Assembly (NCBI GenBank): GCA_036630325.1
Contig: CP142733.1
Location: 310,001-374,000, forward strand
Length of the DNA stretch: 64,000 nucleotides
Source of the DNA: Vairimorpha necatrix
Lineage: Eukaryota
Direction of reading: 5' to 3'
In this document: piece after piece, positions 1 to 64,000 of the stretch
Numbering within the stretch: position 1 is the first letter of the stretch
How the letters are laid out: every line of letters begins with the position of its first letter
Notes under the pieces: generated by a model
Databases searched by the model: none
Told to the model about the DNA's origin: nothing
Seen by the model: only the letters and a program-made list of their open reading frames with translations
Made by a program: the position numbers and the translations under genes

Positions 1-1038
1 CTGTAAATGTTCGTCAAAAAAACAAATCCGAACAAACACGATTATTCAGAGCAAAAAAATAGAATAATATCGGAAAATTTTAAATTTAATTATGTTATTT
101 TTAATACTAATGAAAAATTATAGAAAAGAAAATATGCATATGGTAGAATTTTAACCAATAAAATCTTTTGCATGTTCAGTATCTCGAAATATTAATTCTT
201 TGTAGCATAAGATGGTTGCATGTGCCAAACACAATCCTTTAATCGTTTTTAAACGTTGTAACATAGTTGAAAACATTATTTATTGTATTAGATTGCACTT
301 ATCATTATTTTTTTAAGTCAAAAATTGTCAGCTTGATAAACCTCTGTTGTAGACTGTTAGTCTTCAACATTTAACATATTTCCCTCCTTGTCAAAACTAT
401 CAATGAATTTACTTGAATTTATTTTATTTTAAATAAAATTCCAGAAATGAAGGGTACACATAATAGAGTGATGGAACAGAGAACGAAAGAACAGTATGTC
501 AGAGAGTCCAGAGGGTCTGTTATTAATAAAAGGCAATTTATTAAAAGTATTTTAAATACTACTTATTGACCGGGAGGGTCTCCCCGGGACACCACAGCTT
601 GAATTTAAGTGCGAGTTAGTTGAGCATGAGCTACAAAAAGATTAACCATAGTGAGGTTAACAATAAAAAAGTAAAGTTAAGTTACACCGTTATAGGACGG
701 ATATGAGGATCGAGACAGAGTTGAATATCATAGAGGATATTTATAGTTTTGATATGTGTGAATGGCTAGAAACATTCGGAAAAAAATAATTTCTAAACAA
801 ATTGAACAGTGAGCAGTATGAGCTCGTTTTATGAGATTTTATAAGTAAAAATCCTTAGATGATAAAGTATTTAGAGGAGAATTAGTGAAAATTCCCGAAA
901 GAATTCTAGCAGAGTTTATAGTATTGATAGAGCGGAAGTTGGATTAATAAATTATCTAATGTAAGACAAGAAAATTTTGAGTCGATAAGTAATTATTATG
1001 AGTACATTAATAGTTATATAAAATATTATAGTATTGTC

Positions 1039-2188
1039 GGTCCTACTAGGAAAATCGACCCAAAAAATAAATATTTATTGAGTAACCAAACATTTTTCTA
1101 GAAGTAAAGCAAAAGCATGAGGAATTGAATTTTTTATTATATTGGCAATGTCTTTTACGCCAAGAAAATTCTTCTAAAAATTTAGAGATACGATTATGGT
1201 TTAACCCACTTCTTTTTCTATAATCGTGTTTTAAGTGGGACCAAAATTTTCAATCTGGTTTGTATGACCACCCTCTTCATTAACAAATCCCTTACTATGA
1301 TTTACTATTTCATGTACTGATCCCAAATTAGCCACAGCTTTAGGATATGATGGATATTCATCAGTAACAATAATAGTTCCCGGGAGTATATATTTTTTAA
1401 ACTCTTCTAATAGAGTTTCATGTTTTCTATTAGGAACTAATGAAACAAAAAAAATCGTTCCATCACCAACTATAACTCCTCCAAGTATTCATTGGATACT
1501 TTGAGTATCGTCTTGTATAGACGATGGATTATCAATCACTAGACCATTGCATATGGGTGTTTCATCAATTTCAATACGTGTATTTTCTCCACCTATCTTT
1601 TCAATTCTAGAAAAGGCTCAACTGAAAAATCCATTATTACATTTTTAAACTCAATGTATGTTGATTCGGCTATTTGACAAAAATTAATAGCTTGATAATT
1701 GGTGTATGAAAAGACCCAACAATACAAGCATCTTAGAATCTTTTTTAAATTCTATATTCGATTTAAAAAATTTGGTGCTTTTTTTAAGGAGCACTTTCTT
1801 TTACATTTTTTACTTAGGCATTTTCTCCCTTTCCCATCAATGAAGGAAGCTGTTTTAATTATTTTCATGTTTCTTACACAAGTATTAGATACACATGGCA
1901 TAACAGGGGTTATTACACCCACTTCTAATAAAAGTGTAATGGCCATGTCATTATCTTGAAATATAGGATTCCAAGGATCAAGTTCTCCTATTTTTCTACA
2001 ATTCCTTCTACTAGCATAATGGGTAAGAAAATGGAAAAAAACTTAAAAATACCATAGCTTGAAAAATCGACCCCCCTAGAAAAAAAATAGACAATAGAGC
2101 AAAAAATCGAGATATTTTTTGATTTTAAAGAAGTGATAATTTTTTTATACTGTTTTAAGTAGAGGGGGTCGATTTTCCTAGTAGCGCC
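1039..2188 (-). mobile_element. Merlin DNA transposon with disrupted transposase (ATG ~2017)
   Basis: TIR GG(T/C)(C/G)CTACTAGGAAAATCGACCC. 8-bp TSD GTATTGTC. Minus-strand motifs IEIDET, W-LGG, VTDEY, and an N-terminal CxxC. Confidence 0.9.
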
Positions 2189-3577
2189 GTATTGTCTATA
2201 AGATAGGCAGAGAAGAATACAACAGGAAGCTATGGGAATGCTTCAAGAAGGGTTTAGTAAGCAAAACGAAAAGAATACTAATTGAAAGTCTTGATGTGTA
2301 AAATTTGGATGCATATATGAAGAAATTAAAGACGATGCTAGAAGAAATTTTTAAGTTAAGAAACAATAACATGGCCATGAACAAGCATGAAACTTCATAT
2401 AAAAATTTTAGGGACAATAATTTTCCTTTACAAAAGAAATGGTGTAAATTTCATAAGCACAATGGTCATATAACAGTTGACTGTTTTTTAAATAACAAAA
2501 AAAAGAAATGAATTTGATAAGAATTTTCCAAGAAGAAATGAACATTATGGAAGAAAAAAAAAGATTCGGTTAGAGAAATTATTGTAAGAGCTAAAGTTAA
2601 GGAACAAAATATTAAAGTATTATTAGATAGTGGAGCCAGTAGAAGTAATTTCAGAAAGATTGGCCTAGAAATTGAATTTACAACTAAGAGAAAATAAAGC
2701 TATTAGAACAGTTATAGCAAACGGAGAAGTTATAACTAGTAATTAGTCTACAGAGTTTAAAATTAAGTTTGAAGGTGTGAATAAGAATTACTATATTGAA
2801 ACATACATTTTTGAGAGATGTATGCATGAGGTAATTTTAGGAGGAGATTTTTTGTTTAACAATAACTGTGTTTTGGAATACAAAAATAAGGTTGCAATTT
2901 GTGATGAGGTAATAATTAAAATCATTGGTCATGAAGAGGGGACAGAAAAGACATTAGACAAGACAATGATTGAAAGATTTTGCATAGTGGAAGATAAAAA
3001 ATCGAAAAAGAAGATAAGATCAAAACAAAAAATCATATAGGAAAAACTAAAGATATTAATATTAAATATTGCAGGAATAAACATAACAATGAAAGAATAA
3101 ATAAAACAATTGGCGGAAGTTTACGAATCTATAAAAGAAGACCAATAAAAGAATTGACAGGCCTTATTGAACATAGATTGAATGAAAATTGGCATAGGAA
3201 AATTAAGATATCTCCGATGTCCTTATAAACGAAAGTAAATTCTTACGATCTTTTTAGAATAAAAAACAACTTTTACTTATACAATAAGAACAGATAAAAG
3301 CCCGAAGAAAACTTATGATCAGGAACTAAAAATCGAAGAAATTGTTTGTGTGAAGATTTTCGCAAGAAACAAACTTGATAAAAATTTATAGGACCATACA
3401 AGGTGTGCGAAAAGGGAAAAATGAATTATGGTACAAAGTACACGGATTAGTAGGATGGTTTCACAGGAAACAGTTAAAGCTTTGAGAGGGGTAGAATGTT
3501 ATAGTCTGTTAGTCTTCAACATTTATCTATTTCCATCTTTTTCAAAACTTTTAATGAATTTTCTAGAATTTTATTTA

Positions 3578-5111
3578 CAGTCCATTTCATTTTTATAGAT
3601 ACCTTGTTTCATAATTATAGGACCTTGATCCATTTTTATAGACACCTTGTTTCATAATTACAGACACCTCATTTTATTTTAATAGAAACTTTGTTTCATT
3701 TTTATAGACACCTTGTTATAAAATTTATTTTATTTTTTTCATAATTTATTTATATAGTTGAATCGTAAATAAGAGATAACGATAAAGATATAAACATCAA
3801 TATTTACATGCCAAACAATGAAAACATCTTAGAAATTTTTAATTTCATTAATTCAGAAAAAATCCGCATTGACAAGAGCTTTCTCGATAAATTCACTCAT
3901 ATGAGAAAAGTAACCATCCATGACGAAAACTTCAGTGTTCAACACGGCCTCAATACAATCAATTAACAAAGGAGTGGTTGTTGGTCTAGGTCTCTGTTTT
4001 ACTCGGGACTTGAAACTGTTAAAAAACTCTTCGATGGGGTTTATTTGTAAAGAATATAAAAGAAGTTTTAGACTGCATCTTTGTTTCTAAGAGCAGCAGC
4101 TACTTCGGCTGTTCTGTGAATAGATGCGTTATTTAATATTAAAATTCTGTTTTCCTTTTACTCACAAATAGGTGGTAAATTATTATTAATGAATTCGACA
4201 AAATCTGCAGATTTTAAAACTTCCGACTTTAGATTTATGCGCATATACTATTAACGCTTATAGCACACATTAAAGAAACATTAGTCCCTTTCGAATTTGG
4301 GACAGTTACACAACACTTAGTATTTCTTAAAGAATAACCAAAAGTATTGTTAAGGTGCAGATTTAAACCAGTTTCATCGAGAAATATTAAATTATCATTC
4401 GATATGATATCTATTACTCTCGCATATTGAGACCTTAACAGCTTGTTCCAAGGACTGTTTCTACTTAGTGGAATCAAGGTCGGGGTTTTAGAACTATACC
4501 AAATTTTTTAACAAGTCTACAAACAGTTGACTTAGAGTAATGACCCTTGGAGTTTAAATTTTGCAATTTATCGGATAAATTATAAAGACCTAGACAAGGA
4601 TTCGGTGCTATTTCCGTTGCAATAATATTTGAAACCATAGAAATATCTTTTAAAGATTCACTCTTTTTTTTGTTCTGCCCTTTTAAAAGTTGAAAGGTTG
4701 GTAAATTCTCCTGTAAGATATCTTTTATGTAGGCGTTTGACGCTAGACTTACTGAGATTTGAAGCAACTTCTATATCAATAAGTTTCATACCAGTGTTGA
4801 GTAACGAAAGAAAACTTCGATTATCGACCTGGTAATTCTCTTCCTGGTTTTTCTTGGGGTAGAAGACTGCGTTTCATCTTTTATCTCGACAAATAATTCA
4901 TCTGTACGATATTCCTCAAGTTATTCTCTGACATTTAGGTTTCTCATATTTTAAGGGTTAAAAATTTTATAGGAAAGTAAAATAAAATTTAGAACAAGGG
5001 TTCTATAATAATAAAATGGGGTGTCTATAATAATGGAACAAGGTGTCTATAAAAATGAAACAAGGTTTCTATAAAAATGAAACAAAGTGTCTATAAAAAT
5101 GAAATGGACTG
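3578..5111 (-). mobile_element. Tc1/IS630-like DNA transposon with frameshifted DDE transposase (ATG ~4947)
   Basis: TIR CAGTCCATTTCATTTTTATAGA, TA TSD, ~21-bp subterminal repeats at both ends. Motifs IFLDETG, NNASIH, NPIEEFF. Interrupts the Gypsy 3' LTR. Confidence 0.9.
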
Positions 5112-5612
5112 TATTATAAATAAAATTCCAGAAATGAAGGATACACATAAAAAAGTGATGGAACAGAGAACGAAAGAACAGTGTGTCGGAGAGTCTAGAG
5201 AGACTGTTATAAATATAAGATAATTTATTAAAAATATTTAAGAATACTACTTATTAACCGGGAGGGTTTCCCCGGGATTTCCACAACCTCATAATTAAAG
5301 AATTGTGTATCACAATAAATATTTGATTATTAATGGAGCTTTTCAAAAAAATGACAATGTAAATAATATTATAAAAAATTGTTGTTAAAAATAAAGTCAT
5401 GTTAGGTTTTTTAAAACTTGATTTTGCTATTTATGACAATACAAAATAAATAGTGATATTGTAGTTAAATTTGTTAATATTATATTTAACATTAATAAAA
5501 AGAAGTTTTGATAACCTACGAGTAAAATTATCTTGATCATGTATATTTGTTTTTTAAAAAGTAAATTTTACTCGGCGTTAATTGTATTAATAATTACATT
5601 GTTTAAAAAATC

Positions 5613-6795
5613 GGTTAAATTGCGATGTTGCCCCCCCCCCCCCCACCCCTAAAAAAATAAAAAAAAGGGGGGAAAATAAAAAAAGGGGGAAAATTATGCC
5701 CCTAAAATGAACATAAAAAATTTTAGAAAACTAATATATAAAAAAGAGGAATTATTTTTATTTCTTCTTGAAAAAAATATATTAAAGGTACCAATGTGCA
5801 ATAAGTGCATGACACCCATGACCAAAATTAGAAATAATATGGACAAATATCGTTGTTACTTACGACGAAATGGGAGAAAATGCTCAAACAAAGGTAACAT
5901 TTACAAAGAAAGCATTTTTAAAAGTTCTAGATTAGATATCGAAGATCTTTTAATTTTGCTGTGTGAATGGGGGAAAGGTGTAAGCAATGTTTCGGCTACT
6001 ATCGAATGGGATATAGATAGTAGTACCGTATCTCGCTGGTTTACATGTTTTAATAACGCTGTATTCTAATCCTATTTTAACTACCTTCAAAACAGAACCA
6101 TAGGAGGTTAAAATTGCGTAGTTGAAATAGATGAGACATTGCTTGTTAAAAGTAAAAGCCATAACGGTAGAATCCTTCAACACCAAATTTAGGCTGTTGG
6201 TGGAGTTGTAAGAGGAGACAGCAATTCTTTTTTTTTGAAATTGTTGAAAATCGATCAAGAACTACTCTTGTCGATATAATAAAATGAAAAATCGCACTCG
6301 GATCTACAATTATTACTGATTGTTGGCGGGGTTATTAAGGGGTTTCGGAACTATGTCCGATTTATAACTATTTACATTTAACTGTAAATCATAGCCAAAA
6401 TTGTGTAAAGCCAACAACAGGCGCCCACTTAAACAATTAAGGGAATGTGGTCTGTAATTAAAAGGGAATTGCGCAAAGAAAGAAAAAACCATGGTTCTTT
6501 AATATATCTCATTCGAAAACTTTATATAGCTCGTTTTAAGTTAATTTATAGAGAATCACTACTTGGAAGAATGTTATGCTTTTTTGAGATTGATAATATA
6601 TCATTTTTAAATTACGATTTAGCGCCCGAATTTGATTTTGAATTAATTGAATAAATTTTGTTTCCCCTTTTTTTTATTTTTTCCCCTTTTTTTATTTTTT
6701 CCCCTTTTTTTATTTTTTCCCCTTTTTTTATTTTTTCCCCTTTTTTTTATTTTTTTAGGGGTGGGGGGAAGGTGGGGTAACATCGCAATTTAACC
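5613..6795 (+). mobile_element. Merlin transposon, transposase pseudogene (5707-6654)
   Basis: TIR GGTTAAATTGCGATGTT. 8-bp TSD AAAAAATC. Motifs VEIDET, ITDCWRGY, VNHS with in-frame stops. Paralog at 27653. Confidence 0.92.
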
Positions 6796-6983
6796 AAAAA
6801 ATCTATATAACAAAAGTAAGAAAACAGTATTATTAATAATCATCAAGCCTATCATTATCAAAACTCATACAATAAACATAAAAATGAGTATTAACACTCT
6901 TATCAAAATTAATTATGTTATTAAAATTTACAGATGCTTGTATATAATGTTTATACAACAAAATAAGACACGGGGGGAATATT

Positions 6984-8054
6984 GGTACATGACCGTTTGA
7001 AACCCGCTTTGAAAATTTCAAAAAAAAAGAGACTTAACGATTTATTTTGAATAATATAAGAAGTCGATTAATCCTTTGATTTTGTAGTATTTGATAAGAC
7101 CATAGAAACTGCAAAAGGTATTCATAATGCTCGTCCTGTTTTTTTCCATGGTTAGGCCGAACATCGCATTTTGAAAGAGACCAAAATCCTTCAATTTTTT
7201 GAGTAGGTGTCTCGGGATCGTTAGGATTTACGAAATCGATGAAGATATTTACAGTCCTGTGTTCCATCCCTGTGATTTAAATAATGCGGCACCATATGCT
7301 CTTCATTGATCAGTGATCACAATGAACCAGGCAATATATTATCTTGATTACCTCAAGAAGAGTAGCAGTATTTCTACTAGCTACAGTGACGAGAAATGGT
7401 CTTTTTAGAACCTCTTTCCATTCCTCCTACATACCACGATTATATTTGGCCCGAAAGAATAGATCCTCGTCGTTCTCCAATACTTAAGGGATGTCGAACT
7501 CATTACGACCTCCCAACCTCTGGCTATTATTGGTCACTTCCTCGATTATGCGATCTCTGCAGAGCAAACCATTTGTACTTACGGGGTTTCTGTCTAGATC
7601 GAGATCATTTGCTACATCGAGGAAGGAAACTCTTGGATGAACTTAAATATCATTCTTATAATTTTATAAAAACTTAATTTGGTATTTTCAAAAATATAGT
7701 TCTTTCTCGCAGAATGAAAAGCCGTGCAAATTTTTGTACAATTCAAAACATGTTTTTCTACTAGTCTTAATGTTCTAACCAAATCCATTGGCCTTAAAGA
7801 GCTGCATACAGTAGAAAAAAAATTGTTTTTTATTAATGAACTGCGTGTCAAAAAGATACACGCTGTCTCGGCATCATAAAATGTTTCCAAATTAAAATTT
7901 TATGTATTTCCATGTTCAAAAAAATTTCGTCACTAAAAAGCTCATCTCCTTCAACAAAATTTGTTTTTGCCAATCTTGCCATTTTAAAAGGGGGTCTTTT
8001 CAATTTTCAAAGCGGGTTCATTTTCCCAAAGCGGATTCCAAAAGGTCATTATCC
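6984..8054 (-). mobile_element. Merlin transposon, degenerate
   Basis: Degenerate TIRs GGTACATGACCGTTTGAAACCCGCTTTG / CAAAGCGGATTCCAAAAGGTCATTATCC. C-terminal TQKIEGFWS motif (ORF 7034-7267). Confidence 0.8.
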
Positions 8055-8154
8055 AATATTTTTTATGAAATATTTATTTTCTATTTTATATCGATTTATA
8101 TACTTATTTTGCATCATTTCTTTTTTCCCTCCAAAACACGCTTTTAGCCAAACA

Positions 8155-8778
8155 GGCTAAAATCAGCATTAGTGTATAAAAAATGGGGGGGGTCAAAATT
8201 TTTAAAAAATTGACCCTTTTTTAAAAAAGGAAGGAAATGGTGAGTAAGGAAGAAAAAAAATAAATGCAAACAAGATGTAAAAATGTAATTAAATAAACAT
8301 ATAAATAAGTAAAAATAGCAAAAACATAAATTTAATACGCTATAAATAAGTCTTGAATCTCATTTCTTTTAATCATTTATAGAGTTAAAAGATATCAGAA
8401 AGTACATATGTTCTAAACCTAATGGCCATAGAGGGGTTTAAAGATCTCCAGTTTACTTCGATGGTGTTTGTATGGACACCTGTTTCATTATTTCTAAATG
8501 TTTGGCTGTGATCCACAGTTCTATGGTCTGCATAAAGGCCTTTTAAGGTTATTTGTGCCTTCCACATATCGGAATGAATGATGGGTTTTAAATTTACATG
8601 CTTAAATAAGATTGGCAGTAATATATCCTTGTTTCTTTTATTTATTATGACAAAGATTATCTTCTTTTCTACTGTTCTTTCTACCATCCCAAAACACTAA
8701 AAACCTTTAACCAATCTTCCCCCGTGGTATTTATTTTTACCTATTTTGCTTCCATCGATCTCCACTATAATATTTTCG
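8155..8778 (-). mobile_element. Merlin transposon, 3' half (family also at 16481-17028)
   Basis: TIR GGCTAAAATCAGCATTAGTGTA. ORF 8385-8687 has HSDMWK, VDHS, GVHTNTIE. Truncated at the next Merlin. Confidence 0.85.
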
Positions 8779-10883
8779 GGTTAAGTTCTCGACTTACCCC
8801 CACCCCTAAAAAAACTAATAAAAAAATAAATTATTTGACCCATAATGAGAATTAAAGGGACCTTCGGACCGAAATTCACCTTTTTTTGATGTCTTCAAAT
8901 TTTCATTTTTTCACCCCAAAAAATGAAATTCCAAAAGTTGAGGAAAAGAGAGATTAAAGAGAAAATAATACAACAAATAAAAATCTTACAACCTAGCGGT
9001 TGTAAAATATGCAATGAAGAGCTTACATCATACACAAAAAATAAGTATGAATATATGAAATGTACAAATAAAATAGTCACTATATAAAAAACATATTAAT
9101 GTTTGGAAAGGTACAATATTTAGTCATGTAAAAATTTCTAAAGTGAAATTTGTCGAGGTTATTGACCCCTGGTTATCAAAATGTAGTGTGGATACTATTT
9201 CATACGTAACCAGAATTGATAAAAAAGTTATATGGAGAATATTGAAAAAAACTAGTGAAGTACTTGTTAAAAAATTTTACCAAAACATTGAATATATTGG
9301 AAATCCTGGTGAAACAGTTGAAATGGATGAGTCAAAGATTGGAAAGAATTAATATAATCGTGTACATCCAGTAGGAGGAGTTTGGATCTTTGGAGTAGTT
9401 GAAAGAGATGGTAAAAAAGAGTCATATTATTTCAAGTAAGTGGATGTACTAAAAGTACGTTAAAATTTCACATTAAAGATAGTGTAAAAGAAGGTAGCAA
9501 ATTATATTCTGACTGTTGGAAAGGATATACGGGCATTCAAAATGAAGGTTATAGTCACCACACTGTAAACCACTCTAAATATTTTAAAGATCCCGAGACA
9601 GGAATACATACTAATACTATCGAAGGAACATGGTCTGGTTTAAAACAGCATATGCCATACAGATGTCGAACAAGGAAATTAATTAATAGGTATTTAGTGA
9701 GGTACATGTTAATAAAAAACTATAATACTCATCCAGTAATAAGTTGTTTTAACGTAATTTATGATGAAAAATTAAATATTTAAAGCTTTTATTCTTTTTT
9801 TGTTTTCTTCCTCAACTTTTGGAATTTCATTTTTTGGGGTGAAAAAATGAAAATTTGAAGACATCAAAAAAAGGTGAATTTCGGTCCGATCAACCGAATT
9901 AAAGAATTCAGAAAACTTATCTATAAAAAAAATAAGTAAATGCAATTTTTAATTGCAAAAAACATTTTGAGGGTCCCTATGTGCAATAAATGTAATATAC
10001 CAATGACTCAAGAACACACCAACACTGAAAACTATCGTTGTTATTTAAGACGTGATGACACAAAATGTTTCAACTAAGGAACCATAATGAAACAAAGCGT
10101 TTTTAAGAGCTCAAAATTGCCTATTGAGGATCTTTTAATATTGCTTTGCGAATGGGTAAAGGGTTCAAGTAATTTGGCCGCCACGTTAGAACTTGATATA
10201 GGTAAATGTACGGTATCAAGATGGTTTACGCGTTTTAATAACGCCGTGTACGTCTCCTATTCAACATATATAAACAATCAAACGATTGGCGGCGTCGGCT
10301 GCATTGTTGAAATTGATGAAACTTTACTTGTAAAAAGTAAAAACCATGCGGGAAGGGTTCTTCAATATCAAGTATGGGCAGTTGGAGGCGTTGTGAGAGG
10401 GGATGCGAATTCTTTTTTCTTTGAAATCGTAGAAAATAGAACAAGAGCTACTCTTGTTAAATTAATCACACGAAAAACTGCTCCGGGGACTACAATTATG
10501 ACAGATTGTTGGCGCGGCTATAGTGATATTCAAACAATCTGTGTAGAATATGAGTATCTACATTTGACTGTGAATCACAGCCAAAATTTTGTGATAATAT
10601 AACTGGTGCGCATACTCAGACTATAGAGGGAATGTAGCCGGTTCTTAAAAGAGAACTAAGAAAAAGCGGAACTAGTCATGGTACTATTATGAATCTTGTA
10701 AGGAAGATTTACATTAATAGATTCAAATTAATATATCGTAAAAATCTATTACATAAAATGTTAGAATTTTTTGAAATAGGTAATTTTAGTATTTTAGCAT
10801 ATGATATAATTCCTTAAATAGATTTTACAATTGTGGAATAATTTTTTTTTTAGGGGTGGGGGGGGTAAGTCGAGAACTTAACC
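8779..10883 (+). mobile_element. Merlin transposon (ATG 8845, split by a nested Merlin; ORF remnant 10087-10602)
   Basis: TIR GGTTAAGTTCTCGACTTACCCC. Motifs VEIDET, WAVGG, MTDCWRGY, VNHS. Flanking 8-mers differ. Confidence 0.9.
8858..9895 (+). mobile_element. Merlin transposon nested in the 8779 Merlin
   Basis: ~85-bp TIRs (core TCGGACCGAAATTCACC). 9-bp TSD GAATTAAAG. Motifs VEMDESKIG, SDCWKGY, GIHTNTIEG. Confidence 0.92.
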
Positions 10884-11206
10884 TTTTGTTCAATTTAAAA
10901 CATATTTGTATACTAGTCTTATTCTTCTAACAAAATACTTTGGCGTTTCAAAGCTGCATACAGTACAAAAAAAAGTTGTTTTATTAATGAACTGCGTGCC
11001 AGAAAGACACACGCTGTCTCAGCATAATAAAATGTTTTCAAAATGAAAACTACATTTATTTCCATGTTCAAAAACATTTCATCACAAAAAGAGCTTATCT
11101 CCTTAACAAAATTTGTTTTTGCAATCTTGCCATTTTTTGAAAGGGGTCCTTGAAATTTTATAAGCGGATTCATTTTCCCAAAGCGGGTTCCAAATGGTCA
11201 TGTACC
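10884..11206 (-). mobile_element. Merlin 5' fragment, paralog of 7735-8054
   Basis: Colinear similarity to 7735-8054, ending in the TIR GGTCATGTACC. Confidence 0.8.
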
Positions 11207-11387
11207 TAAATATTTTATGAAATATTTATTTTCTATTTTATATCGATTTATATACTTATTTTGTATCATTTTTTTTTCCTCCAAAAATTATGCTTTCAGA
11301 AAAACAAATTAAAAAAGTTTTTGGTAAAAAACAAAATAAAACAAAAAATCCATATATTTAAAAAAAATCAACATTACCCCCCCCCCA

Positions 11388-12425
11388 ATGTTAGAATCAA
11401 GTGTCCTGTATAAAAGGAACTTTGCTATTTTTGTAATAGCTTTCTAAGATGTTACAATTTGATGTTGTTTTATTTTTATAAAGTTGTTTATTATTGGCAT
11501 TTTCTCTGCCGTGACTTATGTTTCTCTCTTCGACCATTTCGTACCCTTCCAAACCAAACTTTCTTTTATAATTTATTATTTCTTGTCAACATAAAAACAA
11601 ACTTGGCCATACTTACGAATGTAGTAACGGCCATGCAACATTCGTTTGTTTGTTTATGTACTCATCTTGACAAGCCGCCGAAGATATTTGACATTTCTCT
11701 GGACATAAGTGACAGATGGGATATTTGGCATCTGCCCATGTGATGTAGCAATGTACATCACATCAAGCTATGTGTTTTCTGATGTTTTAAACTTCTGGAG
11801 AAACAAAGAAGCACTACAGTGTAACAAGAATAATTATATTATCGACAATCATTCAGATGACGTGAGGGCGTTGTCTGATGATAAAATTGTCGATTTGCGG
11901 GTAGAAAAGGTTATAGTCAGCCATTCTTCAGTTGACGTAGGGGCGTCGACTGAAGAAGAAAGTGTTGAAGAGGATATAGAAGACTTGGTGGAAAATGTAG
12001 GTATGGAGAATGAGGAAGCGAGGGAGGTTAGTGAAAAAATGGGAGATTTGGCGATGAGGTATATATAAAAGAAGAAGGGAACGAAGGAGGGCCCTATAAG
12101 TTTAGTAGAGGGACTGGGGGAGTTTGAGGGGAGTGATGGCATATCTATGCCAAAAATCTTCTTCAAAGAGAAAGATGTCTAAGGGCACGAGAAAATAATT
12201 AAAAGCGAAGAACTTACAGAAGAAGATTTGAGGAGAATAGGCGATCAAATTTCCGATCTCTATTCTCTCCATCTTCTGGAAGTGGGCTTTAAAAGGATGA
12301 GGGAGGCGGAAGAGAACTATAATAAGTCATGATGAGGGAGAATATATAATGCAATAGGAAGACATTTCTGTTGTTTTGTGGAAAATGACGAAGATTCGAA
12401 GGATATTGAGGACGAGTTTGATTAA
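11388..12425 (+). pseudogene. Acidic hypothetical protein (~220 codons), disrupted by a solo LTR and stops
   Basis: CCCC motif before ATG 11388. After removing the 11402-11762 insertion and one TSD copy, the frame reads MLESSYVFSDV...EDEFD with internal stops. Paralog at 17120-17797. Confidence 0.7.
11402..11762. mobile_element. Solo LTR, ~350-bp family (copy 1)
   Basis: TG...CA ends, 5-bp TSD TCAAG. The empty site is seen in the paralog near 17130. Confidence 0.88.
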
Positions 12426-12639
12426 AAAATAATATTAACAGCTTCTTTTCTCTGTCTTTTTTAATTTCGAAGTTTGTTCTCCACTTCCTTACTCATCTTA
12501 AAATTTGGGGGCATAAAAATATCAACAAAAATAATTTCACCAAAACTTAAAATATACTTATCAAAACGGAGGAATAAAAATCACATGAAAATGAATAAAA
12601 AGTGAAATATCACGCAACGGAGTTATTAATGCAACATTA

Positions 12640-12796
12640 CAGGGGGATTAATCGTTATAGTGTCATATTTGAATTAATATATTCTCATGTTTGAATTTCT
12701 ATATTCTCATGTTTGAATTTTTATATTCCCATGAGGAATTCCTACAGTGCCATGTTGAATTCCTACAGTGCCATGTTTAACATTCTATATTCCCAT
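12640..12796. mobile_element. Terminus of a Tc1-like element with ~22-bp subterminal repeats, truncated by Gypsy
   Basis: TA|CAGGGGG start where similarity to the paralog (~18005) breaks. Repeats of TATATTCTCATGTTTGAATT. Confidence 0.6.
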
Positions 12797-15275
12797 TGTC
12801 AGGCGACGAACCTACGCTGACAATAAGAATCCCCAAATGTGACTGATTCTTATTTAATATAAATGTGATGGATTATATAAGTGATAGGTGGTAAATTAAT
12901 ATTGAATACGAGCATTTAGAGAGTTACCTTAATTTTAGCAAATTACTCTTTCGGAATAGACCGTCGAAATGGTCTATTCCAAATATTTCCTATTTATTTT
13001 TTCTCCAGCCCCTACCCCGAATCATGACTACAAATATTAATCCAAATAAATCTATTACTGATACTCCGTCATCTACTTCAGATCAGACCTCGTATCTGAT
13101 CACAAATGGCGACAACGAAGCGATTTAAACAAATGAGACAATGGATTCAGTGTTACACAGGTCGAGAAATCTGTTGGTGGTTGAAAAGTGGTATGGGTTT
13201 AAAGGACTAAAGGGAGAGGACCCCAAAGCATTCATAAATTAATTTATCGAATATGAAAAACAATGGACGCAAAACGTACTATATCTGAAGGTAACTGCGA
13301 AACTAAAATGCAGGGCGGAACTATGGTTTAAGGCAAACCAAGAAGATATGCCAACCTACAAGTCTTTCTTCGAGAGATTAAAGAAGAAGTACATTAAAAA
13401 AGAGACGAGTACTCAGAAAGCGGAAATGGTTTGTAATTGCATAAAAGAAGGCCCCAAATGCCCAGATGTACTTTCATATGCCTACAACTTAAAAATATAC
13501 GCAAAGTGGAGACACTATTCATAAGAAGTAGAGAGCGGCTAATGGAATTATTTGAAGATGAATATATTAGAGATAATATAGAAAGGTGTAGTGATTGGGA
13601 CGATCTTGAGGAATACCTTGAGCGAAAAGAAGAGATTCTTAATAAAAAGTTAAAACCATTTTCTAAGAAAAAAACTTTTAAAACGAAAAAGATAATTGTC
13701 ATGTATCCGGGGTACATGGCCATTTTTATAATATCTCTCTAAATAGTTTTTAATGTAAATATGTTTATTGATGGTTTTAGTCTCTCTCTTGGATTCTATA
13801 TATTCCATACCCTTCACAGACAGACTTTCTTTTATAGTTTATTTTTAATTTGAAGATTCTTGTCAACACTAAACTACAAACATTGGCGTACTTACGAATG
13901 TAGTAACGACCATGCAACTTTCGTTTGTTTGTTTGTTTGTGCGACTCATCTTGACATGTAACTTGAAATGCTTGACATGTCTTTGGGCATCAGTGACAGA
14001 TGACATATTTGACATCTGTTCATGTGATGTAGCAATGTACATCACAATAATGAAGGAGAATTCGGAGCCTGAGAAGACCCAGACAAGAGAAAATGAGAAA
14101 CCTAAATGGCAACCTAAGAGAAAAGTATTGTACATATCAGCTACAGTCATTTAAGAAAATGACAATAGGCCGAGACTACAGCTCACAGACGGCTAACATT
14201 CTCTAGAAGCATTGATAGATACTGGGGCTACAGTATCGGTTATAAAGCGAAAGGAAGCCCAAAACATAGGCATGAGAATGACCAAAACAGCGGGGGAGAT
14301 AAGAGGATTGTCCGGTAAGCGAAAGTGTTGGGATGTGGCAACCTTCGAATAAGAAGAGAATACACAAAACACGAAGAAGTAATAAAGGTTCTTGTGGTCG
14401 AAGATATGTGAGAGTCATTAATCTTAGCCATCGACGATGTTAGAAAACTTAAGTGGTTCCATTTATCACTGGAAGGAATGAAAAAAAAGAAATCTAGAAC
14501 TGAAGTCATATGGAAGCAAGAGTCGACATAAAAGAAACATTACCTTTCGAAGATATTTTTTTGATCTTGTTAAGAACATGGACTGCGGAGATGCGAACAT
14601 AAAGGATAGTTACAATAAAATCATACAAAATTATTCTGAGGTATTTACTGATACGGATAGGCCAATAAACATCGATATTGAGCACGCAAATACCTAGTGG
14701 AAGATGGTAAAATCACAGCATGTCCGAAATATAAGAGATCTCCTGAAGAACATAAAACTATCAAGGAAGAAGTTAAGAAGTTTTTAGAAATGGCGTTATT
14801 AAGAAAGCGAAAGCCAATATGTCTCACCAGTGGTCTTGTGTAAGAAGAAAGAATGAGGGATAAGATTCTGCATTGATTTCAGAAGAATAAACAAGATAAC
14901 AATTATGTTAGAATATTCAATGCCGAGAATTGATGAGACTCTAGACCAGTTGCAAGGGGCGAAAATCTCTAAGCGATGGACCTTGAAGCGGCTTACAACC
15001 AAGTAAGTGTACGCATGGAGTACCGATATAAGACGGCCTTTTATACGAGAGAAGGAATTTACCAATGGAAAAAGATGCCCTTTTGACTAATCAACGCGCC
15101 ATACACGTTCCAAAAGATAATGAAAAAACATTTTTCAAAGCACATGTACAAATTTGTCATGGTGTACTTAGACGATATACTTGTGTACTCAAAAGACCAC
15201 GCATCACATATAAAACATCTAATACTTGTATTAGAGATAATCAAAAACATAGGATTTAAATTAAAGAAAGGAAAA
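12797..15275 (+). mobile_element. Ty3/Gypsy element, 5' part (LTR, gag, protease, RT), truncated
   Basis: LTR 12797-13104 (TG...CA). PBS TGGCGACAAC at 13107. Protease LIDTGA (~14215). RT motifs RFCIDFR, MPF and YLDD (~15165). Confidence 0.88.
13697..14046. mobile_element. Solo LTR, ~350-bp family (copy 2), inserted in gag
   Basis: TG...CA ends, TSD ATAAT, similar to 11402-11762. Confidence 0.88.
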
Positions 15276-16480
15276 GCCGCAACGGTCTGTGCCCGGACTT
15301 TTTTTTTCTCTAAGGGTCCCCCCTAGAGAGAAACGAAAAAAAAATAATAAAAAAAGCATTTTATTCTAAAAATATTTTGATAATTTCTATAAAGAACTCT
15401 CTTGAACTTTTGTTGTTTTCATTAATGGGACACCTTCTTCTCCATTTAAATTCTTCCAAAAAATCTGGTGTCGCACTTTCTTTAACCCCCTTTCTAGCTA
15501 TTATATCACATTAAGATGTGACCAGACTCCTCTATTAAGTTTGTGGTTTCACCTGCTTCGTTTTTAAAGCCTTCATCATGAATTACAACGCGATGATCAC
15601 TGTTGATAGATTCTTCTGCTGCGGGATAAGATTTATGCCCATCAGTTTTGCATATCGTGTCGTTTTTCATGTATTTTTTAAAAATCCGAGTCATCGTCTG
15701 TATAGTCCGGTTAGGTACTATTTCGATTCTCAGTTCTAACGTTCGCTCGTCTATAGTCCCAACCAACCACGTACAATTTTTGACTGTGTCATATCTTTCC
15801 GATGTATATTTGACAAATTTTTCCCTTACTATAACTGTTTCTTCTGTCTGTGTCATTTCTTCAACCCCTTCTATTTTTTTGGCGTTTGAGATTTTCCTTT
15901 TTCAGCGCTTCGTATATTTTTTTTAGCCCTGAAGACACTGGAAGCAGACACGCGGATATTTTTGTTTAAGTTAAGTATAGACTGTTTTTCAGTGAACGAA
16001 TACAGAATATACAAATAATTATGTATAGGTATTTTGGGATTAGAAAAGGCAGTTTTATCAAAAACTTCGATTGATGTTCCACACCCGTCCTTCTCCTACA
16101 CTTAAACCGGTGGCAGTCTATGTACGAATCGTCCGGTGTTAAAGCCATTGTTCCGTAACAATTCGTACATTCTATTGTTGTTTTTTAGTAGATTTTTATC
16201 CACTAGCCAACATATTGCCTCATGTGGATCTTGAAAGATTTTTGACCTACTGTCAAGCGGCTCCAGACATACCATAAGGGTAAAATATTTTTGAAAAAAT
16301 CATCCAAAAAACAAAAATGTTTATAACTCAAGAAATGTTAATCCGAATGAATCTAAACAAATCTGTAAAATTTCGACTCTTGGGGATATGGTTCGTAAAA
16401 AACATTTCCCCACTTTACGGTCTGTGCCCGGATTCAGTACGTAAAATATTATGGAAAGTTCGGGCACATACCGTTGCGCC
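15276..16480 (-). mobile_element. Merlin transposon, transposase pseudogene
   Basis: TIR G(G/C)CGCAACGGT(C/A)TGTGCCCG. Motifs WLVG, KTDGHKSY, TTNLIE. Flanks differ. Confidence 0.88.
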
Positions 16481-17028
16481 GTTCTTTCTAGCATCCCATA
16501 ACACCAAAAACCTTAAACCAATCTTCCCCCGTGGTATTTATTTTTGCCTATTTTGCTTCCATCGATCTCCACTATAATATTTTTGTCTCCTATTTGCTTT
16601 GTCTTATTTATATATTTCTCATAAATTTTTAATTTATAAAATTTCTCAAGTGTATAAATTACATTTAGAATATTACAGTCCAAAATTTTAGAAATATGCG
16701 CTATTTTAAGTTCCATTATCCATAGATTAACAATTTTCAGCATAAGAAGAAGATCTATCTTACTATTTGAAAATATAATATTATTACAAATTGAAAAATC
16801 TGTGGCCATATTTAAGAAACTTGCATCTCAAATAAGCTGTTTCGTTAGATACTCTAGATGTATTCCCTCCACAAATTTTACATTTCTGCTTATATTTCTT
16901 GTTGAGCAGACGTTCGTAAAAATTTTCAATTTCTTCCTTTTTCAGCATTCCCTTTCTTTTTTAAAAATAGGGGCAAATTTTTAAAATCTTGACCCCTCCA
17001 TTTTTTTTACACTAATGCTGATTTTAGC
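16481..17028 (-). mobile_element. Merlin transposon, 5' half (family of 8155)
   Basis: TIR TACACTAATGCTGATTTTAGCC. Motif IVEIDGSKIGKNKY. About 100 bp are also present at 8674-8778. Confidence 0.85.
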
Positions 17029-17119
17029 CAAACAAATAAAAAAAAAATTATAGGTAAAAAAAACAAAATAAAACAAAAAATGCATATATATATATATAAA
17101 AAGAATCAGCATTTACCCC

Positions 17120-17797
17120 AATGTTGCAATCAAGCTATGTGTTTTTGATGTTTTAAAAACTTCTGGAGAAACAAAGAAGCACTACACTATAACAAGACGA
17201 ATTTATTTATCGACAATTATTCAGATGACGTGAGGGCGTTGTATGATGATAAAGTTGTCGATTTGCAGGCAGAAAAGGTTGTAGTCAGCCATTCTTCGGT
17301 TGCCGTAGTGGTGTCGACTGAAGAAGATAGTGTTGAAAAGGATATAGAAGACTTGGTGGTGAATGTAGGTATGGAGAAGGAGGAGGCGAAGGAAGTTAGT
17401 AGAAGCATAGAAGATTTGGCCAAGAGGTGTATATAGAAGAAGTAGAGGGGAAATTGGAGAGGACCATATAAGTTTAGGAGAAGGACCAGAGGAGTTTGAG
17501 GGGAGTGATTGTATATTTATGCCAAAAATCTTTTTCAAAGAGAAAGATGTCGAGGGGCACGAGAAAATAATAAAAAGTGAAGAACTAACAGAAGAAGATT
17601 TGAAGGGAATAGGTGATCAAATTTCCGATCTCTATTCTCTCCATCTTCTGGAAGTGGGCTTTAAAAGGATGAGGGAGGCGGAAGAGAACTATAATAAGTC
17701 ATGGAGAGGGAGAATATATAATGCAATAGGAAGACATTTCTGTTTTTTTGTGGAAAATGACGAAGATTCGGAGGATATTGAGGACGAGTATGAATAA
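17120..17797 (+). pseudogene. Acidic hypothetical protein, paralog of 11388-12425
   Basis: CCCC-ATG start. ORF pieces 17230-17436 and 17519-17797. Flanks shared with the other copy. Confidence 0.7.
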
Positions 17798-20700
17798 AAA
17801 ATTAATATTTTAACTTCTTTTCTTTTTCAATTTCGAAGTTTTGTCCTCCACTTCCTACTCATCTTAAAATTTGGGGCAATAAAAATATCAACAAAAATAA
17901 TTTCACCAAAACTTAAATTATACTTATCAAAACAGGGGAATAAAAATCACATAAAAATCAATAAAAAGTAAAATATCACGCAACGGAGGATTTAATGTAA
18001 CATTAAAATTTATTTTTTTAATTTGTGATTTAAAACGTCTTTTTTAATATATATTTGACATTGTAATATATAATTATTTATTGCTATTGTCTTAATTTTT
18101 TATACAAACACATTACAATGAGTAAACAAAATTTTAAAAAAATTGTTGTTTTGAATTTTTAATATAAAAAATAATACTAGGTGAAAACATTTTTTAGAAC
18201 GTTTTTTTAGATGAACTTCTGTCGAATAGAGAAGTATCCCTTATTTGCTAGCAAATTATTGACTTTTGTATATGAAAAAGAATTAAGAAATATCAGAAGA
18301 AATAGATTAGACGGCAAAATTTTTATCCAGGTAGGCTAAATTATTTCAAAAATATATGTAAGATACTTTTAGAAAAGGCCTTAAATTAGTGATAAGTACT
18401 TTTTACAAAATGGTTATCTAAAAATCTATGCTTATCACAGAATTCATATAGCAAATGCATAGTCGAATGAGTCAAAAGGTTTTGATAAAAAAATACACAG
18501 AAAAAAAAAATGTCTCTATGGTTAGATTCTTTTTTGTCTCTATGAAAAATGAAATACTTATGTATAAAAAGAAACTGTTACCAGAAGGAGAGCTGGTTAT
18601 TGAAGAAGGCTTTTTATTAGAAATAGAACTATATTTATTTGGCATGTTCGTTCTATTTAAGATTTCTTAAATAGTTTTAGTTTCAGATCATTATCATTTG
18701 TTTCATCTTTCAGTTTCAGTCTGATTATTGGCGTGTGCAACACAGCCGGTAACACTCTCCCCTCTAAAGAACAAGGCTTCACTTCCAGGGAAGAGGTTAT
18801 ATCCCCCAATATATCGTCATCTTTATTATATACTACAAAATCGTTTCGGTTTATAGAGTGTTCTATTCCATCTTCAAGACTCCTTACTTTGTAGGCACTT
18901 TTAAGCTTGTTTTTCGTCACTATGTAGGGTCCGATGCATTTTCTATCAAGTTTGCTACTAATTTTCCTATTTCTGATAAACACCAATGTTCCTTCTTTTA
19001 CGTCGTCGGCGGGAAGTTTGCTCGACTTCTGTTCATCATATTTCCTAATATCCTCATCTTTCTTCGCACATACGAATTCTCGTATCTGGTTAGTCAGTTG
19101 TAATCCGCTCAGATAATCCGCAGGGTTTATGTACAACATTTCAAAATCACTTGGCAATTCTTTTATGGCGATAGGCAGTACACCTTTCCTGCCATAGAGC
19201 ATTTCAAATGAAGACATATGCAATTTCTCGATAGGAAATAGCCTGTACTGCATTAGTACAAGTGTAAAATCCTATCTCATTGGCTCTGATAATTCGTTAC
19301 CGCCTTCGATAATTTCACTATTAAACTTTGGTTTGTACGTTCTACAAGTCCATTTGATTGTGAGTGATAAGGGCTCGAGTGCCTGAAGTGAGCACCGAAT
19401 AGCTTTGTAATCTTTTTTACAATCTGATTAGTGAATTCTAATCCCTGGTCGCTTTTAATTATTTCTACTGTCCCGTGTCTACAGAAGATATCTTCCATAA
19501 TAATTTTAGCGATTTTGAATGCAGATTTATGCTTTACTGCCTTTGCTTCTACCCATCTAGTCATGTAGTCTGCGGCTACAATGATGAATCTCTTACCCGA
19601 CGAACATTTGGGTACAGGGCCAATGCAGCCAATTCCGATCATTTTGAATGACTAGTCCAGTCTTGTTGGGAACACTACGAATTTTTTGCGTGGTTTTTTA
19701 TGTTCTACGCACGTCACACAACCGTTTATAACCCTTTTTACGTCTTCCTTCTTGATACTAGAAGCCAAACTGTGTGACTTCGAAAACAGGATGGTTGCCT
19801 CTGTGCCTCCGTGTCCTATGTAAGGGTGTGCTTCTCTTATTGCGTCTTTTATGCTCTTCTCCACAGAATATGGCGCGAGCTGCATGTTTGACGCATTGAC
19901 TCTAGATAATCTAGTAGCATATGTGATATCCCTTCCTTGTACTCTATCTTAAAGCGTAGTCGCTCAGAAACATTAACCACCGAGCTATTCCTTCTTGTGG
20001 ATTTTTCACTTTATACAGCCACATGAGGAGCTCATGGTCGCTCTTAATTGTAAATTCATCGTGTAAGTACATTTTAAAGCTTTTAACTGTGGAATTTGTC
20101 GTAAAGTTTCCTTTTCTAAAGTCGTATAATTACTTTCATGTTTATTCAGAGGTCTACCCGCACAGCCTTTCGTTACTTATTTGCCCGCCTGTGCCTGTTT
20201 AGAGGCTCCCCGATACACGAGTCCGAAGCGTCTGCTTCGATAATAAATAATCGTTTCATTGCGGGGAGTGTCAGCCATGGGCTGTTTATTAGTTCTAATC
20301 TAAGAGAATCTACGTCTTCTCTTACCTCCGTTGCGATAGGGTCTTTCTCGTTTATAGGCCGGTGTATATCTATGGCTTTTTCACTGAAGTTTCTAATGAA
20401 CACACGATAGAATCTCAAGAGTCCGATAGCTGATTGTAGTTGTCTAATATTTTTTAACTCAAGCGCAGTTTCTAGTGGCCCCATTATTGATTTTTCAGAA
20501 GTCACTGATCCCGAGACTATAGTATATTCAAGGATGTCTATTGTATCCGTCATAAACTTACTTTTTTTGAAATTTATTTGTAAGTTGTTTTTCGCTAAAA
20601 TATCAAAAACCTCTTTAAGGTGAACCTAGTGTTCTGCCCTTGTTTAGGAGTACACGAAGATATCATCTAAGTAGACTGCGGTGGTTCTATTTAGTTGTTT

Positions 20701-21290
20701 TTTAAATATTTTATACATTAAGCTTTGGAATGTCGCTGGCGCATATGTCAGACCAAAGGGCATTCTTCAAAATTGAAACTTTCCAGATGGTGTCATAAAC
20801 GCAGTGAGCTTCTTTAATTCATTTTTCATGAGTATTTGGTAATATCCCCTTTCCCAGATCTAGCTGGGAGTATATTCTCGCCGTTCAAGTACGTTAAGTA
20901 TTCTTCAATCAACGAAGGCTGACATACTTCTTTAACAGTGATCTCGTTAACTCCCTGAAGTCTATGCACAATCGCATACCACCGTCCTTTTTTAGTGCTA
21001 CTACTGTGAGGGCATTCCATGTGCTCGTGCTTTCCTCAATTATTCCTTCGTCTACAAGTCTCTCGACTTCTTCTTGTATAAATTTCCTTTTTTCTAGACT
21101 CAATGGGCAATTTCGCTTACATATAACTTTGGGGCCGTTAGTTGAATTTCATGTTCCACTGTTGAACTTGTTCCCTTGTGCTTAGATACTCGTGTCTTAT
21201 AACGGTCTGTGGTTTAGTAATCGAAGCTTGCTTCACTTCGGGGTTTGCATCAATAGTTAGAAGTTTAGGTCGCCTCGTGTTTAACAAAAT

Positions 21291-21589
21291 TGTGGTATAA
21301 CCACATGTTTCTAGAGTGACCAATCAATAAGGAAACGTCAAGCAGTTTTAAAACACGCCGATATTCAACAAAGGCCAATGGTCCATTATGAAACATTCAA
21401 AAGTGGTTGGTGAAACGCAACTATAAATAGCAAAATTATGTCGTAGACACGAATTAATGAACAGAAACTTAAACACATATTTTACACCTAACAATAAACA
21501 AACAAAAACACCTAACAATAAAACAATTAAAATACTAAAGTTAATTCTATAAGCGTGCTGGAACATTTTTACCAGCACGGATACGTACA
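21291..21589. mobile_element. Solo LTR or MITE inserted in pol
   Basis: TGT...ACA ends, AAAT duplicated. Absent from the paralog at ~49500. Confidence 0.75.
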
Positions 21590-21870
21590 AAATATAGGAA
21601 TTTATAATTTTATTATTTAACCTGATTGTCTGATCCTCATAATCTTTTGCGACTCCGTGCTTCATCATAAAGTCGCGCCCAAGTATAATGGTTTCATTCA
21701 GGTTTTGCACCACAATTATTGTCGTTTTGAATCGTTCCTCACTAATATTAATTTTTGCTACCAATGAAGCGTTTACTACAGTGCTAGAAATTGCAGTTCT
21801 GAGTGTGACTCCTTTCCCTTTTCTTAATTCCTCTCTGCTAACTAGGTCTTCATTAATAAATAAATAAAAG

Positions 21871-22979
21871 GGCTCTAGGGCCTATTCCCGGGTATTTTTT
21901 TTGCTTAAAGGGTCCTCCCTTTAAACAAAAAAAATTATAGAAAAAAAAAAAGAAATCTCAATTATTTATTTCGAATTAAAAGTTTTAAGAGAGTTAAAAA
22001 AGCGTCTTTATAGGCTTTGGAATCATGAAATTTAAATTTCTTCTCCTCCAAACATATTCTTATATATACCCTGGTATTGAATAACCTGGTAATTCTTTCC
22101 TCGTTTTGATGTCCGATTTGAAATGAGACCACTCACATACTATTAAATTAGTGTGGTCTCCATCAGTATTGGTGAATCCTTCCTAATGGTTCACGATTTT
22201 ATGTACTCCGCCAATCCCCGCAACAGAGTATGGGTAGGATCTGTGTTCATCTGTTTTTATTACAGAATATGACTAATATTTTCAGAGAAAAAGTCGAAGA
22301 AAGTTTCTTTTTTTCTATTTGGTAAAACTTTAAGAACTAGTTTTCTAGTTTTTTCTTCCACTGCGCCAATTATCCAAGTAGCTTTACTGATTGAATCATA
22401 CATTTCAGATGGTGACTTAATAAGTTTTCCTTTTATTATAACACTCTCATCCACTTGTATTGGATGCTCTGGCCCCAATTTCTCCCATGTATTCTTTTAT
22501 CTTCAGTTATTTCTTCTATAATATTCCTTTTATTTCTTTTTATAGTATTTAAAGAAACCGAAGTATTTTTATTAATATTATATTTATAATTTTTTTCCAG
22601 CCATGAATATATTATAAAAAAGTATTCGCTTGTGTCTATCTTTGGACTTGAAACTTTTAGCCCCTCAAAAACTGATTTGGATTTTCTGCACAATATGTTA
22701 GTACATCTGAATCGAAAACCGTTCGAATAAAAAAAATCATGTTCCGAAACATTGCTCTCATAACATTTCGAGCATGTTTTAAATTCTTCAAGTAAGTCAT
22801 GCCTTTGAATAAAGGCCATGGCTGCTTTATTTGAAGAAAAAATGTCAGATCTCAAATTTCTTGGTTTTTCTTCAAAATTATTCATTTTTTAGGGGTTGTA
22901 AAAATTTCCCAGTTTAGGGCCTATTCCCGGGAAATGCCGTCTTTTTTACGTTCATTACCCGGGAATAGGCCCTAGCGCC
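21871..22979 (-). mobile_element. Merlin transposon, frameshifted transposase (ATG 22885)
   Basis: TIR GGC(G/T)CTAGGGCCTATTCCCGGG. 8-bp TSD AATAAAAG. Motifs IQVDES, WIIG. Confidence 0.92.
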
Positions 22980-23986
22980 AATAAAAGGCACCTGAATCGA
23001 AAAGTATTCTCACTACATCGCCATTAAAATATCCTTCGACCGTAGTGTAATTTGTGTACTTTGACACAGGATCTGTTGTAACTAATAACACTTTCTTTCT
23101 TCGTGTTTATTACAGTCCTTATATAAGTGCTCACCTCCGAACTTATAACATACTAACTTTTTTGATTTCTCTTTCGTCCTTGTAGTATCTGGCCTCGAAA
23201 TCCTCGCTTCTCTCGGCTTACTTTGTTCAGGTCTCTGCCTTGAACTCTCAATAAACTTACGATCTCTCTCGCAAATCTCTAGTACCTCGACCCACGACGT
23301 TGCCTCTTCCACCTTTTCTTTTAGTGATGGTGGGGAAAGTTTAGCCAATTCCTCCGTGATTTCCGATATGCCGACCTTAGCTTTCTTGTTAAGCTTTACC
23401 AGGTCATATATAAAGTCATCAATCTTCAAATTTATAGGTCCTTAATAAAGTCTCTTGTAGAGCATTTTGATAGGGTCGATTCCTTCTTGGAATTCTTCTT
23501 TCCCGTACTTTCTTAGAAATATTTCTTTAAACTTCGTGTAGTCTTCAAACTCGTTTTCAATCATTGTTTTATACCATCGGAGAGCCGACTCCCCTAAGTA
23601 TCTCTTAATGTAGTTAAGCAGTTTCATAGCAATCAAGTCTCCTTTGAGGTACTTGAATTGATTAATCCAAACTCATACATTCTCGCTTTGGGTTCAGTTG
23701 AACTTCACCATAGTGTTGGTAGATATTCCCAACTTTTCTAGTAGATGGCTCAATTCGTTGGGTTTCGAATAGTTGTCGCCGGTGTTACCAGAAGGAGAGC
23801 TGGTTATTTAAGAAGACTTTTTTTTAGAGAAAGAACTATATTTTTTTTTTGGCATATTTCTTCTATTTAAGATTTCTTAATTAGTTTTAGTTTCGGATCT
23901 GAAACAAGTATTTTTCAGATCATTATGATTTGTTTCACCTTTCAGTTACAGTCTGATTATTGACGTGTGCAACACAGCCGGTAACA

Positions 23987-24274
23987 AGCTTTTTAAATAG
24001 TTTTTAATATTATATATTTTATTGATGGTTTTTCTTATACTCCATACCCTTCAAAGACAGACTTTCTTTTATAGTTTATTTTTAATTTATTAATTGTTGT
24101 CAACACTAAACACAAACATTGGCGTACTTACAAATGTAGAAACAGCCGTGCAACATTCGTTTGTTTGTGTGGCCCATCTTGACAGGTTGCTTGTGATGCC
24201 CGACGTGTCATTGGAGATACGTGACAGGCGATGTTTATGACACATGCACTTATGATGTAGTAATATACATCACA
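23987..24274. mobile_element. Truncated solo LTR, ~350-bp family (copy 3)
   Basis: Similar to 13740-14046, ending TACATCACA. Confidence 0.8.
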
Positions 24275-25107
24275 ATGCTATTTTAGACTATTCGTTTTTT
24301 CATGATTTTATTCTCTTCTTGTTATTGCCTATATATTATTGCATTATGAAATAAATGTTTTGCTAAACACAAAAGCGTCATATAAACTTATGATCTTTAC
24401 TTACTTTGATTTTTTTTTTCTTCCTGACAAGTAGTAGAATAAGAACAAGATTTATACAAGAATCCCAATGGTTTTGGTAAATAACATAATTGAAATATGG
24501 ATTTCTACTATTTTTAAATCCTACAAATACATGCTGCTGCACAGATCTCTGCCTATTCATTAAATTTGTCAGCATGAAAATCCTTTTCTCCCTATAGCTT
24601 AAATTACATCGATGAAATCAGATAATATATTTACATAACGATATATATATACATCAGCAGAGAAAAATTATCACTTAATTGCTTTATGTATCTATGTGTC
24701 ATCTATACCTTGGATGTCTCCCCTTCTACACATAATATCACCAGCAATTTGTTTTAATACCTCTTTGACTATATTATCACTATAATTAGATCATCGGCCA
24801 GGTTACATATCATGCTGTAGTCCATAACAACAAATTCTATATAATTTTTTCCAGTCAAGTGTCAATATTAGCTCACAAATTTATTCATGAATATATAGTA
24901 ATAGTATTGTTGAAACACATTTAATACATTGTGTAATGAGAACTCAATATATAAGTACAATCTTGGCTCCTTGATGTAATCTATTTAAGTGGCTTAATTC
25001 ATTATTTTGAGGTCGTACATATTTGATATATCAGATCTTATTGTCATTCGTTGACATTTTCATCATCTAAGTTTTACTAGCTGAGAATATAAATATATGA
25101 TTTTACA

Positions 25108-25172
25108 CAATGGGAATCGAACTCGTGGACTAAAAGCAGAATCTTTTTAAGTGAACGACTGTGCCAAACATA
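25108..25172 (-). other. tRNA-like relic or SINE head
   Basis: Minus strand shows A-box-like TGGCACAGTCG and B-box GTTCGATTCCC at tRNA-like spacing. No complete cloverleaf. Confidence 0.4.
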
Positions 25173-25719
25173 ATGTTTTTTTAAAAAGTTATTTTTACCC
25201 CTTTTTGATTGTCTTTTTCAGGTTAATACTTTCTTCTACACATAAAGAAATATTTCAGTTTGCCAAATTTGAAAATTAACTAGATAAATAAAAATATAAG
25301 TACAGTTGCAGTATAGTTTGATCCTTTTGTTTTATTAGAATGTTATATTTATTCTCTTTAATTATAGATCACTAATAAATCAAAAAAACAACTAACATTA
25401 TATCGCTAAAATTATATTTAATATCTAATATGAAACAATATTTTACACATATAACCAGTTATTTTCAGATTTTACTGGCTTTCTATTAATGTCTCTAACA
25501 TATAAATATTCATTATTTTCTTATGAATCTTTTCGATGTTAAACTGGTTATTTGTTTTTTCTTTTCCTCCTTCCATCATGCTTGGGGTTAAAATTAAGTT
25601 TAAAATATGTAAATATTGTGAAATGTCAAATTTATAGCAGCTCTTTAGGCCTTAAGACAAAGATAATTGAATTTTAAAATCAATAGTACCTATTAATGGC
25701 ATTTCACTGATATTATCCA

Positions 25720-27190
25720 GTGAGGGTGAACGGGACGAAACTTTCGGAAAAAATAAAGCCTAAATATTTTAAAAATTTCAAAGACAAAATCTGCATAAAA
25801 CCCCAAATCCACAGTCTTATTTAAAAAATCAGGTAGCCGAATCTCTTTATCAATATATTTTTGTTTACGTTAAAAAACATGATTTAAAACTGTTTGTTGT
25901 ATTATCTTAGTTCTAACTATATCTTCTTCATCCTTTAACTTGCTCATTAATAGATAAAAACTGTAGCGACTAGTACCAAATGTGTTTTTAAGGTATTATG
26001 CCAACCTTCAATAGCATTATTCGTTCTTGGAAATTCTATATCCATATTATTTCGCGTGTGCCACAAATTCGGCGGAAAACGGCATCCTAAATTAATATAA
26101 TTTGTAAAGAAATAGCAATATAACTCAGTCAAGCATTCCGGAAAATTTCCGTCTTGTTTTAGTTCCAAAAAAGTAGACAATATTTCGTCATATTCAACAT
26201 ATGCAAGTGCCGTAAGAGACAAAACAAACTTTTTCACCATAGGTGAACATGTGTAAACAGAAAAAAGTCCCGAACTTTTAACACGCCTATCAATAGCCTG
26301 AGCTAAATGAAAAAGACAACCTAAAATTTGACAATCCGGGGAAACTCTAAAAAATGCTCTTATCGCAGCATACTCAAAATCAGTTTTTATCAACCCTGGG
26401 TTGAGCTCCGGGAACCTTTTCTTTAACATTTGAAACAAAAAACAATAGGTTTCAAAACTTTTATCTTTCAAAATTGCAAATATTATCGGGAATACATGCG
26501 CATCACGGATGAAACTTATTGTGTAAAGTTGATAATATGGAATTGGAACCACAGTAAAAGGTCCATCCATCGCCCACATGTCATATAGAGCCATTTTTTC
26601 ATAGCAGAATCTGTATAAAAAATTATTATACTGTTATTGGGTTCTTCACTCCCGTAATTTTCAGGCCCATATCGATACCATTGTTCGCCTGTATGACTGA
26701 TTAATAAATCAGCACATAGACCCAATTTTTGGTCGACGTATGGTTTTGGATTTAAGGAATTCATCCGAGCATTCCTTAATATCCTTGTAATAGGCTCAAT
26801 TGGACCATTTGCAGCGATTGTTTCTTCCCCAGCTCCTCTTAAGGCAGAAAAAAAAATGTTTCTAGGAGAATCTTTGCCAGAGATAATCTCCCGTTTTATT
26901 TTATTTATTTTATTCTTCTTAAAGACCAGTTCTAGATTTGGTTCATGATTATGAGCCGAAGAAAAAATAAGGGTTCGAGATTATTGACGTAAACAATACT
27001 ACTAATGGCTTTGGCATTACAGCTTCGTACATTGCATCGCTACTTTATAGTAGTTTTGTTAATTCTTTATTTCTCGTAAATATATAGATTTTTATCTATA
27101 ATTTGATCCATATTTCTGTTGCTTTAAATTATCCTTTTTCGTCCAGTCATGGGGGTAAAAAATAAAAAAATAAAAAAGTTCGTTTTTTTT
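25720..27190 (-). mobile_element. MULE/Mutator transposase pseudogene (ATG ~27150; ORFs 26516-26764 and 25947-26594)
   Basis: Motifs WAMDGPF, YQLYTI, TDFE, GCLFHLAQA, RTNNAIEGWH and an N-terminal HNH-ending zinc-finger remnant. Ends are poorly defined. Confidence 0.85.
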
Positions 27191-27214
27191 TTATTTTTTA
27201 AACCCCTAAAACCG

Positions 27215-27652
27215 GGTACAAAAATTACAGATAGTTTGAAGAAAAATGGCAATATGTGGAAATGGACGGAAGAGATGAAAGGGGAATTTACTTAAATGAA
27301 AAGTGTGTAAAGAATTATGGGAAGACTAAGAGTGTTAACTATAATAGGAGTTCATTCTAAAAACAGATGGTAGCAACATGAGATTAGATGGGTGTTACTT
27401 TCGAAGAATAAGAATGGAGAATGGGTTGCTATACAATAAGCATTTAAAAAGCTAACACCAACCGAAGTAAGACATGGTATATCAGAAAAGGAACTGCTTG
27501 CGATATATTGAGGCACTGATAAGTTAAAATCCGATTTAAGAGGTAGGAAATTTAAGATAGAAACGGATCACAAAACACTGGTGGAGATAAGAAACAACCC
27601 GTTTTTTACAAAAACAGAAAAAATCGCTGAATCGAAAGAACACAGAAATATG
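27215..27652 (+). pseudogene. Gypsy RT-connection/RNase H fragment
   Basis: Translates to TDGSN...ISEKELLAI...FKIETDHK. Cut at the Merlin TIR. Confidence 0.75.
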
Positions 27653-28769
27653 GGTTAAATTGCGATGTTACCACCACCCCCTCCCCCACCCCTAAAAAAA
27701 TAAAAAAAAGGGGGAAAAATAAAAAAAAAGAGGAAAAATTATACCCCTAAAATGAACATAAAGAATTTTAGAAAATTAATATATAAAAAGGAGGAATTAT
27801 TTTTATTTCTTCTTGAAAAAAATATATTAAAGGTACCAATGTGCAATAAGTGCATGACACCAATGACCAAAATTAGAAATAATTTGGACAAATATCGTTG
27901 TACTTACGACGAAATGGGAAAAAATGCCCAAACAAAGGTAACATTTACAAAGAAAGCATTTTTAAAAGTTTTAAATTAGATATCTAAGATCTTTTAATTT
28001 TGCTGTGTGAATGGGTTAAAGGTGTAAGCAATGTTTCAGCTACATCGAATTGGATATAGATAGTAGTACCGTGTCTCGCTGGTTTACGTTTTTAATAACG
28101 CTGTATTCTTATCCTATTTCAACTACCTTCAAAACAAAACCATAGGAGGTTTAAATTGCGTAGTTGAAATAGACGAGACATTCCTTGTTAAAAGTAAAAA
28201 CCATAACGTTAGAATCCTTCAATACCAAGTTTGGGCCGTTGGTGGAGTCGTACGAGGAGACAGAATTCTTTTTTGAGAAATTGTTGAAAATCGACCAAGA
28301 ACTACTCTTGTCGATTTAATAAAACGAAAAATCGCACCTGGATCTACAATTATTACTGATTGTTGGCGGGGTTATGAAGGGTTTTCGGAACTATGTCCGG
28401 ATTATAACTATTTACATTTAACTGTAAATCATAGCCAAAATTTTGTAAATCCAACAACAGGCGCCCACATCCAAACAATTGAGGGAATATGGTCTGTAAT
28501 TAAAAGGGAATTGCGCAAAGAAGGAACAAGCCATGGTTCTTTAATGAATCTCATTCGAAAACTTTATATAGCTCGTTTTAAGTTAAATTATAGAGAATCA
28601 CTACTTAAAAGAATGTTATGCTTTTTTATGATTGAAAATATATCATTTTTAAATTACGATTTAGCGCCCGAATTTGATTTTGAATTAATTTAATAAATTT
28701 TGTTTCCCCTTTTTTTTATTTTTTTCCCTTTTTTATTTTTTAGGGGGGGGGTAGCATCGCAATTTAACC
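27653..28769 (+). mobile_element. Merlin transposon (family of 5613), frameshifted
   Basis: Same TIR and near-identical N-terminus MNIKNFRKLIY. Flanks differ. Confidence 0.9.
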
Positions 28770-29421
28770 AATTTTTCTATCATGCGAAGAAAAGGGTATT
28801 ATTGACATATCCTAGGCGGATATATGTCTTGATGAGATTAAAGGCATTTTCAAAACTATTATATTTATTGTTTATTGAGTTTGCTTTATCCTTCTTGCTC
28901 ACCATGCCCTTTTGGGCTTTTTCGCTATTTATAGTTTTACATGTTTGTTTGTAAACAAACAAACAAACAACAAGAAGTTTTAGAAAGATTATTCTTATAA
29001 CGGAGTATAGCGTCTTATTACTTGAACATGAAGTATTTGTTAAGAGAAGTAAACAAATAATGTGATGAGAATGTTTTGTTTAATCAGGTCATCACAATTA
29101 TGTATATAATTAAAGCAAAATCTTAAAAAACAGATAATCCGGAATTTCTTGTATTTATTTATTTTGTAAATACACAGCTAAAAATCGAGTTTAAATGATT
29201 CAAGAAACCTTTTCGACTCTATATTTCATAAATACATAAGAATTTCATTCTACATTGCGGAAGAAGTTATTTGCAGACTGGAACTTTCCCAACACAAGGA
29301 TTAGCAATAAGTGACAGTCTTATATTGGACCCCAACCCCGATTGACTTTTTACAGTGGTATGAGCAGGTCAATCTATATAATCGAAGCCTATAAAGTAAT
29401 TTATCTAGGAATTCTTTCTTG

Positions 29422-30517
29422 GGCGCTCCTTAAATTCAAAATCACAGGGATTAAAAAAATTAAAAATTAAAAAAAACCAAAACCATTTATTCTAACAAAA
29501 GTATTTTTTTGAAAATTTCAGCATAAGTATCTATATTTTTGTCTTTTAGATATTTACTTCTAAATTGGAATTCATATATAAAATCTTCCATATTCACCTT
29601 CATTATTCCTCTTCTTGTTCTTAATTCTGTTTTTAAATGACTCCATAGATTCTCTATTTTATTAGTATGATGTCCATACTCATTAGTAAAGCCAACACTA
29701 TGATTAACAACTTCATGAACAGATCCGAAGTCACGAACAGCAGAACGGTAAGATGCAAAACCATCAGTTCTTATTATCGTTCCTTCGACAACATACTCCT
29801 TAAAAAGCTCTAACATCACAGCCGCAGTCCTATTAGGAACAATTTTTAGAAAACAGTCCCTATCTTCATTTTCTATACCCCCAACCAACCAAGTTGTTCC
29901 AGGTACATCATCTTCCTCTGTAGTAGGATTCGTAATTATACGACCTCTACAGATTGCTGTTTCGTCAACCTGAATAGTTTTACCTATTCCCCCTATTTTT
30001 ACAAAAAATGTATTTATTTCATTTTTTATTTTTTCAAGGATGACCCCCTTGAAAGAAATATATGTGGGCTCGGAGACCTCGCATGTTACTGAGGCCATAG
30101 GGTTAGTCATTTTCATTACCCAACAATACAACATTCTAAGTTGTATATGTGTGGGCATTCGAGACTTCTGGAGAAAAGTACCATTTTTGATACTTTTTCG
30201 CTTTTTGCAGCCATTTGTACAATAAAAGCAGATTCCTTCCAAGTAGTTTTTAGATTTTACTTGGTTCATAAAACAACCACAGTCACACTTTATAGTATTT
30301 CTGTAGAAGTTTAAAGCCTTTAAGTACTCTATAGCTGCTTCTTCTTCAACAAATATTATGCTGTAGAGATTTCTAACTTGCATTAGGGGCAAAAAATTGC
30401 TTTCCTTAAATTCAAAATCATAGGGGCATTTGGAATTTTTTTGTAGAATGTTTACAATACATGTTCGCGAATTTTTTAATTTTTTTAACCCCTGTGATTT
30501 TGAATTTAAGGAGCGCC
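29422..30517 (-). mobile_element. Intact Merlin transposon
   Basis: TIR GGCGCTCCTTAAATTCAAAATCACAGGG (perfect 28 bp). 8-bp TSD CTTTCTTG. Confidence 0.96.
29487..30383 (-). CDS. Merlin/ISXO2-like (IS1595) DDE transposase, 298 aa
   Basis: Uninterrupted ORF from a CCCCTA-ATG start (MQVRNLY). N-terminal Zn ribbon and catalytic motifs QVDET, RTDGF, NKIENLW. Confidence 0.92.
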   Translation of the reverse strand: MQVRNLYSIIFVEEEAAIEYLKALNFYRNTIKCDCGCFMNQVKSKNYLEGICFYCTNGCKKRKSIKNGTFLQKSRMPTHIQLRMLYCWVMKMTNPMASVTCEVSEPTYISFKGVILEKIKNEINTFFVKIGGIGKTIQVDETAICRGRIITNPTTEEDDVPGTTWLVGGIENEDRDCFLKIVPNRTAAVMLELFKEYVVEGTIIRTDGFASYRSAVRDFGSVHEVVNHSVGFTNEYGHHTNKIENLWSHLKTELRTRRGIMKVNMEDFIYEFQFRSKYLKDKNIDTYAEIFKKILLLE

Positions 30518-31724
30518 CTTTCTTGAATTTAAATATCATCAATGTTCAAAAATAATTATATAAAAAACACATCTGGAGATAAAACGAAGAGGGATCAAAC
30601 AAAAGGGATCGAAGGAAAGAGGACTATATAGATTTTACAAGTTTACAACAATATTACTTCGTTGAGCCGATGCCAGACACATATATCCATAACACATAGA
30701 TAAAAACATTCTAAAAATTGCAATTTAAATTACAATTATAAAGTTTAAAAAGATTAGCTTCAGAATAATGAACATGACAAATGCATATGTATAATATGTA
30801 TAAATGCACTATGACAAATTCGGAGATAAGGTACGTTAGACCCCCCCCCTTTAAAGCGCTTCGATTTTTTTTTCGAACCCCAAAATTGAAGTGCAAAAAA
30901 AAGAGGAGCAAGAAAGGGGCCAAAATTTCTTACCACTTAAAACATAAAAAATACAATTTTATTGTATAAAACTGCTTAAAATTAAATTTAAACCAATATA
31001 CGTTTTACAAAAACACCTTTTAACTATATTTTCGATAGGTTGTTGGGATTATTTCTTTTAAAAGAAAACAATTTAAGAAATAGATTTACATCTTTTTCAG
31101 TCCAATATCTTGCAGGAATCACTCTTTTTACACCAGCCCATGTTCCTTCGATTTTAAGTATGAACACCATTCTCTGGATTTATAAAACCAAGGGAATGGT
31201 TAACGGTATAGTGTTCGTATAACTCTAATTGAGTTAAATTTATATACCTTCTCCAACAATCGGAAAAATAATACTTCCAGGATGTACATATTCTGTTATT
31301 AATCTTTCGAGGGTCACTGTTTTTCTATTTTTAACTTTAAGTAAGACTAAGACTCGTTCTGTCGTCCTTCACCATCCCAAGTTGCCATCCGCCGTCAACT
31401 TTGTGGCCTTTGTTGTATTTTCTCTTTCCAAATTTAGACTGTCAATCTCTACAATCATACCTGGACCTCCTATTTTTTTATTACCAGTTACATGCTTACT
31501 TAAGGTTCTGATAATTCTATAAATCGTTTTTCGATTAAAACTATGAATTTTTTTATTTGTTTTTATGGCCGTATTTTCAACAAAAAGAAATATGACCTGG
31601 CATATTATCAGCCTTGCAATTTTGATCCATGAAAAGGTTTCCTTTTTGTTATCGTAAATTCTTTTCTGCAACTTTTTGTTGTACATCTCATTTGATTTTG
31701 TATTTCTTCCCGTCTTTGTACATT

Positions 31725-34473
31725 TGTTACAGTCAAAGTGTACATTCCAGGCAATGTATACATTACCTAGTGAATGTATACATTCACTAAGATTTGTAGT
31801 TAAAGTATTCATTGTAACTGAAATGAACACATTACCTAGTGAATGTATACATTCACGAGCTCCCTCTAGTCAAAGTGTTTACTCACTATTAAAATGAACA
31901 TTTTAACTAGTGAATGCATGTATTATCTAGACAATGTAAGCAGGGTTACTAACCAACTGCAGTCAAGCGATAATTGATGAATTTTAAAATAAAATTAAGT
32001 TGGAACAAGTTTTTTACAGGCACAAGACTATGATCGCCGTTCTAGATTCAGGTTAAAACATAAATGTTGAATTGGGAAATTGAAATTAGAACACACACAA
32101 TGATAGAGTTTTAACAGTAAAAACTAGGTTATATTAAATAAAAATTTTAGTTTTAAATTGAAACACATAATAATTAGAACAAAAGTTAGAACAACATAAA
32201 TAGGTTATAATATTAAATAAAATATATCGAAAAAACGAATTAATAATTGACTCTATGATGATTGCACTAAAGCGACAAAACATAAAATTAGAAAAGATAT
32301 AAATATAAAGCAAAAAAATACAATATAAAAGAAAGAATAATTTGAAACATAAACATAAGTAAAATTAGTAAAAAATGTTATTTATTTCCACAATTTAACC
32401 TTCCATGACATTTGGAGTTGCATAATTTATTTGCTTTAAAGCATGCACATCTTTTTGTTGCGCATTTTGTTTTGCATTGGCATTTGGAAAATCCCTGTCC
32501 GCTACCTATCGACTGTTTGGTAGCTATAGTACGTAATGGCAATTCAATTGCATTGTTTTCAATATCATTTGGCGTTAATATACTTTCAGGACACACGCCA
32601 AATTGAGATCTAGAATATAATCCTTTTAAAATACCATTACGTGTTCCGATTTGATAGTAATCATCACCAGTTTTTGTTAATAAACATCCTAGTACTGCAC
32701 GTGAATCTCCCCGTCCTCTATCAACTTCCGGTACCTTAATTCTAACTGTCATTCCAACCTCCGCCGGAGTATGCGAAGCATCAGAAATTTGTTTCATGCG
32801 CTTAGCTTGCTTGTTCAAGTTTTCTTTTGCTTCTGCTCGAACATAATTGATGCGTGATTGCAACTTACAAATATTGCACATTTTATTGCATTCCGAATTG
32901 AGTAAAATGTCACATCCATCACATTTTCGGTTCTCATTGTCATGTGATGAACTACACTGTTTCTTGTCATTCATTAGCCATTCACTGACGCCTTCTCGAA
33001 GATTATCTGATTCTAGATCTAGATCCTCTTCTTCATTAACTTCTACTTGAGTAATCTCCTGGATACTTTCTTCATTACAATTGATATTTTTAAGAATATT
33101 TTCCAAATCTTCTTCACTGTTTATACTGCTTAATGCCTCGTGTGGTAGGGAAGAAGAGGTAAGGCCGACCTTGGCGGGTTGTCCAAACATTGCCTCGTAA
33201 GGACTTCGCTTTATACCAGCGTGAAGGGCTCGATTTTTCATAAACTGCACATAACCCAGTCCTCTACTCCAATTACTAGTTTGATTCTGTTGCATCCATG
33301 CGGTTAAAATATTCTCAATATCTTGATTTGCACGCTCCACACTGCCTTGAGACTGGCTGTGGCGGGGCTTTCCATGCACAATTTTTAATTCAGGCCATAG
33401 ACCTTTGAAATCATCAATGACGTGGTTGACAAATTCTCTGCCATTGTCCGATTGCAAAATAGATGGTGCCCCAAATAGTAAAAAAATTTGAAGGAGTTGA
33501 TCAGCAACTTCATATGCTGTCTTATTCTTTAGGGGTCTTAGAATGACAAACTTTGTTAAGTGGTCCTGGTACACCAATATAAATTTATAATTATCATCTG
33601 GTTGTGATTGGAAGTCAATTAAATCTACTTGACATCTTGAATTAAAGTGAGAAAACACCATTGGCTTAACCACCAAGCCTTTCTTTTCATTCGCCCTTTT
33701 TTTAAGGCACACTTCACAATTATTTAAAAATATTTGAATATCTTGTGCTGTTATATTTTTAAAGCGAAGGTTAAGCTCCTTTTTCATTCTGTCTCGTCCT
33801 CCATGTCCAATTGATAAATGAGTTTCATATAAAACTTCAAACAATTCTTCAACAGTAACATAATACAGCACTTTTTCATCTGCTATTGGTGCAATTAGTT
33901 TATCCACATTACTCACATACACTGTATCATAATGTTTTAGTAACCAGAAGTGACGATTTTCTTTTTTTCTGAGCTGATTTAGCGGATTTAACATCACTTA
34001 TTAGTTGAGCATATCTTTCCGTATTCATACGAAAGCCGTTAGCTTTTTGTGGAGTATTGTTAATGTGCTGGTAGAACTTATCTTTCATTGGTTGTTTATC
34101 CATTTTATTTTTAGGGTAAAATAATTAAAAATTATTAATTTCTATGGACACATATAATTTAAATAACTCACTTACCATCCAACAATCAGCCAGTGTGTAC
34201 TCTCTTAAACTGCACAGATAGAGCAACATTCAACAGCACACAGTGCATCACGAATAAAGAGGTTAGGTTTAAGGTTTCCTAGCAAATTTAACGATTTAAC
34301 CTACGGATTTAACATACAACACTTTGACTAGAGGGAGCTCGTGAATGTATACATTCACTAGGTAATGTGTTCATTTCAGTTACAATGAATACTTTAACTA
34401 CAAATCTTAGTTGAATGTATACATTCACTAGGTAATGTATACATTGCCTGGAATGTACACTTTGACTGTAACA
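31725..34473 (-). mobile_element. Ginger2-type (Gypsy-integrase) DNA transposon
   Basis: ~155-bp near-perfect TIRs starting TGTTACAGTCAAAGTG, with internal repeats. 4-bp TSD CATT. Confidence 0.93.
32378..34103 (-). CDS. Integrase-type transposase (KRAB-A2/SCAND3-like) with C-terminal Cys-rich domain; one +1 frameshift in an A-run near 33965
   Basis: H-H-C-C zinc motif; DDE motifs QVDLID, QSDNGREF, QGSVER; C-terminal CQCKTKC...CACFK...CNSKCH. CCCTA motif before ATG 34103. Confidence 0.88.
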
Positions 34474-34897
34474 CATTCATAAAACAAAATAGACAAAACC
34501 TTGAATTTAAAGTAGATGTAATTATTTTCTCCAGTATTTTCTCATCGTCCTCATAGAATTCTGTCAATTTTAAGGGTAAAAAATGAAAATTGTCATAAAA
34601 TAGATGAATTTGATTTTAGTTTAAATTTGTTGTAGAAATTTTTTATTTTAAGATATTGGTTTAAGATTTAATTTTAAGCATTTTATATGATTAAATTGTA
34701 TTTTTAATGTTTAAAGTAGTAGGAAATTTTTGTCCCTTTCTTGCATCTCTTTTTTTCCACATCAATTTCGGGGTTCGAAAAAAAATCGAAGCGCTTCAAA
34801 GGTGGAGGGTCTAATGTATCCTTCACCCGACAAATTCTTAAAAATATTAACACGTGTTTAAATAGAACAATGGGTTGACCCACGTATAAGAACCGGG

Positions 34898-36094
34898 GGC
34901 GCTACTTCATTTTCTTGCTTCTAAAAAAACATCAATAAAAATGTACAAAATCGTGTTATTTTTCAAATCTAAACATTTTTTTTTTTTGAAGGGGCAAGAA
35001 AATGAAGTTAAGGTATTATTTGTCGATTTAAGAATTTTAAATGCCTCCTTCAGATTCCTCATTAAGCGGTTAAAAAATTATATTTTTCTAATCCCTTTAT
35101 GAGGAATCATTAAAGGCTATTCGGGAGCTAAATACCTGCGAAGAGGCGTGCTTTAGGAACAATGCAGCAATTGATTTTTTTAGATAATGGTCTTCTAAAA
35201 AGGTCGATTGCTTGCAGACATTGTTCGACATCAGAACATACTGTTCTTATGAACATTAGTGAATATTCCGGTTACATTGACGCTAAAGCTTATCGTTGTA
35301 TTAATAAAAAGTGTAGTTCGAAGAGCTCACTTAAAAATTGTGCGATTTTTAAAGGGATAAGCGTTCAATTTGCGCAATCCTTAAAGCATTCTATTGCTAG
35401 GTATTTAATTATACTACTTACCAAGCAATAGATCTTTGCAAAATATGTGAAAATTTATATATTAAATTGAGGATACAGTGATGGAAGTCATTGCTCCAAA
35501 TGCGAAGATAGCTACCAAATTGAAGGAACTTCTGTTCGTGTACAATTTGATGAAACCACCATATGCAACGGGGTAATTGTATCCAATCCTTCTTCAACTT
35601 TGGATTCCATGCCTGGAATATAATGGATTATAGGCGGCATCTTAGAGGGTAACTGTAGAGAATTTGTTTTTAAATTTCCGAATCTACATTATGATACTAT
35701 TGAAGAGTTTTTTAGACGCAGAGTAAAACGTGGCTCTATTATAATTACTTATGGATATCCTTCTTATCCTTCAGCCTCTAGAAATTTTGGGAGTGAACAT
35801 TACATAGTAAATCATTCGCTTGGGTTTATAAATGCAGAAGGAGACCACACAAATAATATAGAAAATTTGTGGTCCCATTTGAAGAATGAATATAGATTGA
35901 GAATGGGGCTTAAAAGGCATAGGATAAATTTATTTCTAAAAGAATTCGCTTGGGAAAAAAAAATATCAATCATTTCAATAATGATGATTATAGGTGTGCT
36001 TATATAAAAATTTTAGAACTTTGTAAATTTGAATAAATAAAATTTCTTCTAAATAAATTTTTTTCTAGGAAGGGCAAGGAAATGAAGTAGCGCC
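34898..36094 (+). mobile_element. Merlin transposon, degenerate (family of 52350)
   Basis: TIR GGCGCTACTTCATTT. Motifs QFDET, VNHS, HTNNIENLW. Flanks differ. Confidence 0.88.
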
Positions 36095-36572
36095 TATATT
36101 GATATAATAAGAAAAAGTAAGATCAAAAGAAAACACATAATTATGAACTTAAAATCGGTGCTTAGTTTATGTGAGAAACTTCTCTACAAATAAACTCGAT
36201 AAAAAATTTACTTGTCCATACAGGGCAAATCAGAAGGGGAAGAATGGATTATGGTACAAATTAAATAAACTAACAGGATGGTTTCACATGAAACAGTTAA
36301 AGCTTTGAGAGGAGGCAGGATGTTGTGGACTGTTAGTCTTCAAAATTTAATTTATTTCATTCCCTGTCAAAACTATCATAGAATTTTCTACAAAAACTAC
36401 AATAAATAAAATCTCACAAGTGAAGGGCACAAAAAAGGAGACAGATGAGATAAGAAGAGACTAAACAAGCTAAAGGAGCTATGAACAACAAATAAAATAA
36501 ATAAAGATAGTTATACTAGAAATATTTTAGAGTTGTATTTACTCACCGGGGTAGTTAGCCCTGGATACCACA
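36095..36572 (+). mobile_element. 3' end of a Gypsy element related to 345-5285 (integrase tail, PPT, LTR 36321-36572)
   Basis: Similar to 3290-3560. PPT GAGAGGAGGCAGGA then TGTTGTGGACTGTTAGTCTTCAA...CCACA. Confidence 0.82.
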
Positions 36573-36587
36573 GTACTCCATCAATTA

Positions 36588-38600
36588 CTAATTTTGTTTA
36601 GCAACTTCACCTTTTAGCTCTTTATTTATTTCATCTATATGCCTATTAACTACCGATAATTTTTCGCGTTGTTCTTTGGTCAAATATAATCTCTCTGTAT
36701 TATTATCTTCATATCTATTAAAGAGCTCTTTCTTACTCAAAACAAAACCTGGTCTATATACTACATGTTTTTCCAACCAAGATTTAATTTCATCTTCCAC
36801 ATTTTTTAATGTCTCTAATTCCAACTGACATGCTTCATGTATTTGTATCGTAATCTTTCTATATTCTCTCAGTGTATTTATCAGCAATGCAAACATCGAA
36901 CAAACATACCTAGAATCGCTCTCTACTTTCATACATTGATCTAGATCTATTTTTTTCATATTTTTGTTTAGGAATTTCCACGAATTTAGTTTCAAAGGGT
37001 ATAATCTTAACCCGCATCCATAATGCATAATCAGTTGAGGAGAAGGAAAACAGATCGTTCATGGCAAAAACAAAATTAGTTCTTAATTTAAATTTTACTA
37101 TATAATTGTCGTATAAATTACGGGCTGCTATTTCGTCCGAACCACATAGTTTTTTAATAAATTCGGTTTTTAACTTAAAAGACTCTGGTTCAGAAAGTAA
37201 ACCAACTTTGATCGTTTTAAGACCCTTTACCACTGGATTTACAGTTTTTCCACTGTTGCTTTCGGTAGAAAAAAAAAGTTGACTTTAGTGTATCGGAAAA
37301 ACTTTTAAAAACTAAGGATAGAAGTCGCATTAAAAGACTTTCCCATTACTACCAACCCCCCTGAAAACAATAGACTATCATTGGGTTTCCTACTGTCCAA
37401 CCAATAAGCCATAGTGATTACTGCGTAATTCAATACATTAGGGTCTGGGAAGATTGACTTTAATAGAGAATAGGCCATATAAGTATCTTCTTCCTTATAA
37501 TCAAAATCGAAACATTTTGAAAATAAATCCCCTTCGGTGTATGGTCGGATTGTGTATCGAGCTTCTCTTCAAAACTTGAATCGTTCATAGATAAGTATAA
37601 CCCCTACTCGGTCTATATCAGTCACAAATCTGCGCCCTGCCCTTGCTAAATAGACTTCAATGTCATCACTTTGTACAAAGTCAGTGAATGGCCGTAAAAA
37701 TCCTTTAATGAATTTACAATAGCTAAATTAAAGCCTTTACTAGACACCTTCTTCCAAAAATACCCTTCTCGTTAAAAGAGTTGTAAGTTAGACCATTTAA
37801 ATTTTTTTAAAATAAGATGACAATTTAAATATATACCCACCACCTCACCTACTTGTGTTCTAATTATTTTCACCTGTAATTCCATTTCTATTTCCGAATA
37901 CTTCGATGTAATCTCATTAATTAATAATATTTTTTCTAGATTATCACATTTTGATTCCCTTCTTGGGATTGCAGGCGGATTAATTTTAATAAATTTAATA
38001 TAGATTTTCCTATTATCATTATTAATAATAATCTCAATATTATTTATTAAGGCATAAGGTTCTGAATTTTTATAGGCTTCTACGGTTATAACCCTATCCT
38101 CGTATGGAGAACTAACAACATGAGTATTGCCTCTCAATACATGTTTTGGATCTTTCTTGTTAGTAAACGCATTTAAGATTGATGGATTTAAATATTTGGA
38201 AGCAGCTATTTCTATTATGCCTCCCCCGTCGTATTCAAACTAGAAGGCACTCTTATCATGTTGATTGTAAGTATTCATTGACTGCAGATAGATACATAGC
38301 ACCCGATTCAAAAATTAAATTTATTATCTTACAATCTAAAACATTTTCAGTTATTATTTCTTGACCACCTTTACATTCTTCGTCATAGCATTTTAAATAA
38401 ATGATATCTTTAAAAATCATAATCATTCCATGATTTCGTTTATGGGATCGTCCTTTTACTATACATGACCTCGTAAGGCACAATCCCACAATCTGTTTTA
38501 ATGATAGGTACTAATAATTTGGTATAAGGCAGTTTATAAGCCGCCAAAATTGCTACAGATAAATTATAAAAAGCACATAATATAATGAAAAGGCCGTCTA
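36588..38600 (-). pseudogene. Poxvirus D5/P4-type primase-helicase (SF3) remnant
   Basis: Walker A FRGVGSNGK (~37340-37368), SEPE, IKKLCGSDEIAARNLY, FAMND, RVKIIPF. Upstream Zn-finger-like C..KGRSHKRN...LKCYDEEC. Several frameshifts. Confidence 0.85.
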
Positions 38601-38656
38601 CATTCAAACACGTTTTTTTTTATGGAGTACAAGGTGGCCTTCTTGGCATTATTGAA

Positions 38657-40416
38657 TGTCCCCGTTCGGAGCGGACGCAGGGGAAAATGCTTACTTGAGA
38701 AGGGTAAAAAAAAATCCGCCCGGAGCGGACGCTGGGAAAATGCTTACTTGAGAAGGGTAAAAAATAAAGTAAAAAAAATCGTTGGTTTTTCTTTGTAATT
38801 TGTATATAAAAATTATTTAATTTTAAGGGCATGAAAATAAAATTGGATAACAATGAAAGACAAGAAGTTTTTGTCTTTTTACAGACTGGTATCGTTCCAA
38901 CAAGGTTGGTTGAAAGACAAGCAAGAGGCGCTTTTAGGAAAAAAGCAAAAAAATTTATCCTTTTTGAGGATGTAATTGATGGTATCACAGAGCTCACGGT
39001 GAGATTTAAAGTAGGTCTATATAGATCGTTAAGATTCTTTACCACCAACGAGCAACGTTTTAAAATTGATCCACGTCTTAAATGGGCATGCGGGAAAGAT
39101 TGTTTCCATTATTGCAAACAAAAGTCTACGACGCAACTAAAAACGATATCCAGAGAGTTTTGAATAGCTGTGGAATATGTCAATCAAAGAGAAATCTAGT
39201 AACTAGACCAGTTATTAGAATAATTTTATCAAAATATCCAAGGGAAAGATATGTTGCAGACTTGATTGATCTCCGTCTATATCACGAACTCAATGAAGGA
39301 TATAAATGGTTATTAAATGTTGTAGATTCTTTTACCAAATTTTGTTGGACGGTACCACTATATGTCAAATCAAGTATTAGTGAAGGGAATGCTTTTGAAA
39401 CATTGTTTAGGACGTTTAACCCTTGTTTTATACTTCATACTCATAACGGTAGAGAATTTGTAAATCAAGTACTCGACGATTTATGTCAGAAATATGAAAT
39501 AAGACACGTAAGGGGGAGAGCTAGATGTTCATGGATACAAGGACAGAAAGAACGATGCAATCAAATAATAAAGTGGATGATTGCATCTACTCTCAGGACA
39601 AAGAATACTTTAGGGCAATGGACCAAGGTAAGAGAAGAAGTTACCTGGTCATATAATAATTTAAGACACTCTACTACGAGACAAACACCATTCTCTTTAA
39701 TGTTTGGTAGACCCATTAGGGACATAATGGACGAATCAGAATCATGGGCATTCTAGATTCGATTAATAGCGAAAATCATGAACAAGAGTTTAAGGACGAA
39801 GAACGCGCTGAAGAAAGTTTATCAGATGTTCTAGATGGCAATACCAATGAAGAAATACAGTAACTCTATGCTCTTAATAATACAAACCTTTTTTTAAATA
39901 AAATTTATCATGATGCAGCTAGAATTCATACACAAACTGCTGCAGATAGAATGGTACAAAGAAGTATGTGAAGAAATGATTTCTTAAAATTTAAAATAGG
40001 AGATAGAGTTCTTATAAGACCTTATCTGGACAACAATGTCAATACCAGAAGACATTCGCTTTATGAACATTTAGATGCAGAAATCTATGTTGCAACCGAC
40101 ATATACAATTTAATAAAGTGAAATTATGCAGAGAAGATGATAATAGAATTATTATAGATGAAATGAGTACAAGGGATCTTAGGTTTCTTGGAAATGAATA
40201 AAGTACTAAAAATATTGTTTATTTTATTTTTCTCCTTTTTTCATTATTCCCTCCCATAATTTTAAAAATAAAACAAAAATATACCCCTCAAAAAATTGAG
40301 AAAAAATTTGGGTGGTCATTAAAATCGAACATTTATTTGTTCTTATTTTCTGGTTCGACCATCATTGAGAGATTTTTTTTAATTTTTAGCCCTTGCGTCC
40401 GCTCCGGACCGTGACA
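38657..40416 (+). mobile_element. Second Ginger-type integrase transposon family, pseudogene (ATG 38831 to ~40200)
   Basis: TIR TGTC(C/A)CG(T/G)..CGGAGCGGACGCA. Motifs VADLID, HTHNGREF (catalytic D apparently lost), QGQKER. Flanking 4-mers differ. Confidence 0.88.
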
Positions 40417-40491
40417 ATTATTATTTTTTTTTCGTTTCTCTATAAGGGGACACTTAGAGAGAAAAAAAGTCCGGGCTCGGGCCGTTGCGCC
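40417..40491. mobile_element. Merlin terminal remnant (family of 15276)
   Basis: Reverse complement matches 15276-15350. Confidence 0.7.
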
Positions 40492-40991
40492 GAAAATGCA
40501 TATAAATACACATTATTGTTATATAAGTGAAACTTGAGTATCTTTTTTTGTTTTTAAAGCATTTATGAAATTTGCCATTTTCCATCTCATTCTTGTATAT
40601 ATAAATAGAGATACAATAAAAAGACAAATCTTGAAAAATATGAAAAAATTAAGAACAGCCGAAAATGCATATAAATACACATTATTGTTATATAAGTGAC
40701 ACTTGAGTATCTTTATTTGTTTTTAAAGCATTTATGAAATTTGCCATTTTTCCTTCTCTTTTTTGTATATATATATAAGAAGACAAATCTTGAAAAATAT
40801 GAAAAAATTAAGAACGGCTGAAAATGCATATTAATACACATTATTGTTATATAAGCGACACTTGAGTATCTTTATTTGTTCTTAAAGCATTTATGAAATT
40901 TGCCATTTTCCTTCTCTTTTTTGTATATATATATAAGAAGACAAATCTTGAAAAATATGAAAAAATTAAGAACAGCTGAAAATGCATATAA
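40492..40991. repeat. Tandem repeat, three units of 169, 159 and 158 bp plus a partial unit
   Basis: Units start GAAAATGCATA at 40492, 40661, 40820 and 40978. Confidence 0.92.
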
Positions 40992-43848
40992 TTGTACGGT
41001 CTTATGTGATAACAAAAAATCTGTGTATATATATATGCGTACTTATTGGTTTATATGATTTATTTTTTCTTTAAGTAAATCAAAGTATGTCTTTATTATG
41101 AAGATTTTAAAACAGAATGATTCTAAAAGTTTCTAGTGTAATCGTGGGCGTTTTACGATTTAACATTCTAACATAAGAATAAAATTAATAAATGTATACT
41201 AATTAATAAAATTTTTTATTATATTGATTAAATATTTTAAAAACTCTCAGAAACATTTTATACATTAATTACAATTACATCTAAATATATATATACTAGT
41301 CACAATTACCAGCAATATTTCTAATTTTTTTGGCTTTGGAAAGTATCTTTGTATGTTTGTACATGAGAGAGATAATGAACACGAAAAAGGGGAAATTGAC
41401 ATCTCATAAAACCTATTAAAATAACACATGTAGTATATGTAAGTAGAAGTTGAAGTTTTTTATTCTAATTAAAACCTTTATTACATACATGTTTAAATTT
41501 TTCTAAAGGGTATCTATCTGCATATATATATAAAAGTACAAAATAAAAAACGAAAAAATCAAGAAAAATATACATAAATATTAGTGCAGTGAAATTAATT
41601 GTATTGAAATAATAGAAATTTTTTTAATGGTAATAAATAATATATAAGTATTTTTATGTATTTAAAACATTCAATTATATAATTATTGCCGTATCAACAC
41701 ATAGAATAAATAGATTTTGAATTAAACAAATCAGAATATAATTTGTGTATAAATCAATAACAAAGATTTTTTGAATTTTTAGATGAATTCTTACTATTGA
41801 AATACATCGAGGTACATTAGAAAGAATATAATTGTGGATAAAAAACAACCAATACCCCATTGGAAAATAATACTGTATAAAAATACAACTTTTAATATAA
41901 TATAAAACGAAATTTAAATATCATGAAGATTTTATATTTTATTCATCTAATACGAGAGAGCGATTATATAAATGCATCGAAAATAAACACAATTTCTATT
42001 AAGAATAATAGCAAAATCTCATAAGTACATATGTATGAATTTAACATTCAAATTATCTAAAAATTATATTTTTCATACTTAATGTAGATATTATCGTAGC
42101 CAATCAAATACTGATCAATCATATTCTCACAAATTGGCAGATTTAATTGGCTACAAAAAGTTTTTAAAAAAATTTCCAAGAGAGGGCATGGAAAATAAGA
42201 ATCAAGAAATTGACATATTTCAAATAAATAACATCTTACAAAATCAAGATACTTATATTATATAATTATATATAATTTTTTGCATAATTTAATAAGAATT
42301 TCTAAAAAAATAAGTTTGAATAAGAATTGTCATAAATATAAAAATTATGTTATGTCGAAATAACATCCAGATGATCACGCTACAAAGCATTTGTCTGGAC
42401 TAGTGAAGGAGAGGATACGGAGCTGATGTGGAAAGGTATATGGAGATGAGAAGCAATCTACAAGCAGGAGACGCTAACGCGGAACCTATCCTTGTTAAAC
42501 TATAAATATAAATTAAAATAAGCATACCCTAATTTGATTCATTTATTTTTATGTCAAATAACTATATTCCAACGATATCTTATGGTAGTATAACATAGAG
42601 TTCGCGACCCAATATAGGATTATAAAATTAGTTATAACATCTTGATCTTAAGATATCTCACGATTTTACGAAATCAAAATTACTTTTAATAAAGAATAGT
42701 TCTAGAAAAACTTACTTTTAATATATGATAATATTGGCAAACCTGTTCATGAGATGATTAGACCACCTTCAATTAAAACGAAATATATGTATATATATAT
42801 ATCTGATTGTTATGTTAGTATCTTTCTATTAGAGAAAATATTTTATATCTGATCGTATAATATATACTCGTTAAATCAGTAGTTGTTCAAAAAAAGTAAA
42901 AAAGGACTCAACATTTTAAACTAATATTTTTTGTATATCTTTTGTATAGAAACCTCATTAATAACAATTTTAATATATATATAATACTTTTTTGTTTAAT
43001 ATTTTGTTTTCGATATTTCTAAAATTTTATCCTTATAAATCTGTTTTAAACTAAAAGCAAATTGAGAATTAGGGATATTAAAAATACATCCTAATTAAAA
43101 TTATTCATTGTTTATAATATAGTGTTATAACACTAAATATGATAACGTTTTGAATTTTACCATTTATTTATATCAGTATATGGAGGGACACAAAAAATTT
43201 TAGCATTCTAAAAGTTTTCATAAATTATCTATTTAAATTCTCATAATCATAAATAATAAAACTAAAAAAATCATCAACATATTCTTGTTTACATATATCA
43301 CACAATTCAATGTTTAGTTACACAATTTATCAGACTGATGCTCTATGAATAATATTAGTAAGTGGGATTATTTAAATACTCTAAATGTATAAAATTGCAC
43401 CTTTATTCTAAATAAAACTGTTTCCAAATAATCTAATATTCATAAATTGATCTTAATTCTATGATTCCTTTTAATAATTGATACATTTATTAAGATAATG
43501 GTAAACTTATATCTATAGAAGTTCTCGCAACCAAAAAAATCACAATGATTATGTAATAATCATACTTATTTTTGATTGGGCAATAATTAGGTATAAATGC
43601 GATCATATAAATCATTATTTTCTACGGACTAGAAATATATGACCGAAGAAACCTTATGTTTATCAATCAATAGATTATATAACTAAATTTGGTCAAAGCT
43701 AATGTAGCGGAAGAGCTTCTATTATAATTATAGTAAAAAGTTGCAATTACAATTCTTGTGGCAGCCCGCGTTTTTCACTGTTAATGTAATTTTTTTTACT
43801 TTATGTTTATATTCTTTTTTATCAGCTAATGATTATTATACAATTTCA

Positions 43849-44878
43849 GGCTAAAGTGAGCTTTAGGTAACAAAAATCGATATAGGGGTTTTTTGTTTTT
43901 TTTTGCCCCTTTTTTTCAAAAATGGAGGAAAGAAAATTTGAAGAAAGTAACAAAAATAAAAATTAGAACAATAAATTTAATAATGCCATAAAAACAGAAT
44001 TAGTGGAATTTCTTTGAAGCATGTACCTAAATAAATAAAGTTTAGCACTATTTGCCGACCTATTTCTATTAAGTATAGAATTTTTGAGGGAACGCCAATT
44101 ACCTTCGATGGTATTGGTATGAACCCCAGTACTATGATCTCGAAAGTGTAATGAGCGGTTAACCATGTGGTGTTCATTGAATATTGTATTCAAAGAATGG
44201 TAAGCCCTCCACATATCACTATATATAGTACTTTTTACTTACAAATTTCAATAAAAGAGCTGTTAACGTTTCTTTATCTCTTTTTTTAATATATATATAT
44301 ATATATATAAGTATAATTTTGCGTTCTGGAGAACGTTCTATCATACCAAAACACCAAAATCCTTTACTAATTTACCTCTATGATGTTTGTTTTTGCCAAT
44401 TTTAGTTTCATCTATTTCTACTATCACTTCTTCTCAGCCTATCTTGTTCAAAGATGATAAATATTTATCATAAATGTTTATTTCTTTTAATTTTGTTAAA
44501 ATGAAGGATATAGAACGTTTAGAACAACCTAAAATTTGACAAATATTCTTACGAGGATAGCTAAGAATCCACAAATTAAGTACCTGTAAAATTATGATAT
44601 GATCGAGTCTACTGTTTTCAAAGAAAGTGTCTTTCCATATAGATACTGTCTTCTTACAGTCCTTCCAAGTACATTTAATAAGGTAATCCCGCTTACTAAC
44701 CAATCTCATCCTACCATAACACACAGTACATATTTGGTTCTTTTTTTTATTAAACAAATTATTATATATAGTTTCGATTTCTTCTCTTGTCAGATTTCTT
44801 TCTTCCATTTTTGAAAAAAGGGGCAAAAAAACAAAAAACCCCTATATCGATTTTTGTTACCTAAAGCCCACTTTAGCC
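43849..44878 (-). mobile_element. Merlin transposon, frameshifted (TA microsatellite inside the gene)
   Basis: TIR GGCTAAAGTG(A/G)GCTTTAGGTAACAAAAATCGATATAGGGG. TSD CAATTTCA. Motif GVHTNTIEGNW. Confidence 0.93.
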
Positions 44879-45675
44879 CAATTTCATACTTCGGAAATTT
44901 ATGTATACATCTGTATTCCAACTTCCCAACTTCTCGCGACACGTGGGATGCGCAAGCGCTATAAGGTCTTGTCCATTGAAGTTGGTATAACTAACGGTAC
45001 TCAAAATTCTGAAGTATATAATTCGTATAATAATCATTTGCTGATAAAAAAGATCATGAGCATAAAATATAAAGATTATTACACTAGCAGAAAAAAATTG
45101 ACTGTCTTGGATTAGATATTGTATAATACTCTATTTTTAAAAATACTATATATTCCATAAATCTTTATTGTCATTCCAAACTAATCTTATCTCTTTTATG
45201 CACCAATCCAATCTTTGATTTCTCATTGCCCATAAACAAAAAAATTTTATTTTTTATTTTAGGAGGGAAATTTAAAATAAACAAAAATTGAAAAGAGCGT
45301 AGATTTTGAATTTAAAGGATTTTATAGCAAAAATACAACAAATTTTTGTCATAAATTAGTTAAAAAATATACAACCAAAAACTAAACAAAAACGTTAATT
45401 AATCTTTATTCAATGATCTTTATTTAAAATTTATCACTTATTTTTCATTGTCTACAGAGTAACAACTCAATTAAAAAGATGACCAGATGGTTTTTTTTTT
45501 AAATAAAATACGGCCTTTAAATTTTTTAAATTCTCTGGCATTTTTGAAGAAATTCAAAATTTAATTAAATTTTTACTAAAAATCAATCGTAATGTCAAAT
45601 AAAATATTTTTTCCAAAATAATAGTTACAGTTGTAAAATTTTATAAGTTTAGGAATTCATTATTTCTAAACTATA

Positions 45676-46688
45676 GGCTAAAGTCAGCTTTAACGGAAAA
45701 AATTCGATATAGGGTTTTTTGCCCCTTTTTTAAAAAAATGGAGGAGAGAAAATGTTGAGGAAGAACAAAAATAACAAATAAAATAAATATTTTAATAATG
45801 CGTGAAAACCCGGGGTAGAAGAGTTCCTTTGTAGCATATACCTAAATAAATAAAGTTCCGCACCACGAACAGATCTGTTTCTATTTGGAATAGAATTTTT
45901 TGAAGAGCGCCAATTACCTTCTATGGTATTGGTATGAACTCCGGTTATTGGGTCTCTGAAGTGTAGAGAATGATTTACCATCAGATGTTGGTTAAATATT
46001 AAGCCCAAATTACGGTAGGCTCTCCACATATCGCTATAAATTGTACTATTTCTTTCTACATACTTTAACAAAAGATTAGTTGGCGTTATTTGGTCTCTTT
46101 TTTCAATATAAATAAATATAATTCTGCGTTGTATGGTACGTTCGACCATACCAAAACACCAGAAACCTTTTACTGGTTTGCTGCTACTATATTTATTTTT
46201 ACCAATCTTAGATTCATCAAATTCTACAATAGTATTATTACCACCTATAATTCCGATACTGGCCAGATATGTCTCATAAATATTAATTTCTTTTAGCTTT
46301 TTTAGTATATTAGATATTGATTGCTGAGAACAACCTAGGATTTGACAGATAGACTTACGAGAATATCCAAGAATCCACATATTAAGTATCTGCAATACTA
46401 TAATATGGTCTAGTCTAGAATGCTGAAAGAAAGTATCTTTCCATACAGAAACATTAAATTTGCATTTAGTCCATTTACATCGCAGGATCATGCTTTTTTT
46501 GTCCTTTATTTTCATTTCTGATCCACAAGATTCACATTTGCGTTTCGCTTTTTCTATTTTCAATTCATAATATATATTTTCAAGTTCTTCTCTTGTTTGA
46601 ATTCTCTCCTCCATTTTTTTAAAAAAGGGGCAAAAAAATCAAAAAAAAACCCTATATCGAAATTTATCCGTTAAAGCTGACTTTAGCC
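45676..46688 (-). mobile_element. Merlin transposon with open transposase ORF
   Basis: TIR GGCTAAAGTCAGCTTTAACGGA. 8-bp TSD AAACTATA. Confidence 0.95.
45730..46614 (-). CDS. Merlin/ISXO2-like DDE transposase, 294 aa
   Basis: Motifs CESC...CKWTKC, VEFDESK, YSDMWRAY, VNHS, TNTIEGNW. Confidence 0.9.
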   Translation of the reverse strand: MEERIQTREELENIYYELKIEKAKRKCESCGSEMKIKDKKSMILRCKWTKCKFNVSVWKDTFFQHSRLDHIIVLQILNMWILGYSRKSICQILGCSQQSISNILKKLKEINIYETYLASIGIIGGNNTIVEFDESKIGKNKYSSSKPVKGFWCFGMVERTIQRRIIFIYIEKRDQITPTNLLLKYVERNSTIYSDMWRAYRNLGLIFNQHLMVNHSLHFRDPITGVHTNTIEGNWRSSKNSIPNRNRSVRGAELYLFRYMLQRNSSTPGFHALLKYLFYLLFLFFLNIFSPPFF

Positions 46689-47069
46689 AAACTATATTAT
46701 TATTGTATACATATATATATATATATATTAATATTTTAAGATCTTATTTGCATTCTGCAGAAATCTAAACATTTCTGGAAGCATACATTCAGTCTAATGT
46801 GATGAAGAAAACTCCAGAGTCCATTTCTTTGGAACGACGAACAAGATACGATAAAGATTATGCAGAAGAAGAAGTAACTAGAGCTGTAAGCGCACTAGCG
46901 AATATGGCGACTGTTAAAGAAGTGGTGTCAGCAAAGGAGAATGAAGCTTAAAATTTGGAGTTGAAAAACATAAATAATTCCACAGAAACCAAAGTCTATG
47001 AAGAGCCGAATCTAGTGGGCAATACCGAGGGAAACTGTGCTAAGTTAACTTTAATGATAAATTAACTCA

Positions 47070-47237
47070 ATATATCTTTTATATGTTGTCAACACTAAAC
47101 ACAAACATTGCCGTACTTACGAATGTAGTAACGACCATGCAACTTTCGTTTGATTGTGTGACCCAACTTGACATGTTATCCGAAACGGTTGACATATTTT
47201 TGACATCTGTACATGTGTTGTAGTAATGTACATCACA
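47070..47237. mobile_element. Partial solo LTR, ~350-bp family (copy 4)
   Basis: TGTCAACACTAAAC...TACATCACA matches the other copies. Confidence 0.78.
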
Positions 47238-47837
47238 GTATCTAAGAAAAACAAAATCTCAATAAAAAATATTAGTTAAATCACATAAATATGTTTTTAT
47301 TATTTTGTAGTTTGAATTTTTAAAAGAATGTAGCTCATATATAGTTGTAGCAGATCAAATACATATTAATCATATTCTTACAAATGACAGTTTTTACTTG
47401 TTGAAAAAATTATTTAAAAAAATTTACTTTAGAGGGTATGGAAAATAAGAATAACAAAATTGCCAGATATAATAGAGAGATTGAAATAAGAAGCCATTAA
47501 ATCTTAAAATATGCGTAACATATGAAAGTATTTTGTATATATAATATAGGATATATACTCGTTTTGCCGTGTAAAATATATTTTATTTTTTTAGTTTACT
47601 AAGTATATATATATTAGAAAGGTATATTCGGATCAAAGAAAATCTTATATAATTTTATTGTATATAAGAAAGCATAAAACTAACATTGTAAATTGTTCTA
47701 TTATTTGATTCATTCAGATTAATGATCTTTTAATCTGACTAATATGAAATGTTTTTTTATGCATAGAAAGAAAACAAAAATAAAAGAAAGTTGAACTATG
47801 ATTTGTTTTCTCAAAGGATAACCAAAAATTAAAATAA

Positions 47838-47905
47838 GTGTGCTTGGCAGAATAGTTGCACCTTGATTTGGGACATCGAAGGTCCAAAGTTCGTTTCTAG
47901 TGGGA
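47838..47905 (+). other. tRNA-like relic (Pro-TGG-like) or SINE head
   Basis: TGGCAGAATAG, then TTTGGGAC, then GGTCCAAAGTTCGTTTC. Acceptor stem not evident. Confidence 0.4.
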
Positions 47906-47971
47906 ATAAATTTAAATTTATTCTAAGTTAAAGATATCTACTTGCAGACATTCAGACGTCACTAAATATAA

Positions 47972-50900
47972 TGTCACAGTCCGGAGCGGACGCACGTCCG
48001 CAACGGACGCAAGGGGTAAAAAATCAAAAAAAATCTCTCAATGAGGGGCGAACCAGAAAATAAGAACAAATAAATGTTTGATTTTAGTGACTGCCCAATT
48101 TTTTTCTCGATTTTTTAGGGGTATATTTTTGTTTTATTTTTATAATAATGGGAGGGAATAATGAAAAAAGGAGAAAAATAAAATAAACAAAATTTTGAGT
48201 ACCTTATTCATTTCCATGCAACCTGAGTGTTACCGGCTGTGTTGCACACGCCAATAATCAGACTGAAACTGAAAGATGAAACAAATGATAATGATCTGAA
48301 ACATACTTGTTTCAGATCCGAAACTAAAACTATTTAAGAAATCTTAAATAGAAAAAACATGCCAAATAAATATAGTTCTTCTTCTAATAAAAAGCCTTCT
48401 TCAATAACCAGCTCTCCTTCTGGTAACACTGGCGACAACTATTCGAAATCCAACGAATTGGATCACCTGCTAGATAAGTTAGGAATATCAACTAACACGA
48501 TGGTGAAATCAACGGGACCCAATGCGAGAATGCATGGGTTTGGATTAACCAATTCAAATATCTCGAGGGAGAATGGAGTGACAATAAACTATTGAACTAT
48601 ACGAAGAGATACCTGGGGGATATAGCGCTCCAATGGTATGAGGCTATGGTTATAGACGAGGTGGAAGCATACACGGAATTTAAACAAATTTTCCTAAGAA
48701 AGTATGGAAAAGAAGAGTTCCAGGAAGAAATTGACTATACTAGAATGCTTTACAAGAAACTTTACTCTGGACCTCAATCTAGGAAGATTGAAAACTTCAT
48801 TTACGACCTGGTAAAGCTAAACAAGAAAGCTAAGGTCAGCATGACTGGAATCACTGAGGAATTGGCGAAATATTTCCCACCATCACTGAAAGAAAAGGTG
48901 GAAGAGGCAACGTCATGGGACGTTGTACTGGAGATTTACGAGAAAAATAGTAAGTTCATTGAGAGTTCAAGGCAGAGACCCGAACAGGGTAGGCCAAGAG
49001 AAGCGAAGACTTCGAGGCCAGATACCACAAGGACTAAAGAGAGTCCAAAAAGCTAGTATGCTATAAGTGCGGAGGTGAGCACTTATTTAAGGACTGTAAT
49101 AAACACTAAGGAAAGAAAGTGTTATTAGTTGAAACAGATCCTGTGTCAAAGTACACAAATTACACTACGGTCGAAGGATATTTTAATGGCGACGTAGTCA
49201 GAATGCTTTTCGATTCAGGTGCCTCTAGCTCTTTTATTGATGAAGACCTGGTTAGCAGAGAGGAATTAAGGAAAGGGAAAGGAGTCACACTCAGAACTGC
49301 AATTTCTAGCACTGTAGTAAACGATTCATTGGAAGCGAAAATCAAACTTGGTGGAGAACGATTCAAAACGACATTGCTTGTTGTGCCAAACCTTAACGAA
49401 AACATTATACTCGGGCGCGACTTTATGATGAAGCACGGAGTCAAAATAGATCATGAGAATCAGACAATCAGGTTAAATAATAAAATTATTAACTCCTATA
49501 TTTTGTTAAGCACGAGGCGGCCTAGACTTCTAATTGTTGTTGCGAACTTTAAAGTGACGCAAGCCTCGATTACTAGACTCATAGACCGTTATAAGACACG
49601 GGTATCTAAGCACAAGGGAACAAGTTCAACAGTGGAACATGAGATTCAACTAACGGTCCCTAAAGTTATATGTAAACGAAATTACCCTTTGAGTCTAGAC
49701 AAAAGGAAATTCATACAGGAAGAAGTCGAGAGACTATTAGACGAAGGAATAATCGAGGAAAGCACGAGTACATGGAATGCCCCCACGGTAGTAGTACCGA
49801 AAAGGAATGGTGGTATGCGACTGTGCATAGACTTCAGGGAGTTAAACGAGATCACTGTGAAGGAAGTATGTCAACCCCCGTTGATTGAAGAATGTTTAAC
49901 GCACTTGAGCGGCGCGAGAATATACTCCCAGCTAGATCTGGAAAAGGGATATTAAATACCCGCGAAAAATGAATCAAAGAAACTCACTGCGTTCATGACA
50001 CCATCTGGGAAGTTTCAATTTCGAAGAATGCCCTTTGGTCTGACAAATGCGCCAGCGACGTTCCAAAGCTTAATGTATAAAATATTTAGGAAACAACTAA
50101 ATAGAACCACCGTAGTCTACTTAGACGATATCTTCGTGTACTCAAAAACAAGGGCAGAACACGAGGTTCACCTTAAAGAAGTCTTTGATATCTTAGCTGA
50201 AAACAACCTACAAATAAATTTCAAAAAAAGTAAGTTTATGATGGATACAATCGACATCCTTGGATATACGATAGTCTCTGGATCAGTGACGCCTGATAAA
50301 TCAAGAATGGGTCCGCTAGAAACAGCTCTTGAGTTAAAAAATATTAGACAACTACAATAAGCTATCGGACTCTTGGGATTCTATCGTATGTTCATAAGAA
50401 ACTTCAGTGAAAAAGCCCTAGATATACACCGGGCTATAAACGAGAAAGGCCCCATCACAACGAAGGTAAGAGAAGCCGTAGATTCTCTTAGATTAGAACT
50501 GATAAACAGTCCATGGCTGGCACTTCCCGACATGAAACGACCATTTATTATCGAAGCAGACGCTTCGGACTCGTGTATCGGGGGAGCTCTCAAACAGGTA
50601 CAGGCGGGCAAAAAAGTAACAATACGCTGTGCGAGTAGAGTTCTGAATAAGCATGAACGTAATTATACGACTTTAGAAAAGGAAACTTTAGCTATAATTT
50701 TCTCAGTTAAAAGCTTTAAAATGTACTTACACGATGAATTTACAATTAAGAGCGACCATAAGCCTCTCATGTGGCTGTATAAAGTGAAAAATCCACAAGG
50801 AAGAATAGCTCGGTGGTTGATGTTCCTAAGCGACTTACGCTTCAAGATAGAGTACAAGGAAGGGAAGTCACATATCCTACCAGATTGCCTATCTAGAGTA

Positions 50901-52349
50901 AATGCGTTAAACATGCAGCTCGTGTCATATTCCGAGGAGAAGAGCCTAAAAGACTTGATAAGAGAAGCACACTCTTACATAGGACATGGAGGAACAGAAG
51001 CGACCATCCTGTTTTTAAAGTCACACGGATTAGCGTCTAGTATCAAGAAGGAAGACGTTAAAAAGGGTTATAAACGGACGTGTGACGTGCGTAGAACATA
51101 AAAAACCACGCAAAAAGTTTGTAGTGTTCCCAATAAGACTGGACTAGTCATTCAAAATGATCGGAATTGGCTGCATTGGCTGCATTGGCCCTGTACCCAA
51201 ATGTTCGTCGGGTAAGAGATTCATCATTGTAGCTGCAGACTACATGACTAGATGGGTAGAAGCAAAGGCAGTAAAGCATAAATCTGCATTCGAAATCGCT
51301 AAAATTATTATGGAAGATATCTTCTGTAGACACGGGACAGTAGAAATAATTAAAAGCGACCAGAGATTAGAATTCACTAATCAGATTGTAAAAAAGATTA
51401 CAAAGCTATTCGGTGCTCACTTCAGGCACTCGAGCCCTTATCACCCACAATCAAATGGACTCGTAGAACGTACAAACCAAAGTTATATAGTGAAGTTATC
51501 GAAGGCGGTAACGAATTATCAGAGCCAATGAGATAGGATTTTACCACTTGTACTAATGCAGTACAGGCTATTTCCTATCGAGAAATTGCATATGTCTTCA
51601 TTTGAAATGCTCTATGGCAGGAAAGGTGTACTGCTTATCGCCATAAAAGAATTGCCAGGTGATTTTGAAATGTTGTACATAAACCCTGCGGATTATCTGA
51701 GCGGATTACAACTAACTAACCAGATACGAGAATTCGTATGTGCGAAGAAAGATGAGGATATTAGGAAATATGATGAACAGAAGTCGAGCAAACTTCCCGC
51801 CAACGACGTAAAAGAAAAAACATTGGTGTTTATCAGAAATAGGAAAATTAGTAGCAAACTTGATAGAAAATGCATCGGACCCTACATAGTGACGAAAAAC
51901 AAGCTTAAAAGTGCCTACAAAGTAAGGAGTCTTGAAGATGGAATAGAACACTCTATAAACCGAAACGATTTTGTAGTATATAATAAAGATGACGATATAT
52001 TGGGGGATATAACCTCTTCCCTGGAAGTGAAGCCTTGTTCTTTAGAGGGGAGAGTGTTACCGGCTGTGTTGCACACGCCAATAATCAGACTGAAACTGAA
52101 AGATGAAACAAATGATAATGATCTGAAACTAAAACTATTTAAGAAATCTTAAATAGAAAAAACATGCCAAATAAATTAGTTCTTCTTCTAATAAAAAGCC
52201 TTCTTCAATAACCAGCTCTCCTTCTGGTAACGCTGAGATCTCTAATACAATTTCTTTTATAATAATTCCATTATCATCTTCTCTACATAATTATACTTTA
52301 TAAAATTGTATTATGTCTGTTACAACATAGACTTCTGCATCTAAATGTT
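47972..52349 (-). mobile_element. 3' fragment of the 38657 Ginger family, split by the Gypsy at 48228 and cut by a Merlin
   Basis: 47972-48227 and 52233-52349 are reverse-complement matches to ~40065-40416. Confidence 0.85.
48228..52232 (+). mobile_element. Full-length Ty3/Gypsy LTR retrotransposon; gag-pol (48359-52152) with a few stops and frameshifts
   Basis: LTRs 48228-48428 and 52055-52232. TSD CTGAG. PBS TGGCGACAACT (48430-48440). PPT AGAGGGGAGAG. Motifs FDSGAS, YLDD, EADASD, SDQ..SNGLVER, GPY. Confidence 0.96.
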
Positions 52350-53562
52350 GGCGCTACTTCATTTTCTTGCCCCCTAAAAAAAACATTAATAAAAAGATAC
52401 AAAATCGTGTTATTTTTCAAATCTAAACATTTTTTTGAGGGGGGCAAGAAAATGAAGTTAAGGTATTTTTTGTCGATTTGAGAATTTTTAAATGCCTCCT
52501 GCAGATTCTTCAATTAAGGGGTTAAAAAATTAAAATTTTTTAAGCCCTTAATGAGGAATCTGCAGGAGGCTATTCGAGAGCTAAATATCTGCGAAGATGC
52601 GTGCTTTAGGAACAATGAAGCAGCAATTGATTTTTTTTAGATATTGGTCTTCTAAAAAGATCGATTGCTTGCAGACATTGTTCGACATCAAAACGAACTG
52701 TTCTTATGAACATTAATGGATGTTCCGGCTAAATTGACGGTAAAGCTTATCGTTGTGTTAATAAAAAGTGTAGTTCGAAGAGCTCACTTAAAAATGGTAC
52801 GATTTTATAGGGATAAGTGTTCAATTTCACAAAATTCTTAGAGCATTCTATGGCTGGGTATTAAATTATACTACTTACCAAGCAATATATCTTTGCAAAA
52901 TATGTGAAAATTCATATATTAAAATTAAGAATACAGTGATGGAAGTCATTGCTTCTAAAAGCGATGATAGCTACCAAATATGAGGAACTTCTGTTTGTAT
53001 ACAATTTGATGAAACCTCCATATGCAACGGTGTAATTGTATCTAATCCTTCTTCAACTTTGGATTCCATGCCTGGAATTCAATGAAATATAGGCGGCATA
53101 GTAGAAGGTAATTGTAGAGAATTTATTCTTGAATTGCTACCTAATCGACAATCTAGTACTATTGAAGACTTTTTTAGACGCAGAGTAAAACGTGGCTCTA
53201 TTATAATTACTGATGGATACCCTTCATACCATCAGCCTCTAGAAATTTTGGGAGTGAACATTACAAAGTAAATCATTCGCTTGGGTTTATAAATGCAGAA
53301 GGAGACCACACAAATAATATAGAAAATTTGTGGTCCCAATTGAAAAAAGAATATAGATTGAGAATGGGGCTTAAAAGGCATAGGATAAATTTATTTCTAA
53401 AAGAATTCGCTTGGGAAAAAAAAATATCAATCATTTCAATAATGATATTCATAGGTGTGCTTATATAAAAATTTTAAAACTTTGTAGGTTGGAATAAATA
53501 AAATTTCTTCTAAATAATTTTTTTTTCTAGGGGGGGGGGGGGCAAGAAAATGAAGTAGCGCC
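52350..53562 (+). mobile_element. Merlin transposon, degenerate (family of 34898)
   Basis: TIR GGCGCTACTTCATTTTCTTGCCCC. Colinear with 34898-36094. Flanks differ. Confidence 0.9.
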
Positions 53563-54323
53563 AACAATTACCTTCTATGGTATTATTATGTACTCCTGTA
53601 TTCGCATCTCTTTAATGTAATGTATGATTAACCATATGATGTTGGTTTAATATTGTATTTAAAGAATTATACGCTCTCCACATATCGCTATATATATACT
53701 GCTTCTACTTACATATTTTAAAAGAAGTTCAGTAAGTTTCTTTTGTCTCGTTTCTTAATATATACAACTATGTTCTACGTTGGATGGTACTTTCAACCAT
53801 TCCAAAACACCAAAATCCTTTTACTAACTTCCCCTATTGTATTTATTCTTCCCAATCTTAGTCTCATCAATTTTCACTATCGTATTATCGCCTCCAATAG
53901 TCCCTATACTAGATAAATACTTATCATAAAGACTCATTTCTTTTAACTTTTTTAGAACGGAAGATATAGAAGGTTTAGTACAACCTAAAACTTGAGAAAT
54001 GGACTAACGTGAATAAGATAGAATCTATAAATTTAGTATTTGTAATATTTTAATGTGTTTTAGCCTAGAATCCTGAAAGAAAGTTCCATTCCAAATTGAA
54101 ATTGTGTTTTAACATGAACTCCATGGACACCTTATGAGAACTTTGCTTCATTTTTTGATTACAGACGCTACATTTTTTATTTTGTTTCTTAATTATTAGA
54201 TCATTGTATATGATCTCCAATTCTTCTCTTGTCTGAATTCTTTCCATCGTTATTTAAAAAAAGGGGCAAAAAAAAACAAAAAACCCCTATATCGATTTTT
54301 TGTAGCTAATGCTTACTTTGGCC
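53563..54323 (-). mobile_element. Merlin fragment (43849/45676 clade), 3' end missing
   Basis: MERIQTREELE N-terminus. TIR ending CTTTGGCC at 54323. Confidence 0.85.
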
Positions 54324-55239
54324 GAGTTGAGTGTAAAAAGCAACACTGGAGTTAAAAAAATTGATGAAGTATTATAGACACTATAAAGAAGATAGAGATT
54401 ATCAAGCGATAATTCGACCACGGAAAATATAATACAAAACCAGGTAAAGGAACCGCGATGAGAACGATCAAAAACAGCTGAAATACGTCGAAACGGCTAA
54501 TGCAATATATCAAAGAATTAAGTTTATATCGATGGTCATCAGTTTTGGCTATTTTGACCCACGATTAGAATTTAGATTTTTAATGTGGTATCATCAACAT
54601 GTTAAGAAAAATATTTTTTCTTACAAAAACTTTTCTATAAAAAATGAATTTTCTAGAATTTAATTTTTTATAAATGCATATTTTAGAAAAGAAGGGTTGT
54701 AGCTTCGAGAGGAGAAATGCTAAGCAAAGCTATGACGGGTCAAAACTAAACAAAGACCAATACAGGTCAGAGGAGCCGTCGTCTTCAATAAAAAATTATT
54801 TAAAAACTATTAAAAATGAGCGAAGTACCCAGCGATAACGTCAGTTAGATTATATATGTAGAAATATTACAAAGGAATATATGTTTATTAAAATTTATAG
54901 TGGAATCAGATACAGTAATTGTTTTTATAAAGCTAAAAAATAATAATCACTCATCTTAATAAAAGAAAAAAATAAAAAGCTTAAGAGCTTGCTATATAGC
55001 ACAGAATTATTAGTGACTAATCTTGATCTAAGGGTTAAATATAGAAAAAAAACGTAATAATGTCAGCTGTCAGGAAAAAATGATTTTAGCAAGCATTATC
55101 ATTATAAGTAATACATGGAAAAAATGATTTTATGCGAGTGAAATGATTATTATTTGTCATTAATATCTTAAAACTTCTATTTTCTAAGTCAATATACAAT
55201 TTTCATAGTGTATAAGTAATCTTTTACTTACTTTTTACA

Positions 55240-56910
55240 TGGTTTTTTTAATAGTGTAGAAATATATATTGACCACAATATAACCAACAGATATTCTTTT
55301 GTTTGTATTTATTATCATGTATTATTGTAAATATTTTTTTAAAATATTACCTTTGTGAAAACACAGTTCTAAAATAGTATAAAAATGTTTTTGAATTTTT
55401 TTAAACCGTAACAAAAATTGAATAAACATATTTAACCATTGAAAAATGCAAAAATGTATTGATCAAACAATGAACTATAAATTTTTGTTTGAAAATAATT
55501 GTATTGTATTTTATTTATGATTTTAATTTTATTTGATTATTGATATGTTGCTTAAAAGTACTTTCTAAATATCATGTTTTTGTAATGTCAATCTTGTGTT
55601 CGGATTTTGTTAATGATAATGCGTGTATGTGTAAAGTAAGAAGAATGATACCATAAAACCCCCTTATATTCATAATCAATATTTGCCTGGTTTATATCTA
55701 TTAATTTACATTGACCATCTATCTATATCTATCGTATCTTTGTATTTGTTTGATAATATTCATTATCCATTCCTTAATATCTTTAATCTTATTTCATATA
55801 TCCACAGAATCTATATTCTTGTTTGTATAATATATCTAAAATATTCCGAATGTATCTGTGATGTATATTACTACATCACATGGACAGCTGCTAAAACCAT
55901 CAGCTGTCACTGATGTCTAAAGACACGTCAAGCATTTCAAATGACCTGTCAAGATGAGTCACACAAACAAACAAACTTACGAAAGTTGGATGGTCGTGTC
56001 TACATTCGTAAGTACGAAAATGTTTGTGTTTAATGTTGACAAGAAATAATAAATTAAAAATAAAATATAAAAGAAAGTCTGTCTGTGAAGGGCATGGAGT
56101 ATAAGAGAAATAGAGAAACCATCAATAAATTATATAATATTAAAAATTATTTAGAAAGCTATTATAAATATAGCAAAGTCCCGTCTATACAGGACAGTAT
56201 CTAATATCTTTTTTTCTGTATATATCTATATCTATAATCTTTTTTTCTGTAAATATACAATAAATTATATTTTTTGTGTTCTTTAATTTAAATCGGTTAT
56301 CTTTTCTATATATTGAATAACATATATTACTTTCATCAATTATACTTTTGAATTTATTCCTATACTAATGAAAATATAATTGATGAAAGTAATATTTGTT
56401 GGTAAATATATAAAAAAGAACATCGATTTAAATTAAAAAACACAAAAAATATAATTTATAATATATATATAGTTCAAAACATAAGAAGTTTTTTAAAGCA
56501 TCCCCTTTTCACTTACTGCATACACGCATTATCATTAACAAAATCCGAACACAAGATTTACCTTAAAAAAACATGAAATTTAGAAAGTACTTCTAAGCAA
56601 CATATCAATAGTCAAATTAAATTTAAATCGCAAATAAAATACTATACGAATGTTTTCAAATAATCATTAAAAGTTCATTTTTGCTTATACATCTTTGCGT
56701 TTTCATTTTTCGATGGTTATAAAGTTTTTTTCAATTTTTAAAAGGTTTAAAAAATTCTAAAAACGATTCTAATACTTATTTTGAAACTGTGTTTTACAAA
56801 TAAAATAACTTAAAAAGATATTTACAATAACACATGAGAGTAAACACACCAGAAAAAAATATCTAATTGTTTCAATATGGTCATATTCACCACCATACTA
56901 TTAAAAAAAT
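55240..56910. repeat. Long degenerate inverted repeat (arms ~55240-55670 and ~56480-56910) enclosing an inner hairpin at 56258-56462
   Basis: AATCTTGTGTTCGGATTTTGTTAATGATAATGCGTGTATG (~55590-55629) is the reverse complement of ~56519-56558. Inner arms ATATTACTTTCATCAATTATA / TATAATTGATGAAAGTAATAT. Confidence 0.85.
55857..56196. mobile_element. Solo LTR, ~350-bp family (copy 5, opposite orientation)
   Basis: TG...CA ends, TSD GTATC. Confidence 0.88.
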
Positions 56911-59294
56911 AGGCAAAAAACAAATATATTAATATTAGAGACACAATTACAAATAATAGAAAAATATGAGTAATAAAAATAAACAAATCCTTTTTTATAC
57001 AAAAGTCTTCTTCTTCAATACAAAATTTATGTCAATAAGTAAATGTTTATATGAATCATGTAGACATGACAGCCATTTAGGCATTTTTTAGCAAAAAAAT
57101 GTAAACGAGTAACAATTTTTAAATAGTGCTTTGGACCAATTTGCGCATAAACAAACACCTTTAATAAACAAAATATTCAATCGACTGGAAAGTATATTAA
57201 GAATAATTATTTTTTTGATTTCCTTATTATTGTTTGGTTGAATATTTATGTTTGGCATAATATACTTAAAAAATGATATAATATTAAATTGGATGAATAA
57301 TTTTTTTTAGGGGTAAAAAATTATTTATGTAAAGCAAGACATGATAGGTCAGTCACTGCTTTACAGTGCATAAAACTAATGAAGATTGCTAACATTTATA
57401 ATTGTGTAAATTTTAAGGGCTGCAAACTTACGACATGTCAATTCTCTCATTTTTATTAAAAATTGAATTGTATATTAAATTAATTTTTACAAACATTTTT
57501 CTTAGAAAGAAGGGAACAAAAAAAACCAAATGAAAGAAATGGAAATTAGAAGTCAATACAGATACGTTTTTTACAAAATTGTGTAAAAAACAGTAGAGTT
57601 TTTACTCACCGATAATGTTTCTGGCACCACAGTAAATAAAATAAACAAACATGACAAAATCAAAACTAACATTATGCTATATAAGTATTTCAAAGATCAA
57701 TATCATACACGAACTAAAAATTTTTCATGTGTAGAACTATGTATACCTCATAGGTATAAGTTGTGTTCTGATTTAAATGTTTAATTGATATCTAATGTAC
57801 CAAAAACTTATCTAATAATCTTTTTAAAATAACAAGAACCTAAAAAATATAGTATTTTGCTAAATTTAATATAAAAAGAAGCTTGTGTCATGTGTGCATT
57901 AATTAGGATATTTTATAGTATATGTATGAGGGTGCTTTTCTTGAAGGAACATGGTATTGCGTTAGTCTAGATTTCTGAGGCGTAATTGTTTTGATTTGTC
58001 ATTAAAGACTATTTGTTTATTAAGCAAAAAACATTTAACTATGGTTTTTAATTGTATGTTTGCCATTTGTAAATGACTTTATGAGTTGCTCTAATAGATG
58101 TCTACAAAACAGACAAAGTTAGAAATCTACAAAGATAATTTCATGATATTTCGAAACTGGGAATTAGCACTATTATAAAAAAACTTAAACGCAGTTTACG
58201 AAACAAAAATTTGCTGTAAGCAACTTCAAGCATACATTAAAAAAATTCAGATTAACAAACAATTAAAATATTAGACCCTTATAAAAAACCTTTTGACTAT
58301 CTGAGCGTTGTTTATGATTAGGGCTGCCATAGAACTTATTTTCTTATTGAAATTTCAATTTTTTTATATATGCTAAGTATAATATTAGAACGTATTTTTT
58401 GTATGAACCAAAAGCTAATTTTTTTTAGAAAAATCGTCAATACCTATATTATGATTTAAATTTTATATAGATGTTAAAGTATGCTCGCACTAATATTAAA
58501 CTGTAACATTTTACTTTATTTATAATTTTATTAAATCATAGCGACGTTAATTAAGGTTGTTTCGCTGTAACATCTAATTAAATATTGCTATTAAATTAAT
58601 AAGGGTTAAACATAAAATAACAATACCTCTCCCTATGCGATACACTCTCTTATTAATATACTTAACTACCATTTTACTAAATTCATCTTGTCTGTTAGTT
58701 TATGTTCCTCGTTTTTAAGAACATTATAAGAATCTTTAGTATACACTTCACCATATTAGCCCACATAAAAACGGAGTTTATTATATTGTCACATTTTTTT
58801 GAATTTACAAATTTAGCTTAAATCACTTGTTATAATTTAATTATTCTCTATATCAATTCCAAAATATCTAGAATTTTTTTTGTAAGACTATTTACTATAA
58901 TCCATACATCGGCCTTATATTTCCCTAAATTATCAAAAAAGTATTGTATAGCTTGATTAATTAAAAAAATACTCGCTTTATCTTGATTATCCTATTGACT
59001 CTAGATATTATTTCTAGTGGTTCGGATATTCTTCTAATTCTTTCCGTTGCTTCATATTCCGCCAAATTTTAATGGCTTTAAACTCATACTTAGATTTTTT
59101 TATCTATTTATTACATCTATTTTTATCTCATAATGCTTATTTTCACGTTTTTTATCTTGAATTTAAATTTATTATATATTTTCTGCTCAATCAGTTTTGA
59201 TCTCTGGAAATAAAGAAAAAAGATAAGAAGAAAGACTAAAAACTTAACTACATAAAGCACTTTTGCATAAAAACTTACATTTATAGCTAGTTAA

Positions 59295-60924
59295 TGTGGC
59301 GAGCGAGCGTTTATTCCTTAGGATTCCTGCCTTGTTCAAGCATTGCCCCTTGAGTTTTCCTTACGTAAGGCCCTGTCTGAATCATATCTCATTTAAATTA
59401 AAAAACACTCCAAACTGGATTCAAATCTACGGCCTGTGCACAGAAAACTCAATAGTATACAACTGAACCATGGCATTTTAAAAAATGTAAACTTTTTCAA
59501 AAAGAATATACTGGCATAATAACATTTTGGCCAAAATAAATTTTCCCATCTAAAATTATTCTTTCTCTCAGAAAAGCTGTTAAACACGAAAATTTAACAT
59601 TAATCTTACAAGGCAAAAATAATAAAGTTGTTTTAGAAAAGTAACAAAAAACAGTAAAAACAAAAGGTTGCCAATTTCTTTCTTGTAGATGAGACAATAT
59701 ATTTAAGGTATGAGACATATGAAAACCACCTACCGGTTTTTATAGTAAACATCTTGAAGCCATCGAAGTCAAATGTTGAGCTTCCATCAGCCTCGTCACA
59801 AGGGCGTTAACAGATTTAAGTCATCATGCAATAAGGGTTTCTCAGTAAATCCCTAGGGACAATATTATAAAAGTCCTTTCCGAATGCATGATATTATACA
59901 ATCGCGTCTGTAAACAGTAATAGCCAAGTCTATATAACGGCCTCTAAACCGATGAAGCTAATATGATCGATTTAATCGCTATTACGCACTATAAAAAGTT
60001 TGACAATGAGAATTGTTGAATTTTAACAATATTAATGTGTATTCTAAGTTTGGCTGGGCCTTTCCAAAAAAGTAAAACAGGAGGAGAGGTTATAGAAAAC
60101 CTACTATTTATCTTACAATATAACTGGTCTCTCCAAGATTCTTTAAAGCAATAATGAATGAAAATTCTGTAATTCACATATAAATAAACCTTTTGCAGAC
60201 TTTTTTATTGATCAAAAACATAGTGTGCCCAATCACTCACCATCAAATTGGTAAATAGAAAGATTTAACCAACATTAATTAGTACTATTTAAGAACAAGT
60301 TTTTATAAAAGGTTTGCTTGAGCTTGACAAATCTAGAACCGAAAATGAAAATGAATGGCTTAAACATTCTATAAAGTTCTAATCAAATTAAATTTAGAAA
60401 ACAATAGTGCGACAAAACAAGTTCATTTATTTTTTTTGAAAAAAATACCAGAATTTAATTTCGTTTTTACGCACGATTAGAACGAGTCATTGAATTATAG
60501 TCTGAAAAAAATAGAATTTTGACTTGAGACAGCAAAATAAAAGAGATGTGTCGAAAATGTTCTTAGAGAACAATTCAAACTGTGTTAGAAACTTTAATCT
60601 ACCTTGCATATATGGATCGTATTTCTTATGTCCATATCTCAATATACACTTGAAATAGGTGACGAGGTCATTTTAACTATATACTTGATAATAATATCAA
60701 AACCAAAAAACTAAAATTATCTTTGTTTTTTTCTAAAGAAGTTACTATTGCAGAAATTCTCATAAACAACAGAGTGAAACGTAAAACTATAGAAGATACA
60801 GAGATTTTCACTATATCTAATCTTGTTACCCTTTAATACAAAACAATCAATTTTAATGTATTCATGTTCTTTCTATTTATTATTTTTGTACGTTCTGAAG
60901 AGAAATCAACGCTCGCTCGCCACA
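59295..60924. mobile_element. Putative non-autonomous TIR element (Ginger-like ends)
   Basis: Perfect 17-bp TIR TGTGGCGAGCGAGCGTT. Flanks TTAA/ATAA (3 of 4 match). No transposase recognised inside. Confidence 0.65.
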
Positions 60925-61039
60925 ATAACATTAGTTTTAAAGAACGTCTTTATAAAATTTAGACGGGAACAAAAGTAATAATAAAACCAAAAGCCAAAGA
61001 ATATAAACACCTTTACAATTTGAATTTAAACATTAATCA

Positions 61040-64000
61040 TGTTAAGGAGGCAGTAGTTTAAATCTTTTTTGTGTCTAACCTAAGTCTTCTTTCTTGCTTC
61101 GTACAAACTTTATTTTACAGCATTAGTCCCGCAAATATTAGATTTTCATTAAAAACTTTGTAAAATTAATAGTTTATGTATTTATTTATCATAATTCGGG
61201 ATCAAAAATATAAGAATATATAACATCCACCCCTCCAAGATGGTTAGTCTCCTACATCACCATTAACCCAAAGCAGATTTTTCAAGGCATAATGTCTCTT
61301 TTTGACATGTCGTCCATTAGATAGCTTCACAACATACGAGTCCCCGAGGCATACCACCAATATAATTCCTTCGTCTAAAAACCTTCCCTTTTCATATTTA
61401 CTACATTCTTTAATGTTTTTTTTCTTATCTATCCTTACTCGTTGTCCTTTAATAAACCGCTCTCTGTATCTCCTAACAAATCTTTTATGTAGCGTTCTTC
61501 TAGTCAATTTAATATCATCACTTTCCCCGTATTGTCTTTTGCCGCCTCATTGGGAGTATTTCTTATACCTCATGGTAACTATTATTATAAATCTTAAAAC
61601 TTTTCATCACTATATCTTCTAAACTCGCCGCATCTAACTCAATTTCAATATTAGCTCTCTCAGCGTTCCTATAACTCTTTCAACTCTACCATTGCTTCTA
61701 TGAGACTCGACACTCACCTTATTACGGGTAATATCCAATTTTCTATACAAATCCTTAAAGTCAACATTATCAAATTTCATCCCATTATCCGTTATTATTT
61801 CCTCCGGCCTCCTGCCATTTCTACATAAGTATTCAATAAACTGGGCCACAGAGGATCTCTTCTTATCGGATAATACACATCCCCACACTATCCTCGTGTG
61901 GTAATCTATCGCAACTAATACAATTTGCCCTTATCTCTAGAATCAATCAAATCTAACGCTACTTTTTCTAAATACCTGCTTGTAGCAACAAAATCACATC
62001 CTCCAGACTTTTTCCTATTGTAAATTTGACACTCCTCGCACCTTTTTATCATTTTCACTATATCTTTTTTATTCCTGGCCAATAATAATCAAACTTTATG
62101 GCATAATACATGCTTCCTAGTCCTCTGTGTCCATGCTCTTTATGATAACGTCTCATAAGCTCATGCTTTCTTCTATTTTAGGAATCAATGCTTTCCTCCG
62201 TGAATCAAATTCTCAGAATTCTTTACCGTTTATGTCTCGACGTGCTTCAACCATTTACTTTCAGTTTGGCGCTCAATTCTTTTTTTACCATTTCTTTTCT
62301 CGTATCAACCTTTTCGCGTATCCTACTCAAAACATCCGCCACAATCATATGTTCTGGTTTCCTGTAATCTATTTCAAAGTCAAACTCTTGGATCTTTTCA
62401 ATCCATCGATTAAATCTATTATTATTAAAACACGGCTTTTTTCTTATTTTCGCCAATGCTTTGTGATCCGTTTCTACTTTAATTTTTCGTCCTCTTAACT
62501 CATACTCAAATTTCTTTTTTCCTTAATATATGGCATACATTTCCTTTTCACTTATACCATATCTAGTTTCCGTCGGGATGAATTTCTTCGATGCCCATTG
62601 TACTGGTACCCACTCTTCTTTATCATTCTTCTGTATGAGTACTACGCCCATTCCTATATTGCTCGCGTCAGTTCTTTATAAAAATCCCTTGTCATAGTTT
62701 ACAATTTTCAATTTACTTATACTTCTCAACGTTTCCTTCAAATTTTCGAACTCTTTATTCAGGTCATCAGTCCACTTCCATACTTTACTTTTACCTTTCA
62801 AACTTTCAGTCATATATAATGTCTTCTCCGCATAATTCTTAATAAATCCTCGAAACCATCCACTCAGTCCTAAAAATCTTCTTATGTCAGACACATTCTG
62901 CGGCGTTGGAAACTCCAGTGCTTCGTTTTTCTTGATTTCAGACGGCATCATATCATCTCCGTTTAGTGTAACTCTTAATAACTATACTTCCTTTTGGCAA
63001 TACTGAATTTTCTTTGAATTTAATCGCATATTATTCCGTTCTAACAATTCCATCGCTTCTACAAAACATTTATCATTTTCTTTTCTAGTCTTCGCATGAA
63101 TCACTACATCATCCATGTATACTTCTATTTTACAACCCAAATGGTTTTCAAAAATCTTATTCATAATTCTCTGCATGATATGAGGCGAGTTTTTAAACAC
63201 ATGGCCATACTATTCCACTCATATACTATCTTATCATACACAAATGGAGTCTTATGCTTATCTTGCTCTTCTATTTCGATTTCATAAAAAGCCTCCTTAA
63301 GGTCTATAACACTGAAAAACCTCGACCCTTGCGTGTTCCTTATGATATCCCCAATGTTAACTAAATCATAAGGGTCTTTCTCCACTAAATCATTTAATGC
63401 CATGAGATTGCTAACCAGTCTTATATTTCTATCTGGCTTAACTAGAGCTTTAATCGGATTTCTCCATTCCGACTTCGATCTTCTTTTGACATTCCTTGTC
63501 TCTAACTTCTGAATATATTTTCTCAGCTCTTCTTTATGCGCTTGTGGCACCTGTTGACCTTTCCTAACAACTTTCTTACCTTCTTCAGCTCTGAATCTGC
63601 ATTTTTCGATTTTACAATATCTTATTTTCTCTTCTTCGTTGTCTACAACGTTCCTGAACCTCTTTCTCATGTCTTCTAATGTTAGACCGTTTTTTTCTAC
63701 CTCATCATAACATCTTTTATTTCTTGTCTTCCATTCTTGTTTTTTTTGTCTTTTAACATCCCGTGTGTTCCTATAAGTCCTTTCATTACAGCTACTGCTA
63801 CCTTCTTTTTTAATCTTCTCACATTCGTCTTTATGGCTTTCATTTCTACATCTATAATAACACATCTGACTCTTATGTCTCATTCTTGAACGTTTATAAC
63901 ATCTCATTGTTCCTCTCTTTTAAATATTTTTTCCTCTCTACTAATATTTCTAATCTCCTCTGCCTCCATCTTTGTGACCTCCTCAATCATCCGTAATCTC
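61040..64000 (-). mobile_element. Ty3/Gypsy element (3' LTR ~61040-61225, degenerate pol), continuing beyond the window
   Basis: RT motifs IDLKEAF and YMDD, RNase H TDAS and TDHK, integrase TDNG..SNGRVER. PPT GGAGGGGTGGA then TGTTA...TAACA. Confidence 0.9.

What the first reader, a model, noticed from the sequence alone, without database searches (positions are those of the whole stretch)
36588..38600. Virus-like D5 primase-helicase fossil in a eukaryotic TE cluster
Seen: SF3 helicase motifs (GxGxNGK, SEPE, LCGSDEIAARNLY, RVKIIPF) preceded by a CxxKGRSHKRN...CYDEEC zinc-finger-like segment, over about 2 kb. It is bounded by a Gypsy LTR on one side and a Ginger TIR on the other. Known: D5-type primase-helicases are replication genes of NCLDVs, Polinton-like viruses, virophages and some plasmids, and are not core eukaryotic genes. 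Inference: this is the remnant of an endogenous DNA virus or an undescribed self-replicating element of this host, whose AEP domain and other genes were removed by the Ginger-associated rearrangement (its TSDs do not match).
Basis: partly seen in the sequence, partly recalled or inferred. Interest (0 to 1): 0.72.

Follow-up and report, generated by a model that had tools for sequence, protein, structure and literature searches.

The report
Dead virus-type primase-helicase gene in microsporidian
This is a broken, non-functional copy of a giant-virus-type DNA primase-helicase gene that belongs to a small gene family of Vairimorpha (Nosema-group) microsporidia, a trace of past contact with a DNA virus or virus-like replicon.

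Summary
On the minus strand, about 38474 to 36514, lies a collinear series of reading-frame pieces: a UL52-type zinc finger, a linker, the end of a D5_N domain and an SF3 helicase with its C-terminal domain. A profile built only from 77 non-microsporidian relatives hits three pieces at E 1.3e-32, 1.2e-11 and 3.6e-8; nothing else in the window beats E 0.2. The gene is dead: at least 6 frameshifts, 4 stops, and a degenerate Walker A and arginine finger. It is not unique. Its closest relative is an annotated Vairimorpha necatrix 'primase' (63% identity over 429 residues). Four V. necatrix and two V. apis proteins belong to the family, and none has the AEP primase domain. In a careful tree the window copy nests inside the V. 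necatrix clade (100/98). That clade sits among full-length AEP-zinc finger-D5_N-SF3 proteins, one of them on a giant-virus-like metagenomic contig. The nearest solved structures are ASFV C962R and poxvirus D5/E5. Viral ancestry is supported. That the neighbouring transposon removed the AEP domain is not supported. No other viral gene and no element ends were found, and no genome was available to map copies. My searches found no paper on this family. Interest is moderate.

The parts
38289..38474 (-). UL52-type zinc finger remnant (C-x6-H-x17-C-x4-C; all four ligands present), inside ORF piece 38510-38256, which ends in a stop
   Evidence: Pfam PF03121 E 3.7e-4, 20.7 bits against a cut-off of 21. 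N-terminal profile of 23 full-length relatives: E 4.2e-9, profile positions 269-329. tblastn with P0004 residues 57-114: E 1.4e-5. Sequence read.
37922..38239 (-). Linker between zinc finger and D5_N, in a different frame from the zinc finger
   Evidence: Weak collinear match to the N-terminal profile: E 0.019, positions 367-444. Weak tblastn matches to P0003 and P0004.
37335..37921 (-). D5_N-like region ending in a degenerate Walker A (GLVVMGKS). It contains two in-frame stops (37774-37772, 37571-37569) and a frameshift near 37697.
   Evidence: tblastn with P0001. Helicase-region profile: E 1.2e-11 for piece 37568-37308. No Pfam D5_N hit for the window's own pieces; paralogues P0002 and P0004 pass the D5_N cut-off. 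An identical 253-nt contig in run X1 covers 37611-37863.
36952..37333 (-). SF3 helicase core: Walker B LLSEPES, LCGSDEIAARNLY, sensor-1 FAMND, and an arginine-finger region reading WMR instead of WRR. Frameshifts lie near 37335, 37271 and 36952.
   Evidence: TIGR01613 E 1.3e-7. PHROG DNA primase families down to 8e-10. Profile E 1.3e-32. 81% identity to P0001.
36514..36950 (-). C-terminal domain of the helicase. A stop lies at 36590-36588, followed by a further frame change; the last approximately 24 codons are still recognisable.
   Evidence: Profile E 3.6e-8. TIGR01613 positions 209-289, E 0.0079. tblastn with P0003 residues 379-500. Frames read. A contig of run X2 covers 36412-36626 with 1 difference.
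38650..40423 (+). Neighbouring TIR-bounded element with an rve integrase ORF (39082-39756). It cuts off or abuts the 5' side of the pseudogene and is not part of the fossil.
   Evidence: 34-nt inverted arms (I1). Pfam rve. Shared terminal motif present 4 times in the window against 0.03 expected. Terminal alignment. Depth 35-70 and a deletion derivative in run X2.
34898..36094 (+). Neighbouring Merlin/IS1595-like element with 21-nt TIRs, beyond a dispersed repeat (36102-36431) on the 3' side. It is not part of the fossil.
   Evidence: Inverted repeat I5. DDE_Tnp_IS1595, E 1.5e-10. Second copy at 52350-53562, 89% identical. Repeat alignment.

Best explanation
The feature is a dead pseudogene. 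It descends from a D5-type primase-helicase of the kind that nucleocytoplasmic large DNA viruses encode. That protein has an AEP primase, a UL52-type zinc finger, a D5_N domain and a hexameric SF3 helicase that unwinds DNA at the replication fork.

A gene of this kind entered the Nosema/Vairimorpha lineage of microsporidia (inferred). It lost its AEP part and was copied several times within the V. necatrix lineage onto different chromosomes. It is now decaying neutrally in transposon-rich DNA.

The window copy keeps the zinc finger, linker, D5_N end, helicase core and C-terminal domain in the original order. It is broken by at least 6 frameshifts and 4 stops and has lost key P-loop and arginine-finger residues, so it does nothing today.

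Shown: homology, order of domains, breakage, family membership and tree position. Inferred: viral source, time of AEP loss and mode of copying.
For: - **Profile hits.** Collinear profile hits lie in three frames, with no other hit in the window.
- **Closest relative.** It is 'primase [Vairimorpha necatrix]' P0001: 81% identity over the core piece and 63% over 429 residues of the read-through with X at breaks.
- **Family.** P0001-P0004 lie on four different contigs of more than 1 Mb. V. apis has P0008 and P0153.
- **Named hits.** Of the 10 rows that carry an organism name among the 120 listed, 3 are eukaryotic, all Vairimorpha. The other 7 are Bacillus.
- **Careful tree** (40 rows, 390 columns). 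Window + P0001: 100/100. Four V. necatrix + window: 100/98. A 14-row clade with V. apis, unnamed close contigs and the full-length P0012: 100/99. A 34-row clade including P0155/L001: 100/99.
- **L001.** This is a 48-kb, 25% GC contig carrying TFIIS, dCMP deaminase, asparagine synthase, T5orf172/MSV199, an F-box protein and DUF5672, a giant-virus-like gene set.
- **AEP_C962R.** By my count, 87 of the 120 listed relatives of P0002 carry Pfam AEP_C962R, on contigs up to 505 kb.
- **Solved structures, by sequence.** The family profile hits ASFV C962R at E 8.5e-38 and poxvirus D5/E5 at about 1e-20.
- **Structure.** The AF2 model of V. apis P0153 (pLDDT 87.3) matches D5 helicase-primases of giant viruses in BFVD, and MPXV E5, ASFV PrimPol and vaccinia D5 in PDB.
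- **Decay of annotated paralogues.** P0001: Walker A N to D, sensor-1 N to D. P0002: Walker B E to N, sensor-1 N to E. P0003: Walker A deleted. P0004: truncated.
- **Lesions are not assembly noise.** Independent contigs reproduce 37611-37863 exactly and 36412-36626 with 1 difference.
- **Copy number.** Depth in run X2 over the pseudogene is 0-9, against 30-120 over the flanking transposons, so it is low-copy.
Against: - No whole genome was held. Copy number, flanks of the other copies and linkage to other viral genes could not be examined.
- The window's own pieces do not reach any curated cut-off. TIGR01613 scores 30.8 bits against 108.7. Herpes_UL52 scores 20.7 against 21. Pfam D5_N does not hit at all.
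- The relatives nearest to the microsporidian clade are unnamed contigs of 2.9-4.9 kb, so their hosts or viruses are unknown.
- Four IMG/VR scans found no close viral relative.
- Foldseek also lists virophage and phage primase-helicases with similar scores, so the fold does not single out giant viruses.
- V. apis P0153 keeps all helicase motifs, so part of the family may be functional rather than fossil.
Confidence: 0.8

Rival explanations
1. The gene is the replication module of an undescribed mobile or episomal element of microsporidia, such as a primase-helicase-bearing transposon or small replicon. That element multiplied by its own transposition or re-integration, and the window holds one dead copy.
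For: The V. necatrix copies form their own clade, separate from the V. apis copies (100/98), and lie on at least four chromosome-size contigs. This fits amplification within the lineage. The nearest full-length relatives sit on contigs barely longer than the gene, 2.9-4.9 kb.
Against: No terminal repeats or duplicated target sites bracket the pseudogene; both flanks are other transposons. Depth in run X2 is low compared with real transposons beside it. The copies are only 41-63% identical to the window copy, and each is broken differently. Short contigs are weak evidence: a same-cluster partner of the 2981-nt-contig protein P0014 lies on a 68.7-kb contig.
Confidence: 0.25
2. The family is a domesticated host gene, a helicase without its primase used by the microsporidian. 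The window holds a pseudogenised duplicate.
For: V. apis P0153 (629 aa) keeps Walker A, Walker B, sensor-1 and the arginine finger and folds with high confidence. The genes are annotated as proteins in two species.
Against: All four annotated V. necatrix proteins lack a catalytic residue or a whole motif. No named relative was seen in other microsporidia or fungi in the lists examined. No conserved position or expression could be tested.
Confidence: 0.12
3. The sequence is contamination or misassembly from a DNA virus of the insect host, not microsporidian DNA.
For: Ascovirus, iridovirus and ichnovirus proteins appear among the structural matches.
Against: The pseudogene is embedded between transposons that are multi-copy in the same run. 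Its GC content (0.31) matches its surroundings. It is riddled with stops, unlike a viral gene. Its paralogues lie on contigs of more than 1 Mb of an assembled microsporidian genome.
Confidence: 0.02

Closest known systems
Vairimorpha necatrix 'primase' XP_065329923.1 (P0001) and paralogues P0002-P0004; V. apis 'primase' / 'phage primase' (P0153, P0008)
   Same: Same gene family. Identity to the window read-through is 63% (P0001), 42% (P0003) and 41% (P0002). The domain order is the same, and P0004 shares the CHCC zinc finger. The window copy is sister to P0001 (100/100).
   Different: The window copy is not annotatable as a protein: it has at least 6 frameshifts and 4 stops. The annotated ones are open frames but lack catalytic residues or segments.
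African swine fever virus C962R primase-helicase (AsfvPrimPol; PDB 8iqh, 8iqi, 8wvz)
   Same: Best solved relative of the family profile: E 8.5e-38 over D5_N, the SF3 helicase and the C-terminal domain. It is also a Foldseek match to the P0153 model, E 1.9e-23.
   Different: C962R has an N-terminal AEP domain (Pfam AEP_C962R). The window and all 6 named microsporidian proteins lack it. Identity is only about 15%.
Poxvirus D5 / monkeypox E5 helicase-primase (PDB 8apl, 8xj8, 8wh0)
   Same: D5_N plus a hexameric SF3 helicase: profile E about 1e-20 and Foldseek E 1.1e-23.
   Different: More distant than C962R by sequence. The poxvirus protein is intact and essential for genome replication (established knowledge), while this one is a fossil without the primase.
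Full-length metagenomic AEP + UL52 zinc finger + D5_N + SF3 proteins (P0010-P0012, P0155, L001 ORF 9935-12841)
   Same: Nearest non-microsporidian relatives, in the same strongly supported clade (100/99). They share the zinc-finger pattern C-x6-H-x17-C-x2/4-C. P0155 passes the Herpes_UL52 cut-off at 22 bits.
   Different: They keep about 300 residues of AEP primase upstream of the zinc finger. One (L001) sits in a giant-virus-like contig, not in a eukaryotic transposon cluster.
Phage/plasmid P4-family primases (TIGR01613) and virophage or Polinton-like-virus primase-helicases
   Same: Same SF3 helicase core. The window's piece matches TIGR01613 (E 1.3e-7) and PHROG primases. Virophage proteins appear in BFVD matches.
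   Different: In the 88-row tree the Bacillus and Prim-Pol (PF09250) types fall outside the clade that holds the microsporidian copies. No named virophage or PLV sequence could be put in the tree.

Membership tests
D5/P4-type SF3 helicase (D5_N + SF3 core) | Significant, collinear profile match over the helicase core and C-terminal domain | tested here: met
   A profile of 77 non-microsporidian relatives gives E 1.3e-32, 1.2e-11 and 3.6e-8 for three collinear pieces; the next best of 1434 pieces has E 0.23. TIGR01613 gives E 1.3e-7, but 30.8 bits is below its whole-protein cut-off of 108.7.
D5/P4-type SF3 helicase (D5_N + SF3 core) | Walker A P-loop GxGxNGK[ST] | tested here: inconclusive
   The window reads GLVVMGKS. 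GKS is kept, but the third-position G and the N are replaced. Relatives read GSGSNGKS.
D5/P4-type SF3 helicase (D5_N + SF3 core) | Walker B (hhhSEPE), sensor-1 Asn (motif C) and arginine finger (WRR) | tested here: inconclusive
   Walker B LLSEPES and sensor-1 FAMND are present. The arginine-finger region reads WMR, with the first R lost.
D5/P4-type SF3 helicase (D5_N + SF3 core) | Pfam D5_N (PF08706) domain upstream of the helicase | tested here: inconclusive
   No Pfam hit for the window's own pieces, even with stops read as X. Paralogues P0002 (28.9 bits), P0004 (26.7) and P0007 (27.3) pass the 22.4 cut-off. The homologous window piece matches the family profile at E 1.2e-11.
D5/P4-type SF3 helicase (D5_N + SF3 core) | Open reading frame able to give a protein | tested here: not met
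   At least 6 frame changes and 4 stops between 38510 and 36514. It is a member by descent only.
Giant-virus-type primase-helicase (AEP + zinc finger + D5_N + SF3) | N-terminal archaeo-eukaryotic primase (AEP) domain | tested here: not met
   No tblastn hit of 13 relatives' N-termini at E up to 1. No hit to profile positions 1-260 of 23 full-length relatives better than E 0.5 in any of 1434 pieces. 0 of 6 named microsporidian proteins have it.
Giant-virus-type primase-helicase (AEP + zinc finger + D5_N + SF3) | UL52-type zinc finger (C, H, C, C) between primase and helicase | tested here: met
   C-x6-H-x17-C-x4-C is intact. N-terminal profile: E 4.2e-9 at positions 269-329. Pfam Herpes_UL52 scores 20.7 bits, just under the cut-off of 21; relative P0155 scores 22 bits.
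Endogenous giant-virus insertion (multi-gene) | Linkage to other viral hallmark genes (capsid, packaging ATPase, PolB, transcription factors) | tested here: not met
   Among the 34 frames of 120 aa or more in the window, none that was scanned is a viral gene. Those scanned are Merlin, MULE and rve integrase genes; the others read as Gypsy gag-pol or are unannotated. Decayed genes shorter than that were not searched with viral profiles. The rest of the genome was not available.
Transposable element carrying the gene | Terminal repeats and target-site duplication bracketing the unit; shared flanks among copies | tested here: inconclusive
   No repeat pair brackets 36.4-38.65 kb, and both flanks are other elements.

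The most novel reading that the evidence does not exclude
The family records a DNA virus related to giant viruses, or a primase-helicase episome, that once replicated in or alongside Nosema/Vairimorpha microsporidia. That would be the first genomic trace of a DNA virus associated with Microsporidia. The lineage re-integrated repeatedly in V. necatrix, and at least one copy (V. apis P0153, all helicase motifs intact) may still work as a helicase without a primase. The unnamed full-length relatives inside the same 14-row clade (P0012 group) could be the still-living virus or replicon.
Probability: 0.3. Interest if true: 0.75.

Novelty: new member of a known kind. Interest (0 to 1): 0.45.

Why it matters
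Fossils of giant-virus-type genes are known from many eukaryotic genomes, and D5-type helicases are among the commonest. Microsporidia are extremely reduced intracellular parasites, and as far as I recall no DNA virus of them is known.

A lineage-specific, multi-copy D5-type family in Vairimorpha gives a concrete handle on two questions. One is whether these parasites were hosts of DNA viruses. The other is whether they picked up genes from viruses sharing the same insect cell.

The proteins are already deposited under the names 'primase' and 'phage primase', but my searches found no discussion of them:
- Six full-text searches found nothing on the family.
- The V. necatrix genome paper PMC10759460 has 0 occurrences of 'primase' or 'helicase' in its main text (find mode).
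- The N. apis genome paper PMC3726280 has 0 occurrences of 'primase' or 'phage' (find mode).

For this window itself the practical result is modest: it is a dead gene in a transposon cluster.

Tried and rejected
- **Whole genome.** None is held, so I made no copy census, flank alignment or search for linked viral genes.
- **Earlier findings of this scan.** Three look-ups returned nothing.
- **Pfam on single pieces.** This gave only the borderline UL52 hit. Pieces read with stops as X gave 0 families. P0001 itself has no Pfam family at E up to 0.01.
- **IMG/VR scans.** Scans with alignment A1 and with P0010, P0011 and P0012 found 0 confirmed relatives.
- **Metagenome scans.** The scan with P0155 gave L001 and a fragment, L002. 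The record behind L001 could not be searched for a capsid gene.
- **N-terminal part of P0004.** A search with residues 1-230 found only P0004 itself.
- **Sequencing runs.** No run holds the stretch in full and no RNA holder is listed, so nothing can be said on expression. Parts of the pseudogene without cover in X2 are not evidence of absence. The single identical 253-nt contig in a freshwater metagenome (X1) is too little to name a habitat.
- **'Gypsy LTR' boundary.** I rejected this as unshown: 36102-36431 is a dispersed repeat with two other copies at 74-77% identity and no LTR features that I could show.
- **Small single-gene replicons.** I considered that the short contigs of the nearest relatives mean this, but a cluster partner of one lies on a 68.7-kb contig.
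- **Atlas look-alikes**. These only repeat the D5_N/DUF5906 family assignment.
Full report
**What is there**

The window is AT-rich (GC 0.23-0.39 per 2 kb) and filled with transposon genes. These include Merlin/IS1595-like transposases, Gypsy gag-pol, a MULE transposase and rve integrases.

On the minus strand between about 38510 and 36514 lies a chain of short open pieces in all three frames:
- 38510-38256 carries CIVKGRSHKRN...CYDEEC.
- 38239-37646 is a linker with one internal stop.
- 37727-37305 has one internal stop and ends in GLVVMGKS.
- 37345-37217 is a short connecting piece.
- 37284-36910 carries LLSEPES, LCGSDEIAARNLY, FAMND and RVKIIPF.
- 37058-36588 is followed by a last recognisable stretch down to about 36514 in yet another frame.

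**Is it more than chance?**

Yes, on several independent measures.
- Piece 37284-36910 matches the P4-family primase C-terminal model TIGR01613 (E 1.3e-7) and eight PHROG families, seven of them DNA primase, helicase or polymerase/primase (best 8.2e-10).
- I built a profile from 77 relatives that excludes every microsporidian and close unnamed row. I searched it against all 1434 stop-to-stop pieces (25 aa or more) of the six frames. Four pieces of this locus hit in collinear order:

| Piece | E-value | Profile positions |
|---|---|---|
| 37568-37308 | 1.2e-11 | 56-129 |
| 37345-37220 | 0.061 | 128-159 |
| 37284-36913 | 1.3e-32 | 149-262 |
| 37058-36591 | 3.6e-8 | 253-353 |

  The best hit elsewhere has E 0.23.
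- A second profile, of the N-terminal 468-661 residues of 23 full-length relatives, hits the zinc-finger piece at E 4.2e-9 (profile 269-329). It hits the linker piece weakly (E 0.019, profile 367-444).
- Pfam places the zinc finger next to Herpes_UL52 at 20.7 bits against a cut-off of 21. The relative P0155 passes at 22 bits.
- The ligand pattern C-x6-H-x17-C-x4-C is intact. As I recall, human PrimPol has C-x6-H-x19-C-x4-C; that figure is from memory, not from a call.

**It is dead**

Compared with the closest protein, the locus needs at least six frame changes:
- 38259/38239
- near 37697
- near 37335
- near 37271
- near 36952
- at 36590

It contains stops at 38258-38256, 37774-37772, 37571-37569 and 36590-36588. 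Two conserved P-loop positions and the first arginine of the WRR finger are replaced.

These lesions are not assembly noise. A 253-nt contig of run X1 is identical over 37611-37863, which covers one stop and one frame change. A 215-nt contig of run X2 covers 36412-36626 with one difference.

**It belongs to a family**

- A word-indexed search with the core piece found one protein, 'primase [Vairimorpha necatrix]' (P0001, 394 aa, 81% identity).
- An exhaustive HMMER search with P0001 found 13467 proteins at E up to 1e-3, of which 13 are at E up to 1e-30.
- Of the ten closest looked up, four are named Vairimorpha proteins: V. necatrix P0002, P0003 and P0004, and V. apis P0008. One has only a JGI label and five have no name.
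- A further V. apis protein, P0153 (629 aa), came.
- P0001-P0004 lie on four different contigs of 1.07-1.47 Mb.
- The window read-through (X at every break) is 63% identical to P0001 over 429 residues, 42% to P0003, 41% to P0002 and 37% to P0004.
- None of the six named proteins has an AEP domain. P0004 and the window keep the zinc finger, and the others start in the linker.
- All four V. necatrix proteins are themselves damaged in catalytic motifs, while V. apis P0153 is intact in all of them.
- tblastn with 13 relatives and the N-terminal profile found no AEP remnant anywhere in the window. Only one copy of the family is in the window.

**Where the family comes from**

The nearest non-microsporidian relatives (P0010, P0011, P0012, P0155) are 918-991 aa. 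In the alignment they show an AEP-like N-terminus, the same zinc finger, D5_N and the SF3 helicase. Pfam sees only D5_N, DUF5906 and, for P0155, Herpes_UL52 in them.

Further out, by my count 87 of the 120 listed relatives of P0002 carry Pfam AEP_C962R. Most of these also have PriCT_2, D5_N and DUF5906, on contigs up to 505 kb.

The careful IQ-TREE analysis (40 rows, 390 columns; ultrafast bootstrap/SH-aLRT) gives:

| Clade | Support |
|---|---|
| Window + P0001 | 100/100 |
| Four V. necatrix proteins + window | 100/98 |
| 14-row clade: V. apis, unnamed close rows, full-length P0012 group | 100/99 (unresolved inside) |
| 22-row clade with P0010 | 100/99 |
| 34-row clade with P0155 and the L001 ORF | 100/99 |
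| AEP_C962R-type rows (used as outgroup) | - |

The larger quick tree (88 rows) has the same shape. It puts the Bacillus and most Prim-Pol-type rows outside.

L001 is the only relative for which I could read context. It is part of a 48-kb metagenomic contig of 25% GC. It encodes TFIIS, dCMP deaminase, asparagine synthase, a T5orf172/MSV199 protein, HSP20, an F-box protein, DUF5672 and a PQ-loop protein. I read this gene set as giant-virus-like; that is inference, since no capsid gene could be searched for.

The family profile hits ASFV C962R (E 8.5e-38) and poxvirus D5/E5 (about 1e-20) among solved structures.

An AlphaFold2 model of V. apis P0153 (pLDDT 87.3, pTM 0.73) has these matches:
- In BFVD, D5 helicase-primases of Bodo saltans virus (2.7e-34), Heterosigma akashiwo virus, klosneuviruses, an ascovirus, mimivirus and pithovirus. 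Virophage and phage primases follow with only slightly weaker scores.
- In PDB, MPXV E5, ASFV PrimPol and vaccinia D5.

**Surroundings**

- **5' side.** Homology stops between 38474 and 38650. At 38650 begins an element bounded by 34-nt inverted arms (38650-38683 / 40390-40423, 79% complementary). It carries an rve integrase ORF (39082-39756) that resembles the 539-aa integrase ORF at 32378-33997. Its terminal motif occurs four times in the window against 0.03 expected. It is multi-copy in run X2 and has a deletion derivative there. With the ends as I place them, the four bases outside the two arms differ.
- **Beyond that element.** A 158-169-nt tandem repeat and very AT-rich DNA follow, with no AEP signal.
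- **3' side.** The ORF remnant ends near 36514. 36102-36431 is a dispersed repeat, with copies at 3279-3568 and 345-458 at 74-77% identity. 34898-36094 is a Merlin/IS1595-like element with 21-nt TIRs and a second copy at 52350-53562. A Gypsy LTR at this boundary was not confirmed.

**Copy number**

In run X2, contig depth is 30-120 over the flanking elements. Over the pseudogene it is 0-9. The family therefore behaves as low-copy DNA, not as an abundant transposon.

**Organism**

The organism is not given. It is V. necatrix or a close relative, by inference from three points:
- The nested tree position.
- GC content near the published 28.3%.
- The published 50% repeat content (PMC10759460, passages read in find mode).

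**How it works**

The ancestral protein, by homology to D5 and C962R (established knowledge of those enzymes), primes DNA synthesis with its AEP domain. It holds template with the zinc finger. It unwinds DNA as a hexameric SF3 helicase driven by the Walker A/B, sensor-1 and arginine-finger residues. The window copy can do none of this.

The mode of entry and of copying is inferred. My estimates:
- Fossil of a virus-type gene in a lineage-specific family: 0.8.
- Within that, amplification as part of a mobile or episomal element: 0.25.
- Domesticated host function for part of the family: 0.12.
- Contamination: 0.02.

**Novelty**

The proteins are deposited and named, so the family is not unknown to databases. 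However:
- Six literature searches found nothing on the family: 'microsporidia' + 'primase-helicase'; 'Vairimorpha necatrix' + 'primase'; 'microsporidia' + 'Nucleocytoviricota' + 'endogenous'; a five-term Nosema search; 'microsporidia' + 'D5-like'; and the V. necatrix genome/TE search. I judged the hits from their listed titles and abstracts only.
- The two genome papers do not mention the family in their main text.

I file it as a new member of a known kind: an endogenous fossil of a giant-virus-type D5 primase-helicase. The host group, Microsporidia, is the unusual point.

Noticed in passing
window 34898-36094 and 52350-53562; also 29487-30545 and 45730-46638: This is a Merlin/IS1595-like DNA transposon family. 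Two 1.2-kb copies are 89% identical and have 21-nt TIRs. Longer copies have open 352-aa and 302-aa transposase frames, so the family may be recently active.
   Followed up: partly
window 40066-40409 versus 47996-48227 and 52233-52349: The sequences flanking the 48228-52232 Gypsy-type gag-pol unit are contiguous (reverse strand) at 40066-40409, with a 5-nt overlap at 40178-40182. This looks like an empty site and a filled site of one retroelement insertion into the end region of the TIR/integrase element, with a 5-nt target duplication.
   Followed up: partly
window 40447-41012: A tandem repeat of 158-169-nt units has three or more copies at 72-92% identity. Depth in run X2 is very high (up to 122), so it is a satellite of this genome.
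   Followed up: no
window 38892-40103 (run X2): A contig of run X2 joins 38892 to 40103, skipping 1210 nt with 13 other letters between. This is an internally deleted derivative of the TIR/integrase element.
   Followed up: no
window 32378-33997 (-): An open 539-aa frame has integrase H2C2 and rve domains and a cysteine-rich C-terminus. It is the likely autonomous relative of the decayed integrase at 39082-39756.
   Followed up: partly
window 37611-37863 (run X1): A 253-nt contig from a run labelled freshwater metagenome is identical to this part of the pseudogene. This is odd for a parasite of terrestrial insects, and too little to interpret.
   Followed up: no
P0010-P0013, P0016, P0029, P0036 (proteins, no window coordinates): The full-length relatives closest to the microsporidian clade all come from contigs of 2.9-4.9 kb that hold little more than this one gene. 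They could be transcripts, assembly fragments or small replicons; I could not fetch the contigs.
   Followed up: partly
window 25947-26980 (-): A MULE transposase domain (E 1.9e-8) lies in two overlapping frames. It is another DNA transposon family in the cluster.
   Followed up: no
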